A stretch of DNA of 64,000 nucleotides, from the NCBI GenBank assembly GCA_963770755.1, contig CAVYQZ010000009.1, positions 209,195-273,194 on the forward strand, in the 5' to 3' direction. This document shows, in pieces, positions 1 through 64,000 of this stretch. The stretch is from Candidatus Aminicenantes bacterium. Lineage in GTDB: Bacteria > Acidobacteriota > Aminicenantia > UBA2199. Made by a program: the position numbers and the translations under genes. The notes below the pieces were generated by a model that saw nothing but the letters and a program-made list of their open reading frames with translations, searched no databases and was not told the origin of the DNA. How positions within the stretch are numbered: position 1 is the first letter of the stretch; every line of letters starts with the position of its first letter.

Positions 1-680
1 CGCGGATGGTGTTGCCGATGCCGTCAAGCAGCAGGCTGCCGATCCCCATGGCCGAGCGGATGCTGCCCGAAAAAAAAGTCCCCGCTTCGGTAATTCCCAG
101 ATGCAGAGGATACTGGCATTGCCGGTCGGCCAGTCGGTTGGCGGCCACAGTCTCCCTGACATCGTGCGACTTGAGCGAGATTTTCAAGTCAAAAAAATGC
201 TGGTCCTCGAAGAACTTGACCTTGTCGAGCAGGGAAGCAACCATGGCCTCGGCACGGGAAAGCCCGGCCCGGCAGTATTTTTTTTCCAATGATCCGGCAT
301 TCACGCCGATGCGAATCGGGATCTTTTTCAGGGCAGCCAGACGAACCACGGCCTTCAATTTCTGGTTGGCGCCGATGTTGCCGGGATTGATGCGGATGCC
401 GTGGGCACCATTTTCAATGGCCGCCATGGCCAGTTCGGCGTTGAAATGGATGTCAGCGATCACGGGCAACGGCGATTGCGCCGTGACCTTGCGAAAGGCG
501 GGCAGTGCCGATCTCGCAGGCAGGGAAACACGCACGATGTCGCAACCGGCGCTTTTCAGCCGCCGGATCTGTTTCAAGGTGGATTCCGCGTCTTCGGCCG
601 GTGTATTGGTCATGGATTGGATGGAGACGGGGTGATCGGCACCGATGCCGACGCCGCCGATGAAAATCTCCCGCTTCATG
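1..680 (-). CDS. ispG: 4-hydroxy-3-methylbut-2-enyl diphosphate synthase (IspG/GcpE), N-terminal part; gene runs off the window edge
   Basis: Minus-strand translation from ATG at 680..678 reads MKREIFIGGVGIGADHPVSIQSMTNT...IADIHFN...IRINPGNIG, the typical IspG TIM-barrel N-terminus. There is no stop before position 1. The listed + ORF 6..635 is the antisense shadow. Confidence 0.85.
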
Positions 681-693
681 AATGCATTATACC

Positions 694-930
694 GAACTCG
701 ATAGTAAAAAGTAAGTAGTGAAAAGTGAAAAGTAAATTCAATTGCCTTTTCATCTTCACCTTTCACTTTTCACTTTTCACTTTTCACTTTTTACTTTTTA
801 CTTTTTACTTTTCACTTTTTACTTTTTACTTTTCACTTTTCACTTTTCACTTTTCACTTTTCACTTTTCACTTTTCACTTTTCACTTTTCACTTTTCACT
901 TTTCACTTTTCACTTTTCACTTTTCACTAA
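694..930. repeat. Inverted heptamer tandem-repeat hairpin: ~5 copies of GTGAAAA/GTAAAAA (694-735), an attcaattg centre, then ~24 copies of TTTTCAC/TTTTTAC (761-927)
   Basis: Direct reading of the sequence: perfect 7-bp periodicity, and the two arms are reverse complements of each other. Confidence 0.9.
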
Positions 931-950
931 GCTAAAGGGCAATGCCGGTA

Positions 951-987
951 AAAAAAAAGGGCGACTTGGGAAAGCCGCCCTTTTTTT
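951..987. terminator. Bidirectional rho-independent terminator downstream of hsp20 (A9-gggcg-loop-cgccc-T7)
   Basis: GC stem 959-963/976-980 flanked by an A-tract and a T-tract. It lies immediately 3' of the minus-strand hsp20 stop at 998. Confidence 0.7.
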
Positions 988-997
988 AAAGTACCGG

Positions 998-1444
998 TTA
1001 CTTGACCGAGATGGAGATGGCCTTGGTTTTCGCTTCTTCGACCTTGGGGATGGTGAGCAGCAGGATGCCGTCCTTGAGTTCGGCTTCGATCTTTTTGGGA
1101 TCGACATTCTTGGGAATGGTGAAGGAACGCTCGAAAAGGCCATAGCTGCGCTCCAGGCGGTGGCAATTCTCGTTTTTCGTTTCTTCCTCATGCTTCCTCT
1201 CACCGCGCATGATCAGGGTTTCACCGGTGAATTCCACCTTGATGTCCTCCTTTTTAAAGCCCGGTAGATCAACCTTAAACACGTAAGCGTCCTTGGTTTC
1301 ATAAATGTCCGTCAAGGGCCTCCATGCACTTGGAGTCAGTCCGTTCTTGGCAGTTTCATCAAGAAGGTCCTCACCGAAAAACCGGTTCAAGCGGTCATAC
1401 ATATTGACCAGGTCCGAATAAGGTTGCCATTTGGTTATTTTCAT
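998..1444 (-). CDS. hsp20: Hsp20/alpha-crystallin family small heat-shock protein
   Basis: 148 aa; alpha-crystallin domain motifs (DIYETKDAYVFKVDLPGFKKEDIKVE...GILLLTIPK). Confidence 0.9.
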   Translation of the reverse strand: MKITKWQPYSDLVNMYDRLNRFFGEDLLDETAKNGLTPSAWRPLTDIYETKDAYVFKVDLPGFKKEDIKVEFTGETLIMRGERKHEEETKNENCHRLERSYGLFERSFTIPKNVDPKKIEAELKDGILLLTIPKVEEAKTKAISISVK

Positions 1445-1603
1445 ATTAACCTCCTTTTTTTATAACAAAAATATAGAATAAATTTCTGATTTTGTCAACA
1501 AATCTAACTTTAATATAATAAAATATTTCTAAGTACATTATTATCAACTATCGACATTTCTCTCTCTTGCATTTAAAGCAATATTGGTATAAACTTAAGT
1601 TAT

Positions 1604-2533
1604 ATGAAAATCAATGACATGCTTGCCCGTATTCGCCAGGGGGACGCCGTGGCTTTGGCCAAGGCCATCACCACGGTGGAAAACCGCAAGAAAGATTATA
1701 AAAAACTGCTGGCAGGCATTTATCCCCTGTCCGTCAAGGCATTGAAAATCGGAATTACCGGTGCGCCGGGCAGCGGTAAGAGTTCACTGATTGACAAAAT
1801 GATCACCGAACTGAAAGTTCAGGGCCGCTCCATCGCCGTCCTGGCCGTGGACCCGTCTTCGCCACTGACGGGCGGTGCTCTGCTCGGCGACCGCTTGCGC
1901 ATGATCCAGCACAGCAACGATCCGAACGTTTTTATCCGCAGCATCGCCAATCGCGGCCACCTGGGAGGACTGAGCCTTTCCACCCAGGAGATCGTTGATT
2001 TGCTTATTGCCTCGGGCAAGGAGATCGTCATCATCGAGACCGTGGGCGTCGGCCAGTCCGAGGTCGAAATCGTCAATGTCGCCGATGTGGTACTCATGGT
2101 GCTGAATCCGGACAGCGGCGACGAGATCCAGATTTTCAAGGCCGGCATCATCGAGATTGCCGATATATTCGTCATTAACAAGGCCGACCTGGGCGGCAGC
2201 GACAACAAGATCGGCGAGATAAAAAACTATTTCGCCACCAGTGCCCACAGTCCGCTGATCTTCCCCACCTCGGTCCGGGAGGACAAGGGCATTTCGGAGC
2301 TGCTGGCCGCGATCAAACAATTCCAGCATGAAGAATACGGGCGCATCGATGAAAAAAAGACGGCGATTAAAAGAAACTACGTGGAAAAAATCGTCTGCGA
2401 TCGCATCCTGGAAGAGATGCGTCTCGATCCGGGCCTGGAAGACATGCTCAGGACGGCCAGCACGGCCAACCCTTTCCAGTTGGCCGAAGCGATTTTCCAG
2501 AAAATTAAAAGCGGAGGTGGCCATGATAAATAA
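1604..2533 (+). CDS. meaB: Methylmalonyl-CoA mutase-associated GTPase MeaB/ArgK
   Basis: P-loop GITGAPGSGKSSLID, switch motifs VGVGQSE and INKAD, and the overall MeaB architecture. Confidence 0.85.
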   Translation: MKINDMLARIRQGDAVALAKAITTVENRKKDYKKLLAGIYPLSVKALKIGITGAPGSGKSSLIDKMITELKVQGRSIAVLAVDPSSPLTGGALLGDRLRMIQHSNDPNVFIRSIANRGHLGGLSLSTQEIVDLLIASGKEIVIIETVGVGQSEVEIVNVADVVLMVLNPDSGDEIQIFKAGIIEIADIFVINKADLGGSDNKIGEIKNYFATSAHSPLIFPTSVREDKGISELLAAIKQFQHEEYGRIDEKKTAIKRNYVEKIVCDRILEEMRLDPGLEDMLRTASTANPFQLAEAIFQKIKSGGGHDK

Positions 2534-2933
2534 AATCGACCATATCGCCATTGCGGTAAAAAACCTGGCTGAAGAAATCGTTCGTTACCGTGATGTGCTC
2601 GGCCTGGAATACCTGGGCAGAGAAACCGTCGCCGAACAAAAGGTCAATGTCGCTTTTTTCAGGATCAACGATATCTTTATCGAACTCCTCGAGCCCACGG
2701 GGTCCGATTCCCCCATCAGCGCTTTCATTGAAAAAAAAGGCGGCGGCCTGCACCACCTGGCGCTGGAAGTGGACGACATCCACGGCGCCATCCGGAAGCT
2801 GCAGGAAAAAAACGTGCACATGCTCAACAGTGAACCCAGGGTCGGCGCCCACCATGCGCAGATCGCTTTTGTCCATCCGAAAAGCTTTTCCGGAGTGCTA
2901 TTCGAATTAAAGCAGCAAGGGGATGAGTCGTAA
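2523..2933 (+). CDS. mce: Methylmalonyl-CoA epimerase (VOC/glyoxalase fold)
   Basis: MINKIDHIAIAVKNL...GGGLHHLALEVDDI, a typical epimerase, adjacent to meaB. GGAGGTG RBS precedes the ATG at 2523; the longer 2328 ORF overlaps meaB out of frame. Confidence 0.8.
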   Translation: MINKIDHIAIAVKNLAEEIVRYRDVLGLEYLGRETVAEQKVNVAFFRINDIFIELLEPTGSDSPISAFIEKKGGGLHHLALEVDDIHGAIRKLQEKNVHMLNSEPRVGAHHAQIAFVHPKSFSGVLFELKQQGDES

Positions 2934-5073
2934 AACCAGGCTGGCCATTTTATGGCACATGCACCAGCCATGCTATAGAAATCCCCAGAACGGTAATTTC
3001 GAACTGCCCTGGCTGCGTCTGCATGCCCTTAAAGACTATTACGGCATGGTGCATCTGCTCGAAGAATTCCCAAACCTGCGCCTGACCTTCAACCTCGTTC
3101 CTTCGCTGCTGGCCGGCCTGGAAGCGTACCAAGCCGGGGCAACCGACAGCTACCAGGAGATTTTCAATAAGCCGGCGGACGCATTGAACCGTGAGCAAAG
3201 CAACTTTCTGGTGCAGCACTTTTTCGCAATCCAGCATGAAAACCATATCAAACCGTTCCGCCGTTTTGACGCCCTGTACCAGAAAAAGATGGCCCGCCTG
3301 GCCCAGACAGCGGCCCCGGATTGGCGGCAGTATTTTTCCCCGGCCGATCTCCGCGACCTTCAGGTCTGGTTCCAATTGAGCTATTGCGATGAATTCTATA
3401 AAAACAACGACCCGCGCGTCAAGGCCTTGATCGCCCAGGGACAATCTTTTTCAGAAGCGGACAAGGCCACGGTCCGCGCGGTGGAAAATGAAATCCTGGG
3501 CCGGATCGTTCCGGAATATAAAAAATTTCAGGACCGCGGCCAGGCCGAATTATGCACCAGCCCCTTCTATCATCCGATCATGCCGCTGCTGCTCGATCCG
3601 CAGCAAGGCCGCAAAGCAAACCCGAGCCTACCGGCTTATGACCTGGAATTCGACTGGGAGGATGACCTGCGCGCCCAGTTGGACACCGCGCTGGCCATGA
3701 TGGAAAAAACTTTCGGGCGCCGTCCCCGGGGCATATGGCCTTCAGAGGGCGGGATCTCTGAACGGGTGATCCAGATCCTGGCCCAGACGGGCATCGACTG
3801 GACCGCTTCGGACGAGCACGTATTGAGCCGCTCGCTGCCGCGGGAACTGGAGCGCAATTCCCGTTTCGAGGTCACGACTCCGGAGCTCCTTTACCGGCCC
3901 TATCGCCTGGCCTCCGCTCCGCTGCGTATTTTTTTCCGCGACCAGCTCCTTTCCGATCTCATCGGTTTTTATTATCAGAAATTTCCCGCGGCCGACGCCG
4001 CCGCCGACCTGGTCAGGCGCATCAGGGATATAGCCCGATCCACAGACCAGGAGTTGACCATCCCCATCATTCTCGACGGCGAAAACGCCTGGGAATTTTA
4101 TCCGCACAGCGGCCGCGATTTTCTTCGCGAGTTTTACCGCCTCTTGAGCCTGGATGACGAGATCGAAACCGTCACTTTTTCCCAGGCTTTGGACAGTCCC
4201 TGCCTGGAGCTGAGCAGGCTGAAAGCCGGTTCCTGGATCAACGCCAACTTTGACATCTGGATCGGAGACCGGGAAGATCAAAGGGCCTGGGAATTTCTGA
4301 AGCAGGCCAAGGACGCCTTTACGGCGGCCAGGGACAGCCTCGACCAAGAGCAGGTCAAGGCCGTCGAAAACCTGCTGCACATTTCCCAGGGAAGCGACTG
4401 GTTCTGGTGGTACGGCCGCGAGAATTACACCCCCGATATTGCTGTTTTCGACAACCTGTTCCGCCAGAACCTGATCAAAATCTATTACATCCTGCAGCAG
4501 CCCGTACCGGAAGCGCTGGCGCGGCCGATCGCCGAAGCGGCGCATGCGGAGCGCCTGGTCATCGGCCAGCCTCAGGACTACCTGGACGCCCTCATCGACG
4601 GCAGGATCAGCGATTTCTTTGAATGGCTGGACGCCGGGCGCATTGACATCAATTCTTACGGTGGGGCCATGAATATCGCCAATCCAATCGTCAAGACCAT
4701 GTACTTCGGCTTTGACGCCGCCCATATATATTTAAGGATCGACACCAAGAAAGACGCCCGAACCTATTTTGAAAACGGCTTTTCGTTGCGTATCTCCCTG
4801 CAAAGCGAGAAAAAGCTTTGGCAGGGGACCATTGCCAAGAAAGAGCAACAAGTGGCCTTGGACGGTTTTTCCGACGCCGCCCGGGGTGCGGTGGGCCGGA
4901 TCATCGAGATCAAGCTGCCGCTGAGCCTCCTGGCCGTCGGCCAAGGCGGCATTTTCAAGCTGAAATTGGAATGGTCCTTCGACGGCCGGCCTTTTCAGAG
5001 CATTCCCTATGGAGATCCGATCGGCATCACCGTCCCGGATGACCGGGCCTATGCGGCCAACTGGCAGGTGTAA
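2923..5073 (+). CDS. Glycoside hydrolase family 57 protein (alpha-glucan-acting; amylase/branching-enzyme type)
   Basis: N-terminal LAILWHMHQPCY(R) with an HQP signature and the GH57 catalytic-domain arrangement; 716 aa. Confidence 0.75.
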   Translation: MSRKTRLAILWHMHQPCYRNPQNGNFELPWLRLHALKDYYGMVHLLEEFPNLRLTFNLVPSLLAGLEAYQAGATDSYQEIFNKPADALNREQSNFLVQHFFAIQHENHIKPFRRFDALYQKKMARLAQTAAPDWRQYFSPADLRDLQVWFQLSYCDEFYKNNDPRVKALIAQGQSFSEADKATVRAVENEILGRIVPEYKKFQDRGQAELCTSPFYHPIMPLLLDPQQGRKANPSLPAYDLEFDWEDDLRAQLDTALAMMEKTFGRRPRGIWPSEGGISERVIQILAQTGIDWTASDEHVLSRSLPRELERNSRFEVTTPELLYRPYRLASAPLRIFFRDQLLSDLIGFYYQKFPAADAAADLVRRIRDIARSTDQELTIPIILDGENAWEFYPHSGRDFLREFYRLLSLDDEIETVTFSQALDSPCLELSRLKAGSWINANFDIWIGDREDQRAWEFLKQAKDAFTAARDSLDQEQVKAVENLLHISQGSDWFWWYGRENYTPDIAVFDNLFRQNLIKIYYILQQPVPEALARPIAEAAHAERLVIGQPQDYLDALIDGRISDFFEWLDAGRIDINSYGGAMNIANPIVKTMYFGFDAAHIYLRIDTKKDARTYFENGFSLRISLQSEKKLWQGTIAKKEQQVALDGFSDAARGAVGRIIEIKLPLSLLAVGQGGIFKLKLEWSFDGRPFQSIPYGDPIGITVPDDRAYAANWQV

Positions 5074-5141
5074 AGACAGTAACGCGTTGCGTGTCACGAT
5101 AGATCGTTGCTATCAAAAGCCACTTTGCATATAATTGGCTC

Positions 5142-6566
5142 ATGACAGACCAGGCAAAAAAAGAAAAATTCAAGCTGCCCCACCCGGTGGTGCTGATATA
5201 CATGCTGGTGATCATGATGATCATCCTGACCTGGATTATCCCGGCCGGCGAATACCAGCGGGTAGAGACCCGTGTAGGCGGCACCAGCCGCCTGGTCACG
5301 GCACCCAACACCTTCCACCCGGTCGAACCAAGGCCGGCCCGTTTGCAGGCACTGCTGCTGGCCCCCATCCGCGGATTCCAGGACGGCATGCTGATCATCG
5401 TCTTCCTTTTCCTGATCGGCGGGTCTTTCGCCGTCATCAACGAAAGCGGGACCATCGACCTGGCGATCAAGAAAATGGCCCTGGCTTTTGCACGCCATCC
5501 CCGCCTGCACAAGTTCATTATTCCGGTGTTGATGCTGGTGTTTTCCCTGGCCGGATCCGTTTTCGGCATGTGCGAGGAAACCATCCCCTTCGTGCTGATA
5601 TTCATTCCCCTGTCCCTGTCGTTGGGATACGACTCCCTGGTCGGCGTGGCCATTCCCTTCCTGGGGGCCGCCGCCGGATTCGCCGCCGCTTTTTTCAATC
5701 CCTTTACCGTGGGCATCGCCCAGGGATTGTCAAACCTGCCTTTGTACTCGGGCCTGGCCTACCGCCTGCTGTCCTGGGTCCTGGGCACCGCGATCACCAT
5801 CGCCTTTGTCATGATCTACGCGGCGAAAATCAAAAAAAACCCGCAAAAAAGTCCGGTTTATGAACTCGACAAGGAGCGCGCTCCTGCGGTTTCCAACGGA
5901 AACGGCGACATATCGGCCTGGAACTGGCGCCACCGGGGCGTGCTGCTGGTCTTCGGCGCCGGAATGCTGGCGCTCATTCTGGGCATCCTGTTGAAAAATT
6001 GGTACATCGAGGAGATCGCCGCTCTGTTCCTGGGTCTGGGCCTGGCCGCGGGGCTGATTTCAGGCATGACGCCAAGCAAGATCGCCCAGAATTTCATCAA
6101 CGGCGCCAAGGACATGGTCGGGGTGGCCTTCGTTATCGCCTGCAGCCGGGCGATCCTGATCATCGCCCAGGATGGAAAAATACTGGACACGCTGCTGTTC
6201 CACGCCTCGGGTTTCATTTCCTATTTCCCGCGCATCATCACGGCGCAGATGATGTTCCTCACCCAGGCGTTGATCAATTTTTTTGTCCATTCGGGAACAG
6301 CGCAAGCGGCGTTGACCATGCCCATCATGGCTCCCTTGAGCGACTTGGTGCACATCACCCGCCAGACATCGGTGTTCGCTTATCAGCTTTGCGAATTCGT
6401 TAATCCCATCCTGCCCACGTCGGCCGTTACCATGGGGGTTCTGGGCATGGCCCGCATCCCCTGGGAAAAATGGGCGCGCTGGTTTCTGCCGCTGATGTTG
6501 ATTCTGATGGGCCTGAGCCTGTTGCTGCTGATTCCCCCGGTCCTCACCAATTGGGGCCCCTTTTAG
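5142..6566 (+). CDS. YfcC/DcuC-like anaerobic C4-dicarboxylate or basic-amino-acid transporter family membrane protein
   Basis: 474 aa polytopic membrane protein. The N-terminus (KKEKFKLPHPVVLIYML) matches the YfcC family. Confidence 0.6.
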   Translation: MTDQAKKEKFKLPHPVVLIYMLVIMMIILTWIIPAGEYQRVETRVGGTSRLVTAPNTFHPVEPRPARLQALLLAPIRGFQDGMLIIVFLFLIGGSFAVINESGTIDLAIKKMALAFARHPRLHKFIIPVLMLVFSLAGSVFGMCEETIPFVLIFIPLSLSLGYDSLVGVAIPFLGAAAGFAAAFFNPFTVGIAQGLSNLPLYSGLAYRLLSWVLGTAITIAFVMIYAAKIKKNPQKSPVYELDKERAPAVSNGNGDISAWNWRHRGVLLVFGAGMLALILGILLKNWYIEEIAALFLGLGLAAGLISGMTPSKIAQNFINGAKDMVGVAFVIACSRAILIIAQDGKILDTLLFHASGFISYFPRIITAQMMFLTQALINFFVHSGTAQAALTMPIMAPLSDLVHITRQTSVFAYQLCEFVNPILPTSAVTMGVLGMARIPWEKWARWFLPLMLILMGLSLLLLIPPVLTNWGPF

Positions 6567-6699
6567 CAACTTGACCATGGGAGTAATTTATCCGCATAAT
6601 AAGTAATTTATATTATTTTTTTCAAAAAAACATTATCGTTTTCATTTTGGCCAGTGACAGGTCTTTTGTGACTTAAGTGAAAAATCTATTCAAAAATAG

Positions 6700-6727
6700 T
6701 TGACAGGATCTATAAATTGATTACAAT
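6700..6727 (+). promoter_or_regulatory. Sigma70-like promoter for the first TA operon: TTGACA, 16-nt spacer, TACAAT, followed by an AGGAGGA RBS
   Basis: Near-consensus -35 hexamer at 6700-6705 and -10 hexamer at 6722-6727, ~20 nt upstream of the ATG at 6748. Confidence 0.5.
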
Positions 6728-6747
6728 GTATTCAGGAGGATACGTAA

Positions 6748-6984
6748 ATGCGCGATGTCATGACAGTCCGGGTGGAACCGGAAGTTAAAACGAGACTCGA
6801 TAAACTGGCCAAAGCGACAGCCAGAACAAAATCATTCTTGATCGCGGATGCCATTCGCGAGTATATCGAGCTCAATGAATGGCAGATCGAAGCCATCCAG
6901 GAAGGCATTCGTCAGGCGGATGCCGGGAAACTGATAGCGCATGACAAGCTAAAAAAGAAGTGGGAGCGTAAACTTGCGGATTGA
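6748..6984 (+). CDS. Ribbon-helix-helix antitoxin (ParD/CopG-like)
   Basis: 78 aa; RHH-type N-terminus; overlaps the downstream toxin gene by 11 nt. Confidence 0.75.
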   Translation: MRDVMTVRVEPEVKTRLDKLAKATARTKSFLIADAIREYIELNEWQIEAIQEGIRQADAGKLIAHDKLKKKWERKLAD

Positions 6985-7267
6985 GTGGACATTGGCCGCT
7001 GACGCTGATCTTGAAAGTATCGTCGCTTATATCACTGAAGACAATCCCCGGGCGGCGGCGGGAATAGTCATGAAGATAATCCAAATCGTGGAAGATCACC
7101 TATCGCAAACTCCAGCTATGGGCCGTCCCGGGCGAGTGCCCAAAACCCGTGAACTGATCGTCCCGGATACCCCATATATCGTGGCTTATCGGATCAAGGA
7201 TAAAAACCTGGAGATTCTCAGAGTCATTCACGGCTCCCGCAGATGGCCCGGGAAATTTAAAACATAA
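6974..7267 (+). CDS. ParE/RelE-family type II toxin
   Basis: 97 aa; ParE-like (…IVAYRIKDKNLEILRVIHGSRRW); translationally coupled to the upstream antitoxin. Confidence 0.75.
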   Translation: MRIEWTLAADADLESIVAYITEDNPRAAAGIVMKIIQIVEDHLSQTPAMGRPGRVPKTRELIVPDTPYIVAYRIKDKNLEILRVIHGSRRWPGKFKT

Positions 7268-7385
7268 AAAGCAGCATGGCCGTGCAACTCTCATGGGGAT
7301 ATAAATAGAATTATTTTTGTGCCAACCCAAAATAGACTTGACAATACATATAATTGGATATATATTTATATGTGTGAAGTGCAAG

Positions 7386-7613
7386 ATGAGCCGTCCGAAA
7401 GTTATTTTCACCCTTGATCAGGCTATCATCGACGAACTCAATACCGTCTCCGCCGAACTCAAGGAAAAGAAGAGCCATATCGTGGAAAAAGCCCTGATGC
7501 TCTATTTCGATATTCTGGACATCCGGATCGCCGATAAAAGGATGAGTGACGTCAAAAAAGGTAAGTCCAAGCTGCTCCCCGCTGAAGACGTTTATAAAGA
7601 ACTCGGGCTGTGA
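7386..7613 (+). CDS. Antitoxin of the second TA pair (RHH/RelB-like)
   Basis: Small protein (MSRPKVIFTLDQAIIDELN...); its stop overlaps the toxin start (GTGA). Confidence 0.6.
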   Translation: MSRPKVIFTLDQAIIDELNTVSAELKEKKSHIVEKALMLYFDILDIRIADKRMSDVKKGKSKLLPAEDVYKELGL

Positions 7614-7879
7614 GATATAATGTTTTTTACGAAGAGAGAGCCGCAAAGGAACTGGCCAGGATAGACAGGCCCTACCAACTGTTGATCAAAAAGATATTTG
7701 AGCAGTTGGCGGCTGATTTCGAGTCCATGTCCGGGAACCTGAAGCTGCTGAAGGGAAAATACGACTTTTTCCGGCTGCAGGTGGGCAGCTACCGCGTGAT
7801 ATTCCATAAAGACGCCAAAAAGATCATGATCACCATCGTCCGCATTGGCCAGCGCCGGGAAGTCTATAAAGATTTGTAA
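7610..7879 (+). CDS. RelE/StbE-family mRNA interferase toxin
   Basis: 89 aa; the C-terminus (YRVIFHKDAKKIMITIVRIGQRREVYK) is typical of RelE. Confidence 0.75.
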   Translation: MRYNVFYEERAAKELARIDRPYQLLIKKIFEQLAADFESMSGNLKLLKGKYDFFRLQVGSYRVIFHKDAKKIMITIVRIGQRREVYKDL

Positions 7880-7911
7880 ATTTCGACAGCTAAAGTAAAT
7901 AGTTTTTTCCC

Positions 7912-8838
7912 TTATTTTTTTCTTTCTAATACATCAAATCCAGATATTACGGCGTCAGAAATAAAATCCTGCAATAAACTGGAATCTCCCGTCATTTGAA
8001 ATTTATTAAGATATTTAATGTATAAAGGTTTTTTTTCCTGCAAAATCAGCGCTGGAGGGATATTTTTTTGCAGAAGCATGATCTGAATCAGAAGTCTGCC
8101 AATTCTGCCATTTCCATCAGAAAAAGGATGGATTTGTTCAAAGCGTCCATGAATTTCAGAAACATGGGCAATTATGTCTTTGCCGGGAGCATTTACATTT
8201 TTTATTAATTCTTTCAACAAGACGGGAATTTTCAAATAATTCGCGGTTGGAACGTAGGAGCCCAATATTCTTACTCCGTGATTACGGTAGGCACCGGCAT
8301 CCTCGCGAATGCTATTCATTAAAATGGCATGCAATTTTAAAACTAATCCTTCGTTTATTTTATTTTTATCAAGAACCCAAGTAAATAAATAGCGCAGCGC
8401 GGATTGATGATTTTTGGCCTCCAATTGTTCGGTTAAGCTTCTATGCGGCGGGGAAACATTTTCGAAAAGTATTCCAGCCGTTTCGTCTTCGGTCAGGGTG
8501 CTGCCTTCAATCCGATTTGTGTTGTAAGTTAAGGATAAAACAAATCGTTTGTGAATATCAGGATTGCTTAAAATTTCTTTCACAATGCCAGGATGTTTTT
8601 GACTTTTTATGGCGACGACTTCTTTTTTGGCTTGCAGTAAAGTATCCGGAATAATCTTTATTCCGGCATATTGGGAATACAATTCATTTATGGCATCTTG
8701 CTTCTTTTTTCGCGGCAGGGATTTTTCATTAATCCAGCTATTCAGGGTTGCAAAAGATACTTCCAGTTGTCTGGATATTTTTTCCTGGGTTAGTCCGGAA
8801 ATTTGCTGGATAAGTTTTAATTTTTCTGATATTTCCAT
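7912..8838 (-). CDS. Fic/Doc family protein (AMPylase-type) with an N-terminal HTH
   Basis: Canonical Fic motif HPFSDGNGRIGR; XRE-like HTH at the N-terminus (ISGLTQEKISRQLEVSFATLNSWIN); AT-rich gene. Confidence 0.85.
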   Translation of the reverse strand: MEISEKLKLIQQISGLTQEKISRQLEVSFATLNSWINEKSLPRKKKQDAINELYSQYAGIKIIPDTLLQAKKEVVAIKSQKHPGIVKEILSNPDIHKRFVLSLTYNTNRIEGSTLTEDETAGILFENVSPPHRSLTEQLEAKNHQSALRYLFTWVLDKNKINEGLVLKLHAILMNSIREDAGAYRNHGVRILGSYVPTANYLKIPVLLKELIKNVNAPGKDIIAHVSEIHGRFEQIHPFSDGNGRIGRLLIQIMLLQKNIPPALILQEKKPLYIKYLNKFQMTGDSSLLQDFISDAVISGFDVLERKK

Positions 8839-8963
8839 AAGTCAATTTTACCTAACTTTATAAGCTATGTCAAAATCATCAAACTTTATAAAGTTACCAT
8901 TTTGTATTTTAAGGCGTAAAACAGGGTGTTGTTTGCCCAAGCGGTTTATAATATAATCGCCAA

Positions 8964-11294
8964 ATGGCTGACCAGAAATTCCGCAGCGCCTTGGGGACAA
9001 TCGCGCCGCTGTACTTTCTCCTGGGCGCTTTCAGCCTGGTATTCCAGACCGTGCTGCTGCGCGAATTTTTCACCGTGGCGGCCGGCAACGAAATTTCATT
9101 CGCCGTCGCCCTGGGCGCCTGGCTGCTCGGTGTCGGTGCCGGCTCCCTGTGCGCCGGATTTTTGAGCACCGGGACACAGCGCACGGCACATGCCCTGCCC
9201 TGGGTAGTGATCGCCATGTGCGTCAGCGCACCGCTGCTGCTGGCCGGCGTTCGCTGCCTGCAGCAGATCAGCGCCGTCCCGCCTGGGGCACTGATTCCCT
9301 TGAGTAAAACATTCTGGCTGGTTCCCCTGCTGACGATTCCTTTTAGCTTCTGCTGCGGTTTTGCTTTCCCGCAGGCCGGCAGGCTCGCCATGGCATCCAC
9401 GTTGAGCCCGGCCCAAAAAATGGTCCGCGCCTATGCCTGGGAGTGCATCGGCGCCCTGGCCGGCGGCCTGCTTTACACCTTTTGGCTGCTGGAAAAAATG
9501 AATCCCGTGCTGATTATCGCCTGCTTCACCCTGCCCCTGCTGTTCGGCTCGGCTTTTTCCGTTATGCTTGAAAAGAGAAAAAAAGCGCTGGCCGTCCATG
9601 TGCTGCTGCTGGCCTTCAACCTGGTCGCGATTCTGGGCGGAGGAGCCGGCAAGCTCGACTCATGGCTGGTGCGGCAAAGGTGGCGGGGTTTGTCCAGTAC
9701 GATCTGGGTGGAAGGCCGGGATTCAAAATTCCAGAACCTGCAGCTGGGCCTGAGCCACGGCCAATATTGCCTGTACGGCAACGGCCAGCTGGCCGCGGTA
9801 TTCCCGGATGATGACCAGCAGCAGATACTGGCCGCCCAGATTATGACCCAGCATCCGCGGCCGCGCCGCGTCCTGGTCATCGGCGACGGGGCCAGCGGCC
9901 TGGCCGCGCAGCTGCTGCAATATGAAATAACCAGCCTCACCGTCGTGGAGATAGACGGTGAGTTCCTGGAACTGGTTTGGAACCATTTGCCGGCCGGCCG
10001 ACGGCGCGAACTGCATGATCCGCGCCTGCGCATGCTGGTGATGGACGGCCGCCGCTTCGTCATGGAGGCGGCCAGGGCAGCGCACGGCCCCGAAAACAGA
10101 TTCGATCTGGTTTTCCTGCAGCAGCCCGATGCCTGGACCGCCCGCCTGAACCGGTATTACACCAGGGAATTTTTCATGGACTTGCGGGCGATCCTGAACC
10201 AGGGCGGCGTGGCGGCCATGCGCCTGACTTCAGCGGAAAATTATGTCTCGGAAATAACCAATCCTTACACGGCCACCATTTACCAAACCCTGAAAAGTAT
10301 TTTCCCGGCCATCAGCGTATCTCCGGGCCCGAGCAATTTCCTGGCTGCTTCATGGACACCGGACAGCGTCAGCAGCAATCCCCGCGTCCTGGCCGAACGC
10401 TATGAGCGCCTGGTCAGGCCCCCGGCCGACCTGCAGGCTATATTCGGCTCTTTGTACCCCGTACAAAAAACCGGATTCATCAAAAAGGCCCTGGATGAAT
10501 ACCCGCTCAGGTCATTGAACCGCGACCAGCGTCCCATTGCCTACTTTCTCTGCAGCCGTTTATTGGGCTGGACCAGCGGCAGCCCCCTTTCGGGCTGGTT
10601 CGATTTTTTCGAAAAAGTCGAATTTCGCAGCCTCTTTGTGATCCTGGTAGTGTTGTGCGTACTGGTGCTGCTGCGGGGCGTGCTGCGCCGGCGCAGGACG
10701 CCCGGGAATTTTTCACTTCTGTTGGCCGCGGCCGGCGGCGGATTTGCCGGGCTTTGCTTTGAAATTTTAACCATTTTCTATTTTCAGAATATCTGGGGCT
10801 ACGTTTACCAGGCCATCGGCCTGCTGATCGCCGCCTTCATGCTGGGCATGGGCGCCGGCGCCGTCTGCTTATATCGCTATCTTGAAACCAAGCCGCTTTC
10901 CAAAAAAAAAGCCAGAAATATGCTGGCCGCCATCCAGCTGCTCATCGCCGGCGCCAGCCTGACCTGCCTGCCGTTCATGAATTTTTTCGCCAAAATGGCC
11001 GGCGGATTGGGACGGATTGCACTTTTTTTCTGGCTGGGCGGGATTGGTTTTTTGATCGGGGCCATTCTGCCTCTGGCCCTGTGCGTCCATGGCCGGCAGG
11101 CGACCGCCGCCAAGGCCGGCTTTCTAATCGCCGCCGATTACCTGGGCGGCGCTATCGGCGCTCTGGCCGCGGCTTCCTTCTTACTCCCCCTCTACGGCAG
11201 CGCCAACAGCCTACTGCTCATAGCCGTGCCGGCTCTGACCACGGCGTTGCTGCTGCGGCTCGAAGCCGGATTCAATGATCCCGGCTCGGCGTGA
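8964..11294 (+). CDS. Polytopic membrane protein fused to a spermidine-synthase-like (aminopropyltransferase) domain
   Basis: N- and C-terminal multi-TM regions flank a SpeE-like Rossmann core (VLVIGDGASGLAAQLLQY...VVEIDGEFLEL...LVMDGRRF). Confidence 0.6.
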   Translation: MADQKFRSALGTIAPLYFLLGAFSLVFQTVLLREFFTVAAGNEISFAVALGAWLLGVGAGSLCAGFLSTGTQRTAHALPWVVIAMCVSAPLLLAGVRCLQQISAVPPGALIPLSKTFWLVPLLTIPFSFCCGFAFPQAGRLAMASTLSPAQKMVRAYAWECIGALAGGLLYTFWLLEKMNPVLIIACFTLPLLFGSAFSVMLEKRKKALAVHVLLLAFNLVAILGGGAGKLDSWLVRQRWRGLSSTIWVEGRDSKFQNLQLGLSHGQYCLYGNGQLAAVFPDDDQQQILAAQIMTQHPRPRRVLVIGDGASGLAAQLLQYEITSLTVVEIDGEFLELVWNHLPAGRRRELHDPRLRMLVMDGRRFVMEAARAAHGPENRFDLVFLQQPDAWTARLNRYYTREFFMDLRAILNQGGVAAMRLTSAENYVSEITNPYTATIYQTLKSIFPAISVSPGPSNFLAASWTPDSVSSNPRVLAERYERLVRPPADLQAIFGSLYPVQKTGFIKKALDEYPLRSLNRDQRPIAYFLCSRLLGWTSGSPLSGWFDFFEKVEFRSLFVILVVLCVLVLLRGVLRRRRTPGNFSLLLAAAGGGFAGLCFEILTIFYFQNIWGYVYQAIGLLIAAFMLGMGAGAVCLYRYLETKPLSKKKARNMLAAIQLLIAGASLTCLPFMNFFAKMAGGLGRIALFFWLGGIGFLIGAILPLALCVHGRQATAAKAGFLIAADYLGGAIGALAAASFLLPLYGSANSLLLIAVPALTTALLLRLEAGFNDPGSA

Positions 11295-13365
11295 ACCAAT
11301 CGTTGAGCACCTGGACGGCTTCCTCCACGACCGGGTCCCGGCGCAGGGCGTCCAGCCATTCCTTGCGCTTGGCGTCCCGGGCATCCTCTTTGCTTTGCAT
11401 CGAGCGCGCCTGCAGATAGGGAAACTCGACCTGCTCGCGGTTGAATTTTTCGGCTTCCTGGAAAAGAACGTCCTGCTCGGCCTGGAATTTTTCCAGATTG
11501 AGGGTCACCATTGTTTTCTCACGCTGTTTTTTCAGGCGGCTGATATTGGCGTCGATCTGCGCGAAGCGCGGGCTGTTCTTCAGCCGCTGCCGGCTCCTGG
11601 CTTTGATTTCGTCGAGGTCGCGGTATGAGTTTTTCCAGGGAGTGAAGGACAGCGCCGGAATCGTGTCCCAGGGCAGTGAATAGGGCTGGCTTTTTTCGCC
11701 GATATCGAGATAGGAATACAGGTCGGGCAGGATGATGTCCGGAACCACGCCCTGGTACTGGGTGGAAGCCCCGGTGATCCTGTAATACTTTTGCACGGTC
11801 ATCGTGATGGCTCCCAGGGGCTTGTAGCGGGCCATCTCGGCCGGAAGGTAGCGGTCGAGGTCCAGCATGACCTGCACCGTGCCCTTGCCGAACGTATGCT
11901 CGCCGCCGATGATAATCGCTCGCCTGTAATCCTGCAGGGCGGCGGCCACGATTTCCGAGGAAGAGGCGCTGATGGCATTAACCAGGATGACCAGCGGCCC
12001 GCCGTAACTGACCGTGGCATCGCGGTCCTCATGCACCTGCGGCGCCGATTGCCGGTCCTTCAACTGCACCAGCGGACCCGTGGGGATGAACAGCCCGGAC
12101 ATCTTTTCGGCGTCATCCAGGGCGCCGCCGCCATTGCCGCGCAAGTCCAGGATCACGCCCTCCACCTTCCGGGCCGCCAGTTTCTGCAGTTCTTTCTTCA
12201 CGTCGTCACTGGCATTGCGACCGTTGCGGCGATTGAAATCGTGATAAAACTTGGGCAGGAAAATATAGCCGAATGATTTTTTCAGATTCTCATTGAACAG
12301 GACCGCCGAACGGGCATAGGTTTCCCTGATCTCGACCACATTGCGCACCAGCGCAATCTCCATGATCCGGCCGTCCGTTTTCTTGACCGTCAGGCGCACC
12401 AGGCTGCCTTTTTTGCCGCGCACCAGCCGGGCGGCATCGCTGACGTTCATACCCACGATATCCACGGGCTCGTCGTCTCCCTGGCCGACCTTGAGGATGA
12501 CATCCTCGACCTTGAGCAGGTTCTGTCTCCAGGCCGGGCTGCCGGGAATGATCTCGAAAACCTTGATGTATCCGTCGTCTTCACCCAGCAGGGCGCCGAT
12601 GCCTTCCAGGGTACCCGACATGTCAATATCAAAATCCTCCTTGGCCCGGGGTGGAAAATACTGGCTGTGCGGATCGAACACGGCGAGCAGAGCGTTGAAG
12701 TACAAGGACTGTATATCTTCGGACCTTTCCTCCAGGAGCCTTTTGAACAGGCGCTGCACGCTCTTTTCCACAGCTTTTCGGGCCTGCACTTCCAGTTCCG
12801 GCGAAAAAACACGCTTGCGTTTCTTGCCCGGGTCCTGCTTGGCTTCGGCCAGCTTGGCCAGGTTCAGGTACTGGATCAGGGTCAAGTATTTCAGGCGCTT
12901 GGACCACCATTCTTTCAGGTCATCGAAACTGCGACCGTATTTTCTTTTTTCGGCATTAAGCTCAATCTGATCGTCAATGGAAAAATCAAACGGATTTTTC
13001 AACATGTCGCAGCAAAAATCCCGGACCTGCAGCACTCGCTGGCGCAGAAGCTGCTTGCCCAACCTGGGCAAAGCAAAATCTCCGGCAAGGATCTCATCGT
13101 CAATTTTCAGGTTGAAGACCTTGAGCGAGTCCAGGTCGCTCTGGATCAGAAAACTCTTGGAGTAATCCAGGTATTTGGCGTACTGGGCGAAACTTTTGGT
13201 TGAAAAATCATCGTCGATCTTTTTTCCGCTGTAATGCCAGTTCAGCAAACCGTTGCTAATCATCTGGCTCAGAAGTTTTTCCCGTGTTTCGGTGACCGCC
13301 GCTGCGGCGACGCCTGATAAAAATGTGCTCAGCAAAATGAGTGCGAGGACTCTGTTTTTCATCAT
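11272..13365 (-). CDS. S41 family C-terminal processing (tail-specific) protease with PDZ domain
   Basis: Signal peptide; PDZ region; S41 motifs (ILDLRGNGGG, TFGKGTVQ); 697 aa Prc/Tsp-like. Confidence 0.85.
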   Translation of the reverse strand: MMKNRVLALILLSTFLSGVAAAAVTETREKLLSQMISNGLLNWHYSGKKIDDDFSTKSFAQYAKYLDYSKSFLIQSDLDSLKVFNLKIDDEILAGDFALPRLGKQLLRQRVLQVRDFCCDMLKNPFDFSIDDQIELNAEKRKYGRSFDDLKEWWSKRLKYLTLIQYLNLAKLAEAKQDPGKKRKRVFSPELEVQARKAVEKSVQRLFKRLLEERSEDIQSLYFNALLAVFDPHSQYFPPRAKEDFDIDMSGTLEGIGALLGEDDGYIKVFEIIPGSPAWRQNLLKVEDVILKVGQGDDEPVDIVGMNVSDAARLVRGKKGSLVRLTVKKTDGRIMEIALVRNVVEIRETYARSAVLFNENLKKSFGYIFLPKFYHDFNRRNGRNASDDVKKELQKLAARKVEGVILDLRGNGGGALDDAEKMSGLFIPTGPLVQLKDRQSAPQVHEDRDATVSYGGPLVILVNAISASSSEIVAAALQDYRRAIIIGGEHTFGKGTVQVMLDLDRYLPAEMARYKPLGAITMTVQKYYRITGASTQYQGVVPDIILPDLYSYLDIGEKSQPYSLPWDTIPALSFTPWKNSYRDLDEIKARSRQRLKNSPRFAQIDANISRLKKQREKTMVTLNLEKFQAEQDVLFQEAEKFNREQVEFPYLQARSMQSKEDARDAKRKEWLDALRRDPVVEEAVQVLNDWFTPSRDH

Positions 13366-13567
13366 TCTTCCTTATTCTTCCTTCATCATGGCGATTTTTA
13401 ATTGTACCCCGATTTTGCCCCCATGGCAATATGAAAAAGCGATTGGCATGTTTTTTTTAGATAAATTATATTGACATGCAAATATTAATATATCATAATA
13501 TTATTTTGCGTCAGCCCGCTACAAACGAATCCAGTCTGCCGGTGGGCGACGCCCAAGGAGTTGCCAC

Positions 13568-13822
13568 ATGAACGAAGACGAACTGAAGAATTTAAAAGCC
13601 GACAAGGTCGTGGATGCCCGCGGTATGGCCTGCCCCGGGCCGCTTCTGGAAGCCAAAAAAGCCATCACCGCGGTCCCGGTCGGCGCGGTCATGGAAGTAC
13701 TTTCGGCCGACGAAGGCACCAACAGCGACATCCCCATGTGGGCCAAGAAAATGCAGTATGAGTTCCTGGGCATTATCGCCGATGCCGGGTTCTGGAGACT
13801 TTTTCTAAAAAAATCGAAATAA
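13568..13822 (+). CDS. TusA-like sulfurtransferase (SirA/YedF/YeeD family)
   Basis: 84 aa with the CPGP (CPxP) motif: DARGMACPGPLLEAKKAI. Confidence 0.8.
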   Translation: MNEDELKNLKADKVVDARGMACPGPLLEAKKAITAVPVGAVMEVLSADEGTNSDIPMWAKKMQYEFLGIIADAGFWRLFLKKSK

Positions 13823-13846
13823 CCCCGGGCGGAGGTAAAACAACGC

Positions 13847-14152
13847 ATGGCCGCCAATACAAAGCCACCCTATGATAAAAAACGCTGCGCCCGTTCGGCG
13901 GCCATTTTTAAGACCTTGTCCCATCCGCAGCGGCTGCAGATTTTTTGCTGCCTGTGCGAGATGGAACGGACGGTCAGCGGCCTGCAGCAGGAATGCGCCA
14001 TCCCACAGGCGGTCATTTCACAGCACCTGTCGCGCATGCGCCTGGAGGGCCTGGTGCTGGCCAGGCGCAACGGCAGTTTTGTCAGTTACCGCATCGCCGA
14101 TCCCAAGCTGCTCAAATTGATCGACACCATGCAACGGATCACCCATGAATGA
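13847..14152 (+). CDS. ArsR/SmtB family metalloregulatory transcription factor
   Basis: Winged-HTH pattern (FKTLSHPQRLQIFCCL...VSQHLSRMRLEGLV). Confidence 0.75.
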   Translation: MAANTKPPYDKKRCARSAAIFKTLSHPQRLQIFCCLCEMERTVSGLQQECAIPQAVISQHLSRMRLEGLVLARRNGSFVSYRIADPKLLKLIDTMQRITHE

Positions 14153-14555
14153 ATTCAAACCAAAAATACTTGTTTTTTCGACCGACAACGTCTCGGACCC
14201 GGGCATCGACCTGGCCGGCCGCAACAGGATGCACTACCCGGCGCAGGTGTCTGTGATCACCGTCCCCTGCTCGAGCGCCATCAAGCCGCGCTGGATCTGC
14301 CATGCCATCGAGCACGGTTTCGACGGCGTCTTCATTGCCGCCGACGGCAGCGACTGCTCCTTTATTCCTGATTGCACCCGGCGCACGGCCGGGACCGTCA
14401 GCGCAGCCCAGGAACTGCTAAAAGAGAAAGCGCTCGAACCGGCGCGGATCAAGATGTCGGCCATATGTTCGGTCTGCGCCGAATCGTTCCAGAAGCACAT
14501 GATCAATTTCAGCGAAACGCTCAGGAAACTCGGACCCGCAGCCAAGGGAAGCTGA
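14145..14555 (+). CDS. MvhD/FlpD-like (methyl-viologen-reducing hydrogenase delta subunit family) electron-transfer protein
   Basis: PKILVFSTDNVSDPGIDLAG...VPCSSAI matches the MvhD core. Its stop codon is immediately followed by the HdrA-fusion ATG at 14557. Confidence 0.7.
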   Translation: MNEFKPKILVFSTDNVSDPGIDLAGRNRMHYPAQVSVITVPCSSAIKPRWICHAIEHGFDGVFIAADGSDCSFIPDCTRRTAGTVSAAQELLKEKALEPARIKMSAICSVCAESFQKHMINFSETLRKLGPAAKGS

Positions 14556-14556
14556 C

Positions 14557-17265
14557 ATGGATTACGACGTTCTGGTCATCGGCGCCGGCATCGCCGGCAT
14601 GGAAGCCGCCGTCAACCTGGGCGACATGGGCTACAAGGTGCTGCTGGTGGAAAAGGAGCCGAGCATCGGCGGCAAAATGATCCTGCTCAGCAAGGTCTTC
14701 CCCACCCTGGACTGCGCCAGCTGCATCTCGACCCCCAAGATGGCGCAAGCCGCCAGCCACGCCAACATCGACCTGCGCGTCTACAGCGAGGTCAGGGACG
14801 TGCGCAGCGACGGCAACGGCGGTTTCAGGGCCCGGGTCATCCAGAAACCGGCTTTCGTGGACTTCGCCAAGTGCACCGGCTGCCAGGACTGCGAAAAGGC
14901 CTGCACAGTCACCGTTCCCGATGAATACAACGAAGGGCTGGTGTCGCGGCGCGTGGCCCACATCGCGTTTCCCCAGGCCGTGCCCAAGAAGGCCGTCCTG
15001 GACCGCGCCGGCACGTCGCCCTGCACCCATGCCTGCCCGGCCGGCATCAAGGCCAACGGCTACATCTCACTCATCCGCCAGGGAGAATTCGCCAAGGCCT
15101 TCAAGCTGGTACTGGCCGCTGCGCCGCTGGTGGGCAGCTTGGGCCGGGCCTGCTACGCTTTCTGCCAGAACGAATGCACGCGCGAAGAGATCGGCGACGC
15201 CCCGCACATCCGCCATCTCAAGCGCTTCGTCGCCGACTGGTACTACGCCCGCCACCCCAAGCCCGAATATGGACTGCCGGAAAAAAAGCTGGAAAAAAAA
15301 GTGGCCGTCATCGGTTCCGGCCCGGCCGGCCTGAGCGCCGCCTATTTCCTGGCAAAAAACGGCTACCCGGTAACGGTCTTCGAGGCCGACGCCGAGGCCG
15401 GCGGCATGCTGCGCTCCAGCCTGCCCGAGTACCGCCTGCCCAAAAACGTCGTCGACCGCGACATCCTCAACGTGACCGCACTGGGAGTGGAGATCAGGAC
15501 TTCAACGCCCATCGAGTCGCTGGCGCGGCTGCGGCAGGATGGCTATGCCGCCGTGCTGGTCGCCATCGGCACGCCAAAGCCGAAAAAACTCATGATAGCG
15601 GGCGAAGACCTGCCTGGCGTGGTCAGCGGCATCGAGTTCCTGGCCGAGGTCGCCTGCGGCCAGAAGGTCGCACTAAACGGCAAGAGCATCGTGGTCATCG
15701 GCGGCGGCAATGTAGCCGTGGACGCCGCGCGCACGGCGCTGCGCCTGGGAGCCGCGAAGGTCGTGCTGCAGTATCGCCGTTCGCGGGCCGAGATGCCGGC
15801 CTTTCGTGAAGAGGTCGCCGCGGCGGAGGCCGAAGGGGTGGAACTCTCCCTGCTCAGCAATCCCGTCGCTTTCGAGGCTGACGCGGGCCGCCTGAAACGG
15901 GTGCGCAGCGTGCGCATGAAGCCGGTCGAGGCGGAAGCCGACGGCCGGCGCCGCACCGTCCCCATCCCCGACACCGAGTATGGCAGCGAGTTCGACCTGG
16001 CCATCGTCGCCGTCGGCCTGAGCGCCGAGGCGGCCGCTCTGAGGAATGAAATGCGTTTGAACCGCGACGGTTCCATCTGGGCCGATCCGCGCACGCTGCA
16101 AACGGAAAACCCCTGGCTGTTCGCCGCCGGCGACGCCGTGACCGGACCGGCCATGATCGTCCAGGCCATCGGCCTGGGCAAGCAAGCCGCTTTTTTCATG
16201 GACCGCTGGCTGCGTGCCGAGCCCATGGACGGCGTTGAGTTCGCTCCCAGCCTCCCGGCCGTCGACAAGCGGGACGTGCTGGCCCGCCAGTTCGATTTTC
16301 CGGCCCAGGCGGTGCATAAAAGCGAGCGCCATCCCCACGAGCGCGTCAAGGACTTCGATGAAGTCGATATTCCGTTCAGCGAAGCCGAAGCGCTGACCTC
16401 GGCCGCCAACTGCCTGAACTGCGGCATCTGCAGCGAATGCCAGGAGTGCAAGAACATTTGCCCGGCCGACGCCATCGACTTCGACCAGCGCGCCGTCGAA
16501 AACGAATATGCCGTCGGCTCCGTGGTTGTGGCCACCGGCTTCCGCCTCTTCCCGGCCGAGCTCATGGCCAACTTCGGCTTCGGCCGCTTCGCCAACGTCA
16601 TCACGGCCATGCAGATGGACCGCCTGGTCGCGCCGACCCGGCCCTACAACTATGTCCTGCGCCCCGGCGACGGCAAGACGCCGGCCGACATCGCCTATGT
16701 CTTGTGCACCGGCTCGCGCGACCGCACGGTGAACAATCCCATCTGTTCCCGCGTCTGCTGCATGTACTCGCTCAAACAGGCCCAGCTCCTACTCGGGGCG
16801 CTGCCGATAGCCGACGTCACCATCTACAACATCGACATCCGCGCCTTCGGCAAGGGCTATGACGAGTTTTTTGAACAAACCAGAGCCATGGGCGTGCGTT
16901 TCGTGAAAGGCAAGATCGCCAGGATCAGCGAGAAAGAGAACGGCAACCTGCTGGTGCGCTACGAGGACATCGACGACAACGGCACGGTTCGGGAAACCGA
17001 GCACGACCTGGTCGTGCTTTCGACCGGCATGGTGGCCCATGACGAGTGCCGGCGGCTGTTCAGCGGCAGCGAGCTGGCCGTCGACGAGAACCTGTTCGTT
17101 GCCCAGCCCGGCGAGCAGGTCGATCCGGCCCGCACCTCGATCCCCGGCGTCTTCAGCGCCGGCACGGCCACCGGGCCGCTGGACATCCCCGATTCGATCC
17201 TGCACGCCGGGGCCGCCGCCGCCCAGACCGCGGCCTATATTGAAAAAATGAAAAGGAAATCCTGA
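14557..17265 (+). CDS. HdrA-like flavoprotein with an inserted GltD/NfnB-like NAD(P)H-binding module (HdrL-type)
   Basis: N-terminal FAD motif (VLVIGAGIAGMEAA); GltD-like FeS region plus a second dinucleotide fold (VAVIGSGPAGLSAAYFLAKNGYPVTVFE...GGML); HdrA Cys signature (CTGSRD...ICSRVCC); ferredoxin CxxCxxC motifs. Confidence 0.75.
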   Translation: MDYDVLVIGAGIAGMEAAVNLGDMGYKVLLVEKEPSIGGKMILLSKVFPTLDCASCISTPKMAQAASHANIDLRVYSEVRDVRSDGNGGFRARVIQKPAFVDFAKCTGCQDCEKACTVTVPDEYNEGLVSRRVAHIAFPQAVPKKAVLDRAGTSPCTHACPAGIKANGYISLIRQGEFAKAFKLVLAAAPLVGSLGRACYAFCQNECTREEIGDAPHIRHLKRFVADWYYARHPKPEYGLPEKKLEKKVAVIGSGPAGLSAAYFLAKNGYPVTVFEADAEAGGMLRSSLPEYRLPKNVVDRDILNVTALGVEIRTSTPIESLARLRQDGYAAVLVAIGTPKPKKLMIAGEDLPGVVSGIEFLAEVACGQKVALNGKSIVVIGGGNVAVDAARTALRLGAAKVVLQYRRSRAEMPAFREEVAAAEAEGVELSLLSNPVAFEADAGRLKRVRSVRMKPVEAEADGRRRTVPIPDTEYGSEFDLAIVAVGLSAEAAALRNEMRLNRDGSIWADPRTLQTENPWLFAAGDAVTGPAMIVQAIGLGKQAAFFMDRWLRAEPMDGVEFAPSLPAVDKRDVLARQFDFPAQAVHKSERHPHERVKDFDEVDIPFSEAEALTSAANCLNCGICSECQECKNICPADAIDFDQRAVENEYAVGSVVVATGFRLFPAELMANFGFGRFANVITAMQMDRLVAPTRPYNYVLRPGDGKTPADIAYVLCTGSRDRTVNNPICSRVCCMYSLKQAQLLLGALPIADVTIYNIDIRAFGKGYDEFFEQTRAMGVRFVKGKIARISEKENGNLLVRYEDIDDNGTVRETEHDLVVLSTGMVAHDECRRLFSGSELAVDENLFVAQPGEQVDPARTSIPGVFSAGTATGPLDIPDSILHAGAAAAQTAAYIEKMKRKS

Positions 17266-19019
17266 TGGAAGATAAAAAGAGGAAGATCGGCGTTTATATC
17301 TGCCACTGCGGCGGCAACATCTCCGACCACGTCAACGTCGAGGCCGTGCGCAAGCAGGTAGAGGATAAGTACGGCGTCACCGTGGCCAGGACCTCGATGT
17401 TCACCTGCTCCGATGCCTCGCAGAACGACATGATCAAGGATATCCGCGAGCAGGGGCTTGACGGCATGGTGGTGGCTTCCTGCTCGCCCAAGCTGCACCT
17501 GACGACCTTCCGCAACATGTCGACGCGGGCCGGGCTCAACCCTTTCCAGTACGTCCAGGTAAATATCCGCGAGCAGTGTTCCTGGGCCCATTCCGACGAC
17601 CCATCGGGCGCCACCTGCAAGGCGGCAAACCTGGTCGGGGCCGGCATCGAGAAGGCCCTGCGCCAGGAGGCGCTGCAACCCATACGCGTGACCTCGGTCA
17701 AAAGGGTGCTGGTCATCGGCGCCGGCATCGCCGGGCTGCGCGCGGCGCTGGAACTGGCCGACCTGGGGGTCGAAGTCTTCCTGATCGAAAAGGAAGCGGC
17801 TGTCGGCGGCCAGGTCGCCAAGCTCGGTGAGATGTTTCCGGTGGGCAAGACCGGGTCCGTCCTGATCGACAGTCTGCTGGCCGAGGTAAATAAAAGAGCC
17901 AACATCACCCTGTTCCTGAACGCGGAGCTGGCCGAAAAGAGCGGCCACATCGGCGAGTTTGAATTGGCGATCAGGATCAGACCCGCCTCGGCGGGCGCGG
18001 AGGAGACGGTGCGCATCGTGGTGGGGGCCATCGTGGTGGCCAGCGGCTTCGCCGAGTACGAGCCCAAGTCGGGCGAATATGAATTCGGTCGGCCGGGAGT
18101 GGTCACCCTCTCCGAATTCGAGCGCCTGCTGCGGGAAAGCGGCGAGCAACTTCTCCACAACGGCCGTGAAATGAAGAATATCGCTTTCATCTACTGCGTC
18201 GGCAGCCGTCAGGGCGCGGATAGCGAGGAGGCCAACCGCTACTGCTCGCGCACGTGCTGCAGCACCGCTACGCACCTGGCGCTGCAGGCCAAGAAGAATT
18301 TTCCCACGACCCGCTGCTACCATTTTTTCCGCGACATGCGCACCTACGGCAAGTTCGAGTCGCTCTACGAGGAAGCGGGCAAGGCGGGATCGGTCTTCCT
18401 GCGCTTCCACGAAGAGCATCCGCCCCAGCTCAAACGCGAGGGCGATTCCTGGCTGGTCGCCGTGCAGGACCTGTCCACGGGCGGCGCCGAGATCGGCGTA
18501 CCGGCAGACCTGGTGGTTCTGGTCACCGGCATGACGGCGCGGGCCAACGACAACCTGACCCGGGTGCTCAAGCTGCCCCTGGGCGCCGACCGCTTCTATA
18601 ACGAGATCCATCCCAAGTTGCGTCCGGTGGAGACGATCATCGACGGCGTCTACATCGCCGGCAGCTGCCAGGGGCCGAAAAACGCCGGCGAAAGCGTGGT
18701 TTCCGCGCTTTCCACCGTGGCCAAAGCGGCCGCACTGCTGATCAAGGGCTATGTCGACCTGCAGCCCTTCGTGGCTACGGTCAAGCCCGAGCTCTGCACC
18801 TGGTGCGGAAAATGCCAGCCGGCCTGTCCCTACAGCGCCATCGAGAAAGTGGCCTACGGCGACAAGGATGTGGCCAAGGTGGTCGATGTCCTGTGCAAGG
18901 GCTGCGGCGCTTGCCTGCCGGTGTGCCCGCTCGACGCCACCCAGCTCAAGGGCTACAGCGACGAACAGATCGAGGCCATGATCGATGTCCTGGCCCGGGA
19001 GGCCGCCCATGAAGGATAA
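17265..19019 (+). CDS. HdrA-like heterodisulfide-reductase subunit A family flavoprotein (QmoA/QmoB-like)
   Basis: Cys-rich N-terminus (IGVYICHCGGNI); FAD motif (VLVIGAGIAGLRAALEL); HdrA signature (CVGSRQ...YCSRTCC); C-terminal 2x[4Fe-4S] ferredoxin. Confidence 0.8.
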   Translation: MEDKKRKIGVYICHCGGNISDHVNVEAVRKQVEDKYGVTVARTSMFTCSDASQNDMIKDIREQGLDGMVVASCSPKLHLTTFRNMSTRAGLNPFQYVQVNIREQCSWAHSDDPSGATCKAANLVGAGIEKALRQEALQPIRVTSVKRVLVIGAGIAGLRAALELADLGVEVFLIEKEAAVGGQVAKLGEMFPVGKTGSVLIDSLLAEVNKRANITLFLNAELAEKSGHIGEFELAIRIRPASAGAEETVRIVVGAIVVASGFAEYEPKSGEYEFGRPGVVTLSEFERLLRESGEQLLHNGREMKNIAFIYCVGSRQGADSEEANRYCSRTCCSTATHLALQAKKNFPTTRCYHFFRDMRTYGKFESLYEEAGKAGSVFLRFHEEHPPQLKREGDSWLVAVQDLSTGGAEIGVPADLVVLVTGMTARANDNLTRVLKLPLGADRFYNEIHPKLRPVETIIDGVYIAGSCQGPKNAGESVVSALSTVAKAAALLIKGYVDLQPFVATVKPELCTWCGKCQPACPYSAIEKVAYGDKDVAKVVDVLCKGCGACLPVCPLDATQLKGYSDEQIEAMIDVLAREAAHEG

Positions 19020-19287
19020 CAGCCGCGAACGGTTTCCGGAAAGCATCTCCATCATCGGCAAAAAACGCGAGATCGCCCGCCAGGAGTTTGCCGTGCGCGC
19101 CCGGATTCTGGCCCTGCTGCGGGAGAAGGGTCCGCTGACCGTGCCCGAAATCGCCCAAGCCCTGGCCATTCCCGCCTATGACGCCAACTGGTGGCTGATG
19201 GGCTTCGTGCGCTACAACCAGGTCAAGGCTTCGGAAAAGGCCGATGACGAAGGCTACTACCGCTATGCGCTCATCGAGGCGAAATGA
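19008..19287 (+). CDS. Small hypothetical protein (possible winged-helix) inside the Hdr-like operon
   Basis: ATG at 19008 overlaps the hdrA stop. The ORF is conserved in frame with neighbours on both sides; no recognisable motif. Confidence 0.4.
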
Positions 19288-20417
19288 CCATGGAAAAAGT
19301 CAACGAGAACATCCTGGCCCAGATCAAGAAACTGGGCGCCTTCGACCTGGAAGCCTGCTACAGCTGCGGCACATGCTCGGCCATCTGCCCCCTCTCCAAG
19401 GACAGCGCCTCCTTCCCGCGACGCATGATCCGCTACTCGCTGCTCGGCCTCGAAAAACGGATACTGGCTGCCCCCGAGCCCTGGCTTTGCTATTACTGCG
19501 GCGAATGCAGCGAGACCTGCCCGCGCCAGGCCGAACCCGCCGCCCTGATGATGGCCCTGCGCCGTTTTGCCACCCGCCGGTATGCGCTGGGCCGCGCCGC
19601 CGACGCAGTTTATTCGTCAATGGCCTCGATTTTTACCTGGGTCCTGCTCAGCGCCGCGTCACTCGTTTTTGTTTTGCTGGCCTACAACCCCGAAATGAAC
19701 CGCAAACAGGTCGACTTCATGTCATTTATCGGCCTCGAGCCCATCCACTTGGCCGGCATCGCGCTGGTGGCCTTCATTGTCCTGGTCGCGGCGGCGCAAA
19801 TATGGATCCTGTACCGCAATCTGCGCACCTGCCTCCCGGTCCGAAGGGACCGGGACGTCGGGACTCAAACGGCCCCTCCAGCCGGCGCGGCCGTTCTCTC
19901 GGCGAAAAAGGCGGCCGTTTCGGCCTGGAAAGCCCTGAGCGAATCGGTCGTTCAGAAACGGTTTGCGGAATGCGACAACGGCCGGCCGCGCCGCCTGGCG
20001 CATATGGCCGTCTCCTGGGGTTTCATGGGCATGTTCCTGGCCACGGTCATCATCGGCGCCGTCGATTTCCACTGGCTGCCCTGGCCGCGCTGGGTTTCGC
20101 TCGTGATCGGTTCAGTCTCCGGTGTGCTGACCACGCTCGGCCTGGCCTACTATATTTACCTGCGCCTCAGCCGCAAGACGGCGGTGGGCAAATATTCCCA
20201 TCCCAGCGACTGGGCCTTCCTCATCCTGCTGGCCCTGTCGGTGCTCAGCGGCTTCGTCATGGTCCTGTTCCGCTTCCTGAACCTGCCCATGGCCGCTTAC
20301 GGCACATTCGCTTTCCACCTGGTCGTGGTTTTCGACCTGCTGGTGACGTTCCCCTTCAGCAAATTCGCCCACGTGCTCTACCGGCCGGTCGCACTTTGGA
20401 TCGCCGGATTGAAATAA
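19284..20417 (+). CDS. QmoC-like subunit: HdrC-type 2x[4Fe-4S] ferredoxin fused to an HdrE/NarI-like membrane cytochrome-b domain
   Basis: N-terminal CYSCGTCSAICP and CYYCGECSETCP motifs, followed by ~6 TM helices with His residues. Confidence 0.7.
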   Translation: MTMEKVNENILAQIKKLGAFDLEACYSCGTCSAICPLSKDSASFPRRMIRYSLLGLEKRILAAPEPWLCYYCGECSETCPRQAEPAALMMALRRFATRRYALGRAADAVYSSMASIFTWVLLSAASLVFVLLAYNPEMNRKQVDFMSFIGLEPIHLAGIALVAFIVLVAAAQIWILYRNLRTCLPVRRDRDVGTQTAPPAGAAVLSAKKAAVSAWKALSESVVQKRFAECDNGRPRRLAHMAVSWGFMGMFLATVIIGAVDFHWLPWPRWVSLVIGSVSGVLTTLGLAYYIYLRLSRKTAVGKYSHPSDWAFLILLALSVLSGFVMVLFRFLNLPMAAYGTFAFHLVVVFDLLVTFPFSKFAHVLYRPVALWIAGLK

Positions 20418-20446
20418 CGCAAAAAAGTAATTCGAGGAGGAAATAA

Positions 20447-20929
20447 ATGAGCGACACGCAAGTTCCCGAAAAAGTCAGTCTGATCGTCATGAGCGGTGAC
20501 ATGGACAAGGTGATGGGCGCCTTCATCATCGCCAACGGCGCCGCCGCCTTCGACATGCAGGTGACCATGTTCTTCACTTTCTGGGGCTTGAAGGCCATCC
20601 AGAAAGGCAGCCGCACCGGCAAGGGCATCATGGGCAAAATGCTGGGCGTCATGAACCGCGGCGGCATCGAGCGCCTCTCCCCCAGCAAGCTTAACATGGG
20701 CGGAATGGGCCGCTGGATGTTCAAGAAGATGATGAAAAAACACAACGTAACGCCTTTGGCAGAACTGCTGCGCCAGGCCCAGCAACAAGGCGTCCAGCTC
20801 ATCGCCTGCGAGATGAGCATGAACGTCATGGAAATCGCCAAGGAAGACCTGATCGATGGAGTCAAGGTCGGCGGCGTGGCCACGTTCATCGCTGAAGCTT
20901 CCGAATCCAAGATCCAGCTGTTTATTTAA
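20447..20929 (+). CDS. DsrE/DsrF-like sulfur-relay family protein
   Basis: 160 aa; DsrE-fold pattern with the conserved Cys in QLIACEMS. Confidence 0.65.
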   Translation: MSDTQVPEKVSLIVMSGDMDKVMGAFIIANGAAAFDMQVTMFFTFWGLKAIQKGSRTGKGIMGKMLGVMNRGGIERLSPSKLNMGGMGRWMFKKMMKKHNVTPLAELLRQAQQQGVQLIACEMSMNVMEIAKEDLIDGVKVGGVATFIAEASESKIQLFI

Positions 20930-20947
20930 TTCAATCATAACGGCTCA

Positions 20948-21781
20948 TTGCTTTATTCCGAACCGCTGTTCCGTCCGCCGGCCGAAGCCACGTCGCTGAT
21001 CGTCCAGGTCAGCGAAGGCTGCGCTTACAACCGCTGCCGGTTCTGTCCGATGTACAAGGGCAAAAAATTTCGGGTCCGCGCTCAAGAGGAGATCGATCGC
21101 CATCTGGACAATCTGAGCAGGGCGTTCGGGACCGCCCAGAACCGTGTGTTCCTGGCCGACGGCGACGCCCTGGTGCTGCCCACGGCGGATTTGCTGACCG
21201 TCATGGCGCAGGTCCGGCGCTCATTCCCGACCGTGCGCCGTTTCGGCGTTTACGGTTCGGTCTTTTCACTGGCTGACAAGACCCGCAACGATCTACTTGA
21301 ACTCAAGCAGGCCGGACTGCGCACGGTGTACCTGGGACTGGAGTCAGGCGACGAAGAGACGCTGCGACGGATGGAAAAATACATGGAAGCGCGGCGCATG
21401 GCCGAACTCTGCCGCCGCGTGGTCGCGGCCGGCCTCAACCTGTCGGTGATGGTCGTCATCGGCCTGGGCGGCCGCTCGCGCTCCCGGCTGCACGCCGAAG
21501 CCTCGGCAAGGCTGGTCAACGAGATCGGCCCCAGCCACACCTCGCTGCTGAACCTGCTGCTCGCCCACACCCCACTGGCGGAAAATCCTGATTACAATGC
21601 CTTCGGCATTGAAGACTATTTTTCCGAAACAGCGGCCTTTGTCTCGCGCATCGAATGCAGGACTATTTTTCGCGCCAACCACGCCTCCAACCCGGTGGCG
21701 CTGGAAGGGGTGCTGCCACGCGATCGCGATAGTATCCTAAGCCAGCTGGAGATGGCCTTATCTCACTATCGCGATGCGTAA
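20948..21781 (+). CDS. Radical SAM domain protein, function unknown
   Basis: CAYNRCRFC (Cx3Cx2C) cluster motif near the N-terminus. Confidence 0.75.
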   Translation: MLYSEPLFRPPAEATSLIVQVSEGCAYNRCRFCPMYKGKKFRVRAQEEIDRHLDNLSRAFGTAQNRVFLADGDALVLPTADLLTVMAQVRRSFPTVRRFGVYGSVFSLADKTRNDLLELKQAGLRTVYLGLESGDEETLRRMEKYMEARRMAELCRRVVAAGLNLSVMVVIGLGGRSRSRLHAEASARLVNEIGPSHTSLLNLLLAHTPLAENPDYNAFGIEDYFSETAAFVSRIECRTIFRANHASNPVALEGVLPRDRDSILSQLEMALSHYRDA

Positions 21782-21783
21782 CA

Positions 21784-22075
21784 TACTTTCACTATGATTT
21801 CAACTAGTCTCTAAGTTGTTGAAATCATCTAGTGAAAGTATACCATCACTTGATGTTTTCAGCGGCTTTCTATGCATGCTGAAAACATAGTGATGGTAGA
21901 CGAATCAGATCCGCCTAAGTCGGCGGATGATTTGTGCTGCCCCTCTCTTTGGAAGAGAGGGGTTGGGGTGAGTTATGTGTTCTCCAACTCATTTCCCGGG
22001 CAGGGTCTTTCCATCACTGGATGTTTTTGACGGATTGATTGTATTGTCAAAAACATAGTGCTGGTAGACAAATCA
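21784..22075. repeat. Cluster of REP/BIME-like bulged hairpin elements: hairpins at 21784-21840 (inverted orientation), 21843-21896 and 22010-22064; each of the latter two is followed by GGTAGAC(G/A)AATCAG; three short GC hairpins lie between
   Basis: Imperfect ~55-nt palindromes whose arms carry CACTNGATG on one side and CATAGTG on the other, leaving an asymmetric 2-nt bulge. Hairpins 1b and 1c differ by compensatory stem changes (CAGC/GCTG versus TGAC/GTCA). Confidence 0.8.
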
Positions 22076-22113
22076 GCTAGCGCAACTGCCGCTTGCCGTG
22101 AAATGATTGTGCA

Positions 22114-22491
22114 TTATTTACGGGCGGCGGTCCAGGTGCCCGAGACCCCGCCGGTGCTGGTAAAGGTGCCGGAAATGGTGTCCTCGCTGCTGAACGAACC
22201 GCTCAGCGTCTCGGAGCCGCCGGGAACGCTGCCGATGAGCTGGATGGTCACATTCTTTTCCGAGACGGTGTAGGAACCGCTGCCGTTGTGGCCGAGATTG
22301 TCGATATACTGGGCGGAGCCGGTTTCCACCGACCCACTACAGGTCAGGACGGCAGTGCCGTTGCCATCGCCGCTGATTGCGAAGCTGACATCCCAGGTTC
22401 CGGAAATAAAATAATCCCCACCGGCCAGGCAGCCGGAGGTGCTGCCAAGCAGCCAGGCCAACAGGCCCCCAATCAGAAATGCGTGCTTCAT
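22114..22491 (-). CDS. Small secreted Gly/Ser/Thr-rich lipoprotein
   Basis: Signal peptide with a lipobox-like STSGC; no domain match. Confidence 0.5.
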   Translation of the reverse strand: MKHAFLIGGLLAWLLGSTSGCLAGGDYFISGTWDVSFAISGDGNGTAVLTCSGSVETGSAQYIDNLGHNGSGSYTVSEKNVTIQLIGSVPGGSETLSGSFSSEDTISGTFTSTGGVSGTWTAARK

Positions 22492-22579
22492 GCCCTTTAC
22501 CTCCTCGAGTTGATTGCTTTCTTTTATATTGACAGAAATGAGTACCGGAAGTCAACCGTGCCCTTGCCGGCCATCACCT

Positions 22580-22786
22580 TTAATAATTCTCAGATACTAC
22601 CGGTTCGGCGAGAAGTTTTTTGGCGACCTCTTGAGCTTCTTCATAAGACGCTGCTTCGAATGGTTTCTCAAGGAAACGCTTAACATTCGGAGACGTACGG
22701 GCTTCATTCAGATAAGTATTGTCCGGGTACCATTCTTTCACTTGAATGTTGCCGTATTTATGCAAATATGCCCACCAAAGTTTCAT
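22580..22786 (-). CDS. Hypothetical small protein
   Basis: 68-aa ORF in an AT-rich segment; weak. Confidence 0.3.
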   Translation of the reverse strand: MKLWWAYLHKYGNIQVKEWYPDNTYLNEARTSPNVKRFLEKPFEAASYEEAQEVAKKLLAEPVVSENY

Positions 22787-22800
22787 GCTGATCCTCCTTT

Positions 22801-23220
22801 TTAGCGATTCGAGCTATTTCTCTTGTTTCTTGATATTTCCCAAAATTCCCTGGGCGTTAGAATTGCTATTGATTCGATTTTTTTCAATACCAAAAGATCC
22901 TTGTCACCAGTGATAATGAAATCGACTCCGGCGTTAACAGCCAAGCCCAATATTTTATCATCTTCACGATCACGGCATACATTTTTCTTTAATTTTTTTG
23001 CATCAGCAATCAGACAAAACTCTTTCAAGAACGATAAAATCGCCTGAATTTTATCCTGAGGCATTTTGAGTTTCTTCGAAAAGTTTTTTTCAAGTTCCCC
23101 GAGAATATGATCGCTTAAAACAATGGTATGCTGCTGCAAACAAAATTCGAAAATGGAATCGGCCAAACCATGAGTCGCGAATGCCGAAAAAATAACGTTG
23201 GTATCAAAAACAAGTTTCAT
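22801..23220 (-). CDS. PIN-domain toxin (VapC-like)
   Basis: MKLVFDTNVIFSA...D-rich PIN acidic residues; overlaps the upstream RHH gene. Confidence 0.75.
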   Translation of the reverse strand: MKLVFDTNVIFSAFATHGLADSIFEFCLQQHTIVLSDHILGELEKNFSKKLKMPQDKIQAILSFLKEFCLIADAKKLKKNVCRDREDDKILGLAVNAGVDFIITGDKDLLVLKKIESIAILTPREFWEISRNKRNSSNR

Positions 23221-23435
23221 GAAATATCTTTGTAAACATCCTCGTCAGTCAATATCCCCCGGGCTTCGGCAAAAGGCAAAACCATATTTCTGAGCTGGCG
23301 GAAGCGGTAGACGGCAATGTATTTTTGCAACGACTCCCTGACCAGATCGCTCAGTGGTTTGCCTTCTTTTTTGCTTATGGCCTTGAGATTTTTCCTTATA
23401 TCATCGGGAATTCTTATACTAATTGACTGGTTCAT
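23217..23435 (-). CDS. RHH/CopG-type antitoxin (VapB-like)
   Basis: 72 aa; RHH N-terminus (ISIRIPDDIRKNLKAISKKEGKPLSDLVRESL); 4-nt overlap with the PIN gene. Confidence 0.7.
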   Translation of the reverse strand: MNQSISIRIPDDIRKNLKAISKKEGKPLSDLVRESLQKYIAVYRFRQLRNMVLPFAEARGILTDEDVYKDIS

Positions 23436-23525
23436 GCCATGCCTCCACGTAATACATTGTAATGCGTGTTTTTTGAAATGTCAACTTCGCCAAGGTGAGG
23501 GATTGATTTATATATCCCCAAGGGT

Positions 23526-23640
23526 ACCAACATATGTTTTTGGCAATATCGGTAAGCACCAAAAACATCTAGTGTTGGTATAGCCATACTAGATGGTTTC
23601 AGCGACTAATAGACTTGCTGAAACCATAGTATGGCTATAT
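23526..23640. repeat. Two bulged hairpin elements of the same family as 21784-22075 (23526-23580 and 23584-23640)
   Basis: GCCATACTAGATGGTTTCAGC...GCTGAAACCATAGTATGGC shows the same CTAGATG/CATAG asymmetry and the same TTTCAGC/GCTGAAA inner stem as hairpin 21843-21896. Confidence 0.75.
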
Positions 23641-23648
23641 AATTATTC

Positions 23649-26378
23649 ATGCACTTCAGCACCAGATTGCCGGTCGATGACTTTAGGGAGCGGATCGAAA
23701 GCGAAATCGCCACCCACCCGGTGTTGGTCCTGACCGCCGAGACCGGCGCCGGCAAATCGACCCGCGTCCCCACCTGGCTGTGGCAGGCCGGTGTCAAGGT
23801 CCACGTCACTCAGCCGCGGCGTATCGCCGCCCGCTCGCTGTCCAACTACCTGGCCCGTGTTTGTAATGTGCGCTGGGGCCAGGAGATCGGTTTTCAGACC
23901 GGCCTGGACAGCAACCGCTCGTCGAAAACAACTCTCCTTTACCTGACCGACGGCGTGCAAATGGTCCAGGAGATCCAGGGCAAACGGGAATACGACGTGC
24001 TGATTCTGGACGAGATCCACGAATGGAACCTCAACCAGGAAGTGCTGGTCGGCCTGGTCAAAAAAAACCTGGACAGCGGCTATTACCAGCGCAGCGGCAA
24101 GCGGGTGCTGATCATGAGCGCCACCCTGAAAGCCAAGCAGATTTCGACCTTCCTGAACCACGCCCCGGTGATCACCATTCCCGGCCGCGGCTTCCCGGTC
24201 GTCTGCCAGCAGCGCCACCCCTGTTTTCTCCTGCCTGACACTGCCAACCTCCTGGAAACGGGCCATAACGTGCTGCTGTTCCAGCCCGGGAAGCAGGAAA
24301 TCGAAGAAACCATGCAAAACCTGAAGGACCTGCTGGAGCACGACAAGCAGCAGGCGGTCATCCTGCCCCTGCATTCCGAATTGTCCATCAGCGAGCAGAC
24401 CAAGGTTTTTAAAAACTATCCGCTGCCCAAAGCCATCGTGGCCACCGACATCGCCCAGACCAGCCTGACCATCGACGATATCGACGCGGTCATCGACAGC
24501 GGCATCAAAAAGGAAGTTCGACTGGTCTCGGGCATTGAGGGCCTCTATCCCACCGAAATCTCCACCTCAGAATGCCGGCAGCGCGCCGGCCGCGCCGGCC
24601 GGGTGAAAAAAGGCGTGTACATTCTATGCTCGGAGCGCGGCATGAAAGAACGCAGCGATTTCCCCGAGCCGGAAATCCGCCGCCTCAACCTGGAAAGCGT
24701 GGTACTGCGCATGTGCAAGTGGGGCCTGGCGCCGTTGGAGTTCAATTTTTTTCACCGCCCCAATCGCAGCCTGATCCTCAAGGCCATCCAGAGCCTGAAA
24801 AATTTCGGTGCCCTGAGCCCGGAAGACAAGGTTACGGCCGACGGCCGCCGGATGGCTGAACTGCCCTTGGCGGTGCGCAGCGCGCGGCTGCTGCTCGAAG
24901 CTGAAAAAGGCGGCACCCGGGTCGTCGACCGGGCCCTGAAAACCATCGCCATCTTCGAAACCCGGGGCATCGTCAGCAAGGAATTCGCGGGTGGATGCTA
25001 TTCGCGCTCGCCGTACAAGTCCGACCTGATCAATCAGCTTGACATATGGGAAAATCCTAAAGACAACGCCCGGGTCATCTCGCGCAAGAAAACGGCCCTG
25101 GCCCGGGAGATTTACCTGGAACTTAAAAAACGGCTGGCTTTGCCGGCAATCAAAGGTCCCTGGTCCGACCGGGACCAAAAGCATCTTTTCCGGGCCGTTT
25201 TATCAGCATTTTGCGACGGCGTTTATTTCAAGGGCGACGGTATTTACTGGCGCGAAAAGGAAGAAAGGCAGCTCGAACGCACATCGATTCTGAATGAAAT
25301 CAAACCGGAAATGGCCGTGGCCTTGCCTTTCGACCTGGTCATCAACCGCGAAGATCAGAAAACCGGCAACAAGGAGGAAAAATATATCCCGCTGCTGACT
25401 TTCGCCTCGGAGCTTTCGCTGAAGCAGCTTGAAGAACTCAAACCTTTCAGCTATGATAAACGGCGATCCATCGTCCTGAAGGAAGATAAGATCAGCGTCG
25501 ATGAACAGTTTTTTTTCGGCGGCAAGCTCATTAAAACCATGCCCGCCGCTCCCGATTGGACGAATCCCGACGAAAAGCATCACTTGCTGACGCTGGCCCT
25601 GCAATGGTTCGCCGACAACTTCCAGTGGCTGCCCTGCCGCGGCGAAATCGAAAAAAACCGGGCCTGGTTCAAAGAGGCGGCCGCCGTTCTGCAGGAAAAA
25701 TTGCCTCCTTTTGACCATGCCTTGCGTGAATTCCTCTATCGCCAATTGCGCCGCAGTTTGAAAATCGACGACTTGCGCTTTTTTTTCCAATTCCACCCCG
25801 CCCTGCAGCGCATCACCCTCAACCATTTGCTGCCCTACAGCTGGTTGAAAAAATTGAAGGCCGTGCGCTGGCCCGGCCGGCTGATGATCAAGGACATGGA
25901 AATCCCCCTGACCTATATCAACCAGAAGCCGTATCTGACCCTGAGTTACGAACAGTTCCATCGCGTACAGAAGGATGAAATCACCCTGCCCAGCGGCGAG
26001 CAAGCCGGATTTTTACTGCAGGGTCTGCGCTTTGAAAACTGGGCCGCGGCCGTGAGCCATTACAACGATTACCTGAAGAACGAAATTTTCTGCCGCAAGT
26101 GGCAGAATGAGAAAAAAAGCATCGAGATCAACGATATCGTCGACCTGCCGTTTCCATTGCCTTTCCAGGGCGGCAACGGCAAGGAAAACGTGCCTTTCGA
26201 GTTCTATTCGGTCCCGACCGTGGAGAACGGCCAGGTTTTCCTGGTGCACTTCCCTACCCTGGAACAGGCCAACGCCTCCTTCCTGCCCCTGGCGGCGCAA
26301 TGGCGGGAACTGAAAGCCAGGTGCAAGAAGGCCGCCCTGGACAATGTTTTCCGCGGCAAGGGCTGGACCGTCAAATGA
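23649..26378 (+). CDS. hrpB: DEAH-box ATP-dependent RNA helicase (HrpB/HrpA family)
   Basis: Motif I TAETGAGKST, motif II LILDEIHE, SAT, QRAGRAGR, and the HA2 region. Confidence 0.85.
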   Translation: MHFSTRLPVDDFRERIESEIATHPVLVLTAETGAGKSTRVPTWLWQAGVKVHVTQPRRIAARSLSNYLARVCNVRWGQEIGFQTGLDSNRSSKTTLLYLTDGVQMVQEIQGKREYDVLILDEIHEWNLNQEVLVGLVKKNLDSGYYQRSGKRVLIMSATLKAKQISTFLNHAPVITIPGRGFPVVCQQRHPCFLLPDTANLLETGHNVLLFQPGKQEIEETMQNLKDLLEHDKQQAVILPLHSELSISEQTKVFKNYPLPKAIVATDIAQTSLTIDDIDAVIDSGIKKEVRLVSGIEGLYPTEISTSECRQRAGRAGRVKKGVYILCSERGMKERSDFPEPEIRRLNLESVVLRMCKWGLAPLEFNFFHRPNRSLILKAIQSLKNFGALSPEDKVTADGRRMAELPLAVRSARLLLEAEKGGTRVVDRALKTIAIFETRGIVSKEFAGGCYSRSPYKSDLINQLDIWENPKDNARVISRKKTALAREIYLELKKRLALPAIKGPWSDRDQKHLFRAVLSAFCDGVYFKGDGIYWREKEERQLERTSILNEIKPEMAVALPFDLVINREDQKTGNKEEKYIPLLTFASELSLKQLEELKPFSYDKRRSIVLKEDKISVDEQFFFGGKLIKTMPAAPDWTNPDEKHHLLTLALQWFADNFQWLPCRGEIEKNRAWFKEAAAVLQEKLPPFDHALREFLYRQLRRSLKIDDLRFFFQFHPALQRITLNHLLPYSWLKKLKAVRWPGRLMIKDMEIPLTYINQKPYLTLSYEQFHRVQKDEITLPSGEQAGFLLQGLRFENWAAAVSHYNDYLKNEIFCRKWQNEKKSIEINDIVDLPFPLPFQGGNGKENVPFEFYSVPTVENGQVFLVHFPTLEQANASFLPLAAQWRELKARCKKAALDNVFRGKGWTVK

Positions 26379-27667
26379 CCGCCTTGGCTGGGGCTGTCGT
26401 CAATGAGAAGGCGCTGCAAAGGCGCGTCAAGGACCATGTCATCGGCAGCCGCCACGAGTTTTTTGCCGTGGTTCATCCGGGTTTTGAAGCGGCGGCCGGA
26501 CGGGAACTGCGCGACCTGGGCATCAGAGACATCCAGTCCCCGACCACGGGCGGCATCACCTTTGCGGCGAAGCTGAACGACGGCTACCGGGTGAATTTGG
26601 CTTGCGGCACGATCAGCCGCCTGCTGCTGCGCCTGGGCCATTTCAAAGCCCAAAGCTTCAGTGAATTCAACGAAAAAATGGCCGCTTTGCCCTGGGAGCT
26701 GTATCTTAGTGACAAGACCGTTGTCCGCTTTACCGTCAGCGCCGGCCGCTCCCGCTTATGGCACAGCGGCCGCCTGGCCGCGGAAAGCCTGGCGGCCGTC
26801 ACAGCCAGGCTGGCACTATACGGCCGGCAGGTTTTTCATGCCGCGCCAGGGTCCGCTGCGGCCGACGGCCCTGAACAGGCTGTTTTCATTCGCTTCGACC
26901 GCGACCGCTGCCAGGTCAGCCTCGACAGCAGCGGCGAACTCCTGTACAAGCGCGGCTACGACAAGTACAGCGCCGCGGCACCGCTCAGGGAAACCCTGGC
27001 CTGCGCCATTCTGAAAACCGCGGTTATCGAGCGCTACCAGGTTCTGCTCGACCCTTTCTGCGGCTCGGGCACCTTCGGACTGGAAGCCGGGCTGATCTTT
27101 TCGGGACGGCCCGCCAACCTGAACCGGTCTTTCGCCTTTGAGAACTGGCCTTCGTTCCGCCCGGCCGCCTACGCGCACCTTAAGGCGCAATGGGAGATTG
27201 AGTGCAGACAGCGCATGCAGCCGGCAATGAAAAAAATATACTGCTCCGACATCGCGGCCAGGGCTGTGCGCACCACGACCCGCAATATGGAGGTCATGGG
27301 ACTGGGTTCATTGCTCCAGATCAGTCACGGCGATTTTTTCAAACTGCCCCGGCCCGAAACAGACCCGGCCGAGGTGCTGCTGGTCCTGAACCCGCCTTAC
27401 GGCAACCGCCTGGGGAGCCGCGACGACACCGTCACGCTCTACCGCCGCATCGGGGCCAAGATCCGCGGCGATTTTGCCGGCTGCGGCTATGCCGTCATCG
27501 TGCCGGGACTGGAATTGGAAAAAGTCCTTTCCCTGCCTTACGACAAAAAAATCCTCTTCCGCAACGGCGGCATCCCGGTATCGGTTCTGATTCATCACAG
27601 CAAATCAATCATTGACAAGAAAGAAAAAGATGTAGGGGCGCGGTTCTCGCGCCCAGGGCTGTCATAA
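26375..27667 (+). CDS. THUMP-domain class I SAM-dependent RNA methyltransferase (RlmL/Trm14-like, COG0116)
   Basis: DPFCGSGT and LNPPYGNRLG motifs; ATGA start/stop overlap with the helicase gene. Confidence 0.8.
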   Translation: MTALAGAVVNEKALQRRVKDHVIGSRHEFFAVVHPGFEAAAGRELRDLGIRDIQSPTTGGITFAAKLNDGYRVNLACGTISRLLLRLGHFKAQSFSEFNEKMAALPWELYLSDKTVVRFTVSAGRSRLWHSGRLAAESLAAVTARLALYGRQVFHAAPGSAAADGPEQAVFIRFDRDRCQVSLDSSGELLYKRGYDKYSAAAPLRETLACAILKTAVIERYQVLLDPFCGSGTFGLEAGLIFSGRPANLNRSFAFENWPSFRPAAYAHLKAQWEIECRQRMQPAMKKIYCSDIAARAVRTTTRNMEVMGLGSLLQISHGDFFKLPRPETDPAEVLLVLNPPYGNRLGSRDDTVTLYRRIGAKIRGDFAGCGYAVIVPGLELEKVLSLPYDKKILFRNGGIPVSVLIHHSKSIIDKKEKDVGARFSRPGLS

Positions 27668-27745
27668 TGCTACGAGGGGCGGGAAAACCCCACCCCTACA
27701 AAAGAATATTTCATCAAAACACGATCTTATGTTATATTGCGACAA

Positions 27746-29014
27746 ATGAACCTGAAACGATTGCTTTTTATCGGCATTTTATTGGCATTGTTCGCCTTTT
27801 CCTGCACGCAGCCGAAAAAGATCTACGTAGCTCCCACACTTCCGCCCACGAAAACGGTGCCGTTGGTTGTGCCGCCGATCGTATCGCCGCCGCCCATAAG
27901 CTGGACGGCCGCCAACGCCCTGCAGCCGGCAGCCGTCATCCCCGCACTGCGGGACGACGAACCGGCGCAAACACTGATCAACGCCGTCAACCTCAGCCTG
28001 GAAAAATTCGCCGCCATGGATCCGGCTGCCGTCCTGCGTTTCGGCGCCGAATCGGTGTCGGTCGAGCGTATGATGGACAGCCTGAAGGATTTCCGCGCCA
28101 AGCTGGCCGAAATGGGACTGAACCAGGAATTTTTCAATTATCTGCGCCAGAACTATGTATTCTATTCCAGCACGGCGCCGCAGGTCGTCTTCACCGGCTA
28201 CTACGAACCGCTGCTGCGCGGCTCGCTGCTTAAATCGCCGCAATTCCCCTACCCTTTGTACGGCCGCCCGGGCGACCTGGTCAGCGTCGATTTAAAGCAA
28301 TTTTATTTTTACAAGGAACAGAACTACAACCTGCCGAACCAGATCAAGGGCCGGGTGGACGCAAACAACCGACTCGTCCCCTACTACAGCCGCGAGGAGA
28401 TCGACTTCAAGAGCATATTGTCCGGCCGCGGCCTGGAGCTCGTCTGGATTGACAGTCTGGTCGATATCTTTTTCCTTCATATCCAGGGCTCGGGCATCGT
28501 CCAGCTCGAGGACGGCACCCGCATATTCGTCGGTTATGCCGACCAGAACGGCCACCCCTTCCGCTCCACCGGCAGGTATTTGCTTGAAAAGCAGCTCGTC
28601 GATCGCAGCCAGCTTTCGCTGCAGGGCATGAAGTCCTTTTTAAAGAAACATCCCGAAGTCATTCCCGAGACGCTGACGGCCAATCCCAGTTACATTTTTT
28701 TCCAGATCAACCGCCAGAGCGCCACCGGCACCTTCGGCGCCCGCCTGACCCCCTGGCGCAGCATCGCCAGCGACCAGCGCCTTTTTCCGCTCGGGGCCCT
28801 GGCTTTCATCGAATGCGAAAAGCCGGTTTTCGATCCGCAAAATCGCGTCAGCGGCTGGGAGAAGTTCGGCCGTTTCGTCCTGAACCAGGACACCGGCGGC
28901 GCCATCGTCGGCGCCGATCGCGTCGACCTCTTCACCGGCCACGGCGAATTCAGCGAACGGGTCGCCGGCAACATGAAGCAGAAGGGAAGCGTCTATTTTC
29001 TGTTGAAAAAATAG
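27746..29014 (+). CDS. mltA: Membrane-bound lytic murein transglycosylase A (MltA) lipoprotein
   Basis: Lipoprotein signal (LLALFAFSC) and the MltA/3D-domain pattern (…VDLFTGHGEF…). Confidence 0.8.
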   Translation: MNLKRLLFIGILLALFAFSCTQPKKIYVAPTLPPTKTVPLVVPPIVSPPPISWTAANALQPAAVIPALRDDEPAQTLINAVNLSLEKFAAMDPAAVLRFGAESVSVERMMDSLKDFRAKLAEMGLNQEFFNYLRQNYVFYSSTAPQVVFTGYYEPLLRGSLLKSPQFPYPLYGRPGDLVSVDLKQFYFYKEQNYNLPNQIKGRVDANNRLVPYYSREEIDFKSILSGRGLELVWIDSLVDIFFLHIQGSGIVQLEDGTRIFVGYADQNGHPFRSTGRYLLEKQLVDRSQLSLQGMKSFLKKHPEVIPETLTANPSYIFFQINRQSATGTFGARLTPWRSIASDQRLFPLGALAFIECEKPVFDPQNRVSGWEKFGRFVLNQDTGGAIVGADRVDLFTGHGEFSERVAGNMKQKGSVYFLLKK

Positions 29015-29092
29015 CCGGCGCCGAACGGATTTTTGATTTGACTTTTATTCCGGGCCAGAATATAGTGAAATCGTTTCCCCGGAGATACAGTC

Positions 29093-31420
29093 ATGAAATG
29101 TCCACAATGCGATTCACCGAACGATGAGCTGAACCGCTCCTGCAGCCAGTGCGGGGATATTTTCGACCTCACCGATCCCGTCCAATGTTCCCCTCCTGCC
29201 GTTGGCAACCTGAACAATTTCATGCTGAGTCCGGGCGATAATTTCGGCAGCCGCTACCAGATCATCGAACAGATCGGGTCCGGCGGCATGAGCAAAGTAT
29301 TCAAGGCACTGGACAAGGAGTTGAACATCCAGGTGGTGCTCAAGATCATCGACCCCGAACTGAGCAACACTCCTGATGCGGTGGAGCGTTTCAAGAGAGA
29401 ATTGCTCCTGGCCCGGGAGATCGTACACGAGAACGTGATCCGCATCCATGATCTGGGCGCAAAAGACGGTATTCGCTACATCTCCATGAACTATGTCGAG
29501 GGTCAGAACCTCCAGGAATTGATCGGCATGGCGGGTCCACTGTCGACGGGCAAGGTGCTCGACATCATCAGCACGATCTGTCAGGCACTGGTGATCGCTC
29601 ATGGCAAGGGCATCATACACCGCGACCTGAAACCGCAGAACGTCATGATCGGCAGTAAGGGCAAGGTGACCGTTCTCGATTTCGGCATCGCCCGCTCCCT
29701 GGACCAGGTGGGCACCACCCGCACCGGTTTCATCATCGGCACCCCGGAATGCATGGCGCCGGAGCAGATCCAGGGGGAAAAGGTCGATGCCAGCACCGAC
29801 ATCTACTCGCTGGGGGTCATGATGTACCAGATGGTCACCGGTCGCGTGCCGTTCAAGGCCGACAACATGCAAGCACTGCTTTTCAAGCACCTGAATGAAT
29901 CCCCGATCCCGCCGTCCGCCATCGTGCCAACCGTGCCGCCGGCCCTGGAACGCATCATTTTAAAGTGCATGAAAAAAAAACCCGGCAAGCGTTATACTTC
30001 GGCCGAAAAACTACTCAAAGCGGTCGGGCGCTTGCTGAAAAAAAAAGACCGGCGCGAAAACCTCAGGCGCAAACTGCTCCTGCTGCGCCGTCCGCTGCGC
30101 TTCCGCCCCCTGGTTTACCTGGTCCGCTTCCTGGAGCTGGCCATGCTGCTTTTCGCCTGCGCATCCGTTTTGGGCTGGGTCGTTGACAGTCATTACCGCG
30201 GCAAACTGCTCGAACTTACCGCCGAACATCCCCTCTACTTCAAGACCCGCTTTCCCATGGACAAGGATTACCTACCGCCTGACTGGCCGGTCAGGCAGGG
30301 CGATGCCTGGAAAAAATACCGCCACGCCGCGGCAATCCAGGCCGCCCTTCCTCCGGGCGAGACAGGGCTCCTGGAACGCCGTATCGAAAACCTTCACCAT
30401 GCCGTCATCCCACCGGCCGGCATCGAGGTTGTATCCGGAGTGTTGACCGACGCCGGGAATAGGATGGGCTTGGACAACGTGCTTGCCGGCATCGCCAGCG
30501 ACACCCTGGTCCCGCAGGCGGGAGAAATCCTGCCAACGGAATTCATCGCCTTCTTCAGCCGCTGGCAGACATTGAGAGCCAGGCTGGAATTCCTGAAGGG
30601 GAACAACGAAGGCGGCATGCAGCGACTCTGCGCATTGGGCATCTTTTTGACCGATTGCGAAGCGGCTGCCGGCAGCCTGGCCGACCACGCCCATACCCTT
30701 GCCCAGTTCCCCATTTTTTGCCAGGAGACCATGCTGCTGGCGCTGGCCAGCGACATCGAGCCGGACCGAAAGCAATTGGAAAGGATCGAACCCCTGCTGC
30801 TGCTGCTCCTGAAAAAAACACATGACGGCCGTTTTTTTCAATTGGCCTACCTGGACGACCTGCAGGCGGTCCGCCGGGAGGACTTCAGCGAGAGCTGGTG
30901 GTGGGGACCCGAATATTTCTGGTTCGGCAAGTTCCGTTTCATGGCCATGTTGGAAACCCGCGATCTCGTTCTGTGGCGAACCCTGGTTGCCGAGAGCCGG
31001 GCCCGGGAAACACTGTCAGCCAAACCGCCGCGAAGGGAAATCCGCACACTGCTGGACCGTTTCCGCCGCCATGACAACCGGAAGTGGCCGCAAGTCGGCT
31101 CGGAGCGTTTCTACCGCGGGCATGATTCCCTGCGCGTTAACCGCACCCTGGTCAAGCTGGCCTTGCTGCTGGAACGTCTGCAGCGTTTCGGCATCAACAG
31201 CAAAGAGGTAGTCTCCCTGCTTGCATCCGACCTGGGAGTGAACGAGCTGACCGGGGAACCGTGGCAGATCGTCCAGACCATCGATAGAACGGTCATCCGT
31301 ATCAGCGAGCGGGTTGAATTCACGTTCCGTCCCGTCAGCTACGCGGCCGACCACGCCACCGCCACCGCCGAGCTCGAAAGGCTCGCCACGGCCATCGGGG
31401 CAACGGGCAGTCGGCCCTGA
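29093..31420 (+). CDS. Hanks-type Ser/Thr protein kinase with an N-terminal zinc ribbon, a TM segment and a large C-terminal domain of unknown function
   Basis: CPQCDS...CSQCGD zinc ribbon; kinase subdomains (GSGGMSKVFKA, HRDLKPQNV, DFGIAR, GTPECMAPE). Confidence 0.85.
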   Translation: MKCPQCDSPNDELNRSCSQCGDIFDLTDPVQCSPPAVGNLNNFMLSPGDNFGSRYQIIEQIGSGGMSKVFKALDKELNIQVVLKIIDPELSNTPDAVERFKRELLLAREIVHENVIRIHDLGAKDGIRYISMNYVEGQNLQELIGMAGPLSTGKVLDIISTICQALVIAHGKGIIHRDLKPQNVMIGSKGKVTVLDFGIARSLDQVGTTRTGFIIGTPECMAPEQIQGEKVDASTDIYSLGVMMYQMVTGRVPFKADNMQALLFKHLNESPIPPSAIVPTVPPALERIILKCMKKKPGKRYTSAEKLLKAVGRLLKKKDRRENLRRKLLLLRRPLRFRPLVYLVRFLELAMLLFACASVLGWVVDSHYRGKLLELTAEHPLYFKTRFPMDKDYLPPDWPVRQGDAWKKYRHAAAIQAALPPGETGLLERRIENLHHAVIPPAGIEVVSGVLTDAGNRMGLDNVLAGIASDTLVPQAGEILPTEFIAFFSRWQTLRARLEFLKGNNEGGMQRLCALGIFLTDCEAAAGSLADHAHTLAQFPIFCQETMLLALASDIEPDRKQLERIEPLLLLLLKKTHDGRFFQLAYLDDLQAVRREDFSESWWWGPEYFWFGKFRFMAMLETRDLVLWRTLVAESRARETLSAKPPRREIRTLLDRFRRHDNRKWPQVGSERFYRGHDSLRVNRTLVKLALLLERLQRFGINSKEVVSLLASDLGVNELTGEPWQIVQTIDRTVIRISERVEFTFRPVSYAADHATATAELERLATAIGATGSRP

Positions 31421-31480
31421 GAGGCGCGAGTAAAGACGTAGGGACAGGTCGCGACCTGTCCCTACTAGCGAACAATGGTT

Positions 31481-33073
31481 TCAAGGGCAAGCATATTTCT
31501 TGATCAGGGCCTCGGCGACACGGATGCCGTCCACGGCCGAGGACATGATGCCGCCGGCATAGCCCGCCCCTTCCCCGGCCGGGTACAGGCCGCGAATGTT
31601 GCTCTCGAAGCATTCATCGCGGACCATGCGCACGGGCGACGAACTGCGGGTCTCGATTCCGGTCAGGATCGCGTCGGCCTGGGCAAAGCCGGGCAGCTGC
31701 CTGTCGAAATAGGGCAAAGCCTGGCGCAGGGTTTCGCTCACGTAAGCAGGCAGGCAATCGGCCAGATCGGCCAGGCGCCAGCCGGGACGATAAGTGGGTT
31801 GAATACTTCCCGGCGCTGCCGATGAGCGCCCCGCCATAAAATCACCGACCCGTTGCAGCGGCGCGAAATAATTGCTGCCGCCCAGGGCGAAGGCTTTTCT
31901 CTCCCAGGTCCTTTGGAACTCGATGCCGGCCAGAGGATGGTCGGTGTTAAAATCGCCAGGAGAGATTCCGACCAGAAGCGCGCTGTTGGCGTTGTCGCCA
32001 TCCCGGGCATACAAGCTCATGCCATTGGTGACCAGGCCGCCGGCCTCAGTCGCCGCCGCCACCACCAATCCGCCGGGGCACATGCAGAAGCTGTAGGCCG
32101 AACGGCCGCCGGGGGCGTGGAAGACCAGCTTATAGTCGGCCGCGCCCAGGCGCGGATGGCCGGCATCCGCACCGTAGCGGGTTTCATCGAGCCAGCGCTG
32201 GCTGTGTTCCACGCGCACGCCCATGGAAAACGGCTTTGCCTGAAGCTCTACGCCGCTTTCTAAAAGCATGGCCAGCGTGTCGCGGGCGCTGTTGCCCGTG
32301 GCCAGGATCACCGCCCCGGCCGACAAACCTCCCTGACCGGCAATGTCCACGCCGGCAATTTTGCCATCCCGGATGCACAGACCGCTGACCAGGCTGTTGA
32401 AGCGAAACTCGCCGCCCAGGGCGATGATGGTCTGGCGGATACGGGTGACGATGGCCGGCAAGCGGTCGCTGCCCAGGTGGGGCCTGGCCAGGAAAAGAAT
32501 GTCTTCGGCAGCGCCGGCGGCGACGAATTCCTCCAGCACCTTGCGGCAGCGCGAATCATGGATCAGGGTCGTCAGCTTGCCGTCGGAAAACGTGCCGGCA
32601 CCGCCTTCGCCGAAATGGAGGTTCGACTCGGCGGACAATACGCCGCCGGTCCAGAACCGTTCCACGTCGCGGCTGCGCTCAGCGACCGGCTCGCCCCGTT
32701 CCAGGACGACCGGCCGATAGCCCCTATGGGCCAGCAGCAGGGCGGCAAAAAGCCCGGCCGGGCCGCTGCCGACCAGCAATGGCGGTCCATTCAGTTTTTC
32801 GCGGCCCGCCTTGACATCATGGTAGGCCAGGTCGGGGCTGGGAAGGATCTTCGCGGATTTTTTCCGGCTCAAAAAACGCGGCTCATTTATTAAAGCCGCA
32901 TCCACGCTATAGACGAAACGGATAGCCCCTTTTTTTCGGGCATCGATAGCCTGACGAAAGATCCGGTATTGGATCAGTTCGCCTGCCTTAAGTCCAAGTT
33001 TGGCCAGAATGGCCCTGGATAAATCTTCCACTCCATGATCGAGCGGCAGTTTTATTTCATTAACGCGCACCAT
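31481..33073 (-). CDS. FAD-dependent oxidoreductase (COG2509 family)
   Basis: GSGPAGLFAALLL dinucleotide motif; 530 aa, typical of the family. Confidence 0.7.
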   Translation of the reverse strand: MVRVNEIKLPLDHGVEDLSRAILAKLGLKAGELIQYRIFRQAIDARKKGAIRFVYSVDAALINEPRFLSRKKSAKILPSPDLAYHDVKAGREKLNGPPLLVGSGPAGLFAALLLAHRGYRPVVLERGEPVAERSRDVERFWTGGVLSAESNLHFGEGGAGTFSDGKLTTLIHDSRCRKVLEEFVAAGAAEDILFLARPHLGSDRLPAIVTRIRQTIIALGGEFRFNSLVSGLCIRDGKIAGVDIAGQGGLSAGAVILATGNSARDTLAMLLESGVELQAKPFSMGVRVEHSQRWLDETRYGADAGHPRLGAADYKLVFHAPGGRSAYSFCMCPGGLVVAAATEAGGLVTNGMSLYARDGDNANSALLVGISPGDFNTDHPLAGIEFQRTWERKAFALGGSNYFAPLQRVGDFMAGRSSAAPGSIQPTYRPGWRLADLADCLPAYVSETLRQALPYFDRQLPGFAQADAILTGIETRSSSPVRMVRDECFESNIRGLYPAGEGAGYAGGIMSSAVDGIRVAEALIKKYACP

Positions 33074-33079
33074 GGCCGC

Positions 33080-34310
33080 TCAGGAGCCGGCGGCATGGCA
33101 CCCGGCCACATAGCCCGAGGACCAGGCCCACTGCAGGTTGAAGCCGCCGCAGTCACCGTCGACATCGAGAATTTCACCGCAGAAGAAAAGGCCGGGCACC
33201 CGGCGCGACTCCAGGGTGGCGGCATCGACTTCATTCAGGTCAATGCCGCCGGCCGTGACCTGGGCCTCGGGCCAGGGCATCGTGCCGCGCACCGGCAGTG
33301 ACCAATTCTTCAGGATCCGGACCAGGGCGGCCCTGTCCGCGGCCGATGAATTTGCAGCGGGTTGAGCCCGATCATCAATCCCGGCCTCGGACAAAACCAC
33401 CGGGATCAGACGCTTGTTCAGCAATCCGACCAGCGCATCGGCGAGCGTTTTGTTTGACTGGCGGCGGAAGCGGACCTTCAGGTCGGCGTCCAGTTCGTTT
33501 GGACCCATTGCGGGAAACAGATCGAGAACAATCTGCGGCGACAGCTGCTTTTTCAGGGCGATCGCGGCCGATCGGCTCAGTTGCAGGACCGGCATTCCGG
33601 TGATGCCGTTGTCAGTGAATAGAAACTCCCCCTCTTCGCTGCGCAGCACTTCGTCACCGCAGCGCACCTGGCCGCGACCCTCGAAGCGGACCCCCTTCAG
33701 CCGGCGCAGGAAATCGGCGCCCAAACGCAGCGGAACGAGGGCCGCCAGCGGGATCGATCAGGCGGTGGCCCAACGACGCGGCCAAGCGCAAACCCGAACC
33801 GTCGCTGCCGAATTGCGGTCCGGCCATGCCGCCGGCAGCCAGAACCAGGGACTCGGCCGCCAGCTCTCCGCCGGCGGCCAGAACCAGGGCGAAACCTTTG
33901 CCCTTTTTAATAATCCGCCTGACCTCGTGGCCGGGACGTACATCGACCCTCAGCCGCTCCAGTTCCCAGCGCAGAACATCCAGCACCGCCGATGCCTGTC
34001 CGCAGCGGGGATAGACACGCCCCTCGCTTTCGACCCGGCAGGAGATGCCCAGCTCCTCGAAGAATTCGATGGTGCTCGCGACCGGAAAGCGAGACAGGAC
34101 GGCCGTGATGAATGCCTGGTTGCCGCCGTGCAGCCTGAACAGGACGTCTTTGCTGTTGGTGAGGTTGCAGCGGCCGTTGCCCGTGGCCAGAAGTTTCTTG
34201 CCGAGGCGGTCCTTGCGCTCGAGCAGCAGCACCCGGGCGCCGCTGCGGGCGGCGCTGACGGCGGCCATCATCCCCGAGCAGCCGCCTCCGATCACTGATA
34301 CCTGTTTCAT
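33080..34310 (-). pseudogene. HI0933-family NAD(P)/FAD-dependent flavoprotein (aminoacetone-oxidase-like), split by a frameshift near 33700-33760
   Basis: N-terminal half (MKQVSVIGGGCSGMMAA…, ORF 33654..34310) and C-terminal half (…GGFNLQWAWSSGYVAG, ORF 33080..33724) are in different frames. Confidence 0.65.
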
Positions 34311-34329
34311 GTCAGCCGACTGGCGCCCA

Positions 34330-35121
34330 TCAGTGCCCGCGATGAAAATGATTGATCACCCGCGTCCCGGGCCGCAGGTAATGCGGCCGGCTCAGGCTGG
34401 CGGTGATAAACGCCTTGGCCTCGGCCACGGCGACACGCAGGGAACGGCCGCGGGCCAGGTAGGCGGCGATGGCAGCCGAAAACGTACAGCCCGAACCATG
34501 GCTGTTGACGCTGCGCACCATGTCGGCGGCATACTCCCGCACACCGCGGCGGTCCAGCAAGAGGTCAATGGCCCGGCCAGGCAGATGGCCTCCTTTCATG
34601 AGGAAAGGCACCTGGTATTTTTTGTAAAGGGTTTCACCGGCCTGGCGCAGTTCATCCAACGAGCTGATTTTGCGGCCGCACAGGAACTCGGCTTCAGGCA
34701 GGTTGGGCGTGATCAATACGGCCAAGGGGAAAACCCGCTCGGCCAGAACTCGCACGGCCTTGGGCTTGATCAGCCGGCTGCCCGAGGTGGCGGCAAACAC
34801 CGGGTCGACCACGATGGGGATGCGCCCATGCTCCTGGATAACGGCGGCCACGGTTTCAATGATATCGCTGTTGAACATCATGCCCATTTTGATCGCCTTG
34901 ACCGGGTATCCATCCAGCACCGCCTGCAACTGTGCCTCGACAACCCGGGGATCGACGGCCTGGATGGCGCGCACCCCATCCAGGTTCTGGGCGGTGACGG
35001 CGGTGATGACGCTGGCGCCATAAACCCCACAGGCCGAAAAGGTCTTGATATCGGCCTGGATACCGGCGCCGCCGCCGGAGTCCGAGCCGGCGATGGTCAG
35101 GGCTACGGCATGCTTCAACAA
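34330..35121 (-). CDS. thiD: Hydroxymethylpyrimidine/phosphomethylpyrimidine kinase ThiD
   Basis: [22 protein letters not shown] motif. The likely TTG start lies just after the serA stop; the upstream ATG extension overlaps serA and is implausible. Confidence 0.8.
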
Positions 35122-35128
35122 GGGATGG

Positions 35129-36055
35129 CTACTTGTTGACCTGGAAGGTCTTGTCGCCCTTTTCAAAGAAGGCGACGATCTGGCGGGCGGCAGCCATCCC
35201 GGCGTTGATATTGGCTTCCTCGGTCTGCGCCCCCATCTTCTTGGCCGTGAAAACAAAACGACCGGCGTACTTCTCGGCGATTTCCGCGGCACAGGCCGGC
35301 GCGACGTCGGCGCCGTACTTGAAATCGGGACGTTCGGCGAACATTTTCAATAAGGACGGTTCGTCAATCACTTCGGCGCGGGCGGTGTTGATCAGGGCCG
35401 CCCCTTTTTTCATCTGGCTGAGCAGGGCGAAATTAACGGAATTGACTGTTTCCTTGGTCTTGGGAATATGGATTGAAACGTAGTCGCATGATTGGTATAG
35501 TTCTTCCAGGGAAGCGACCGGGATGACGCCGTCCTTTTTCATCGCCTCGGCAGGCACATAGGGATCGAATGCGGTCACCTCCATGCCGAAGCCCTTGGCG
35601 ATGGGCATGACGCAGCGGCCGACGGCACCGTAGGCCTGCAGGCCGATTTTCTTGCCGCGCAGTTCACTCCCCGACTTGCCGGAAAAAGCGCCACGTGCCA
35701 GGTGGAGCATCAAAGCGAAAACCAGCTCGGCCACGGCGTTGGAATTTTGTCCCGGAGTGTTCATGGCCACAACGCCCTTCGCCGAGGCGGCCTTCAGGTC
35801 GATGTTGTCGTAGCCGGCGCCGGCGCGCACCACGATCTTTAGGCTGCCGCCGGCGGCCAGGACGGCTTCGTCGATGATATCACTACGGATAATCATGGCA
35901 TCGGCAGTAGCCGCGGCTTTGAGCAGGTCATCCTTGGACTGGTATTTTTCCAGCAGGATCATCTCGTATCCGGCATTTTTCAAAATATCGGTGATCCCGT
36001 TCACCGCTGCCTTGGCGAACGGTTTCTCAGTAGCCAATAATACTTTTTTCCCCAT
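35129..36055 (-). CDS. serA: D-3-phosphoglycerate dehydrogenase / D-isomer-specific 2-hydroxyacid dehydrogenase (short form)
   Basis: NAD-binding [10 protein letters not shown] and a catalytic His/Glu/Arg pattern; 308 aa. Confidence 0.75.
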
Positions 36056-36154
36056 GTCATCCTCCTTGTAAATTGATTTTCATCGGAATTCTAATGATTT
36101 TGCCGCCGGTTGTCAATGAGAATCCACGCCTGGTTTATTTTGAAATTGCCCGGC

Positions 36155-37687
36155 TTACTTGCCCAGGATGATGTCGCGCGCCATGTCGGTGATGCTGCGA
36201 AAATCAATCTTGCCGCTGCCGTGCTTGGGCATTTCGGAAATGACCACGAAACGGCTGGGCAGGGCGATTTTGGGCAGCTGCTCGGCCATTTCCTTCAGCA
36301 GGGCTTTTTCATCCACTTGCTGGGTAACCGCGGCGACGACCCTGGCGCCGCGCAACGAATCGGGTATCTCGACCACGCAGCATTCGACATCGGGCGGCAG
36401 GAGCTTTTCCAGCACGTCCTCCACCTTGACCAGCGAGACCATTTCACCGCCGATTTTTAAAAAACGCTTCAATCGGCCCACATGCCAAAGGTAGCCGTCG
36501 GCATCCATATAGCCCATGTCCCCGGTATCGTACCAGCCATGGCGGATGCTTAACGAAGTCTGTTCAAAATCATCGAAATAGCCCTTCATCACGTTGTCAC
36601 CCTTGACCAGGATCTTGCCGATCTCCTCGACCGCGCAACCTTCACCGGTTTCATAATTCTCCACCCGGATTTGCACCCCGTCCAAGGGCTTGCCCGTACT
36701 GCCGGGACGGTTATGGGACAAGGTGTTCACCGTAATGCCCGGGCTGGTTTCAGTGGTTCCATAGGCTTCGAGCAGAGTCTTGTGCTGTTTTTTCAAAAAG
36801 GCCGTGCGCAAGGCTTCGGGGCACTTGTCGGCGCCGCTGATCATGATGCGGACGCTCTCGAAATCACCGGGAGCCGAGTTGCGCACATAACCCCAGTAAA
36901 AGGTCGGCGTTCCCGCCATTAAGGTCACTTTTTCCTCGCGCACGATATCGCAGATGGTTTTGAAATCCAAAGGATTGGCATAGGTGACCAGGGTCATGCC
37001 CTCGCACAAGGGCACCCAGAGGTTGGCGGTCTGTCCGAAAACATGGAAATAAGGCAGGTTGGCCAGGAAAATATCATCGCCGGTGAAATCGTAGGCTTTT
37101 TTCAGGCTTTTATAGTTGGCGCTGATGTTGCGGTGGGTCAGCTGCACGCCCTTGGGGTCTTTTTCACTGCCGCTGGTAAAAAGGATGAGCAGCGTATCGT
37201 TTTCATCGCCGCCGTGGATCGATTTCAGCAGACGTTTGGTGCCGACAGCGGCCAGCAGGGCAGCTTTCAGCTTGTCCAGGATCGAGACCGATTTCATGAT
37301 GTCTTCGAGATAGACCATGCCCGGTACCAGGGGGCAATTGATCTTTTCGCACAGCGCCCGGGAGGTGATGATGGTCTTGAAGGCGCATTTCGTTTGCGCG
37401 TATTCGCAGTTGGCCGCCGCCCCGGTCGAATAGTTGATCATCACCGGCACGCGGCCGCCCATCAGCGTGCCCAGGATGGCCAGGACGGATCCGGCCGAAT
37501 TGGGCAGCATGATACCGAGAAACCCGGGATCGTATTTTTCAAACTTCCTGACCAGGATGAGCGAGCCGATGAGGGCGCGCTTATACGTAATGCGGCGATC
37601 GAGGGTGCGGTCAATGATGGCCAGTTTTTTTTCATTTTTCTTGGCGACGCGTACAAACTGCTGATGTAATAGCATGTTCAACTCCAA
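36155..37687 (-). CDS. AMP-dependent synthetase/ligase (acyl-CoA synthetase, ANL superfamily)
   Basis: AMP-binding motifs (TSGSEKDPKGVQLTH, YGTTE, WYDTGD). Confidence 0.85.
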   Translation of the reverse strand: MELNMLLHQQFVRVAKKNEKKLAIIDRTLDRRITYKRALIGSLILVRKFEKYDPGFLGIMLPNSAGSVLAILGTLMGGRVPVMINYSTGAAANCEYAQTKCAFKTIITSRALCEKINCPLVPGMVYLEDIMKSVSILDKLKAALLAAVGTKRLLKSIHGGDENDTLLILFTSGSEKDPKGVQLTHRNISANYKSLKKAYDFTGDDIFLANLPYFHVFGQTANLWVPLCEGMTLVTYANPLDFKTICDIVREEKVTLMAGTPTFYWGYVRNSAPGDFESVRIMISGADKCPEALRTAFLKKQHKTLLEAYGTTETSPGITVNTLSHNRPGSTGKPLDGVQIRVENYETGEGCAVEEIGKILVKGDNVMKGYFDDFEQTSLSIRHGWYDTGDMGYMDADGYLWHVGRLKRFLKIGGEMVSLVKVEDVLEKLLPPDVECCVVEIPDSLRGARVVAAVTQQVDEKALLKEMAEQLPKIALPSRFVVISEMPKHGSGKIDFRSITDMARDIILGK

Positions 37688-37717
37688 TAATTATTTGATA
37701 TTTTAAAGGATGGCCAA

Positions 37718-38086
37718 CTAGCTGGCCGGCGACTCGACAAAGCCCAGTTCCAGGCCGTTGACATCCCTGGCATGCAGCAATTTGACCCCGCTGTCCATGG
37801 TAATGGGTCCGAATAGAATTTCCACGCCATGGTTTTCCAGGTGGGCGGCGGTTTGCTTGATGTCGTTCACGTAGAAACCGAGCGATAGGCCCGAACCCGA
37901 ATAAGGCAATTCCTTGATATCCTTGATGAATTCGATCTGGTGGCCATGCTGATCGTCCATGAAGACGATGTCCACTCCCGCCCCCGGACTGAAGCGCCGG
38001 CTGACCTTGAAATCAAGGACGCGCTCATAAAAATCCACTGACTTGTGAATATCGATCGTATAGACGGTTATAAAATCAATCTTCAT
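37718..38086 (-). CDS. VOC (glyoxalase/bleomycin-resistance) family protein
   Basis: 122 aa; beta-alpha-beta-beta-beta VOC pattern. Confidence 0.6.
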   Translation of the reverse strand: MKIDFITVYTIDIHKSVDFYERVLDFKVSRRFSPGAGVDIVFMDDQHGHQIEFIKDIKELPYSGSGLSLGFYVNDIKQTAAHLENHGVEILFGPITMDSGVKLLHARDVNGLELGFVESPAS

Positions 38087-38198
38087 GGAACCTCCAACTC
38101 AATAAACTGGATCCATTGTCCGATAAAGCAAAGCTAAAATCAAGGGTTTGCAAATAAAATAATTAAAAAACGGCCGGTGGATTCCTTGAAAATTCCTC

Positions 38199-38672
38199 TT
38201 GACAGCTTGGGGCGATCCGGAATATGCTGTTGACCAAGGAGACCGGGTCATGAAGGTCGATCATCACGCGGAATACCGCTTCGTTGCCGAACGTTCGCGT
38301 TTTTTCGCCGTCCTCTTCACTGCCGCCGACGAAGCCGCCGTGGAGAAGATAGTGCGCCTGAAAAAAGGCGAGCAGCGCAAGGCCAGGCACCACTGCTGGG
38401 CTTTCCGCGGCCGCGGCGGCCAGGGTGAACTGATCGAAAAATCACGCGACGACGGCGAGGTCGGCCATCCGGGCCGGGTGCTGCTCGAACTGCTGCGCCA
38501 CCACGAATTGGAGGGCGGCCTGCTGGTCTCGCGGATTTTCGGCGGTGTCAAGCTCGGGGTCGGCGGCGTATCCAGGGCTTTCAGGGAAGCCGGGTCCGGT
38601 GCGATTGCGGAGTACAAAAAAATAGGGAAAACAGAGGGAAGTCAGAGGGAAGAGAAAGGGAAGCACAAGTAA
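38199..38672 (+). CDS. yigZ: IMPACT/YigZ (UPF0029) family protein
   Basis: HHCWAF motif. The 3' end runs into the purine-rich repeat arm, so the true C-terminus is uncertain. Confidence 0.65.
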   Translation: MTAWGDPEYAVDQGDRVMKVDHHAEYRFVAERSRFFAVLFTAADEAAVEKIVRLKKGEQRKARHHCWAFRGRGGQGELIEKSRDDGEVGHPGRVLLELLRHHELEGGLLVSRIFGGVKLGVGGVSRAFREAGSGAIAEYKKIGKTEGSQREEKGKHK

Positions 38673-38766
38673 ATTAAAGCCCTGCATTTTCCAGTTTATG
38701 GTTCTCTTTGTTATTCCCTCACTCCTCCCTCTGCCTTTCCCTCGCTCTTCCCTCATTCTTCCCTTT
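38617..38766. repeat. Low-complexity inverted repeat: purine-rich arm of (N3-4 GGGAAG)n (38617-38670), ~43-bp spacer, pyrimidine-rich (CTTCCCT N4)n arm (38714-38766)
   Basis: Arms are approximate reverse complements. A second copy of the same element lies at 59127-59266. Confidence 0.8.
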
Positions 38767-38819
38767 AGCCATATTTGACTCAGCTTCATGTTTGGCATAA
38801 AATTCATGTAGGGGCCCAA

Positions 38820-40323
38820 ATGAAACGCTGGACGATATTTTTTCTTTTGCTCCTGCCGGCTTTTTTAACGGCATCCGACAACGTCCGGCCCTACCTGAAC
38901 ACCGGGCCCTGGTATCCCGCCGACCCGCAGAAACTGCAAAAGATGCTCCAGGATTTTTTCGAGCAAGCACCACTCCCGGAAAAGAAGACAACCGTCCGCG
39001 GCCTGATCGCCCCCCACGCCGGTTTTACATATTCGGGCCGCTGCGCCGCCCGCGCCTACCGTTCTTTGAGTGCGGAGCAGGGCATCCGGCGGGTCATCCT
39101 GCTCGGTCCCTCGCACCGCTCCGGTTTCTACGGCGCCTGCGTTTCCGACTATACGGCCTACGCTACGCCGCTGGGCTCTGTCCCGGTCGACACCGCCATC
39201 TGCCGGGCCCTGGCCGCAAAAAAGCTTTTCAGCCATGACCGCGACACCATGCGTTTCGAGCATGCCCTGGAAAACCAGCTGCCTTTTCTTCAGAAAGTAC
39301 TGGGCAACACCCAGTACAAGATCGTTCCCATCATTTTCGGCAGCTTGGGAAAAAAAGATTTTTCAGCCATGGCCGCAACCATTGCCCCATTCATCGATGA
39401 GCGGACCCTGGTCGTGGCTTCGAGCGACCTGACCCATTACGGCGAAAACTTTTCATACACGCCCTTCAAGGCCGACCTGAAGAACAGACTGACCGCCCTC
39501 GATACGGGTTTCATCGACACGATACGCGGGCTCGATTTCGAAAATTACTGGCGCTACCACGAAAAAACCGGCATCACGGCCTGTGGATTCGTGCCCATCG
39601 GCATCATGATCACGCTGTTCGCCGGGAAGGACATCAGCGTATCTCTATCCGACTACAGCAAGTCCGGGGACCTGAACAACGATTATACGACCAGCGTCAG
39701 TTACGCGTCGCTGCTTTTCAACGCCCCGGGCCGGCCGTTGACCGGTCCGATCGGCTTGAACCGCACGGAACAGAAGCTGCTGCTCGGCATGGCCCGTTCC
39801 AGCCTGGACTCATACCTTTGCCGGCAAGCGGCCGCCGCCGCAAAATGAAAGCCGTTTTTCGGCTTTCCCCAAGCTCCGGAAAACCCTGGGTGTATTCGTC
39901 ACCCTGAGAAAAAACGGCGAACTGCGCGGCTGCATCGGCAGCATTATCGGCATGGAACCTCTCTTCCGCGGCGTCATGGCCAACGCCATCCACGCCGCCT
40001 TCGACGATCCCCGCTTCCCGCCGCTGCAAAAAAACGAACTGGCCGGGGTGGACATCGAGATATCGGTGATGACGGCGCTGCGGCCGGTCAATGATTATCA
40101 CGCCATCCGCCTGGGGACCGATGGCGTAGTCATCCGCGACGGGCGCGCCCAGGCCGTTTTTCTGCCCCAGGTGGCCACCGAAACCGGCTGGTCCCTGGAG
40201 CAATTCCTGGGCAGCCTGTGTCTCAAAGCCGGCTTGGCGCGCGATGCCTACCGCTTTTCCAACTCCATGCAGTTCCTTGTTTTCCAGGCCCAGGTGTTCG
40301 GCGAGGAGAATTTTAAAAAATGA
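38820..40323 (+). CDS. AmmeMemoRadiSam system Memo-like (protein B) fused to an AMMECR1 domain (protein A); apparent +1 frameshift near 39830-39850 in a GCC-repeat tract
   Basis: Sec-type signal (MKRWTIFFLLLLPAFLTA) and Memo core. The AMMECR1 N-terminal helix (EQKLLLGMARSSLDSYL) is in the Memo frame; the remainder (GVFVTLRKNGELRGCIGS…) continues in the +1 frame with no start codon of its own. Confidence 0.6.
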
Positions 40324-41447
40324 AAATCGCCCGCCGCTGCAGCCGCCGCTCTTTTCTGCAAACCGCCGCCAAAACCGCGCTAGCCGTTCCGGTCCTGCTG
40401 CAGGGGGCGCGTCTCGGGGCCGCGCCGGCAACCCTTCCCAAGGCCAGTGAGGCCATGTTTTACGAAAAATTGCCCGCTAAAAAAGTGCGCTGCCTGCTCT
40501 GCCCCAACGAATGCCGGGTGGCCGACGGACAACGGGGCGACTGCGGCGTGCGCGAAAACCGCGCCGGCGTCCTGCATACGCTGGTGTACGGCCAGCCTTG
40601 CGCCGTCCACGTCGACCCCATTGAAAAAAAACCATTGTTTCATTACCTTCCCGGCAGCCAGGCCTATTCACTGGCCACGGCCGGCTGTAACTTCAACTGC
40701 CGTTTTTGCCAGAATTGGGAAATTTCCCAACGCCGGCCCGAACAGGTCCGGGCCATCACGCTGCCGCCCGAAGCGGTCATCCGCCAAGCCCGGAATCTCG
40801 ATTGCCCGGTCATCGCCCACACCTATGGTGAACCGGTGGTCTTTTATGAATACATGCGCGCCTGCGCAGCTCTGGGCAAGGAAAAAGGCATCCCCAACGT
40901 CATGATCTCCAACGGCTTCATCCAAAAAAAGCCGCTGCAGGAACTCTGCCATCTGCTGGGCGCGGTCAAGATCGACCTCAAGGCGTTCACGGAAGATTTT
41001 TACCGCGAGCAATGCGGCGGCGAGCTGCAGCCGGTGCTGGACACCCTGCTCACCCTGCGCAGCGAGAATATCTGGTTCGAGATCGTGGTGCTGTTGATCC
41101 CCGGCCTGAACGACGGCCGCAGTGAAATCGAACGCATGTGCCGCTGGATGCGCCGTGAACTGGGGCCCGACGTGCCCTTGCATTTTTCGCGCTTCACCCC
41201 CAGCTACATGATGAAGAACATTCCGCCCACGCCGCCCGAAACCCTGCACATGGCGAGGAAAATAGCCCAAAACGCCGGCATCACGTTCTGCTATATCGGC
41301 AATCTGCTGTCCGATGCCGGGAACACCTATTGCCCGGGCTGCGGCAAGCTGCTGATCCGCCGCCTGCTGTACAGCGTTGAAAAACCGGGGCTGCAGGGCA
41401 ATCGCTGCAAGTTCTGCCAGACCGTCATCCCCGGCGTTTTCAGCTGA
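40320..41447 (+). CDS. AmmeMemoRadiSam system radical SAM enzyme with an N-terminal twin-arginine (Tat) signal
   Basis: SRRSFLQTAAKTALA Tat motif; CNFNCRFC radical-SAM cluster; C-terminal Cys pairs; ATGA overlap with the upstream gene. Confidence 0.75.
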   Translation: MKIARRCSRRSFLQTAAKTALAVPVLLQGARLGAAPATLPKASEAMFYEKLPAKKVRCLLCPNECRVADGQRGDCGVRENRAGVLHTLVYGQPCAVHVDPIEKKPLFHYLPGSQAYSLATAGCNFNCRFCQNWEISQRRPEQVRAITLPPEAVIRQARNLDCPVIAHTYGEPVVFYEYMRACAALGKEKGIPNVMISNGFIQKKPLQELCHLLGAVKIDLKAFTEDFYREQCGGELQPVLDTLLTLRSENIWFEIVVLLIPGLNDGRSEIERMCRWMRRELGPDVPLHFSRFTPSYMMKNIPPTPPETLHMARKIAQNAGITFCYIGNLLSDAGNTYCPGCGKLLIRRLLYSVEKPGLQGNRCKFCQTVIPGVFS

Positions 41448-41553
41448 AACCCGGGGGCCCGGATCTTTTATTTCAAGGTGATTTATTATATAATAAATTT
41501 TTAATGCCGATTCCTGCATAATTGCCGCAAATCAATTTAAAGAGTACAGGTAA

Positions 41554-43221
41554 ATGACTGAAAAAATATTGATCCGTGACCTGACCCTCCGCGACGGGCA
41601 GCAATCCCAGCTGGCCACGCGCATGAACCAGTCCCAGGTGGACCGCCTGCTGCCTTTGTACCGCCAGGCCGGGTTCTACGCCATGGAGGTCTGGGGCGGC
41701 GCTGTTCCCGATTCGGTGATGCGCTACCTGGACGAGAACCCGTGGCAAAGGCTGGAAAAAATCAAGGAAGCCATGGGACCGGTCTCCAGGTTGACCGCCC
41801 TGTCGCGGGGACGGAACCTGTTCGGATACAACCCGTATCCCGATGAAGTGATCGAAGGATTCTGCCGCAACGCCGTCCAGTCCGGGATCGATATCATGCG
41901 AGTTTTCGATGCCCTGAATGACGTCGACAACATGAAGTCGACCATCCGCTTCGTCAAGGAAAACAAGGGCAGTGCCGATTGCGCCGTTTGCTATACCGTG
42001 GATCCCAAGTTTACCTGGCTGCACAGGCTCAAGGCACTGCTCCAGGGCAAAGCGCTTCCCCGACAAATTTTTAACGTCGACTATTTCGTCACCAAGGCCG
42101 GGCAACTGGCCGACCTGGGCGCCGACATGATTACCATCAAGGACATGGCCGGTCTGCTCGATCCGGCCACCTGCGCTGAATTGATTCGCGCCCTCAAGAA
42201 AAACATTGACATTCCCATCAATCTCCACACCCACTGCACGCCCGGCTTCGGTCTGGCCTCGCTGTTGACAGCCATGGTCAACGGCGTCGATATCGTCGAC
42301 ACCGTGATCCTGAACTTTTCAGGCGGACCGGCCGCGCCGGCCTTTGAACTCATCCAGCTTTTCGCCGACAAGCTCGGCCTGGAAACCGGAGTCGACCGCC
42401 CGGCCGTCGCCCGGATCAATCGCTTGCTGCTGGAGATTCGCCACGAGCTGGCCCCGTTCGACCAGTACAAGATGTTTCCGCGGCCGTTCGACATCGCCAC
42501 GGACAAGCTGCCCGCCGAGATCGACATCCTGTTCGACCAGGCCATTGACGCGGTCCGGGACGGACGCAGCGCCGAACTGCTTCAGCACACCCAGGCCATT
42601 GAAAAATATTTCAACTTCCCGGCTCCCGACGATATCGTCCGTGTCGCCCAGATCCCCGGCGGCATGTACACCAATATGATGGCCCAGCTGCAGCAGGCCA
42701 AGCTGGAACATTTGAAGGAAAAGGTGCTGCAGACGGTGCCGCGCGTGCGCCTCGACGCCGGCGTGCCGCCCCTGGTCACCCCGACCAGCCAGATCGTCGG
42801 CGTACAGGCCGTCAACTGTGTCATCGACAACGCCAAGGGCAAGCCTTTCTACACCACCAAGTCCACCCAGTTCATCAACCTGGTCAAGGGCACCTACGGC
42901 AAGACCCCGGTCAAAATCAAAGCGGCGTTCCGGGAAAAGATCACCGGCACGCGCCTGGAAACTCCATACGACTCCGGCGACTACCGGAAACCGGATAACC
43001 CGATCCTGGCGGAACTGGGCGGCGTACACCTGGCCAAGGACGAAAAAGAAATGCTGCTGCTCGAACTCTTCCCAAACGTGGCCCATACCTTTCTGAAAAA
43101 GCTGCGCGAAAAGGAATTCCTGGCCGCCGGCAGCAAAGAGACCAAGCCCGAGGAGCCCAGCCCCGGCAGGACAAGATGTGGGAGAGCCTCTGGCGGATTA
43201 CGCGTGACTGAATATTCGTGA
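41554..43221 (+). CDS. Carboxyltransferase (5S) subunit of the oxaloacetate decarboxylase alpha / pyruvate carboxylase subunit B / transcarboxylase family, lacking a biotinyl domain
   Basis: LRDGQQS…MEVWGGA HMGL-like TIM barrel plus PYC_OADA region; no EAMKM biotinylation motif at the C-terminus. Confidence 0.75.
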   Translation: MTEKILIRDLTLRDGQQSQLATRMNQSQVDRLLPLYRQAGFYAMEVWGGAVPDSVMRYLDENPWQRLEKIKEAMGPVSRLTALSRGRNLFGYNPYPDEVIEGFCRNAVQSGIDIMRVFDALNDVDNMKSTIRFVKENKGSADCAVCYTVDPKFTWLHRLKALLQGKALPRQIFNVDYFVTKAGQLADLGADMITIKDMAGLLDPATCAELIRALKKNIDIPINLHTHCTPGFGLASLLTAMVNGVDIVDTVILNFSGGPAAPAFELIQLFADKLGLETGVDRPAVARINRLLLEIRHELAPFDQYKMFPRPFDIATDKLPAEIDILFDQAIDAVRDGRSAELLQHTQAIEKYFNFPAPDDIVRVAQIPGGMYTNMMAQLQQAKLEHLKEKVLQTVPRVRLDAGVPPLVTPTSQIVGVQAVNCVIDNAKGKPFYTTKSTQFINLVKGTYGKTPVKIKAAFREKITGTRLETPYDSGDYRKPDNPILAELGGVHLAKDEKEMLLLELFPNVAHTFLKKLREKEFLAAGSKETKPEEPSPGRTRCGRASGGLRVTEYS

Positions 43222-43253
43222 CGCGTAACACGTGACCGAGACAAGAAGAAATA

Positions 43254-43420
43254 AATTCCAAGCACCAAATTCCAAATAACGAATAAAATTCAAATCCCAA
43301 ACCCCAATTACCAAAACGAAATCCTTTGCAGTGGAATTTTCTTCGTTTGGGTCATTTGAACATTGGTGCTTGGAACTTATTTGTGATTTGGTGCTTGGTT
43401 TTTGGTGCTTTATTGTTTAA
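43254..43420. repeat. Low-complexity inverted repeat: CA-rich arm (ccaagcaccaaat-type units), ~20-bp spacer, TG-rich arm (tttggtgcttgg units); followed by a GGGAGGG-loop-CCCTCCC hairpin at 43459-43479
   Basis: Arms are approximate reverse complements. The element sits between convergent genes. Confidence 0.7.
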
Positions 43421-43495
43421 ATGTGCGGGCGGGTTTTAATCTTTTTATTTTTAAGTACGGGAGGGTTTTAAACCCTCCCCTACATTTCCTTTGGC

Positions 43496-44641
43496 TTATA
43501 TCTTTTCTATCCGTTGCTTATAGACGACTCCCCGCTCGGCCAGCTCCTTGAGCAGGAACTCCACGCATTCGGGTTGTTCGCCGATGAATTCCGGGGCGAT
43601 GATCCCCTGGCGGCTGAACAAACCGCTGCTGACCATCCTCAAGGCGGCGGTGGCCGTGTAGCCCGTGGTGCGGGCCATGGAATGGACATTACTGGCGCTG
43701 TCAAAGCGGTCGAACAGGTCATAGACGTAGCGGACCTTTTCACCCCCCTGCTCACCCTCGACGCTGACCTGCATCACCGTGATGTCGGTCTCTCCCGGCT
43801 GCAGCTTCCACAACGGGAAAAGCAGCCTGGCGGTGAAGTCCAGGGGACGGATGCGCACGCCGTTGACCTCCAGCGGTTCCTGGCTGAAAAAGCCGGTTTC
43901 GCGCAGGACCGCGATCTTTTCGATATGGCCGGGGTAGCGCAGGGTCTTTTCCTTCATGTTGGGAATATCGAGAGTGCGGGCCAATGTGCGCAGGCCGTCG
44001 CTGTTGAAAGCGACCAGGGTGGATATCCCGGGCAGGTTCAGATATTCGGAGTCGGAAAGGGCGGGGCGCACCACCATCTTGCCGTTCTCCACGTAACGGG
44101 CCGGACGGATGTATTCCTCGATCACGTCCAGGGGCGAAAAAACCGCCTTGTATTCGTAGGGCCAAACACGCATCTCGGGCAGGCCGCCGACGTAGATCAG
44201 GACGGAATTCGTTTTATCCAGCAGGTGATGGACGTGGCCGACCAGGACATTGCTCATGCCCGGGGCCACCCCGCAATCGACAATGGCGGTCACGCCGTTA
44301 TTTTTCGCCAGCTCATCCAGTGGAAAAGGGTCCTCGGAGAAAAAGGCGATATCGATCACGTTTTTCCCCGCTTCGATCACCGCCTTCAGGGTCTGGAAAC
44401 CCAGAAAACCGGGGACAGCGTTGATCACCATGTCCTGGCCGGAGACCAGTTCCCTGACCCTGGCCACATCGGCCAGGTCGGCCTGCAACACCGTGATGCC
44501 CGGTTGCTCCTGATATTTTTTCAGTGCTTCGCGGCTGATGTCAACGACACTGACGGCAAATTCCCGGTCCTGCGCCAGGTCCATGGCCATGGGGCCGCCG
44601 ACCAGACCCGAACCCAAAACAATTACTTTCTTTTGCTTCAT
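43496..44641 (-). CDS. Saccharopine dehydrogenase family NAD(P)-binding protein
   Basis: N-terminal VIVLGSGLVG Rossmann motif and family-typical length (381 aa). Confidence 0.65.
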   Translation of the reverse strand: MKQKKVIVLGSGLVGGPMAMDLAQDREFAVSVVDISREALKKYQEQPGITVLQADLADVARVRELVSGQDMVINAVPGFLGFQTLKAVIEAGKNVIDIAFFSEDPFPLDELAKNNGVTAIVDCGVAPGMSNVLVGHVHHLLDKTNSVLIYVGGLPEMRVWPYEYKAVFSPLDVIEEYIRPARYVENGKMVVRPALSDSEYLNLPGISTLVAFNSDGLRTLARTLDIPNMKEKTLRYPGHIEKIAVLRETGFFSQEPLEVNGVRIRPLDFTARLLFPLWKLQPGETDITVMQVSVEGEQGGEKVRYVYDLFDRFDSASNVHSMARTTGYTATAALRMVSSGLFSRQGIIAPEFIGEQPECVEFLLKELAERGVVYKQRIEKI

Positions 44642-44882
44642 TTATTCTCCTTCCATAGTGCAACGATCTGAAATTCAACAAGCAGGACCGCCATCGGTTT
44701 GAAAGGCGATTACAGGCCGCTGAAACGGTTCAAAAAAGCGACCACGACGCTGTGTCGGCTGTGGGTCATCATGGATCCATTGTACCCCGGGAGGAAAAAG
44801 TTGTAAACATCCGGCCCGCGAGCTTTCTGCGTTGACGGCAATGACGAAATATAATACAATAGCCCTTTCCTTCAACCCGCGG

Positions 44883-44956
44883 GCCGAAGTAGCTCAGTTG
44901 GTAGAGCAATTGATTCGTAATCAATAGGTCGGGAGTTCAAATCTCCCCTTCGGCTT
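44883..44956 (+). tRNA. tRNA-Thr (anticodon CGU)
   Basis: Cloverleaf: acceptor GCCGAAG/CTTCGGC, D-arm GCTCAGTTGGTAGAGC, anticodon loop TTCGTAA, T-arm GGGAGTTCAAATCTCCC; CCA not encoded. Confidence 0.85.
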
Positions 44957-45027
44957 CTTCCCATCAGGGTTTACCTCAAGTGTACTTCAACTATTCAGAT
45001 GACAATCCCCTATTTCACAGGATTTCT

Positions 45028-45588
45028 TTATTCGTCAACAGTCAGGTTCCCAGCCCTGCAACCTCTCCTCGGTAAAAGACCTCGCTCCAGCAAGACATGC
45101 GCAATGGCGTCTCGATAAGCCGAATATAGTTTATCAGGTAGGTCAATATAAAGTTTGTCAAGTCCTTTTCCATCCCCCTTGAAGCCCTTTCGTATCTCTT
45201 CATCGGATAAATCTTTCAGGGCAACTCGCATCTCGGCTAAGTTTTTTTCATTGTAAGGGGACTGAATATTTTTTAGGGCATCCTCCCGAGAGAAATGAAA
45301 TATTCTGTCTTTCTGAGATAATGCAAACTCTAAAACCTTGCGGATACCTGCATCTTCATAAGAAATTTGCAACTCTCGATGAATCGCGCCAAGAAGAAAA
45401 GGAGCCACTGTGCAAATCAACCGTGTTTCTTTTGTCCAATCGTTTACGACCGTGATGAGAACATAGTTTGGTGCAGTCGAATTATTTTCAATGGCTCTCA
45501 CATAGAGTTCGTAAGCATCGGGTTCAGCAGCATTCGCATATACTGACATCAGAATCAGAATCCCAATGCTGATTCTTATTCTATTCAT
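45028..45588 (-). CDS. Hypothetical secreted protein (AT-rich island)
   Basis: Signal peptide (MNRIRISIGILILMSVYANA) preceded by a GGAGG RBS; no domain recognised. Confidence 0.5.
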   Translation of the reverse strand: MNRIRISIGILILMSVYANAAEPDAYELYVRAIENNSTAPNYVLITVVNDWTKETRLICTVAPFLLGAIHRELQISYEDAGIRKVLEFALSQKDRIFHFSREDALKNIQSPYNEKNLAEMRVALKDLSDEEIRKGFKGDGKGLDKLYIDLPDKLYSAYRDAIAHVLLERGLLPRRGCRAGNLTVDE

Positions 45589-45725
45589 TTTATTCCTCCA
45601 CCCATTCCAATTCATCAAGCAGAACAAATTCACCGCCGCAATCACACTTATAATTTTTATCTCTATTTTTTTCTTTCGCACGTTTCAAACATATCATAAC
45701 CTCTGGTCCGGAAAAAATACGACGT

Positions 45726-45992
45726 TTAAAAAACAATTTGTCCTGCATAAATCACAAAAAATGTAAGCAATCCAAACCAAAAGGCTTCCAACAATCCATA
45801 TTCTAAAAATGCCCCCCAAGTTATTGGGTCAAACCAAGCAATAGCAATTTTACTAAAACCAATTTTTATTTTAATAGCCCCAACAATAAAAATCAAGCCA
45901 GCAAAAATGAATGGCCGCCAAATTTTCTTGTAAGCATTCTTTTTACTTTGTCTAATTTTCTTTACTTCTTCTTCATTCTTGTATTTCCACAT
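45726..45992 (-). CDS. Small hypothetical membrane protein
   Basis: 88 aa with two predicted TM helices. Confidence 0.35.
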   Translation of the reverse strand: MWKYKNEEEVKKIRQSKKNAYKKIWRPFIFAGLIFIVGAIKIKIGFSKIAIAWFDPITWGAFLEYGLLEAFWFGLLTFFVIYAGQIVF

Positions 45993-46168
45993 ACTTCCCC
46001 CACTTATGGAAAATCACCAACCACAATCATTCTGAGGTTCTTGCCCTGAGATGTCAAACTTGGCTGCAATTGAAGCAGGTGATTACTGTAGCGGAAAGAG
46101 GTCGAAAAACGTCGTTTATACCATTGAAAGCATGAACTAATAAGGGTTTCCGTTGTTTAGTCTATTTG

Positions 46169-46440
46169 TTCGTAATCAATAGGTCGGGATATTGCCACTT
46201 TGATTTTTCGAGGACTAGGATTTCTGGAAAATCAACTAGTGGCAATATGGCACTCTGATTTTCAAAGGATTTTTAGATCTGGAAAATCAGCTAGTGCCAA
46301 TATACCATCACTGGATGCGTTTCCAGCTTTCCGAACTTGGAAACGCATAGTGATGGTAACACTAGATGCGTTTCTGATTTACCGGCTGTGAAACGCATAG
46401 TGTTGCTATTCAAATCTCCCCTTCGGCTTCTCTTTCCCAC
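46169..46440 (+). repeat. Direct repeat of the 3' portion of tRNA-Thr (46169-46189 and 46409-46440), interrupted by four bulged hairpin elements (46190-46408) of the 21784/23526 family
   Basis: ttcgtaatcaataggtcggga and ttcaaatctccccttcggcttc match the tRNA at 44883-44956. Between them lie four ~50-nt palindromes of the same bulged-hairpin family; the two most distal carry CACTNGATG…CATAGTG-type arms. Confidence 0.8.
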
Positions 46441-46897
46441 CTTGCTTTTCCATTATCCATCAATGTTTTCGATGTTTTTCATATCTGTGACCATGAGTGA
46501 CTGGAACTACCCGAAACACCCCAAAATTGAGAATAACATAACACAATTTTGACACAGTGAAATTTCGGATTTAACGATTAGAAAGTGAAGCTCATGAAAA
46601 AGTCTTTTAAATCAGGCTAAGCAGATCGTCCTTGTTGAGAGCGGGCTATTCGCCGATGGTGACCGTTTTCTGGCAAGCGTCGCTGCCGTTGCTGTTAAAT
46701 AATACAAAATCCCCCATTATTAATTTGTCCCTGTACGACCGCTGTATACATGCAATAAATCTTAATTAAATCAACACTCATTTCCAGTTCCAAACAAATA
46801 ATGTCACATAATTCTCTATTTTAATTTACTCATTTTATTGATAAAGATAGCAAAACCGAACAGCTTTTCAGAAAAGCATACGGTCAAGGGAGAGAAC

Positions 46898-47251
46898 ATG
46901 GCTGATAACGTGCAATTTAGTTTAAGCGGCAAGGCCGAGAAATACCAAGGAGAAATCACCGGGAGCGGGAGCTTAAAATTAGAAACTGATGCCGCTTCAT
47001 TTTGCTTCAAAATGGATTACAAATCCAAGGACAAAGTGATCCTCACCCTTTCCGGAACACAGGGAATAACTTTATCAGCCAGCAGCAAGCTGAAATTTTC
47101 GGAAAGCATTGCCAAGAATCTGATCAACAACACATGGGAGGGGAAATACACCATTAAGCTTGAGATAAACAAGACAATTGCAGCCCAGCTCAACCAGGAA
47201 TTTTTAAAAGCCGGTCCGAAAACCAGCGCCGAGATCATTATAAAATTTTAA
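46898..47251 (+). CDS. Hypothetical protein
   Basis: ATG at 46898 with an AAGGGAGAG RBS; AT-rich island. Confidence 0.4.
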   Translation: MADNVQFSLSGKAEKYQGEITGSGSLKLETDAASFCFKMDYKSKDKVILTLSGTQGITLSASSKLKFSESIAKNLINNTWEGKYTIKLEINKTIAAQLNQEFLKAGPKTSAEIIIKF

Positions 47252-47284
47252 AATGAAGATTTCGATTACACGTAAGGGGGAATC

Positions 47285-48065
47285 ATGTCAGTAAAAATAC
47301 ATAACAAAATGCCGTTAATGCTTGCGCTAATTTTCCTGATTACCTGGCCGGGAAGTATTTTATGCTTCTCTTCCGGGCAAAGTGAATATGTCCCGGATAA
47401 AGAATTGACGGCAAAACTGAATGAATTCAGGTTCCTGCGCGAAAACGACCATTTCATTGAACGCCCTGCAGAAGGGATATGACGCGGTCCACAACGAAAA
47501 CATTTTCGCCAACGCCAATTATGGCGCGCAGGAATCGCTGATCTTCGAGGTGGCGATCTTCCATCTGGAATATATCGACAAAATCAGAAATGCTGACCAA
47601 GCCAGGCGTTGCGCCGAAAAAGCGGCCGCCTTATGGAATAAATATATTAATTGGTTTTCCCAACTATCGGAAGAGCAGCGCTCATCCATGCATGGATCCC
47701 ATATCCGCATCTACATGGCGGTTGTCCATCTGGGCAATTCACTACTTCGCCAAGGTGATCTTTCTCAGTTATTTGACTGCTATGCAAACATGGCCGCCGA
47801 CAACCTGCATTATTTTGGCACAACTGCAATGTCGGTATGGAAGAAAGGTCTCTACGGCTGTCCGGATGGAAATTTATCAAGACCTCATACGGAAACCAAT
47901 AGAAGAAACAGCATTAAGCATGGCTGTGATGAACATTGGAATAATTATGCGGCAACCCTCGGGGATTGGCTCCTGATCGCGCCGCTGCAAAACAGCGCCA
48001 AAATCGCCTATGGGCGAGAAATCGAACAAATTGCAAGAGAAATTAAAAATCTCGGCGGTGAATGA
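47285..48065 (+). CDS. Hypothetical protein with an N-terminal lipoprotein-like signal; two overlapping frames (47285..47482 and 47421..48065) suggest a frameshift
   Basis: A signal-peptide ORF and a 214-aa ORF overlap out of frame. Confidence 0.35.
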
Positions 48066-48089
48066 TGAAATCTTTGCTTGCGGCATTGA

Positions 48090-48749
48090 GTGTCTGTCTT
48101 TTTATTCCATTTCATGGCTCACGCGCAGAATCCGGCGGACAGCGCGGCCCAAGGCGAAGCCCTGAAGTATTTGTACGTGCAACCCGAAATCAAGGTAAAT
48201 GTTCAGCAGACGGACCGGGTAATCACCAGTCCGTTGTGCATTTCGGCGCACATCACCAACCTGACCGACTCCAACATGTCGCTGGTCGGGGCGCAGGTCG
48301 ATTTTCCGGAAATGGACATCGGCAGGGAGACGGGCAATCCCGTCGACCTTGTTTTCAGCAACACTGAAGACCTGGATTCGGGCAGCGCTATCATCGGCAA
48401 GGCCCGCTTCGCTGCCGCGAAATCTCACTGGTATTTCCCATTTTCAAATCCGAGACTGCTTTTTTTCAAGCCCGCCGAATACGAGGCCAGGGTCATCATC
48501 ACCTACAAGGTGTTTGACCGCAACCAAACCATGATCGAGGAAAAAGTGAAGGTCACGTTGGAGCCGCCGCTCAGTTCGATATTGTGGGGCAGCATTCTGG
48601 GCTCACTGCTTCTGGCCCTTTACATCGCCCTGTATAAGCGCAGTAAGGAAAACCTGCCCTGGAAAACAACGTTGTCCCGTTTCGCTGCGGTTTCCCTGAC
48701 CGGGATCGTCAGCGCCAGAGAGCCTCCAGGGGTCAGGTCTCAATTGTAA
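48090..48749 (+). CDS. Hypothetical protein with a C-terminal TM anchor
   Basis: 219-aa ORF. The alternative upstream frame (48062..) encodes a signal peptide, so a frameshift is possible. Confidence 0.4.
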   Translation: MSVFLFHFMAHAQNPADSAAQGEALKYLYVQPEIKVNVQQTDRVITSPLCISAHITNLTDSNMSLVGAQVDFPEMDIGRETGNPVDLVFSNTEDLDSGSAIIGKARFAAAKSHWYFPFSNPRLLFFKPAEYEARVIITYKVFDRNQTMIEEKVKVTLEPPLSSILWGSILGSLLLALYIALYKRSKENLPWKTTLSRFAAVSLTGIVSAREPPGVRSQL

Positions 48750-48802
48750 AGTTATCACGATTGGTTTATGCCTCAGGCATCAGCCAGCGGACAGGCAAGG
48801 CC

Positions 48803-49912
48803 TCAAGGAATTCTATTGATTTGCGCAATGCACGTCAGTTTCGTCTGACGGTCATAATATATTAGTTGATCTCCCTGTGGACTCCAACCCTGAACCTCTT
48901 CAATGCTGTTATCCGAGTTGGTCAACTGTGCATAGTTTCCATTTCTGTTGATTAAATAAATATCGGACTTGGTGAGTTTATAAGTATGTTCATCAACCTC
49001 ACCATATGATACGGCTAACAGATTTCCATTTGGGGCCAAGTAACTAGTCTTTATATAAAAAAATTCATTTTTTCTTCCTATGGGAAGGTTAGGGAATTTA
49101 TTAATTATTTTAAATACAACCATTCCGTCTTTGTCGATAAACACGTAATTTTTATCTTTTTGAATAGCTACCAACAAATCTTTGTTGCTTTTCAGCGGAA
49201 ATAATTTGACATTATATGTTTTCTCGAAATAGAGTTGAGTAGCGGTTTTAGCGGCGACGTTTATTTTCAGTAACGTTTTTCCTTTAAATATCAGAGAATT
49301 ACTTGGAATAAAATATCCCGCGAGAATTGCAGCGGTATCAGTAACCGAATAAACGTCTTCAGAGATTTTTGTATTAATTTTGTAAGCAAATATCTTCGAT
49401 TCCTTGTAATAATAAAATGTATCCCCTTCTGAATTGAAACACAGTAAAGACTTTATTCCTTTCCTGCCAAGATTTATTTCAAATAATAATTTTTCTGCGC
49501 CGACGATATCGCAAAGAAGAACTTTTTTATCTTTATCAACTATTACAACTTTTTTGGAATCCGGAGCCCACCACTTTGAATAACCTTCAAATTCCCGTAT
49601 CTTTTCCCCTTTTTTATTGAAAATAAATGTTTTCAATACCATATCCTTTTTTTCAGGAAGCATTTTAATAAAATCATCTCTATTCATACAAAAATAACTC
49701 GCAAGGATTTCATCTTCGTTCGAGGCACTGAAATACTCCCCATCTGGCGACCATGCCTTGAACATGTATCCATCAGGAATAGCAATCTCTTTTATGCCGG
49801 GAATCCTGATTTTTGCCGGATCATCCCCGACATCCAGATATTGCGCAAACAGATTACCTACGGCCGTCCCCAGAAATAATATTACCAGAACCGTAATTAT
49901 TGTTTTCTTCAT
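48803..49912 (-). CDS. Secreted beta-propeller (PD40/TolB-like repeat) protein, paralog 1
   Basis: Signal peptide (MKKTIITVLVILFLGTAVGNLFAQ); WSPDG / WSPQGD / LAPNGNLLA propeller-blade motifs. Confidence 0.6.
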   Translation of the reverse strand: MKKTIITVLVILFLGTAVGNLFAQYLDVGDDPAKIRIPGIKEIAIPDGYMFKAWSPDGEYFSASNEDEILASYFCMNRDDFIKMLPEKKDMVLKTFIFNKKGEKIREFEGYSKWWAPDSKKVVIVDKDKKVLLCDIVGAEKLLFEINLGRKGIKSLLCFNSEGDTFYYYKESKIFAYKINTKISEDVYSVTDTAAILAGYFIPSNSLIFKGKTLLKINVAAKTATQLYFEKTYNVKLFPLKSNKDLLVAIQKDKNYVFIDKDGMVVFKIINKFPNLPIGRKNEFFYIKTSYLAPNGNLLAVSYGEVDEHTYKLTKSDIYLINRNGNYAQLTNSDNSIEEVQGWSPQGDQLIYYDRQTKLTCIAQINRIP

Positions 49913-49959
49913 CGCCAATCCTTTAATTTGTTTTGCGCAGGTAAACAATTAAATCACCA

Positions 49960-51006
49960 TTAAGCAAGCGATCGCCTTGAGGGCTCCATTTTGTGGGAAG
50001 AAGTGGGATAAGGTATAGCAAAACGAACGTATTTTCCTTGAAAATTAAATAAATAAACTTCATCCGTTGAATTGCCAGTTTGGTCTCCAGATTCTGCCAT
50101 TCTTAAGAAAATTAGTTTTCCATTGGGAGCCAAAGCCCAATCAGATTTGTCTTCACCTGGAATTAAATCGGCGCAATCACCATTAGGTTTTGGTCCACCA
50201 CGATCAATAAATGCTCGGAAATTTCCTAGCACTGTTCCATTGTCTTCATACAAATATACCGTGTCCCAACCATTGCTTACCGCAAAAACCTGACGACCAT
50301 CATGTAAACATAAATATTTTGGTACTCCAATACCAGACGGAGTTATCGCAACAAATTGTCCAGTTAAAAAATTGTATCTTATTAGCTTAAAACTATCTTC
50401 CAATATCCATAAAAGTGTCTTTTCTTTGTTTAAATAACGATGAGCTCCGTGTTCAAAGGAAACTATCGCTTTTACATCTATTGTTCCCAATTCCTGTCTT
50501 ATACCTGTCTTCGGAGTTAAAGAAACAAACCTATATCTGGATTTTCGTGCCACAACTATAATCTGCTTTAAAAGAATATCACCTTGAGGAGATACGTCAA
50601 TAAATTGTTCTTTTTGAGGATCGACCGAAAGTATTATCTCTTGCTTGGCTTGAAGGTCATAGATTGCATAGAAGTGTTTTTTACCTTCCCAGAAATAGTA
50701 AAAGATCCGTTTGTTGTCGGGGAATATTGTGGTTTGATCAAAATTAAATTTCCTGGGAAGCTTTTGCAAGAAATTCCCGTCCTTGTCCATGATAAGCCAG
50801 CCTTCTTTGCTGCCACCAAGATACCATTCCCCGTCATGAGACCAGGCATATCCCCCAACCGGTTTGCCGTTATAAATAATATTTTTTGTTGATGCGATTT
50901 CAATTTTCGCCGGATCATCACCAACATCCAGGTATTGCGCCAGAAGATTGTCTGCAGCTGCCCCCAGAAACAATGCTACCAGAACCGTAATTATTGTTTT
51001 CTTCAT
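49960..51006 (-). CDS. Secreted beta-propeller protein, paralog 2
   Basis: N-terminal ~50 aa almost identical to the neighbours (AQYLDVGDDPAKIEIASTKNIIYNGKPVGGYAWSHDGEW). Confidence 0.6.
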   Translation of the reverse strand: MKKTIITVLVALFLGAAADNLLAQYLDVGDDPAKIEIASTKNIIYNGKPVGGYAWSHDGEWYLGGSKEGWLIMDKDGNFLQKLPRKFNFDQTTIFPDNKRIFYYFWEGKKHFYAIYDLQAKQEIILSVDPQKEQFIDVSPQGDILLKQIIVVARKSRYRFVSLTPKTGIRQELGTIDVKAIVSFEHGAHRYLNKEKTLLWILEDSFKLIRYNFLTGQFVAITPSGIGVPKYLCLHDGRQVFAVSNGWDTVYLYEDNGTVLGNFRAFIDRGGPKPNGDCADLIPGEDKSDWALAPNGKLIFLRMAESGDQTGNSTDEVYLFNFQGKYVRFAIPYPTSSHKMEPSRRSLA

Positions 51007-51152
51007 CGCCAATCCTTCAATTTTTTTTCCGTAGGTATACAATCAAGTCGCCATTGAGCATGCGGTCACCTTTGGGACTCCATTCTACGGAAGAAGGATA
51101 AGGTAAAGGAAAACGAACACTTTTGCCCTTAAAATTAAATAAGTACACCTCA

Positions 51153-52093
51153 TCAGCTCTGATTATCACCCTCACCGCTGCGTCTCATCATGCAAAACAA
51201 AATCAATTTGCCATTTGGAGCCAATGCTCGAAAAGCACGACTATCTCCAGGGATCAAATCTGGATTTATGCCATATACATCGGGTTCTCCTCGATCGAAA
51301 AGTGCGCTGAATTTCCCAAGCAAAGCTCCACCAGCTTCAAATAAATAGACCATATCATCAAATGTAGTAACTATAACCTGGCGACCATCCCGCAATTTTG
51401 AATAGGATGGTTCACCAATTTCAAAAGGAGTGATATTAAAGACTCATTTTTATAGAAATCATATTTTTTAATTTTAAATCCGCTATCTGATATTATCAAT
51501 AGGAAATTCCTTTTATCTAAATAGCGATTATCACCATATTGATAACTAAGGTTTACTTCAATTATTCCCAGATCTTGCCGCGAACCATTCTCGGGGTTAT
51601 AAGAAATAAATGAATATTTACTCTTTCGTGCCACCACAATAATCTGCATAAATAAAATATCCCCTTGTGGCGACACATCTATAAAACGTTCATTTTGCGG
51701 GTCAATTGTTAAAACTGTTTCCTGTTTGGTCTGCAGGTTGTATATTGCATAATAGTCCTTCTTGCTATTGATATCTTCAAACTCATAAAAAATTCTTTTA
51801 CTGTCAGAAAATATTGTGACTTGATAATAATTGAACTTCCTAGGCAGCTTCTGCAGGAAATTCCCGTTCTTGTCCATGATATACCCGCCATCATTGTTTG
51901 CTCCCAGAAACCACTCCCCATCATGAGACCAGGCATATCCCCCAACCGGTTTGCCATTATAAATAATATTTTTTGTTGATGCGATTTCAATTTTTGCCGG
52001 ATCATCCCCCACATCCAGGTATTGCGCAAACAGATTGCCTACGGCCGTCCCCAGAAATAATATTACCAGAATCGTAATTATTGTTTTCTTCAT
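51153..52093 (-). pseudogene. Secreted beta-propeller protein, paralog 3, disrupted by a frameshift/truncation
   Basis: N-terminal 252-aa ORF and a C-terminal 80-aa ORF are in different frames. Confidence 0.55.
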
Positions 52094-52103
52094 CGCCAAT
52101 CCT

Positions 52104-53175
52104 TTAATTTGTTTTTCGCAGGTATACAATCAAGTCGCCATTGAGCATGCGGTCACCCTGGGGGCTCCATTTTGGGGAAGAAGTGGGATAAGGTATAGCA
52201 AAACGAACGTATTTTCCTTGAAAATTAAACAAATAAACTTCATCTGATGAATTGCCAGTTTGGTCTCCAGATTCTGCCATTCTTAAGAAAATTAGTTTTC
52301 CATTGGGAGCCAAAGCTCGATCAGAATTGCTGTAACCCGGGATTAAATCTGCGCAATTGCCATTTTCTTCTGTTCCACCACGGTCAAAAAATGCCCAAAA
52401 TTTCCCTAACAATACACCACCTGCTTCGTACAAATAGACTGTATCCCAAAATGTTGCCACTACAACATGACGGCCGTCATGCAGTTGCGAATAAGTTGGC
52501 GAACTGGTGCGGTGAGAAGTTATATTGGCAAGTTTTTTTTCGATGAAATCATATTTTTTTAATTTATATCCATTATCAGATACTCTCAACAATAGATTTT
52601 CTTTATTCAAAAAACGATTATTGCCGTATTCATAACTAAGGTCTGCATCAATTATTCCTAAATCTTGTTGCGAACTATTCTCCGGATTTAAAGGAAAAAA
52701 ATGAATAAGTTATCTTTCTTGCGACAACAATAATTTGCATTAATAAAATATCCCCCTGCGGTGAGACATCGATAAAATGTTCTTTTGGGGGATCTATTGA
52801 CAAAATTGTTTCCTGTTTTGTTTCCCGGTTGTAAATTGCATAATAATCTTTCTTATTTTCCCAGAAACCATAAAAGATTCGTTTATTGTCAGAGAATAAT
52901 GTGACTTGACCATAATTGAATTTCCTTGGCAGCTTCTGCAGGAAATTTCCATTCTTATCCATAATATACCCGCCATCGTTGTTGGCGCCTAAAAACCATT
53001 CTCCATCATGAGACCAGGCATAGCCCCCAACCGGTTTTCCATTATAAATAATGTTTTTTGTTGATGCGATTTCAATTTTTGCCGGATCATCCCCAACATC
53101 AAAGTATTGAGCCAGGAGACCCGTCAAGGCCAGAAATAAAATAAAAACACTGAATGACAACCATTTCATTTTCAT
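52104..53175 (-). pseudogene. Secreted beta-propeller protein, paralog 4, split into N- and C-terminal halves
   Basis: ORFs 52675..53175 (signal plus N-terminal half) and 52104..52610 (C-terminal half) are homologous to the two halves of paralog 2. Confidence 0.55.
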
Positions 53176-53526
53176 CAGTTTACTCTATTTACATCCGATT
53201 TGGTATCCCTCATTTGCGAGCAGTCTCCTTACCTTCTCCGCACAAAAAATCGAAAATCGGTGTCAGGTCTTACATTATTACTTTTGCCTCTCTTTCCCAT
53301 GCTTTTTGCCGTCATTTTGATAGGCCGTTGCGGAGAAGTCTCTGCGCACAGACCTAGCGGTGAAACATCATTTCAGAACAAATGTCATAATGAAACGGGC
53401 TGTTGCCCAAACGGGCAAAATTATTTTCCCCTTCTGGCGGTTCCAGAGATAACAAGCGAATCTATTATAGAGACTTGCCCCGAAGTCTATCCCCGGGCAA
53501 CGGCAATGGCGGCCGCCATACGGGAT

Positions 53527-54696
53527 CTAGCTGCGGCTGAACAGGCGCTTAAAAAACCCAAGGACGCCGCGCCCGGATTGCCGCCGGGAAGCGCCGCCAA
53601 GGTCGTCCAGGGCCCTGAGAATCGCTTCGATATCCACTTTCCGTGCTACCATTTTGATGATGGAGGCAATCTTTTTGTTTTCCTCGGGTTCAGTCTTGAA
53701 CAGGCCGCGGGAAAGCTTCAGCGCCGAACCTTCCAGGCTGCTCTCGGTGAAGTAGAGCGGGATCCCCGCCGCGCTGCAGGCGGCCTGGCGCCGCGGGTCG
53801 GGATTTCCACCGCACACGACGATGATGGGAGGGCAGGGTCCTCCCGAGAGCCGTGATACGATCACGGCATCGATCAGTTCGGGCCGGGTATGGCTCACCA
53901 GCAGGGCTTTACCTGCCCCCGCTTCCACATTCCGGAGCACCTCTTCCGAAGAATCGAAGGCGGTGATGAATCCGGACCCCGCACCGGCGGGGGCGGCGGC
54001 GGAATGCAAGAGCGGCGCCGCGCCGATTTCGCGGGCGATCGTGGCGATCGATGGACGGGCGATCCGTTCTTCGAAGGGGAGGATGCCGAAAACGGGGATG
54101 CCCCTGGCGCCGAACCACATGCGCAACACTGCGGTCACCGTTTCCATTTTCGCCGGCAGAACCCGGTTGATCACGACGCCCAGGAGAGGAACGCCATGGG
54201 TTTTGAACGTATCATGACAAAGGCAGAAGCTGTCGATGGTGCTTCCCACCCCTCCATCCAGGACCAGGATGACCGGGATCCCGAGCACGGACGCCACCCG
54301 GGCGTTCCCCAGGTCAAACACCGAACCCACGCCCGGATGCCCGGTCCCCTCCACCAGGACCAGACCGTTGTTTTTCTGGAACTCCTTGAATGTCCGTCTC
54401 ACGGCGTCCTTCATCCCGTGCGGTTCACCGGTTCGCACGTACCTCTCGGCCGCGCCCCGGGATGCCAGCAGGGGGGTAGATTCCCTGAATGGGATGGAAA
54501 GTCCGAGGGCCCTGGAAATGAACCAGGCATCCTGCCCGACCGATTCACCATTGACCACCGTGATCTTCTGGCCCAACGGCTTGAAAAATGACACGCCGCC
54601 TGCGATCCGGGCATTGAAAGCGCCGGCCAACCCCAGGCAGAGGGTCGTCTTGCCGGCGTCCTTGCCCGAACCGGCTACATAGATTCCCTGGGTCAT
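53527..54696 (-). CDS. BioD-like / phosphotransacetylase N-terminal-domain family protein with DRTGG domain
   Basis: Walker-like GSGKDAGKTT; overall similarity to the N-terminal half of Pta. Confidence 0.6.
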   Translation of the reverse strand: MTQGIYVAGSGKDAGKTTLCLGLAGAFNARIAGGVSFFKPLGQKITVVNGESVGQDAWFISRALGLSIPFRESTPLLASRGAAERYVRTGEPHGMKDAVRRTFKEFQKNNGLVLVEGTGHPGVGSVFDLGNARVASVLGIPVILVLDGGVGSTIDSFCLCHDTFKTHGVPLLGVVINRVLPAKMETVTAVLRMWFGARGIPVFGILPFEERIARPSIATIAREIGAAPLLHSAAAPAGAGSGFITAFDSSEEVLRNVEAGAGKALLVSHTRPELIDAVIVSRLSGGPCPPIIVVCGGNPDPRRQAACSAAGIPLYFTESSLEGSALKLSRGLFKTEPEENKKIASIIKMVARKVDIEAILRALDDLGGASRRQSGRGVLGFFKRLFSRS

Positions 54697-54818
54697 GCCT
54701 CACCCGGGAAGGGGGAAACATATTTGAACAGGTTCGCCATTTCCAAGCGCTTGACCATCAGGCACCTCCAGACGGATCCGATTTCACAAATAAGTTTAAA
54801 CTAAAGCAACCAACGAAG

Positions 54819-55184
54819 CTATTTCAGACTTTCGCTGAACTCGGCCCAATGTTTTTTGGTGATGCCCAGGAACAGGACCGAATCCAGTCGCGAGACGATT
54901 TGGCCCTTGGCAAAGACGATGACCGTGGGCACGGCCCGGATCGTGTATTGGTGCCAGAGCGGATTCTGCGGATCAGTGAGCGTCACATGCAGGAAATCAA
55001 AATCCTTGGCCCGCGAGCCGGCAAATTCGCTGAAACGCGGCAGGAACATCCGGCAATAGGGGCAGGTGGTCATTTCAAAGAGAACCACCGTTTTCTTTTC
55101 AGAGCTTATGTAAGGAGAAATATCGAGAGGGTCGGAATATGTCGAGATCAGGTTGCTCTCGCTTTTCTCGTTGTTTGGATTCAC
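54819..55184 (-). CDS. Thioredoxin-fold protein (CPYC active site)
   Basis: …KKTVVLFEMTTCPYCRMF… GTG start with an AGGAG RBS immediately after the upstream gene's stop. The longer ATG ORF would overlap the CGGC gene by ~100 nt. Confidence 0.6.
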   Translation of the reverse strand: MNPNNEKSESNLISTYSDPLDISPYISSEKKTVVLFEMTTCPYCRMFLPRFSEFAGSRAKDFDFLHVTLTDPQNPLWHQYTIRAVPTVIVFAKGQIVSRLDSVLFLGITKKHWAEFSESLK

Positions 55185-55197
55185 ATTGGCTCCTGAC

Positions 55198-55641
55198 TTA
55201 ATTGTAATTTTCCATGACCTTTCGGTCCTCGGCCAGCAGCCCGGCGGCGAGCTCATCCATTTTGACCTGCTTCCAGAACGGTAGTTTTTCATGGATTTCG
55301 AGATATTTCAGGGGAATGGGATGGGTGCCGATTACGACCGGCAGTTGATACGCGGTTTCGATGAATTCCTTGAACTTGCGGATGCTGGGGCAAGGAGGAT
55401 ACCCGACCACCAGCCCGGTGGCCAGGTGGATGACCTGGGCGCCGTTCTTTATCATTTCCGCCGGCACATACTCCATGTTGCCGCCCGGGCAGCCGCCGCA
55501 GTTGGCAAAGCCGACGACTTCGACGGCTTCGTCCCCGGCATAGGCTGCAAACGCCCCGGCCCGCTCACGCAATGCCCGGAAACACTTGCCGCCGCCGCAC
55601 GACAGATAGCGGCCGCAAATGATGATGCCGATCTTCTTCAT
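55198..55641 (-). CDS. CGGC-domain protein
   Basis: MKKIGIIICG…CGGC…CPGG motifs. Confidence 0.6.
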   Translation of the reverse strand: MKKIGIIICGRYLSCGGGKCFRALRERAGAFAAYAGDEAVEVVGFANCGGCPGGNMEYVPAEMIKNGAQVIHLATGLVVGYPPCPSIRKFKEFIETAYQLPVVIGTHPIPLKYLEIHEKLPFWKQVKMDELAAGLLAEDRKVMENYN

Positions 55642-55768
55642 GAGTCCTCCACTGCCAGCCAACAATGTCTGGGCTCAGCCCGGAATAATGGCCAGTTGGA
55701 AAATATATTCCTGATCGGCTTCCTTGTCAACCACCACAAAAGGGGAAAACACAAATCGGGGCAGGCCT

Positions 55769-57311
55769 TTAAAAAGAAATCCCCATGCGGTAGAAAAACC
55801 GCAATTCATTGTTCCTGACGCTGACGTCGTGAAAACGGCCGCGGCGCTCGATGTTTTCCAGGTTCAACGAGAGGAAAAACGGCGTACGCGGGATGGCGGC
55901 CGCCAGGCTGGCTTTGCAGGCCAGGCGCGAGTCCCGCAGCCGGGAATCATCGGTCACCTGCTCCTGGAAACGGTCGCTGCCCTGGATGGAGCTGAACCAC
56001 TGGTACCTGACACCGGCCTCGGCGCGCAGCGCGCCGAAGCGCAGGTCCAGCCCGGCGTTCAGGCTGTAGCCCAGGGAATAATAGTAGCCCCAGTTGTTCA
56101 GCGTCGTTTTCACCCCCCAGATCTCATGGCCGGCGGAATATTCGTTGAGTGCCAGGGAGTTGATCATGCTGAAATCGAAACTGGCATCGAGATCGATGCG
56201 GGCGCTGAGCTTGCCGGCGTAGCCCGTCCAGTTAAAGGCCGGGCCGATGAGGTGCAGCGACGAAAACTTGTCGGCGAAAGCGGGTCGGCCGCTCGCGTTC
56301 GAGCCAGGCCTCGGCTTTGCCCAGCCACTTGCCGTCATAGGCCACCACGGCTTTTTTCTGGAAAAAATCCCAGGCCGTGGCCCAGCCCAGCCAGTACTCG
56401 GCGCCATGCAGCGCCCCGCTTTCATCGGCCCGGACATTTTTCCACCACCAGCCGCCCATGACGGTGCGCGTGTGCGCGTATACTTCCTCGTACATGCGTT
56501 CATTGAAGCTGAAATGGACCTGGTATTCGCTCTGCAGCGGCTGCCGCGCGTAGCCCGAGCCGGAGCCGGGCCGGCCGTAGCCGGGCAGAGTGACCTGGCG
56601 CAGGTCTACGTCCAGCGAGAAATGACTGCCGGCGTCGTCAGCCGGTGATATCGGCCCTTGCTTGCCGCCAAGGCTGAGACGAAAATCGCTCCAGTCGCTG
56701 GTCGGGATGCGCGGGCCCCGGCCTTTCCCGTCCAGGAGATCATTGATCCCCAATGTCGGATTGACCAGGAAGGTGGCGATGCGGTTGGCGAAGCCCGGAC
56801 GGCTGCGGAAGTGGTTGGCGATCTGGAACAGGGGTTCGCAGAATGAGAGGCCGCCGATGGCCGTGAAGATGTGGTCGTTGATCGACGAGATCTCGCGCCA
56901 CTCGGCAATATATTCCCAGATGATCGACCCGCCCGTTGAAAACAGCAGCGAAACGAACGGGCTGAGGCCGTTGGTGCGCGCACAGCTGTAATAAAACGCC
57001 CCGGCCCAGGAATGGATCACGTTGGTCACGAGCCGGTTCGAATCCATGCGCAAACCTTCGGAACTGAAAAATTTTTGTGATTGGTCTTTCCAGGTCAAGG
57101 TGAACTGCCAATCCTCAAGGAAATCCTGGTAGTTCATCCAGTAATAAACGGCGGTCACGACCAGGTTGAGCCCCATCTCGATGTAGGCCCTCGCCTTTCT
57201 CACGGGCAGTTTCATTCCATCCTGATCCGGCACGACGGCCTGATTTTCAGCGGCCCACAGCCCGGAAAACAAAGCCAGCAGCAGACAGAAAATGACCATA
57301 CTATTTTTCAA
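55769..57311 (-). pseudogene. Outer-membrane beta-barrel protein, frameshifted near 56232-56500
   Basis: Signal peptide (MKNSMVIFCLLLALFSGLWA). The C-terminal piece is in another frame and ends in the OMP-type aromatic residue (…RMGISF). Confidence 0.5.
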
Positions 57312-57470
57312 AAGGGATCCTTATAATAAAAGGTTTCTTAAGGTCAGAAAAATATCATAAACCCAGGCGGCTGTCAATTGCCCCCGGGCGCATGCAACCG
57401 GCGCCCGCGCCTTGACGCTGAATCTCGCGGCCAATTGCCAATCAACACCAGGTATGGGTATATTTTATGG

Positions 57471-58304
57471 ATGAAGGTCAGAGCCATCCAATTCAGTCCG
57501 GCCTTGGGCAATATCGGCAAAAACATGGACACCCACATCCGCCATATTTCCCAGGCCATCCGCGACGGCAGGGAGCTGATCGTATTTCCCGAACTGAGCC
57601 TCAGCGGCTATCATCTGAAGGACATCATCAGCGAAGCGGCTTTTAGAAAGGACGGAGCCGAATGGCGCGAAATCGAAAAACTGAGCAAAAAAATCGCCAT
57701 CATTGTCGGCGCCCCGCTGGAGGAAGAAGCGGGCATCATCTGCAACGCGGCCCTGTATTTCTGGCGCGGCCAATGCCGCCATGTCCATCGCAAGGTCCAA
57801 TTGCCCAATTACGGCATGTTCGAGGAAAAGATGATCTTCAAAGCCGGAGACACGTTCCGGACGTTCCAGATCGGCACCATGACCGCCGGCATTCTCATTT
57901 GCCGGGAAATCCTCTTCCCCATGCTGGCCTACCTGTATTTCATTCAAAAAACCGACCTGCTGATCGGTATTTCCAACAGTCCGCAACGGGGCATCGGCAA
58001 GGACGGGATCTCTTCCTTCCAGCTCTGGGAAACCATGGGCTACGTTTTTTCACAGTTCTATCACCAGAACTATTTGTTCGTCAACCGCGTGGGTTTTGAA
58101 GACGGTATCGGTTTCGGCGGCGGTTCTTTTTTCGCCCGCGCCGGCCAGGGCATCTGCCAGAAGGCCGCAACCGTCGATGAGGACGTACTCGACGCCGAAA
58201 TCCAGCTGGCCGACGTGCGCCGGGCCCGCCTGAGTTCCAACTATTTGCGCGACGATCAACCGGAGCTGGTGCTCAAGGAAATGCGGAGGATCCTCCATGC
58301 TTAA
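57471..58304 (+). CDS. Carbon-nitrogen hydrolase family protein (glutaminase domain of glutamine-dependent NAD+ synthetase, encoded separately)
   Basis: Nitrilase-superfamily E-K-C pattern (…VFPELSLSGY…ILICREI…). Confidence 0.7.
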   Translation: MKVRAIQFSPALGNIGKNMDTHIRHISQAIRDGRELIVFPELSLSGYHLKDIISEAAFRKDGAEWREIEKLSKKIAIIVGAPLEEEAGIICNAALYFWRGQCRHVHRKVQLPNYGMFEEKMIFKAGDTFRTFQIGTMTAGILICREILFPMLAYLYFIQKTDLLIGISNSPQRGIGKDGISSFQLWETMGYVFSQFYHQNYLFVNRVGFEDGIGFGGGSFFARAGQGICQKAATVDEDVLDAEIQLADVRRARLSSNYLRDDQPELVLKEMRRILHA

Positions 58305-59113
58305 AATACGCTGCGACCTGGTGGAAAAGATCCTGCGTCAATTCCATCCGCGACAGCATTTTAAAAAACGGCTATAAAAACGGCATCATCGGGGTTTCCG
58401 GGGGCCTGGATTCAGCCGTGGTTTTGGCCCTGAGCAGAAAGGCCCTGGGCGCCCGCCATGTTTCCGCCCTGCTTCTCCCCTACCGCGTTTCCGCCTCCGA
58501 AAGCCTGGAACACGGCAAAATGGTCTGCGCCAAGTTCAAGGTGCCCTATGAAATCATCGATATTTCTCCGTCCGTGGATGCTTACTTCGACCGTTTTCCC
58601 ACTGATAACCGGCTGCAGGTCGGCAACAAATGCGCCCGGGAACGGATGTCCGTGCTGTACGATTTTTCAGTGCGCAAAAAGGCGCTGGTTATCGGCACGG
58701 CGAACAAAAGCGAACTTCTGGTCGGCTACTCAACCCAGTTCGGTGATGCGGCCGCCGCTTTCCAGCCCATCGGCGATTTATACAAGACCCAGGTCTTCGA
58801 ATTGGCCCGCCACCTGGATATCCCCGAGGCCATCATTGCCAAAAAGCCTTCAGCCGACCTGTGGCCCGGACAGAGCGATGAAACCGAGATCGGCATAGCC
58901 TATAATGACCTCGACGTCATCCTGCACCTGATGGTCGACAAGCGCTGGGATGAAGGCGAGATCATCGAACGCGGCTACCCGCTGGCGCTCATCCGCCGCA
59001 TCAAGAAAATGATCGTCCAGTCCCAATTCAAGCGCACCATGCCGCCGGTAACCAAGCTGCATGCCCGGACCGTCGGCATTGACTTCCGCTATTTAAGAGA
59101 CTGGAACAAGTAA
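58297..59113 (+). CDS. nadE: NAD+ synthetase NadE (synthetase domain) with a single-base frameshift near 58343
   Basis: Removing one C from caattcCatccgc restores …ILRQFIRDSILKNGYKNGIIGVSGGLDSAVVLAL (the PP-loop SGGxDS); the remainder is intact. Confidence 0.7.
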
Positions 59114-59126
59114 TAAATGGCGTTCA

Positions 59127-59266
59127 GAAAAAAGTCAAGGGAAAACAAAGGGAAGAACAAGGGAAAGGCAGAGGGAAGAAAAAGTACTAAGATATCAACC
59201 AAAGCTTTTTTTCTTTCAACTCACTCTTCCCTCTCGCTTCCCTCAATCTTCCCTATCTCTTCCCTG
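59127..59266. repeat. Second copy of the GGGAAG/CTTCCC low-complexity inverted repeat
   Basis: Purine arm caagggaaaacaaagggaagaacaagggaaaggcagagggaag, spacer, pyrimidine arm tcttccctctcgcttccctcaatcttccctatctcttccct. Confidence 0.8.
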
Positions 59267-59274
59267 CTGAACTA

Positions 59275-60094
59275 ATGGCTCTATATATCGTTCCCACGCC
59301 GATCGGCAACCTTGGAGACATGACGCAGAGGGCCATCGCCATTCTGAACCAGGTCGATTTCGTCATCGCCGAGGACAGCCGTTATACGCTGAAGCTGCTG
59401 AACCACCTGGGGATCACTAAAAAGATCGTCAGCCACTACCGTCCCAAGGAGGAGATCCAGGCGGAGAAGATTGTGACCATGTTCAGACCGGGACGCTGCC
59501 CTGGTTACCGATTCGGGGACCCCCGGGATTTCGGACCCGGGGTTCATCCTCATCCGCCGGGCCATCGCCGCCGGCATCACGATCATCCCCCTGCCCGGGC
59601 CGACCGCCTTGATTCCCGCCCTGGTCGCTTCAGGCATCGACCCGCAACCCTTTGTTTTTCTCGGCTTTCCACCCCGTCGCCAGAATGACATGCGGCGTTT
59701 TTTCAAGTCATTGGCGCTCCTGCCCTATACCCTGGTATTTTATGAATCGCCGCGGCGAATTGAAAACTTCCTGAAAAACGCTGCCGAAACACTAAATGAC
59801 CGCCATTTCGCCCTGGCCAAGGAATTAAGCAAAAAACATGAAAAAATAATCCGCGGCCGCCTGGATCAATGGTCCGAGCTGCTGAAAGACGAAACCATTT
59901 TAGGCGAAATGGTCATCATCATCTCCGCCAATCCCCACCCGCAGACCCACGAGCCGGCACCCGGCCTGAAAAGCATCGAAGATGTTTACGCCTATTTCCT
60001 GGAGCGCCACGGCCTGCGTAAAAACGAACTGAAAAGAATCATCATGAAAAAGAAAAATAAAAAAACAACCGATGGGCCAATCCATGCCCGCTGA
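59275..60094 (+). pseudogene. rsmI: 16S rRNA (cytidine1402-2'-O)-methyltransferase RsmI, frameshifted near 59490
   Basis: MALYIVPTPIGNLGDMTQRAI…; continues in the +1 frame as …DAALVTDSGTPGISDPGF…. Confidence 0.65.
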
Positions 60095-61210
60095 ACTATG
60101 GCGAAAAATCAAACGCTGGGGGCACAGCGCTTGCGCCGCCGCCATCTTGCTGCTGGCTCTAACCCATGTGGGCTGGGGCCAGGATATAACCAGCGCTGAA
60201 GCCGCTTCCCCGGACCGGAACGGATTTATCATCACTCCGGTGATCAGCTATGCTCCCGAAACTCTCCTGGCTTGGGGTTTCGCCGGCATCCATTATTTCC
60301 AGTTCGGCCGTTCCCCTTTGCCCACCCGGCTTTCGCACTACCGCTTCAACTTGATCTATACCCAGAAAGCAGACAATCGCCCAGATCGATTATGAACTCC
60401 ACCTGGCCAGCGGCAAAATCATCCTGAACGGCCAGGCAAAATATTCGCTTTATCCCGATCGTTTTTACGGCATCGGCAACCGCAGCGCCAAGGAGAGCCG
60501 CGAGGATTTCAACGCGCGCAACTGGCGGCTGCAACTGAACGCCCAGCGCCGCTGGGGTGAAAACATCTTCACCGGGCTGCGTATGGAAGATTTACCCAGA
60601 GTCTCCTCGAGACCGAAGCCGACAGCCTGCTGACCGCGGGCGACATTCCGGGCAGCCGCGGCATGAGGCTATCGGGGATCGGGCTGTTCAGCCGCTGGGA
60701 CAGTCGCGACAACACGTTTTCACCGGCCAAAGGCGCCTATGGCGCCGTTTTTCTGAATTGCTTCACCAAGCTGCTGGGCAGTAATTTCGACTTCAGCCAG
60801 TTGACGCTGGATGCCAGGAAATATTTCTCCCTGGGCCGGGGATCGGTGCTGGCGTTCCAGGGAATGTTCAAATCGACGTGGGGCGAATCCCCTTTCAAAC
60901 CATGCCCCTGGTGGGCGGCTCGAGCCTGTTGCGCGGCTTCTACGAAGGCCGCCTGCGCGACAATTGCCTGCTGGCCCTGCAGACGGAATACCGCCTGCCC
61001 GTGGTATGGCGTTTCGGACTGTGCGCTTTTGCCGGCCTGGCGCAGGTGCAATCCAAACCGGGATTGATGTCGTTGGGGGGATTTCACAGCGCCGGCGGCA
61101 TTGGCGTGCGCTACAAATTCAATTCCCGGGAAAACCTGAATATCCGTCGGCACGTTGGTTTTGCCGAATCGTCGCCCTCCTTTTACCTGACTTTCGCCGA
61201 AGCTTTTTGA
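60072..61210 (+). pseudogene. Omp85/BamA-family (surface antigen D15-like) outer-membrane beta-barrel, with at least three frameshifts
   Basis: Signal peptide. Successive frame pieces end at 60395, ~60600 and ~60890. The C-terminus ends …SFYLTFAEAF. Confidence 0.5.
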
Positions 61211-61304
61211 CCATTTTTTATAAAAAAATCAGTAGAATGGCATAAAACTCGCTACCCCTTTCGGAAGAGTGCTTTTTCGGTTATGAGACCGTAGGAGGAA
61301 ATAA

Positions 61305-62917
61305 ATGAAAAATTTCACCAGCCGTATCATCATCGTGGCCCTGATGGTACTGCTAATTGTTCCAGCTTCCGCGGCCGAAGATATCTTTGAACCGATAAAA
61401 AAAGGTGACTTGGACAAGATAAAGGCGATATTGGAGAGCGATCCCAGCCTGCTGAATGTCCGCGAAGCCAACGACCGCACTCCGTTGATGCAGGCCCTGT
61501 TTTCCCGTCAAGTCGCTGTCTTCAAGTTCCTGCTGGAAAAGGGTGCGGATTTCAACGCAGCCAATAAGGATGGTTTTACTACTTCATTTTGCCGTTTTTT
61601 TCAGCGCAAAGGAGCTGGTTGAAATGCTCATCGCCAAGGGCGCCGCGCTGGATGCCAATGCCAACATAATCGCCGCCACCCCCCTGGACCTGGCGGTCAG
61701 CGGCCGGCACACGGATATCGTCAAATTGCTGATCGCCAAGGGAGCCGCGCTGGATCCGCAAGGATAAAAATGGGTTTACGCCGCTCATGAAAGCTATTTC
61801 GACCGGGCAGGCGGACATGGTCCAGATATTGGTCGACAAAGGGGCTTCCCTCAATGAGAAAGACAAAATGGGCAGCACGCCGCTGCTCCTGGCCTCCCTG
61901 ACCGGCCAGAAAGTCCTGGCGGAATGGCTGATCGAAAAAGGCGCCGATGTGAACGCGATGAATGACCTCGGCGGCACGCCGGCCAGTGTTGCGTTCCGGG
62001 AAGGGCACCGGGATATTGCAGACATGCTCATTGCCAAGGGAGCAAACAAAGAGAGCATCATTGAGCCCGTCCTGGAAGGAGACTACCTGGGGCAGAAAAC
62101 CCCCGGAACCATGCCGGAACGTTTCGCTCCGGGATCTGATCGACTGAAAAGAACGAATTGAATTCGGTTTTTTCCGCGGACGGCCGCGAGTTCTACTTTG
62201 CCATCCAAACCGGCCAGATGAAGTGGGTTATCATGGTGTATGAAACGCGTGAACGACCGCTGGTCCAAGCCGGTTCCGGCTTCGTTTTCAGGCCAATACA
62301 GCGACGTCGACCTGTTCATTTCGGCAGATGGCCAGAAGCTGCTCTGACTGTTCCAACCGCCCCCTGGAGAAAAAGGGGCGGAAAAAAAGGATTTCGACAT
62401 CTGGGTGGTGGAGCGCGACGGGGACGACTGGTCCAAACCCAAGCACATGGGAGCCCCGGTCAATTCAAACGAATCGGAATTCTATCCTTCGCTGACTAAG
62501 GACGGCACCCTGTATTTTCAATCACAGCGTCCCGACAGCCGCGGCTCGAAAGACATTTACCGTTCCAGACCGGTGGACGGCAAATACAAAAAAATCGAAA
62601 ACGTCGGCGACGTCATCAACAGCCCCCTCTTCGAAGGGGATGTCCTTATCGCGCCCGACGAAGATTACATGATCTATTCCGTCGATCGTCCCGAAGGATT
62701 CGGCCGGGGGGATTTGTACATCAGTTTCCGCGATGAGAACGACGGCTGGACGACCCCGAAAAACATGGGCGACCAGATCAACAGCGAACATAACGAGAAT
62801 TGCCCGATACTTTCTCCGGATGGAAAATTCCTTTTCTTCACCCGCAATGACGATATCTACTGGCTGGATGCGGGTGTTATCCAGAGCTTCAAGGAGAACA
62901 AACCCAGTATTGAATAA
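61305..62917 (+). pseudogene. Secreted ankyrin-repeat plus PD40/TolB-like beta-propeller protein, multiply frameshifted
   Basis: Signal peptide; ANK repeats (TPLMQA…, TPLDLAV…, TPLLLA…); PD40 repeats (…SPDGKFLFF…). Five overlapping ORF fragments in different frames. Confidence 0.5.
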
Positions 62918-63144
62918 TCCACTGGATCAGAGCGGCGGGATCAAGCAGCCAACCGAAGGGCCTTGGTCGGGAAAACCTCAAACGCCCTTTGTTAGGCCTT
63001 GCTCCGGATGGGATTTGTTTCAGTCCCGGCCGTCGCCGGACGGGACGGTAAGCCCTTATCCTGCTGATGCTCCGCCATGATACCAAGAGATGCGATTTTT
63101 TGATAGAGGTTGCGGCGGCGATCAATCATTCCATCATTGCAGGA

Positions 63145-63372
63145 TCACCCCGCCGGCGGGCTCTCCTGGTCTTTGCCTGACAGTTTCTGCTTCCGGCCAA
63201 TGAAAAAATAACTTAGCGGACCTATGAAAGGCACGAAGATAACGACCAAAAGCCATATGAGTTTGTCGTTCCCCTTGAAATCATTTTTCAGGATGTCCAC
63301 GAAGGCGATCAGCCAGATCGGCACACAAAGAAGAACCAGCAATAAAATAATTTCCGTTATGCCTAAGCCCGT
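63145..63372 (-). CDS. PLDc_N (cardiolipin-synthase N-terminal-like) small membrane protein; start uncertain
   Basis: KLIWLLVVIFVPFIGPLSYFFIGR is typical of the PLDc_N family. Confidence 0.45.
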   Translation of the reverse strand, partial: TGLGITEIILLLVLLCVPIWLIAFVDILKNDFKGNDKLIWLLVVIFVPFIGPLSYFFIGRKQKLSGKDQESPPAG

Positions 63373-63454
63373 ATAACTCCTTGCAAAAATAATAAAGGTT
63401 AGAAGATAAAGGAGGTGCGGATGCACCAGGATGGCTTGATCAGCAGGGTTCCCA

Positions 63455-63789
63455 CTAGAGTGTCCACCAGAATATCGGGGAGGAGCTTGGACCGTATCTC
63501 CTACCCATGTATATACCATAGTCAGAAACGTTTCCTAGCCCATAGCCGATCTGCTCGGCCTTCCGACGGCAGTAGTCCATTCTCATCTCCACATTGATGT
63601 CCCTCCTGCATCCGACAGTGCCAAAGCTGAACCCGAACAAAGAGCCCTTCTGGCTCACCAGGCTGGCCTTGTCCACAATCTCCTGCTGGCGCCGGCGAAT
63701 TCGAAGCCAATCGTTACAGCAGCCTGCAACGGGATGTCTATAGAGCACCATGGCCGCCGCAATCAATAGCGGAAATTTTTTTGATTAAT
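63455..63789 (-). CDS. Small Cys-rich lipoprotein; the N-terminal signal is recovered only if one T is removed from the T7 run at ~63780
   Basis: With T6 the ORF reads MKLIKKFPLLIAAAMVLYRHPVAGCC… (lipobox VAGC). Confidence 0.35.
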
Positions 63790-64000
63790 TTCATTGGAGC
63801 CTCCTGTAAAAATTATCAATTACGCGGCTCTTGTCAAGTAATCCAAGGTTGAAGCGAGGCGCTGTTTTATGGCAAAGTAACATTTCTTTATCGCCGTTAA
63901 AAAGAAGGTTTCTTTTCAGGATCGGTATACTAGCCCATTACTGCTTTTGGCATGACGACTCGATCCTGAACTTTGTGATCTTTTCCCAATCTTCTTCACT

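Follow-up and report, generated by a model that had tools for sequence, protein, structure and literature searches.

An AT-rich island at a tRNA-Thr gene in Aminicenantes carries four tandem genes for predicted exported beta-propeller proteins

Results

A composite AT-rich tract at the 3' end of tRNA-Thr

The window analysed here is a 64,000-nucleotide stretch of an Aminicenantes contig. It contains a tRNA-Thr(CGT) gene at 44882-44957 on the plus strand (ARAGORN; Rfam tRNA, 76.6 bits), which is the integration target and the left boundary of an island. The first AT-rich base (44958) immediately follows the 3' end of the tRNA gene (44957), and between approximately 45.0 and 53.4 kb the GC content falls from about 0.57 to 0.31-0.45. 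Over the whole tract (~44958 to ~53300) it is 0.40, versus 0.57 and 0.56 in the flanks, and the tract includes an interval of normal composition at 47.5-48.75 kb (GC 0.51). The 3' end of the tRNA gene recurs as an exact 23-nt copy inside the tract, at 46409-46431. Repeat search and alignment revealed a degenerate third copy, together with TCCCA, at 53281-53302 on the plus strand. This copy matches at 16 of 19 positions over 53281-53299, coincides with the rise in GC content at 53.25-53.5 kb and is likely an old attR that marks the right-hand limit of the island. The tract is composite and foreign, has no integrase and was built up at the 3' end of tRNA-Thr(CGT) in two segments, 44958-46431 and 46432 to approximately 53300. 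The sharp drop in composition reported in an earlier, sequence-only reading was confirmed, although its right edge is better placed at about 53281-53302 than at ~53.2 kb.

The same flanking gene adjoins tRNA-Thr in ten related Aminicenantes loci (L001-L008, L010 and L032). All ten keep this gene and the tRNA and lack every island gene; they belong to other species (74-85% amino acid identity), and their content downstream of the tRNA differs as well. The shift in GC content, the direct repeats of the tRNA 3' end and the absence from these loci together argue for horizontal acquisition at the tRNA gene, as was originally proposed. Searches of the ORFs of 44958-53400 against Pfam, NCBIfam and PHROGs detected no integrase, recombinase or other mobility gene, and no island ORF had a match in Pfam, NCBIfam, PHROGs or PADLOC.

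Segment 1 (44958-46408; GC 0.39) contains two minus-strand ORFs without family matches. One of them (45028-45588), preceded by a GGAGG ribosome-binding site, encodes a protein with a signal peptide and the other (45726-45992) encodes a small membrane protein. Next to them, repeat search, alignment and DNA folding identified a degenerate, att-like second copy of tRNA-Thr on the plus strand (46149-46431). Its first half (46149-46189) is 78% identical to tRNA-Thr positions 13-53, and the halves are separated by a 219-nt insert of four hairpins (46190-46408) in a region with a fold z-score of -9.07. AT-rich islets next to tRNA genes are nothing unusual in metagenome-assembled genomes, and this one resembles known tRNA-linked genomic islands in its adjacency to the tRNA 3' end, its internal and far-edge direct repeats, its strongly deviant GC content and, as far as the ten loci of other species show, its absence from relatives. 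It differs from them in the lack of a mobility gene, in the degenerate right-hand repeat and in the internal pseudo-tRNA split by hairpins.

Segment 2 contains a plus-strand block (46625-48717; tblastn, blastn and frame views) that is 78% identical at the nucleotide level to L081:7930-5728, a locus where the same block lies 2.4 kb away from a propeller gene of the kind described below. The block comprises a remnant of a PKD fragment (46625-46696) and three genes: gene 1 at 46838-47251, gene 2 starting at 47285 or 47421 and ending at 48065, with a 1-nt frameshift near 47461, and gene 3 starting at 48062 or 48090 and ending at 48749, with a change of frame near a T5 run around 48098. Gene 3 is truncated at its 3' end relative to its 287-aa homologue in L081. 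The product of gene 1 has no signal peptide, so the island, contrary to the earlier statement, does not encode only secreted or membrane proteins. The three-gene block and the four-gene propeller array are in convergent orientation within segment 2.

Four tandem propeller genes

The array occupies 48803-53175 on the minus strand and consists of four head-to-tail paralogs, as the sequence-only reading had recognized, with a period of approximately 1081-1094 bp. Neighboring units abut via a conserved 10-nt spacer followed by ATG, and the junctions are regular and in register. Exactly four matches to the motif AQY[LF]DVGDDP are present in the window, against none expected by chance. Gene D (52104-53175), the first in the array, contains one extra A at 52684-52692, removal of which restores the family consensus SFFSFNPEN; it has its own variant of the signal peptide, common to P0008. 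Gene C (51017-52093) has two 1-nt frameshifts, at 51432-51442 and 51149-51158. In gene B (49923-51006; annotated product P0001, 348 aa) a 1-nt insertion at 49986-49997 puts a different sequence in place of the final 22 codons, and its orthologue from another sample (P0002, 87% identity) has an intact C-terminus. Gene A (48803-49912) is an intact ORF of 369 aa from the ATG at 49912; its product is identical to P0019 and belongs, unlike B, C and D, to the P0019/P0020/P0021 type subfamily. Thus, three copies are interrupted rather than two, and the common N-terminus of ~50 residues first ascribed to all four holds for B, C and D but not for A, which shares only ~35 residues and is elsewhere ~25-29% identical to the others.

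The ends of the units share stretches of 90-98% identity that could confuse assemblers. It is nevertheless very improbable that assembly has produced a collapsed or chimeric repeat in place of four real genes: the units differ throughout (dS above 1 over whole genes, 50-70% identity in mid-gene), they have unit-specific closest relatives elsewhere (P0008 for D, P0002 for B, P0020/P0021 for A), and a regular, in-register arrangement of junctions speaks against such an artefact.

Family, fold and export

A family search returned 24 matches among 5.8 billion proteins, representing at least three subfamilies, and an exhaustive profile search returned approximately 20 full-length clusters at 50% identity, other matches being of the generic propeller-repeat kind. 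The family is small, centred on Aminicenantes and without annotation in any library searched. AF2 models (pLDDT 84 and 83, with 83.4 for gene A; pTM 0.82 and 0.83, with 0.83 for gene A) contain 27-31 strands, and their top full-length matches in PDB are seven-bladed (3pe7, WDR5, RACK1 and the designer protein 7big). With the blade number taken from these matches, the ~350-aa proteins are predicted to be seven-bladed PD40-like beta-propellers, which bears out the fold proposed at the outset. A Pfam scan at E<=0.1 gave no PD40 match, the only hit being a sub-threshold match of gene A to the THOC3 propeller. The family has the blade motifs WSxDGE, LAPNG and WSPQGD, and a family-specific N-terminal motif, [YF][LV]D[VL]G[DSN][DN]P, follows the signal peptide. 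No catalytic residues are conserved beyond the blade motifs.

The blade motifs are shared with TolB/PD40 and WD40 propellers, and the family profile matches thousands of PD40-like repeat proteins at the level of single blades. The TolB propeller has six blades. The models match TolB more weakly than seven-bladed propellers, and the family further differs from TolB/PD40 proteins in having no Pfam match, no TolB N-terminal domain and seven predicted blades.

The signal peptide ends in GNLFA, immediately before QY, and is of the signal-peptidase-I type. The lipobox [LVI][ASTVI][GAS]C was not found in A-D, which have no cysteine in residues 1-35 from the ATG. The sequences thus predict Sec-exported proteins that are not lipoproteins, contrary to their first description. 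No C-terminal sorting signal or anchor was found in the array proteins.

Propeller genes in other genomes

In at least seven other contexts, the distance from a propeller gene to the next gene downstream is 10-25 nt, and this second gene encodes a signal peptide and an Amidase_3 head. Directly downstream of the propeller gene, Amidase_3 scored above the Pfam cut-off in L084/L091, L089, L082, L093 and L095, and it was identified downstream by tblastn in L083 and on the contig of P0004. Uninterrupted ORFs starting from the amidase head extend over at least 3,329 aa (L084), at least 1,961 aa (L082) and 1,834 aa (L083). B-type propeller genes are followed everywhere by the same 10-11-nt spacer and ATG, and propeller subfamily and amidase head type vary together. 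As judged from gene order, the propeller gene elsewhere is the first gene of a two-gene cassette, the second gene having an Amidase_3 (MurNAc-L-Ala amidase) head and often encoding a giant protein. Strict coupling of a propeller gene to giant exoproteins with an N-terminal peptidoglycan-amidase domain is previously undescribed.

No Amidase_3 homologue was found in the window, and the four array copies have no amidase-headed neighbor. Intact-looking orphan propeller genes are common (gene A here; L081, L087, L088 and L094). Elsewhere, propeller genes occur in mobile AT-rich contexts with IS66, a Y1 transposase, ParE, PemK, a resolvase and ORF6N. In a comparison of metagenome assemblies, with the L081 arrangement taken from one contig only, L081 and L089 have 99% identical flanks, and at one site the propeller body that follows a common 5' end differs between them, which points to cassette replacement. 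Such replacement of a gene body at one site between near-identical strains is also previously undescribed.

Divergence, selection and gene conversion

Synonymous divergence among B, C and D is saturated (dS 1.07-1.50), hence their duplication was not recent, contrary to the earlier assumption. These three are best regarded from their sequences as anciently diverged paralogs of one subfamily, with A belonging to another (~27% identity). Across the three, overall dN/dS is 0.16-0.20 and no single segment reaches 1, which does not fit the description of the family as selection-driven. The mid-gene blades are the most variable part, with pN peaking at 0.37.

The 5' 72 nt of gene A are 96% identical to those of C and 85-89% identical to those of its own orthologues, whereas the body of A is 45% (nucleotide) and 29% (amino acid) identical to C and 91-93% identical to its orthologues. 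Similarly, the identity of B and D rises from ~50-70% in mid-gene to 95-98% over codons ~291-340. The 5' module is conserved at the nucleotide level across subfamilies and genomes, on bodies that are less than 30% identical, another arrangement that is previously undescribed. These patterns indicate local gene conversion, which keeps the 5' module (signal peptide and QYLDVGDDP) and one 3' tract alike, in agreement with the gene conversion suggested earlier. We regard the evolutionary and descriptive statements of our explanation as highly probable.

Mycoplasma vsp/vlp-type families combine a conserved 5' expression and signal-peptide module with variable bodies. The propeller genes are alike in that nucleotide-level conservation covers the 5' leader, the signal peptide and the start of the mature protein, and in that the body behind one 5' end is swapped between strains. 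Unlike vsp/vlp genes, they do not encode lipoproteins and have no invertible elements, site-specific recombinase or simple-sequence repeats. As to features of phase variation, no inverted repeats flank the units and the frameshift sites are runs of only 2-4 bases. Each of the four units is a whole gene that has its own start rather than a silent partial cassette, and the exchange of bodies looks like homologous recombination or gene conversion.

The sequence-only reading interpreted the proteins as surface-exposed adhesins or receptors under diversifying selection driven by phages or predators, recently duplicated and decaying differentially. A secreted, binding-type fold without conserved catalytic residues beyond the blade motifs, the variability of the mid-gene blades, the location in an accessory island and the frameshifts in three copies would all suit this interpretation. 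However, saturated dS and low dN/dS in all segments contradict recent duplication and diversification, surface exposure is unsupported in the absence of a lipobox, sorting signal or anchor, and the frameshifts may be assembly errors. The 5' motif was unmatched in viral contigs, where fold matches were generic, and the conserved neighbor is an amidase-headed exoprotein rather than a surface apparatus. We therefore found no support for proteins facing phages or predators and consider this interpretation improbable; the genomic context points to partnership with the Amidase_3-headed giant exoproteins.

Origin of the frameshifts

Housekeeping genes elsewhere in the window carry single-nucleotide frameshifts as well: nadE, rsmI, an Omp85-like gene and a 508-aa gene (38.8-40.3 kb). 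The density of frameshifts is ~1.2 per kb in the array versus ~0.9 per kb at 57-61.7 kb. Since housekeeping genes are affected in the same way, the array frameshifts may be consensus errors, and the differential decay inferred previously is not established. The indel sites in the array are short homopolymers (runs of 2-4 bases), and B, C and D, once repaired, have no further stops. Consensus indel errors are more likely than decay, and some lesions in the array could be real.

Conversely, B, C and D might be young pseudogenes in an island that is eroding after the loss of its mobility and partner genes. The array has four 1-nt indels in 3.3 kb, with two more in the adjacent three-gene block, where the true 3' truncation of the third gene represents genuine erosion within the tract. 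The missing integrase, the degenerate right-hand repeat, the intact orthologue of gene B in another sample and the long uninterrupted ORFs of the window at 9-33 kb point in the same direction. Against this stand the frameshifts of nadE, rsmI, the Omp85-like gene and the 508-aa gene at similar local density, the position of all array indels at short homopolymers and the fact that B, C and D have gathered neither secondary stops nor larger lesions. On balance, we view real pseudogenes as a plausible but lesser possibility. Calling pseudogenes in this contig is unsafe, given that essential genes are frameshifted in the same way.

Discussion

We propose that the propeller protein would be exported to the periplasm, cleaved after NLFA, and there bind specifically to the amidase head as its partner. 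Drawn from gene adjacency and co-variation, this partnership has in our estimate about an even chance of being correct, and the explanation as a whole is similarly balanced. Within it, the propeller would most likely hold the amidase head in check in an immunity- or inhibitor-like manner, although that particular role is a tentative suggestion. The four copies in the window would then be orphans, assembled by recombination at the 5' and 3' ends that they have in common. Should the propeller control the amidase head, the pair would constitute a new kind of effector-partner system that targets the envelope, in a phylum about which little is known. The propeller gene precedes the amidase gene and does not follow it, which runs counter to the immunity reading, and a role in escort or assembly fits the operon structure equally well.

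The propeller could instead be an escort, assembly or secretion accessory factor of the giant exoprotein, for example chaperoning it across the periplasm or positioning the amidase head to open the sacculus, in which case the array would be functionless, genuinely decaying debris. Both parts of this concept have precedents: BamB is a propeller accessory protein in the BAM complex, and among amidase modifier proteins LytB enhances LytC, and EnvC and NlpD activate AmiA/B/C. The tight operon coupling, with the propeller gene first and a 10-25-nt spacer, and the co-variation of subfamily and head type are what an accessory factor would show, and the frameshifts of B, C and D and the truncated neighboring gene would match the debris. 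Yet orphans that look intact (A, L081, L087, L088 and L094) are not what one would expect of a factor dedicated to the exoprotein. In addition, B, C and D lack other stops after repair and show the signature of purifying selection, and host genes have similar frameshifts. We consider this alternative rather unlikely.

A broader version of the binding-partner proposal, which we offer as speculative and unlikely on present sequence comparisons, is that the propellers and the Amidase_3-headed giant exoproteins form a hitherto unrecognised, horizontally mobile two-gene conflict module of Aminicenantes and some low-GC bacteria, in which the lytic peptidoglycan-amidase head of the Sec-exported giant protein is neutralised by its cognate seven-bladed propeller. 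New specificities would arise from swapping propeller bodies behind the shared 5' leader and signal-peptide module, and the four-gene array would be an orphan "immunity" collection directed against the amidase-headed proteins of neighbors.

The type VI secretion system delivers Tse1, an amidase of the NlpC/P60 type. Tsi1, which confers immunity to this peptidoglycan amidase in the periplasm, forms part of a beta-propeller and resembles that of DPP IV (PMC3391265). The propeller-amidase pair is similar in that an exported, all-beta propeller-like protein is encoded beside a peptidoglycan amidase, an adjacency seen in other loci and not in the window. It differs in that the amidase is of the Amidase_3 type, Sec-exported and N-terminal in a giant protein, and that the propeller is complete, whereas Tsi1 is a partial three-sheet propeller, and is encoded upstream. 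Classical polymorphic toxins have a C-terminal toxin domain, unlike the N-terminal amidase of these Sec-exported giant proteins. Full beta-propellers were reported not to be found among polymorphic-toxin immunity proteins (PMC3482391).

By definition, an orphan immunity array of the rAID-1 type has a XerD-like tyrosine recombinase at its 5' side, downstream of which lie two or more co-directional low-GC genes separated by repetitive intergenic sequences (bioRxiv 10.1101/471110). The array described here differs from the AID/rAID-1 arrays of Bacteroidales in its host, in having no XerD-like recombinase, in consisting of a single protein family without homology to known immunity families and in that its partner toxin is putative. 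It shares with them co-directional, low-GC, diverged paralogs on acquired DNA, with no cognate toxin gene and with short, repetitive junctions.

An AT-rich composite tract at tRNA-Thr

The only tRNA in the window, tRNA-Thr(CGT) (44882-44957, plus strand; ARAGORN and Rfam), borders a composite foreign tract. GC content falls to 0.402 over 44958-53280 from 0.569 on the left (1-44881) and 0.556 on the right (53303-64000), confirming the sharp drop in base composition after the tRNA noted in the sequence-only reading. The drop is uneven: GC is 0.39 at 44958-46431, 0.40 at 46432-47500 and 0.51 at 47501-48750, and the array of four propeller genes has a GC of 0.373, with 500-nt windows ranging from 0.31 to 0.44 (approximately 48.75-53.25 kb). 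A repeat search showed that the tRNA 3' end (TTCAAATCTCCCCTTCGGCTTCT) is duplicated exactly over 23 nt at 46409-46431; 5' of this copy, 46149-46189 matches tRNA positions 13-53 at 78%. At 53281-53302, where GC rises again, the tRNA end and the following TCCCA recur as a third, degenerate copy. The picture is one of what would be two successive insertions at one tRNA, where segment 1 (44958-46431) lies nearest the tRNA and segment 2 (46432 to approximately 53300), carrying the array, would be older.

Metagenome-assembled genomes of Candidatus Aminicenantes have genes 74-85% identical to the saccharopine-dehydrogenase-like gene on the left flank (43496-44641), and in ten of these loci the same tRNA-Thr(CGT) lies 3' of that gene. 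All ten lack every island ORF, a comparison of gene content that does show the tract as apparently not ancestral, with the qualification that the loci come from different species and hence provide no clean empty site. Other genes of normal GC lie beyond the tRNA in one compared locus, L003, and the thioredoxin-like gene (54819-55292) is 3.2 kb off there versus 9.9 kb in the window. No tract ORF matched an integrase or any other family in Pfam, NCBIfam, PHROGs or PADLOC. As an island, the tract is a real sequence feature and ordinary of its kind.

A 219-nt insert (46190-46408) interrupts the T-arm of the degenerate tRNA-Thr copy (46149-46431). It is made of two pairs of tandem units of approximately 50-55 nt, and each unit forms a strong hairpin (DNA fold z-score -9.07). 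Within the window this motif is confined to the insert; a search of 42-56 kb against Rfam returned nothing besides the tRNA, microRNA-like matches on the insert being far below threshold. The insert could itself be mobile, as a small element, or could represent att arm-type sites. Other small AT-rich patches, at 7300-8900 (Fic/DOC gene 7912-8838, local GC 0.37), 22100-23250 (PIN-domain gene 22801-23244) and 37632-38012 (an ORF with GC3 of 0.28), are probably further acquired islets of the toxin-antitoxin type.

Four genes of an exported propeller family

The array comprises four complete, head-to-tail genes of an unannotated exported propeller family, all on the minus strand: D (53175-52104), C (52093-51017), B (51006-49923) and A (49912-48803). 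The genes repeat with a period of approximately 1081-1094 bp, and AGGATTGGCG links every stop codon to the next ATG. The window contains back-translated AQY[LF]DVGDDP four times, never outside the array, with zero occurrences expected by chance. A shared N-terminus followed by divergence, as originally described for all four paralogs, holds for B, C and D, which are nearly identical over the first ~70 residues; A has only ~35 residues in common with them and is ~25-29% identical beyond that. A sigma-70-type scan yielded no convincing promoter upstream of D, and its internal "promoters" fall within conserved coding sequence.

The N-termini (MKKTIITVLVILFLGTAVGNLFA followed by QYLDVGDDP) are classical Sec signal peptides, and none of the four has a lipobox cysteine; the proteins are thus predicted to be exported, and the lipoprotein reading initially proposed is rejected. 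The proposed beta-propeller fold is supported by structure prediction. AlphaFold2 models of P0002, the B orthologue (pLDDT 84.1, pTM 0.82), and P0019, which is A (pLDDT 83.4, pTM 0.83), are all-beta with 27-31 strands, and their best full-length PDB matches are seven-bladed propellers, namely oligogalacturonate lyase 3pe7, WDR5, RACK1 and the designed seven-blade 7big; TolB is a weaker match. The only residues invariant across subfamilies are blade motifs (WSxDGE, LAPNG, WSPQGD), which points to a putative binding scaffold rather than an enzyme. A phage origin was considered and has no support: the 5' motif is unmatched in viral contigs, PHROGs gave no match, and viral structure matches of the models are generic propellers.

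Frameshifts in the array and in host genes

Three copies are interrupted, not two as first read, and A is intact. D carries an extra A at 52684-52692, the removal of which restores the family consensus SFFSFNPEN; C has lost 1 nt at 51432-51442 and gained 1 nt at 51149-51158; B has gained 1 nt at 49986-49997, replacing its last 22 codons. Once these frameshifts are repaired, no further stops remain in the units. Programmed frameshifting was rejected: read in the correct frame, none of the sites is slippery, and homologues are unshifted.

That B, C and D are truly pseudogenised is a doubtful but real possibility. Essential and housekeeping genes in the window carry lesions of the same 1-nt type. 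The frame of nadE changes 17 codons in, near 58348 (within 58299-58400); that of an rsmI-type methylase is broken near 59.45 kb (59250-59500); an Omp85-like gene at 60.4-61.3 kb (60380-61300) is spread over three frames by at least two frameshifts; and a gene at 38.8-40.3 kb (38775-40320) that four relatives encode as one ORF of 474-518 aa occupies two frames here, with the shift near 39.85 kb. These host genes have normal GC. The three-gene block next to the array in segment 2 has two more frame changes, near 47461 and near 48098. All of these changes are 1-nt events at short runs. Since essential genes bear the same lesions, decay of B, C and D is no more likely than indel errors in the consensus, and the differential decay envisaged previously is unproven. 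The contig seems indel-prone, so that pseudogene calls anywhere on it are unsafe.

Old divergence and local gene conversion

Old divergence and local gene conversion are both recorded in the array. When the repaired B, C and D were aligned by codons, dS came to 1.07-1.50 and dN/dS to 0.16-0.20, and in no segment did dN/dS exceed 1. With dS saturated and dN/dS below 1 throughout, neither the recent duplication nor the selection-driven evolution suggested by the sequence-only reading is sustained; judged by substitution rates, B, C and D are best described as old paralogs that evolved under purifying selection.

The gene conversion that it also suggested is upheld. Windows starting at codons 31-51 are 87-97% identical in all three B/C/D pairs; between B and D, identity is 95-98% over codons ~291-340 versus 48-75% mid-gene, and C and D are 70-90% identical up to codon ~200 and less so afterwards. 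Over 72 nt around the signal-peptide cleavage site, A is 96% identical to its neighbour C and 85-89% identical to its own orthologues (loci L082 and L088), whereas in the gene body A and these orthologues are 91-93% identical. This reversal is direct evidence that conversion has acted on the 5' module inside this genome.

A small family in mobile settings

Only 24 matches to B at E<=0.001 were found among 5.8 billion proteins, including A-type proteins (P0019-21) and a third type (P0022-24). One of the third type, P0022, is a fifth paralog that this 275,553-bp contig encodes beyond the limits of the window; it is 404 aa as called, belongs to the third subfamily and has the same LFLGTAVGNLFAQYLDVG 5' module. 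A profile search run exhaustively over 1.84 billion representatives yielded approximately 20 full-length clusters at 50% identity and, beyond those, only blade-level matches to large PD40-like repeat proteins. All full-length members have [YF][LV]D[VL]G[DSN][DN]P..[IL] right after the signal peptide. Named members come from Aminicenantes, plus one from a bin labelled Thermodesulfovibrionales. Certain distant members are on contigs of ~30% GC; in Aminicenantes hosts at 50-62% GC, propeller genes are again at 33-36%, and their neighbours include IS66 or Y1 transposase fragments, ParE/RHH, PemK with resolvase, and ORF6N genes. Partial ORFs at contig ends near homologues, considered as further tandem copies, turned out to be ORF6N-like and transposase-like fragments. 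A metagenome scan with the family alignment gave one new locus, a duplicate of L084; the patterns were too generic.

Cassette exchange and the three-gene block

Loci L081 and L089, from two strains in different samples, are 98.6-99% identical on either side of one propeller site, which holds the third-type body P0024 in L089 and, independently, in L090. In L081 the same site holds the B-type body P0006, which is 93.7% identical to an L089 copy 5.6 kb away. The exchange region (L081:7762-11264 versus L089:6177-9427) has different subfamilies behind the same IS66-adjacent 5' end, with the 5' switch point within the shared 5' module (L081:10061-10098). L089 contains three divergent, co-oriented paralogs inside 6.7 kb.

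Right before the ATG, a non-coding stretch of ~150 nt ending in TTGGAAATAATTATATTAAAAAATAATGGAGGGGAAG is conserved at 71-82% across subfamilies and genomes (L082, L083, L084, L089) and looks like a leader common to the cassettes; the window lacks it. The leader and a further repeat of ~300 nt, conserved at 71-91% (L082:4273-4470, 6647-7040, 9515-9920; L089:4242-4557), precede different propeller subfamilies and, in L082, also CarboxypepD_reg-like genes beside Y1 transposase genes.

The window from 46625 to 48717 is 78% identical at the nucleotide level to L081:7930-5728. The homologues of the three-gene block are 133, 260 and 287 aa long; signal peptides are present in two of them, and C-terminal membrane helices in the last. 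In L081 these genes are 2.4 kb from a propeller gene and adjoin the same PKD-fragment repeat. Since the same block lies near a propeller gene in both places, block and propeller gene travel together in two Aminicenantes genomes, in differing orientation. Homology of the third gene stops at 48717, ~70 codons short of the 287-aa L081 homologue, and by this alignment its 3' truncation is certainly a structural lesion. In L081 a 157-bp PKD-fragment repeat flanks the block on both sides, and a remnant is present in the window at 46625-46696.

Coupling to Amidase_3-headed exoproteins

Across the family, propeller genes are coupled to genes for Amidase_3-headed, often giant, exoproteins. The amidase gene starts 10-25 nt 3' of the propeller gene in L083, L084 (one and the same locus as L085, L086 and L091), L089 (twice), L082, L093, L095 and the contig of P0004. 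A signal peptide followed by an Amidase_3 domain (Pfam, 37-51 bits; cut-off 27) forms the N-terminus of its product. Counted from the amidase start, the ORF is at least 3,329 aa and uninterrupted in L084, at least 1,961 aa in L082, 1,834 aa with one frame change at the head in L083, at least 675 aa in L093 and 601 aa in L095; the L089 genes are truncated remnants of 206 and 128 aa. The large proteins bear MG2, CARDB or Reg_prop segments. By eye, the heads keep DPGHG, SxHxN and an ELGF-like E, which we take to be the Zn-ligand and catalytic positions of Amidase_3.

B-type propellers pair with one head type (QQxNQSxECL...ILxDPGHGC), and A-type, P0026-type, P0031-type and P0047-type propellers with the other (KFPDN..I.IDPGHG). 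L095 has two propeller-amidase cassettes in tandem. The window array stands without such a partner: no Amidase_3 homologue was found within the window, where the ATG that normally opens the amidase gene opens the next propeller gene. Orphan propellers also occur in L081, L087, L088 and L094, and in L087 an ATGCAG remnant of the amidase start persists.

The propeller may bind the amidase head of its cognate giant protein. That it would do so as an inhibitor or immunity-like protein is a tentative reading, held with low confidence, which we favour because orphan copies are frequent and intact-looking, the genes sit in mobile surroundings with many toxin-antitoxin genes, the propeller subfamily varies in step with the head type, and Tsi1, an immunity protein against a peptidoglycan amidase, is propeller-like (PMC3391265). 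A role as escort or assembly factor for the exoprotein is the less favoured alternative, at somewhat lower confidence still. The window array resembles orphan immunity arrays such as rAID-1 but lacks the recombinase that defines them (bioRxiv 10.1101/471110). Zhang et al. saw no full propellers among polymorphic-toxin immunity proteins (PMC3482391); the immunity reading, if true, would be a new use of the propeller fold. What makes the find interesting is the family and the logic of its cassettes, of which the window displays the orphan form only.

Public gene calls begin the giant ORF too late, in L084 at 2850 instead of 2106 (744 nt), and a spurious ORF is called on the opposite strand across the amidase head. 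The ORFs affected by late starts are L084:2106-12092 (also L091), L082:11137-17019 and L083:1662-7459; because of these calls, the Amidase_3 N-terminus of the giant proteins is hidden in protein databases.

Follow-up and report, generated by a model that had tools for sequence, protein, structure and literature searches.

An integrase scar at a tRNA-Thr gene, interrupted by a block of bulged hairpins, in Candidatus Aminicenantes

The tRNA-Thr(CGT) gene of a Candidatus Aminicenantes bacterium is accompanied, 1.2 kb downstream, by a copy of its own 3' half that is split by four abutting hairpins. Here we describe this arrangement in a 64,000-nucleotide stretch of contig CAVYQZ010000009.1, hereafter the window, together with related loci in other genomes, which carry L numbers. 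The reading that we favour, at a probability of about 0.6, is that two layers of mobile DNA are superimposed at this site: a scar left by integrase-mediated insertion, and a later insertion of mobile hairpins into it. The att scar itself is textbook biology, and the novelty lies in the hairpin element within it.

The tRNA-Thr gene and its displaced 3' half

The limits of the tRNA-Thr(CGT) gene were called as 44882-44957 by ARAGORN and 44883-44955 by Rfam, and a promoter-like TTGACG-17-TACAAT lies directly upstream. The tRNA alone passed the gathering score in the Rfam scan. The features of the window are listed in Table 1.

Table 1 Features of the window (positions in nucleotides; strand given where assigned)
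Feature	Position	Strand	Remarks
A(-)B(+) doublet	21783..21899	.	directly after the stop codon of a radical-SAM gene
Single hairpin hC	22009..22067	+	same hairpin family
C(-)D'(+) doublet	23524..23638	.	far side of a low-GC islet carrying a PIN/RHH toxin-antitoxin pair
tRNA-Thr(CGT) gene, intact, attL side	44882..44957	+	ARAGORN; Rfam RF00005, 76.6 bits
Islet 1	44958..46168	.	foreign DNA, 1.2 kb, with a low GC content of about 0.39; separates the tRNA from the displaced 3' half
Displaced tRNA-Thr 3' half, left piece	46169..46189	+	anticodon loop to A52; identical to 44914-44934, 21 nt
Hairpin h1	46190..46247	-	E-like type; TATTGCCACT..AGTGGCAATA
Hairpin h2	46248..46302	-	E type; 54/58 identical to the L037 E hairpin, loop included
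Hairpin h3	46303..46358	+	F-like upper stem, CCAT lower stem
Hairpin h4	46359..46408	+	F type, left foot shortened; 51/57 identical to the L037 F hairpin, loop included
Displaced tRNA-Thr 3' half, right piece	46409..46431	+	from T54 to 2 nt beyond the discriminator; 23 nt, identical to 44936-44958
Flank after the scar (CTTTCCCACCTTGCTTTTCC...)	46432..46480	+	also follows the attR of L095, which is uninterrupted, and the split scar of L037
Island 2	46432..53300	.	low GC (0.35-0.50); ORFs unannotatable; decaying paralogous lipoprotein gene array

Both pieces of the displaced half are exact, collinear and in the same orientation as the gene. The copy begins at the first anticodon-loop base (TTCGTAA) and ends 2 nt beyond the discriminator base, and the sole tRNA base absent from it is G44935, which is G53 of the T stem. 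Searches with blastn-short within the window gave E = 1.4e-6 and 9e-8 for the two pieces and no further significant tRNA-Thr match in the 64 kb. A preliminary description of this DNA had reported the 3' half as recurring in two parts, and had taken fewer than about 15 contiguous matches as the mark of chance similarity; alignment of 46169-46440 with the gene gives runs of 21 and 23. Exact collinear matches of this length (E of 1e-6 to 1e-7) rule out chance similarity. The right piece described there is present and ends at 46431, not at 46440.

Origin of the repeat as an att scar

Islet 1, with a GC content of 0.39 against about 0.58-0.64 in the host, holds three small minus-strand ORFs (45028-45615, 45590-45748 and 45726-45992) that have no Pfam match, and no integrase was found in it. 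Islet 1 does not resemble the islet that L037 has in the corresponding position, and it is missing from L106. Island 2 has no recombinase; its right edge is defined solely by the return of host GC near 53.3 kb, and synteny with L106 restarts at the thioredoxin gene at 54819-55292. No third att copy was accepted at the distal end of island 2, where the GC transition holds only a non-significant 11-nt match (TCTCTTTCCCA, 53289-53299, E = 1.3). The 64-kb window as a whole contains no integrase or other recombinase, in agreement with what had been stated before.

A metagenome scan with the tRNA 21-mer returned 46 loci, none of them with hairpins and most from unrelated taxa having the same tRNA sequence. 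Its useful yield was L095, a related metagenome contig in which tRNA-Thr(CGT) has an adjacent Phage_integrase gene (PF00589, 1.3e-31) and a low-GC island of about 8.7 kb. This island terminates in the same tRNA-Thr 3'-half repeat, unsplit and followed by the CCCACCTTGCTTTTCC flank as in the window, and L095 carries no hairpins at all. The flank after the scar is 83% identical over 48 nt to that of L095 and 73% identical over 63 nt to that of L037, a locus of the LacPavin MAG with an islet that lacks an integrase. The empty site is represented by L106-L109, in which tRNA-Thr is directly followed by the thioredoxin gene, with neither repeat nor island.

The exact collinear repeats, the low-GC DNA between them, the empty site of L106-L109 and the integrase island of L095 with the same repeat all point the same way, and on these comparisons the tRNA-Thr direct repeat is a genuine integrase att scar. 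The earlier reading of the partial tRNA copy as a signature of integrase-mediated insertion is borne out by the L095 island, the empty site and the shared flank. As in tRNA-targeted genomic islands, the 3' part of the tRNA is directly repeated from the anticodon loop to the 3' end, the low-GC foreign DNA between the repeats is lacking in relatives, and one relative has an empty site while another has an integrase island at the same tRNA and repeat. The window differs from such islands in that no recombinase gene lies inside the element, the tRNA-adjacent islet is only 1.2 kb long and the scar is interrupted by 219 nt of hairpins. Because the window lacks a recombinase whereas L095 has one, the window copy is a degenerate remnant. 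Integrase-less remnants of islands are comparable to cis-mobilisable elements (CIMEs).

The hairpin block inside the scar

The 219 nt that separate the two tRNA pieces (46190-46408) are made up of four abutting bulged hairpins, h1 to h4, with no other sequence. Their folding energies as single-stranded DNA range from -12.8 to -20.1 kcal/mol, and comparison with shuffles gives z-scores between -5.2 and -8.8. All four belong to one family, as had been proposed; the literal CACTNGATG/CATAGTG words by which that family had been recognised are missing in h1 and h2, which read CACTAGTTG/CAAAGTG and CACTAGCTG/CAGAGTG and score 68.7 and 49.8 bits with our covariance model.

Without an insertion, the scar of the window would read GGGAG joined to TTCAAATC at this junction. 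The L037 scar reads TCGCTAG^[E(-)F(+)]^TTCGACTC (^ marks an insertion point), being split between G53 and T54 by a single hairpin doublet, and the L095 scar is unsplit. This difference supports the view that the hairpins are separate elements that would have entered the scar, and it is in keeping with the earlier suggestion that they colonise att scars. As judged by alignment, h2 and h4 are orthologous to the E and F hairpins of L037; h1 and h3 were probably gained later, h3 in the middle of the older doublet. Since G53 is lost, the window's insertion falls short of full precision.

Structure and distribution of the hairpin family

Members of the family are about 58 nt long and share the layout TA-N4-CACT-(NG bulge)-ATG-stem-loop-CAT-AGTG-N4-TA, in which the TA foot, CACT/AGTG, the NG bulge and ATG/CAT are conserved and the base after TA is variable. 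The 2-nt NG bulge always lies on the same arm. In an alignment of 87 hairpins, 94% of stem cells pair, compared with 77% in shuffles, compensatory changes occur in 19 of the 23 stem pairs and G-U pairs are almost absent. The covariance model found nine copies in the window and 118 hits in 45 loci of 12 Aminicenantes MAGs, with no hit among 13 pattern matches from other taxa; the family was found only in these 12 Aminicenantes MAGs. No known RNA family corresponds to it, since Rfam in E-value mode gave only generic microRNA-precursor models far below threshold, and a full-text literature search found no description of it.

The usual unit is an inverted doublet, most commonly (-)(+), in which two different cognate hairpin types are joined with no spacer between them; the type pairs A+B, C+D and E+F are consistent, and orientations are mixed across loci. 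The hairpins also occur in mosaics with other small motifs. These genomes contain ordinary GTAG-type palindromes as well, as distinct elements.

Loops vary among paralogous copies, which speaks against a mobile-element explanation, since copies made by recent copy-and-paste would be expected to be identical. The orthologous A/B doublet is identical at 118 of 119 positions between the window and L115, where the flanks are about 80% identical (P = 9e-11), and L116 provides the empty site for it. Such conservation suggests that the hairpins are retained by the host and that they have a function there, something that a purely selfish model leaves unexplained.

Precise insertion

In L051, a Y1_Tnp-family ORF becomes intact (FQGR^YKAII) and matches uninterrupted homologues once TAGTCAC...GTTGGTA is removed. 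This insertion is 118 nt long and frameshifting. In L001 a C/D doublet lies inside the loop of a B hairpin. None of the six reconstructable insertion events has a target-site duplication, and junctions such as GAGTGG^TCGATT, GCGGCGG^TCTTGAA, CAACGG^ATAGAG and CTAG^TTCGAC contain no duplicated bases. Insertion is usually just 3' of a G, with YGG^ in five of the six events; the left flanks (ACGG, GTGG, GCGG, ACGG, CTAG and GCGG) form a weaker signal than known PATE target motifs.

On this behaviour the hairpins would be small non-autonomous mobile DNA, organised in discrete TA...TA units. A classical MITE was rejected for lack of a target-site duplication, and an IS630/Tc1-type TA duplication was ruled out by several targets without TA. 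General insertion into hairpin apices was likewise rejected, as pairing across the junction was no greater in the joined flanks of 69 clusters than at 1500 random sites (p = 0.38); clearly nested insertions are confined to a handful of cases (L019, L024, L041, L004, L022 and L001). Neither empty/filled polymorphism within a population nor an excision product was seen, which counts against claiming current activity.

Association with tRNA sequences

Partial copies of tRNA-Ser(UGA) are split at GAGTGG^TCGATT in L002, L016, L036 and L040, with decayed versions in L009, L026 and L054; L040 is additionally split at GCGGCGG^TCTTGAA, and a 5' copy of tRNA-Arg is split at CAACGG^ATAGAG. At five intact tRNA genes in other genomes the hairpin begins at position 74, abutting the 3' end. 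The tRNA landmarks hit are the GG of the D-loop, the anticodon stem-loop junction, G53/T54 and position 74. The 327 kb of hairpin loci contain 18 tRNA genes against about 4.3 expected (P = 7e-7), and of 70 hairpin clusters, 6 are no more than 12 nt away from a tRNA end. Other partial tRNA copies sit only about 50-200 nt from their gene (L057 and L039), a distance that is hard to explain by integrated elements.

The proposal that the hairpins target tRNA-like sequence or structure gains support from the splits at the D-loop GG and the anticodon stem-loop junction and from the five abutted 3' ends. The association may reflect true targeting, or the survival of insertions in dispensable tRNA-like DNA.

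Search for a mobilising enzyme and comparison with known systems

All-against-all clustering of 1379 ORFs from hairpin loci returned only orthologous flank genes and no recurrent protein family beside the hairpins, and XerD, IS200 and IS608 queries found nothing in the hairpin loci (0.33 Mb) or the window. A RAYT-like family (Y1_Tnp + DnaA_C) is multicopy in these genomes. It was rejected as the mobiliser, because at the three loci examined (L112, L113 and L114) intact copies have no hairpins within 1-4 kb; L114 comes from a hairpin-rich MAG, and the RAYT-like genes of L112 and L114 carry inverted ends of their own, e.g. GGGGTCAGGTCTCAAAAATAAA. The sole physical link between RAYT and hairpins is the gene copy disrupted by a doublet in L051.

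The REP/BIME elements are the closest analogues, though two defining features of REP/RAYT systems are missing here. The defining mark of REP sequences is a palindrome that ends on one side in the conserved tetranucleotide GTAG or CGTC (PMC3733652). With REP, BIME and REPIN elements, which RAYT (Y1 HUH) transposases mobilise, the hairpins share the form of short imperfect palindromes, many per genome and mostly extragenic, in inverted pairs and mosaics, and both are non-autonomous and retained in situ. The hairpins differ in being longer (about 58 nt), in their fixed 2-nt bulge, in having no GTAG/CGTC end tag and in doublets that join two cognate types without a spacer, and the RAYT-like genes are not hairpin-flanked at the three loci.

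Integron attC sites resemble the hairpins as folded structures that are conserved in structure and not in sequence, with a variable terminal loop and insertion next to a G, and the NG bulge, always on one arm, is analogous to their extrahelical bases. Here, however, the conserved columns include none of the AAC/GTT triplets of R''/R' boxes, at which attC sites recombine at G^TT, neither IntI nor attI occurs in the window or the hairpin loci, and back-to-back inverted doublets are found, without same-orientation cassette arrays. The PATEs of IS200/IS605 likewise insert without target duplication beside a short motif, a likeness that suggests recognition of the hairpin on single-stranded DNA; their end hairpins are like-oriented on one strand, whereas those studied here are mutually inverted, and no IS200/IS605 TnpA was found in the 0.33 Mb of hairpin loci. 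Rickettsia palindromic elements (RPEs) are small palindromes that insert precisely into genes, RNA genes included, and persist, and their insertions into ORFs are in frame and tolerated. In contrast, the hairpin insertion into an ORF frameshifts, the tRNA insertions are in copies or just past the gene end, and RPEs have no sequence or structural similarity to the hairpin family. Archaeal bulge-helix-bulge tRNA introns share the D-loop, anticodon-loop and T-arm positions, and their removal also restores a collinear tRNA sequence; here there is no bulge-helix-bulge motif, the host is bacterial, the split copies are fragments and the covariation is of the DNA type.

Alternative explanations

We regard it as unlikely that the doublets are integron-like recombination sites, at which a trans-acting recombinase inserts or exchanges small cassettes near tRNA genes and elsewhere, the scar hairpins being a working site and not passengers. 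The attC-like conservation of structure, the extrahelical bases always on one arm and the missing integrase would fit, as would the position of all three hairpin clusters of the window at edges of low-GC islets: the islet with the PIN/RHH pair and a 125-aa protein at 22.1-23.5 kb, and the junction of islet 1 with island 2. The islet that separates tRNA from scar, moreover, has a wholly different content in the window and L037, though scar and doublet are orthologous, and the 125-aa gene is placed elsewhere in L116. Against these points stand the absence of an IntI-like or other recombinase near any hairpin locus and of R-box triplets, the empty inverted doublets in mixed orientations where a same-orientation series separating ORFs would be looked for, the doublets inside an ORF and tRNA fragments with no cassette attached, and the lack of hairpins at the moved 125-aa gene in L116. 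Doubtful to a greater degree is local rearrangement, in which the partial tRNA copy would come from hairpin-associated unequal recombination or template switching and not from an integrase. Hairpin-rich genomes do hold many partial tRNA copies close to the gene: the 5' half of tRNA-Arg lies about 190 nt upstream of its gene in L057, with only about 50 nt of unique DNA between; in L039, 195-nt units are repeated in tandem, and in each unit the final 32 nt of tRNA-Leu are enclosed by hairpins; and the tRNA-Ser(UGA) gene has upstream copies in seven MAGs. The window also has no integrase. Yet the tRNA-Thr repeat begins and ends where integrase identity blocks classically do, and the DNA between the repeats is compositionally foreign and absent from L106. 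The same block, moreover, bounds the hairpin-free Phage_integrase island of L095, which largely refutes local rearrangement at this locus.

That the hairpins act in RNA, whether as signals for processing or termination or as intron-like inserts of split copies that are functional genes, is improbable. Their start exactly at position 74 of five tRNA genes, the site of 3' processing, would suit such a role, as would the perfect promoters kept by the upstream tRNA-Ser copies and the strong conservation of one doublet in situ; archaeal tRNAs have non-canonical intron positions that resemble the hairpin sites (D-loop, anticodon stem-loop junction and T arm). In-silico removal of the hairpins nevertheless adds no tRNA gene (18 before and 18 after), the ARAGORN pseudogene mode at 80% gave only noise, and the split copies are truncated or damaged further in the anticodon arm. 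The ends of an insert lack complementarity, so that a bulge-helix-bulge motif cannot form, the covarying pairs are nearly all Watson-Crick, which is the pattern expected of DNA palindromes read from either strand, the same elements lie in a protein-coding gene and frameshift it, and the Rfam matches stay below threshold. Very improbable, finally, is an arrival of the hairpin block with the island, as part of its att region and never as a separate insertion. Hairpins do follow the 3' end of several tRNA genes immediately, where the arm of an element would begin; the block, however, lies inside tRNA-derived sequence with tRNA bases in register on both sides, the same scar is unsplit in L095, and identical element types occur at many sites that involve neither tRNA nor island. 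No attP or circular form with tRNA positions 32-52, hairpins and positions 54-76 in that order was seen.

Proposed explanation

In the favoured account of a scar entered later by mobile hairpins, tRNA-Thr(CGT) in this Aminicenantes clade would be a hot spot at which tyrosine-recombinase islands integrate. The incoming element would recombine in the anticodon-loop region and rebuild the tRNA with its own sequence, and the original 3' half, which spans loop position 32 to slightly beyond the 3' end, would persist 1.2 kb downstream as a scar of the attR type. The intervening DNA would later have been replaced or eroded, so that the integrase is no longer encoded. In an ancestor common with L037 an E + F doublet would have entered the scar between G53 and T54, and the lineage of the window would then have gained h1 and h3 and lost G53. 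The hairpins would be moved in trans by a hairpin-recognising enzyme acting on DNA, probably single-stranded. Insertions would persist where they are harmless, in tRNA scars, in pseudo-copies and at the first base after a tRNA, and the hairpins in place would then be kept by selection, as is thought for REP/BIME elements. The order may also have been the reverse, with a hairpin entering a live tRNA gene that was later rescued by an island.

More tentatively, the doublets could possibly be a new kind of structure-guided mobile DNA or recombination site, homed by its enzyme to tRNA landmarks: after G18G19 of the D-loop, at the anticodon stem-loop junction, at G53/T54 and at the base that follows the discriminator. 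If so, they would be a bacterial DNA-level counterpart of mobile tRNA introns, and might double as a recombination site for integrase-less cassette turnover beside tRNA genes; the host would then keep the hairpins for a function of their own (one doublet is 99% conserved, with flanks at about 80%).

Implications

What is new is a lineage-restricted hairpin repeat with unusually clean covariation, a fixed bulge and cognate two-hairpin units, which inserts precisely with no target duplication and returns to equivalent structural positions in different tRNA sequences. In practice, hairpin repeats of this kind break assemblies, and the pseudo-tRNA fragments that they create can mislead the annotation of Aminicenantes MAGs. 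If the targeting is real, this would be, to our knowledge, the first case in bacteria of a small non-autonomous DNA element homing to tRNA structure, and it may help to account for the accumulation of mobile DNA at tRNA genes. Should the hairpins be retained by the host, they would offer a new test case, in an uncultured phylum, for selfish palindromes becoming functional.

Displaced tRNA-Thr copy

The tRNA-Thr(CGT) gene is the sole tRNA gene of the window (ARAGORN; Rfam tRNA model, 76.6 bits). Its 3' half recurs downstream in two exact pieces of 21 and 23 nt, which keep the order and orientation of the gene (blastn-short E-values within the window of 1.4e-6 and 9e-8, respectively), and blastn-short gave no other significant tRNA-Thr match in the 64 kb. 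On the cloverleaf, from which position numbers were taken by eye, the displaced copy opens with the initial anticodon-loop base (loop TTCGTAA), stops 2 bases beyond the discriminator and lacks a single T-stem base, G53. Between the two pieces, 219 nt are taken up entirely by four directly adjoining hairpins, one pair on each strand; all of them fold far better than shuffled controls. The preliminary description of a split 3' copy with four hairpins between its halves is thus borne out by the collinear matches, except that it placed the right end at 46440. It also held that no integrase is present; across the whole window, neither Pfam searches of the unassigned large ORFs outside the low-GC stretch described below nor phmmer searches of the six-frame ORFs with XerD and the IS200 and IS608 transposases revealed an integrase or transposase.

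Positions of features in the window and in related contigs
Feature	Source	Position (strand)	Remarks
tRNA-Thr(CGT)	Window	44882-44957
Displaced left piece	Window	46169-46189	Equals 44914-44934
Displaced right piece	Window	46409-46431	Equals 44936-44958
Scar hairpins h1-h4	Window	46190-46247 (-), 46248-46302 (-), 46303-46358 (+), 46359-46408 (+)	Together 46190-46408
Hairpin clusters	Window	21.78-22.07, 23.52-23.64, 46.19-46.41 kb	Covariance model
A/B doublet	Window; L115	21782-21900; 6841-6959	After radical-SAM gene
Repeat module	Window	21897-22000
Module hairpins	Window	21900-22000	GACAAATCAGATCCGCC-loop-GGCGGATGATTTGTC, TCCCC-N3-5-GGGGA and CCCCTCTCTTTGGAAGAGAGGGG; also in flanks in L010, L017, L018, L027, L041, L043, L055
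GTAG-headed REP-type palindromes	Window; L116	27631-27700; 6830-6860	e.g. TGTAGGGGCGGGTTTTAAACCCGCCCGTACA; alongside bulged hairpins
tRNA-Ser(UGA) upstream copies	L002; L009; L016; L026; L036; L040; L054	2190-2620; 7430-7900; 5715-6090; 3500-4040; 1200-1960; 3100-3460; 500-890
tRNA-Leu(UAA) tandem units	L039	2222-2812	Before the real gene
RayT-like gene copies	L114; L112; L051; L113	620-1710; 380-1680; 2560-3702; 4001-4975
125-aa secreted protein gene	Window; L115; L116	22114-22491 (-); 7372-7749 (-); 3873-4250 (-)	No Pfam match
Lipoprotein array	Window	48803-53175 (-)
Toxin-antitoxin-type islet, low GC	Window	22801-23435 (-)	PIN (PF13470) and RHH (PF12651), between two hairpin clusters
Toxin-antitoxin-type RHH/Fic islet, low GC (0.37-0.45)	Window	6748-8838	Two RHH-like ORFs and a Fic/DOC protein; no hairpins of the family nearby
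Intergenic inverted repeat block	Window	703-830	7-nt repeats (GTGAAAA / GTAAAAA) facing their reverse complement (TTTTCAC / TTTTTAC); arms of 34 nt, 82-91% complementary

Origin of the scar

GC content is 58-64% in host DNA and 35-50% from the tRNA to ~53.3 kb, a stretch whose ORFs gave no Pfam match and no recombinase. In a relative (L106-L109), whose saccharopine-dehydrogenase-like neighbour protein is 86% identical to that of the window, thioredoxin, CGGC, DUF3943 and CN_hydrolase genes directly follow the tRNA, with neither repeat nor hairpins, and the window returns to this gene order at 54.8 kb. In contig L095, the tRNA adjoins a Phage_integrase gene (PF00589, E = 1.3e-31); low-GC DNA then extends for ~8.7 kb up to the 3'-half repeat, here unsplit and with the flank ...CCCACCTTGCTTTTCC as in the window. 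In the LacPavin MAG (L037), a 390-nt islet with one small ORF precedes a copy that has diverged slightly; two hairpins interrupt it precisely at the G53/T54 junction (TCGCTAG, two hairpins, TTCGACTC), and a similar flank comes after it. At this spot L095 has no hairpin, L037 two and the window four.

This four-step series identifies the repeat as a genuine attR-type scar, left at a tRNA-Thr hot spot by integrase-mediated insertion. No similarity links the islets of L037 and the window, and L095 has no genes in common with the window island; the cargo of the hot spot thus varies between genomes. The window copy is a remnant without its integrase, an ordinary example of a tRNA att remnant. Most of the low-GC island downstream of the scar is made up of four or five lipoprotein paralogues in an array, probably beta-propeller-like and with common signal peptides (MKKTIITVLV..AQYLDVGDDPAKIEIAS); two of the genes (369 and 348 aa) are intact, the others are in fragments, and none has a real Pfam match.

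The comparisons show that the scar is of integrase-type origin, that a hairpin doublet came in later and separately at G53^T54, and that more hairpins were then gained. At the window locus itself, hairpin entry may have hit the scar directly, or a live gene may have been hit first and later rescued by an island.

The hairpin family

All comparisons rested on fragmentary MAGs and metagenome contigs, and the source genome was surveyed over the 64-kb window. The nine window copies fit one design: TA-N4-CACT-(2-nt bulge, NG)-ATG-N8/9-(loop of ~12)-N8/9-CAT-AGTG-N4-TA. From these nine alone, RNAalifold gave 23 pairs, 13 with compensatory changes, and a covariance model built from them finds just those nine in the window. 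A pattern scan of 185,579 species-representative genomes yielded 58 loci, 45 of which were upheld by the covariance model; these come from 12 MAGs labelled Candidatus Aminicenantes/Aminicenantia, Chrysiogenales or Acidobacteria. The model rejected the 13 pattern loci from other taxa, about the number given by a rough by-hand estimate of chance matches. Among 87 aligned hairpins, standard pairs fill 94% of stem cells versus 77% in shuffles and 30-42% with partners slid, double changes occur in 19 of the 23 pairs, and G-U pairs are almost absent. Such covariation is what a DNA palindrome under constraint on both strands should show, rather than an RNA helix. No Rfam family matched the hairpins, and full-text literature searches turned up no description of them.

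The commonest unit is a doublet, a minus and a plus hairpin abutting at TA|TA; the bulges of both point towards this centre. Types were defined by the variable parts of the stem, and the same partners recur from genome to genome: A+B, C+D and E+F. The L037 scar carries E(-)F(+), and the window hairpins h2 and h4 match its E (54/58) and F (51/57), loops included, h1 and h3 being more distant. The simplest history would be an ancestral E/F doublet with two later single-hairpin gains, at the outer foot and the doublet centre, and small deletions of G53 and of parts of the h2 and h4 feet.

Short modules often lie beside doublets, among them a TCCCC-N3-5-GGGGA hairpin and a GACAAATCAGATCCGCC...GGCGGATGATTTGTC hairpin, giving BIME-like mosaics. 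In three contigs (L041, L022, L004) a bulged hairpin sits within the loop of the latter, and in two (L003, L014) a doublet lies within or beside a GTAG-headed palindrome (GTAGGGGTTCAAT and ATTGAACCCCTAC arms).

Hairpins as discrete insertions

The scar lacks hairpins in L095 but contains them in L037 and in the window, and other loci likewise point to discrete insertion. In contig L051, a Y1_Tnp-family gene is interrupted by a D(-)C(+) doublet; once TAGTCAC...GTTGGTA is removed, the frame is continuous over 316 codons as far as the contig end, and its junction (FQGR^YKAII) matches intact homologues (e.g. FQGRYRAII in L112). The radical-SAM/helicase spacer measures 74 nt in contig L116 and holds the A/B doublet and further modules in contig L115 and the window. 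In L001, a C/D doublet occupies the loop of a B hairpin. Target duplication was seen in none of the six events with reconstructable uninterrupted sequence, the element being a TA...TA unit with left flanks ACGG, GTGG, GCGG, ACGG, CTAG and GCGG. Together with the covariation, this shows a structure-conserved, DNA-type, lineage-restricted family that inserts precisely and without target duplication. Entry into the apex of pre-existing hairpins was rejected as a general rule, since pairing across the junction in the joined flanks of 69 clusters did not exceed that at random sites (p = 0.38).

The 125-aa gene has changed position between close relatives; in the window and L115 the radical-SAM and helicase genes flank it, and in L116 the gene, at 85% identity, lies ~2 kb away beside a duplicated DsrE fragment.

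Association with tRNA sequences

Partial or decayed tRNA copies interrupted by the hairpins recur. In seven MAGs, an upstream tRNA-Ser(UGA) paralogue with its own perfect TTGACA-17-TACAAT promoter lies beside the intact gene. In L002, L016, L036 and L040 the hairpins clearly interrupt it behind the D-loop GG (GAGTGG^TCGATT), and decayed forms of this split occur in L009, L026 and L054; the L040 copy has a second split at the anticodon stem-loop junction (GCGGCGG^TCTTGAA). L057 has a tRNA-Arg(CCG) 5' half with such an interruption at CAACGG^ATAGAG, and in L039 the last 32 nt of tRNA-Leu(UAA) are tandemly repeated between hairpins. At five intact class II tRNA genes (Ser-UGA, Ser-GCU, Ser-CGA, Leu-CAG in two genomes, and Leu-UAA) the hairpin TA begins at position 74, directly after the discriminator.

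The hairpin loci, retrieved without reference to tRNAs, contain 18 tRNA genes in 327 kb versus ~4.3 expected (Poisson P = 7e-7), some loci being orthologous, so that ~8 independent tRNA loci lie behind the excess. A tRNA gene end is within 12 nt for six of the 70 clusters and within 500 nt for 25. The counts show an excess of hairpins at tRNA landmarks. In-silico hairpin removal yielded no extra tRNA gene, so what the hairpins split are fragments or pseudogenes rather than functional genes with an interruption.

Six of the seven tRNA-Ser(UGA) copies also have an insert of ~75 nt placed exactly within the T loop (TTCGA^ATCC). The insert is conserved, rich in GC and made of three hairpins (ccactcggc..gccgagtgg ggaccgcgagc..gcggccc gtgcgcggcagcagccgcgca), and is an element or RNA distinct from the hairpin family; the L040 copy ends before the T arm, and L026 has three tandem units. 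The L039 repeats form two 195-nt units (hairpin, tRNA-Leu piece, hairpin, spacer) that resemble unequal recombination between hairpin copies.

Retention of hairpins

The A/B doublet is identical at 118/119 positions between the window and L115, loops included, versus ~80% DNA identity in the genes around it and 87/120 in the last coding bases (binomial P = 9e-11). Likewise, the scar hairpins are ~90-93% identical to those of L037 versus 73% for the flank. Loops of same-type paralogous hairpins within one genome differ freely. With such strong retention, more than the neutral decay of a dead transposon is at work; its source could be selection for local function or palindrome self-correction. 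The neighbouring repeat module is identical at 95/104 positions between the window and L115; doublet and module, both intergenic, evolve more slowly than the coding DNA around them.

Search for a mobilising enzyme and proposed mechanism

No protein family was found to recur beside the hairpins at the hairpin loci. A protein of ~320 aa with Y1_Tnp and a DnaA_C-like helix-turn-helix, named REP element-mobilizing transposase RayT by JGI, is multicopy in Aminicenantes. At three loci with intact copies (L112, L113 and L114, the last from the hairpin-rich ELA510 MAG) no hairpin lies nearby, and the genes of L112 and L114 have their own inverted ends. The GTAG-headed palindromes of these genomes are more likely the partners of the RayT-like protein than are the bulged hairpins. 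The L114 gene has 22-bp terminal inverted repeats (GGGGTCAGGTCTCAAAAATAAA), with similar inverted ends in L112, an IS-like arrangement unusual for a Y1/HUH enzyme; the 3' end of the L112 gene is duplicated.

We propose that the hairpins would be moved in trans by an enzyme reading the folded, bulged hairpin on DNA. The substrate would probably be single-stranded, as for HUH transposases or integron integrases, with a weak preference for a cut after (Y)GG. Single-stranded tRNA genes could present G-rich stem-loop junctions for hairpin entry, and only insertions in dispensable copies, in scars or at the first base past the gene would survive.

Comparison with known systems

REP/BIME/REPIN elements are the most similar in working, but the GTAG/CGTC tag that defines REP/RAYT is absent from the hairpins, and a cognate RAYT gene flanked by the repeats was not seen (three loci). 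Integron attC sites follow an analogous logic, a folded site with extrahelical bases, but R box, IntI and array form are all absent here. IS200/IS605 derivatives also insert without target duplication but differ in end architecture. Classical MITEs are excluded because there is no target duplication, and the hairpins are not of the bulge-helix-bulge intron kind. Because of this comparison and the literature search, we class the hairpins as a known sort of palindromic repeat in an unusual form: they are small non-autonomous palindromic repeats with an unusual affinity for tRNA-shaped DNA.
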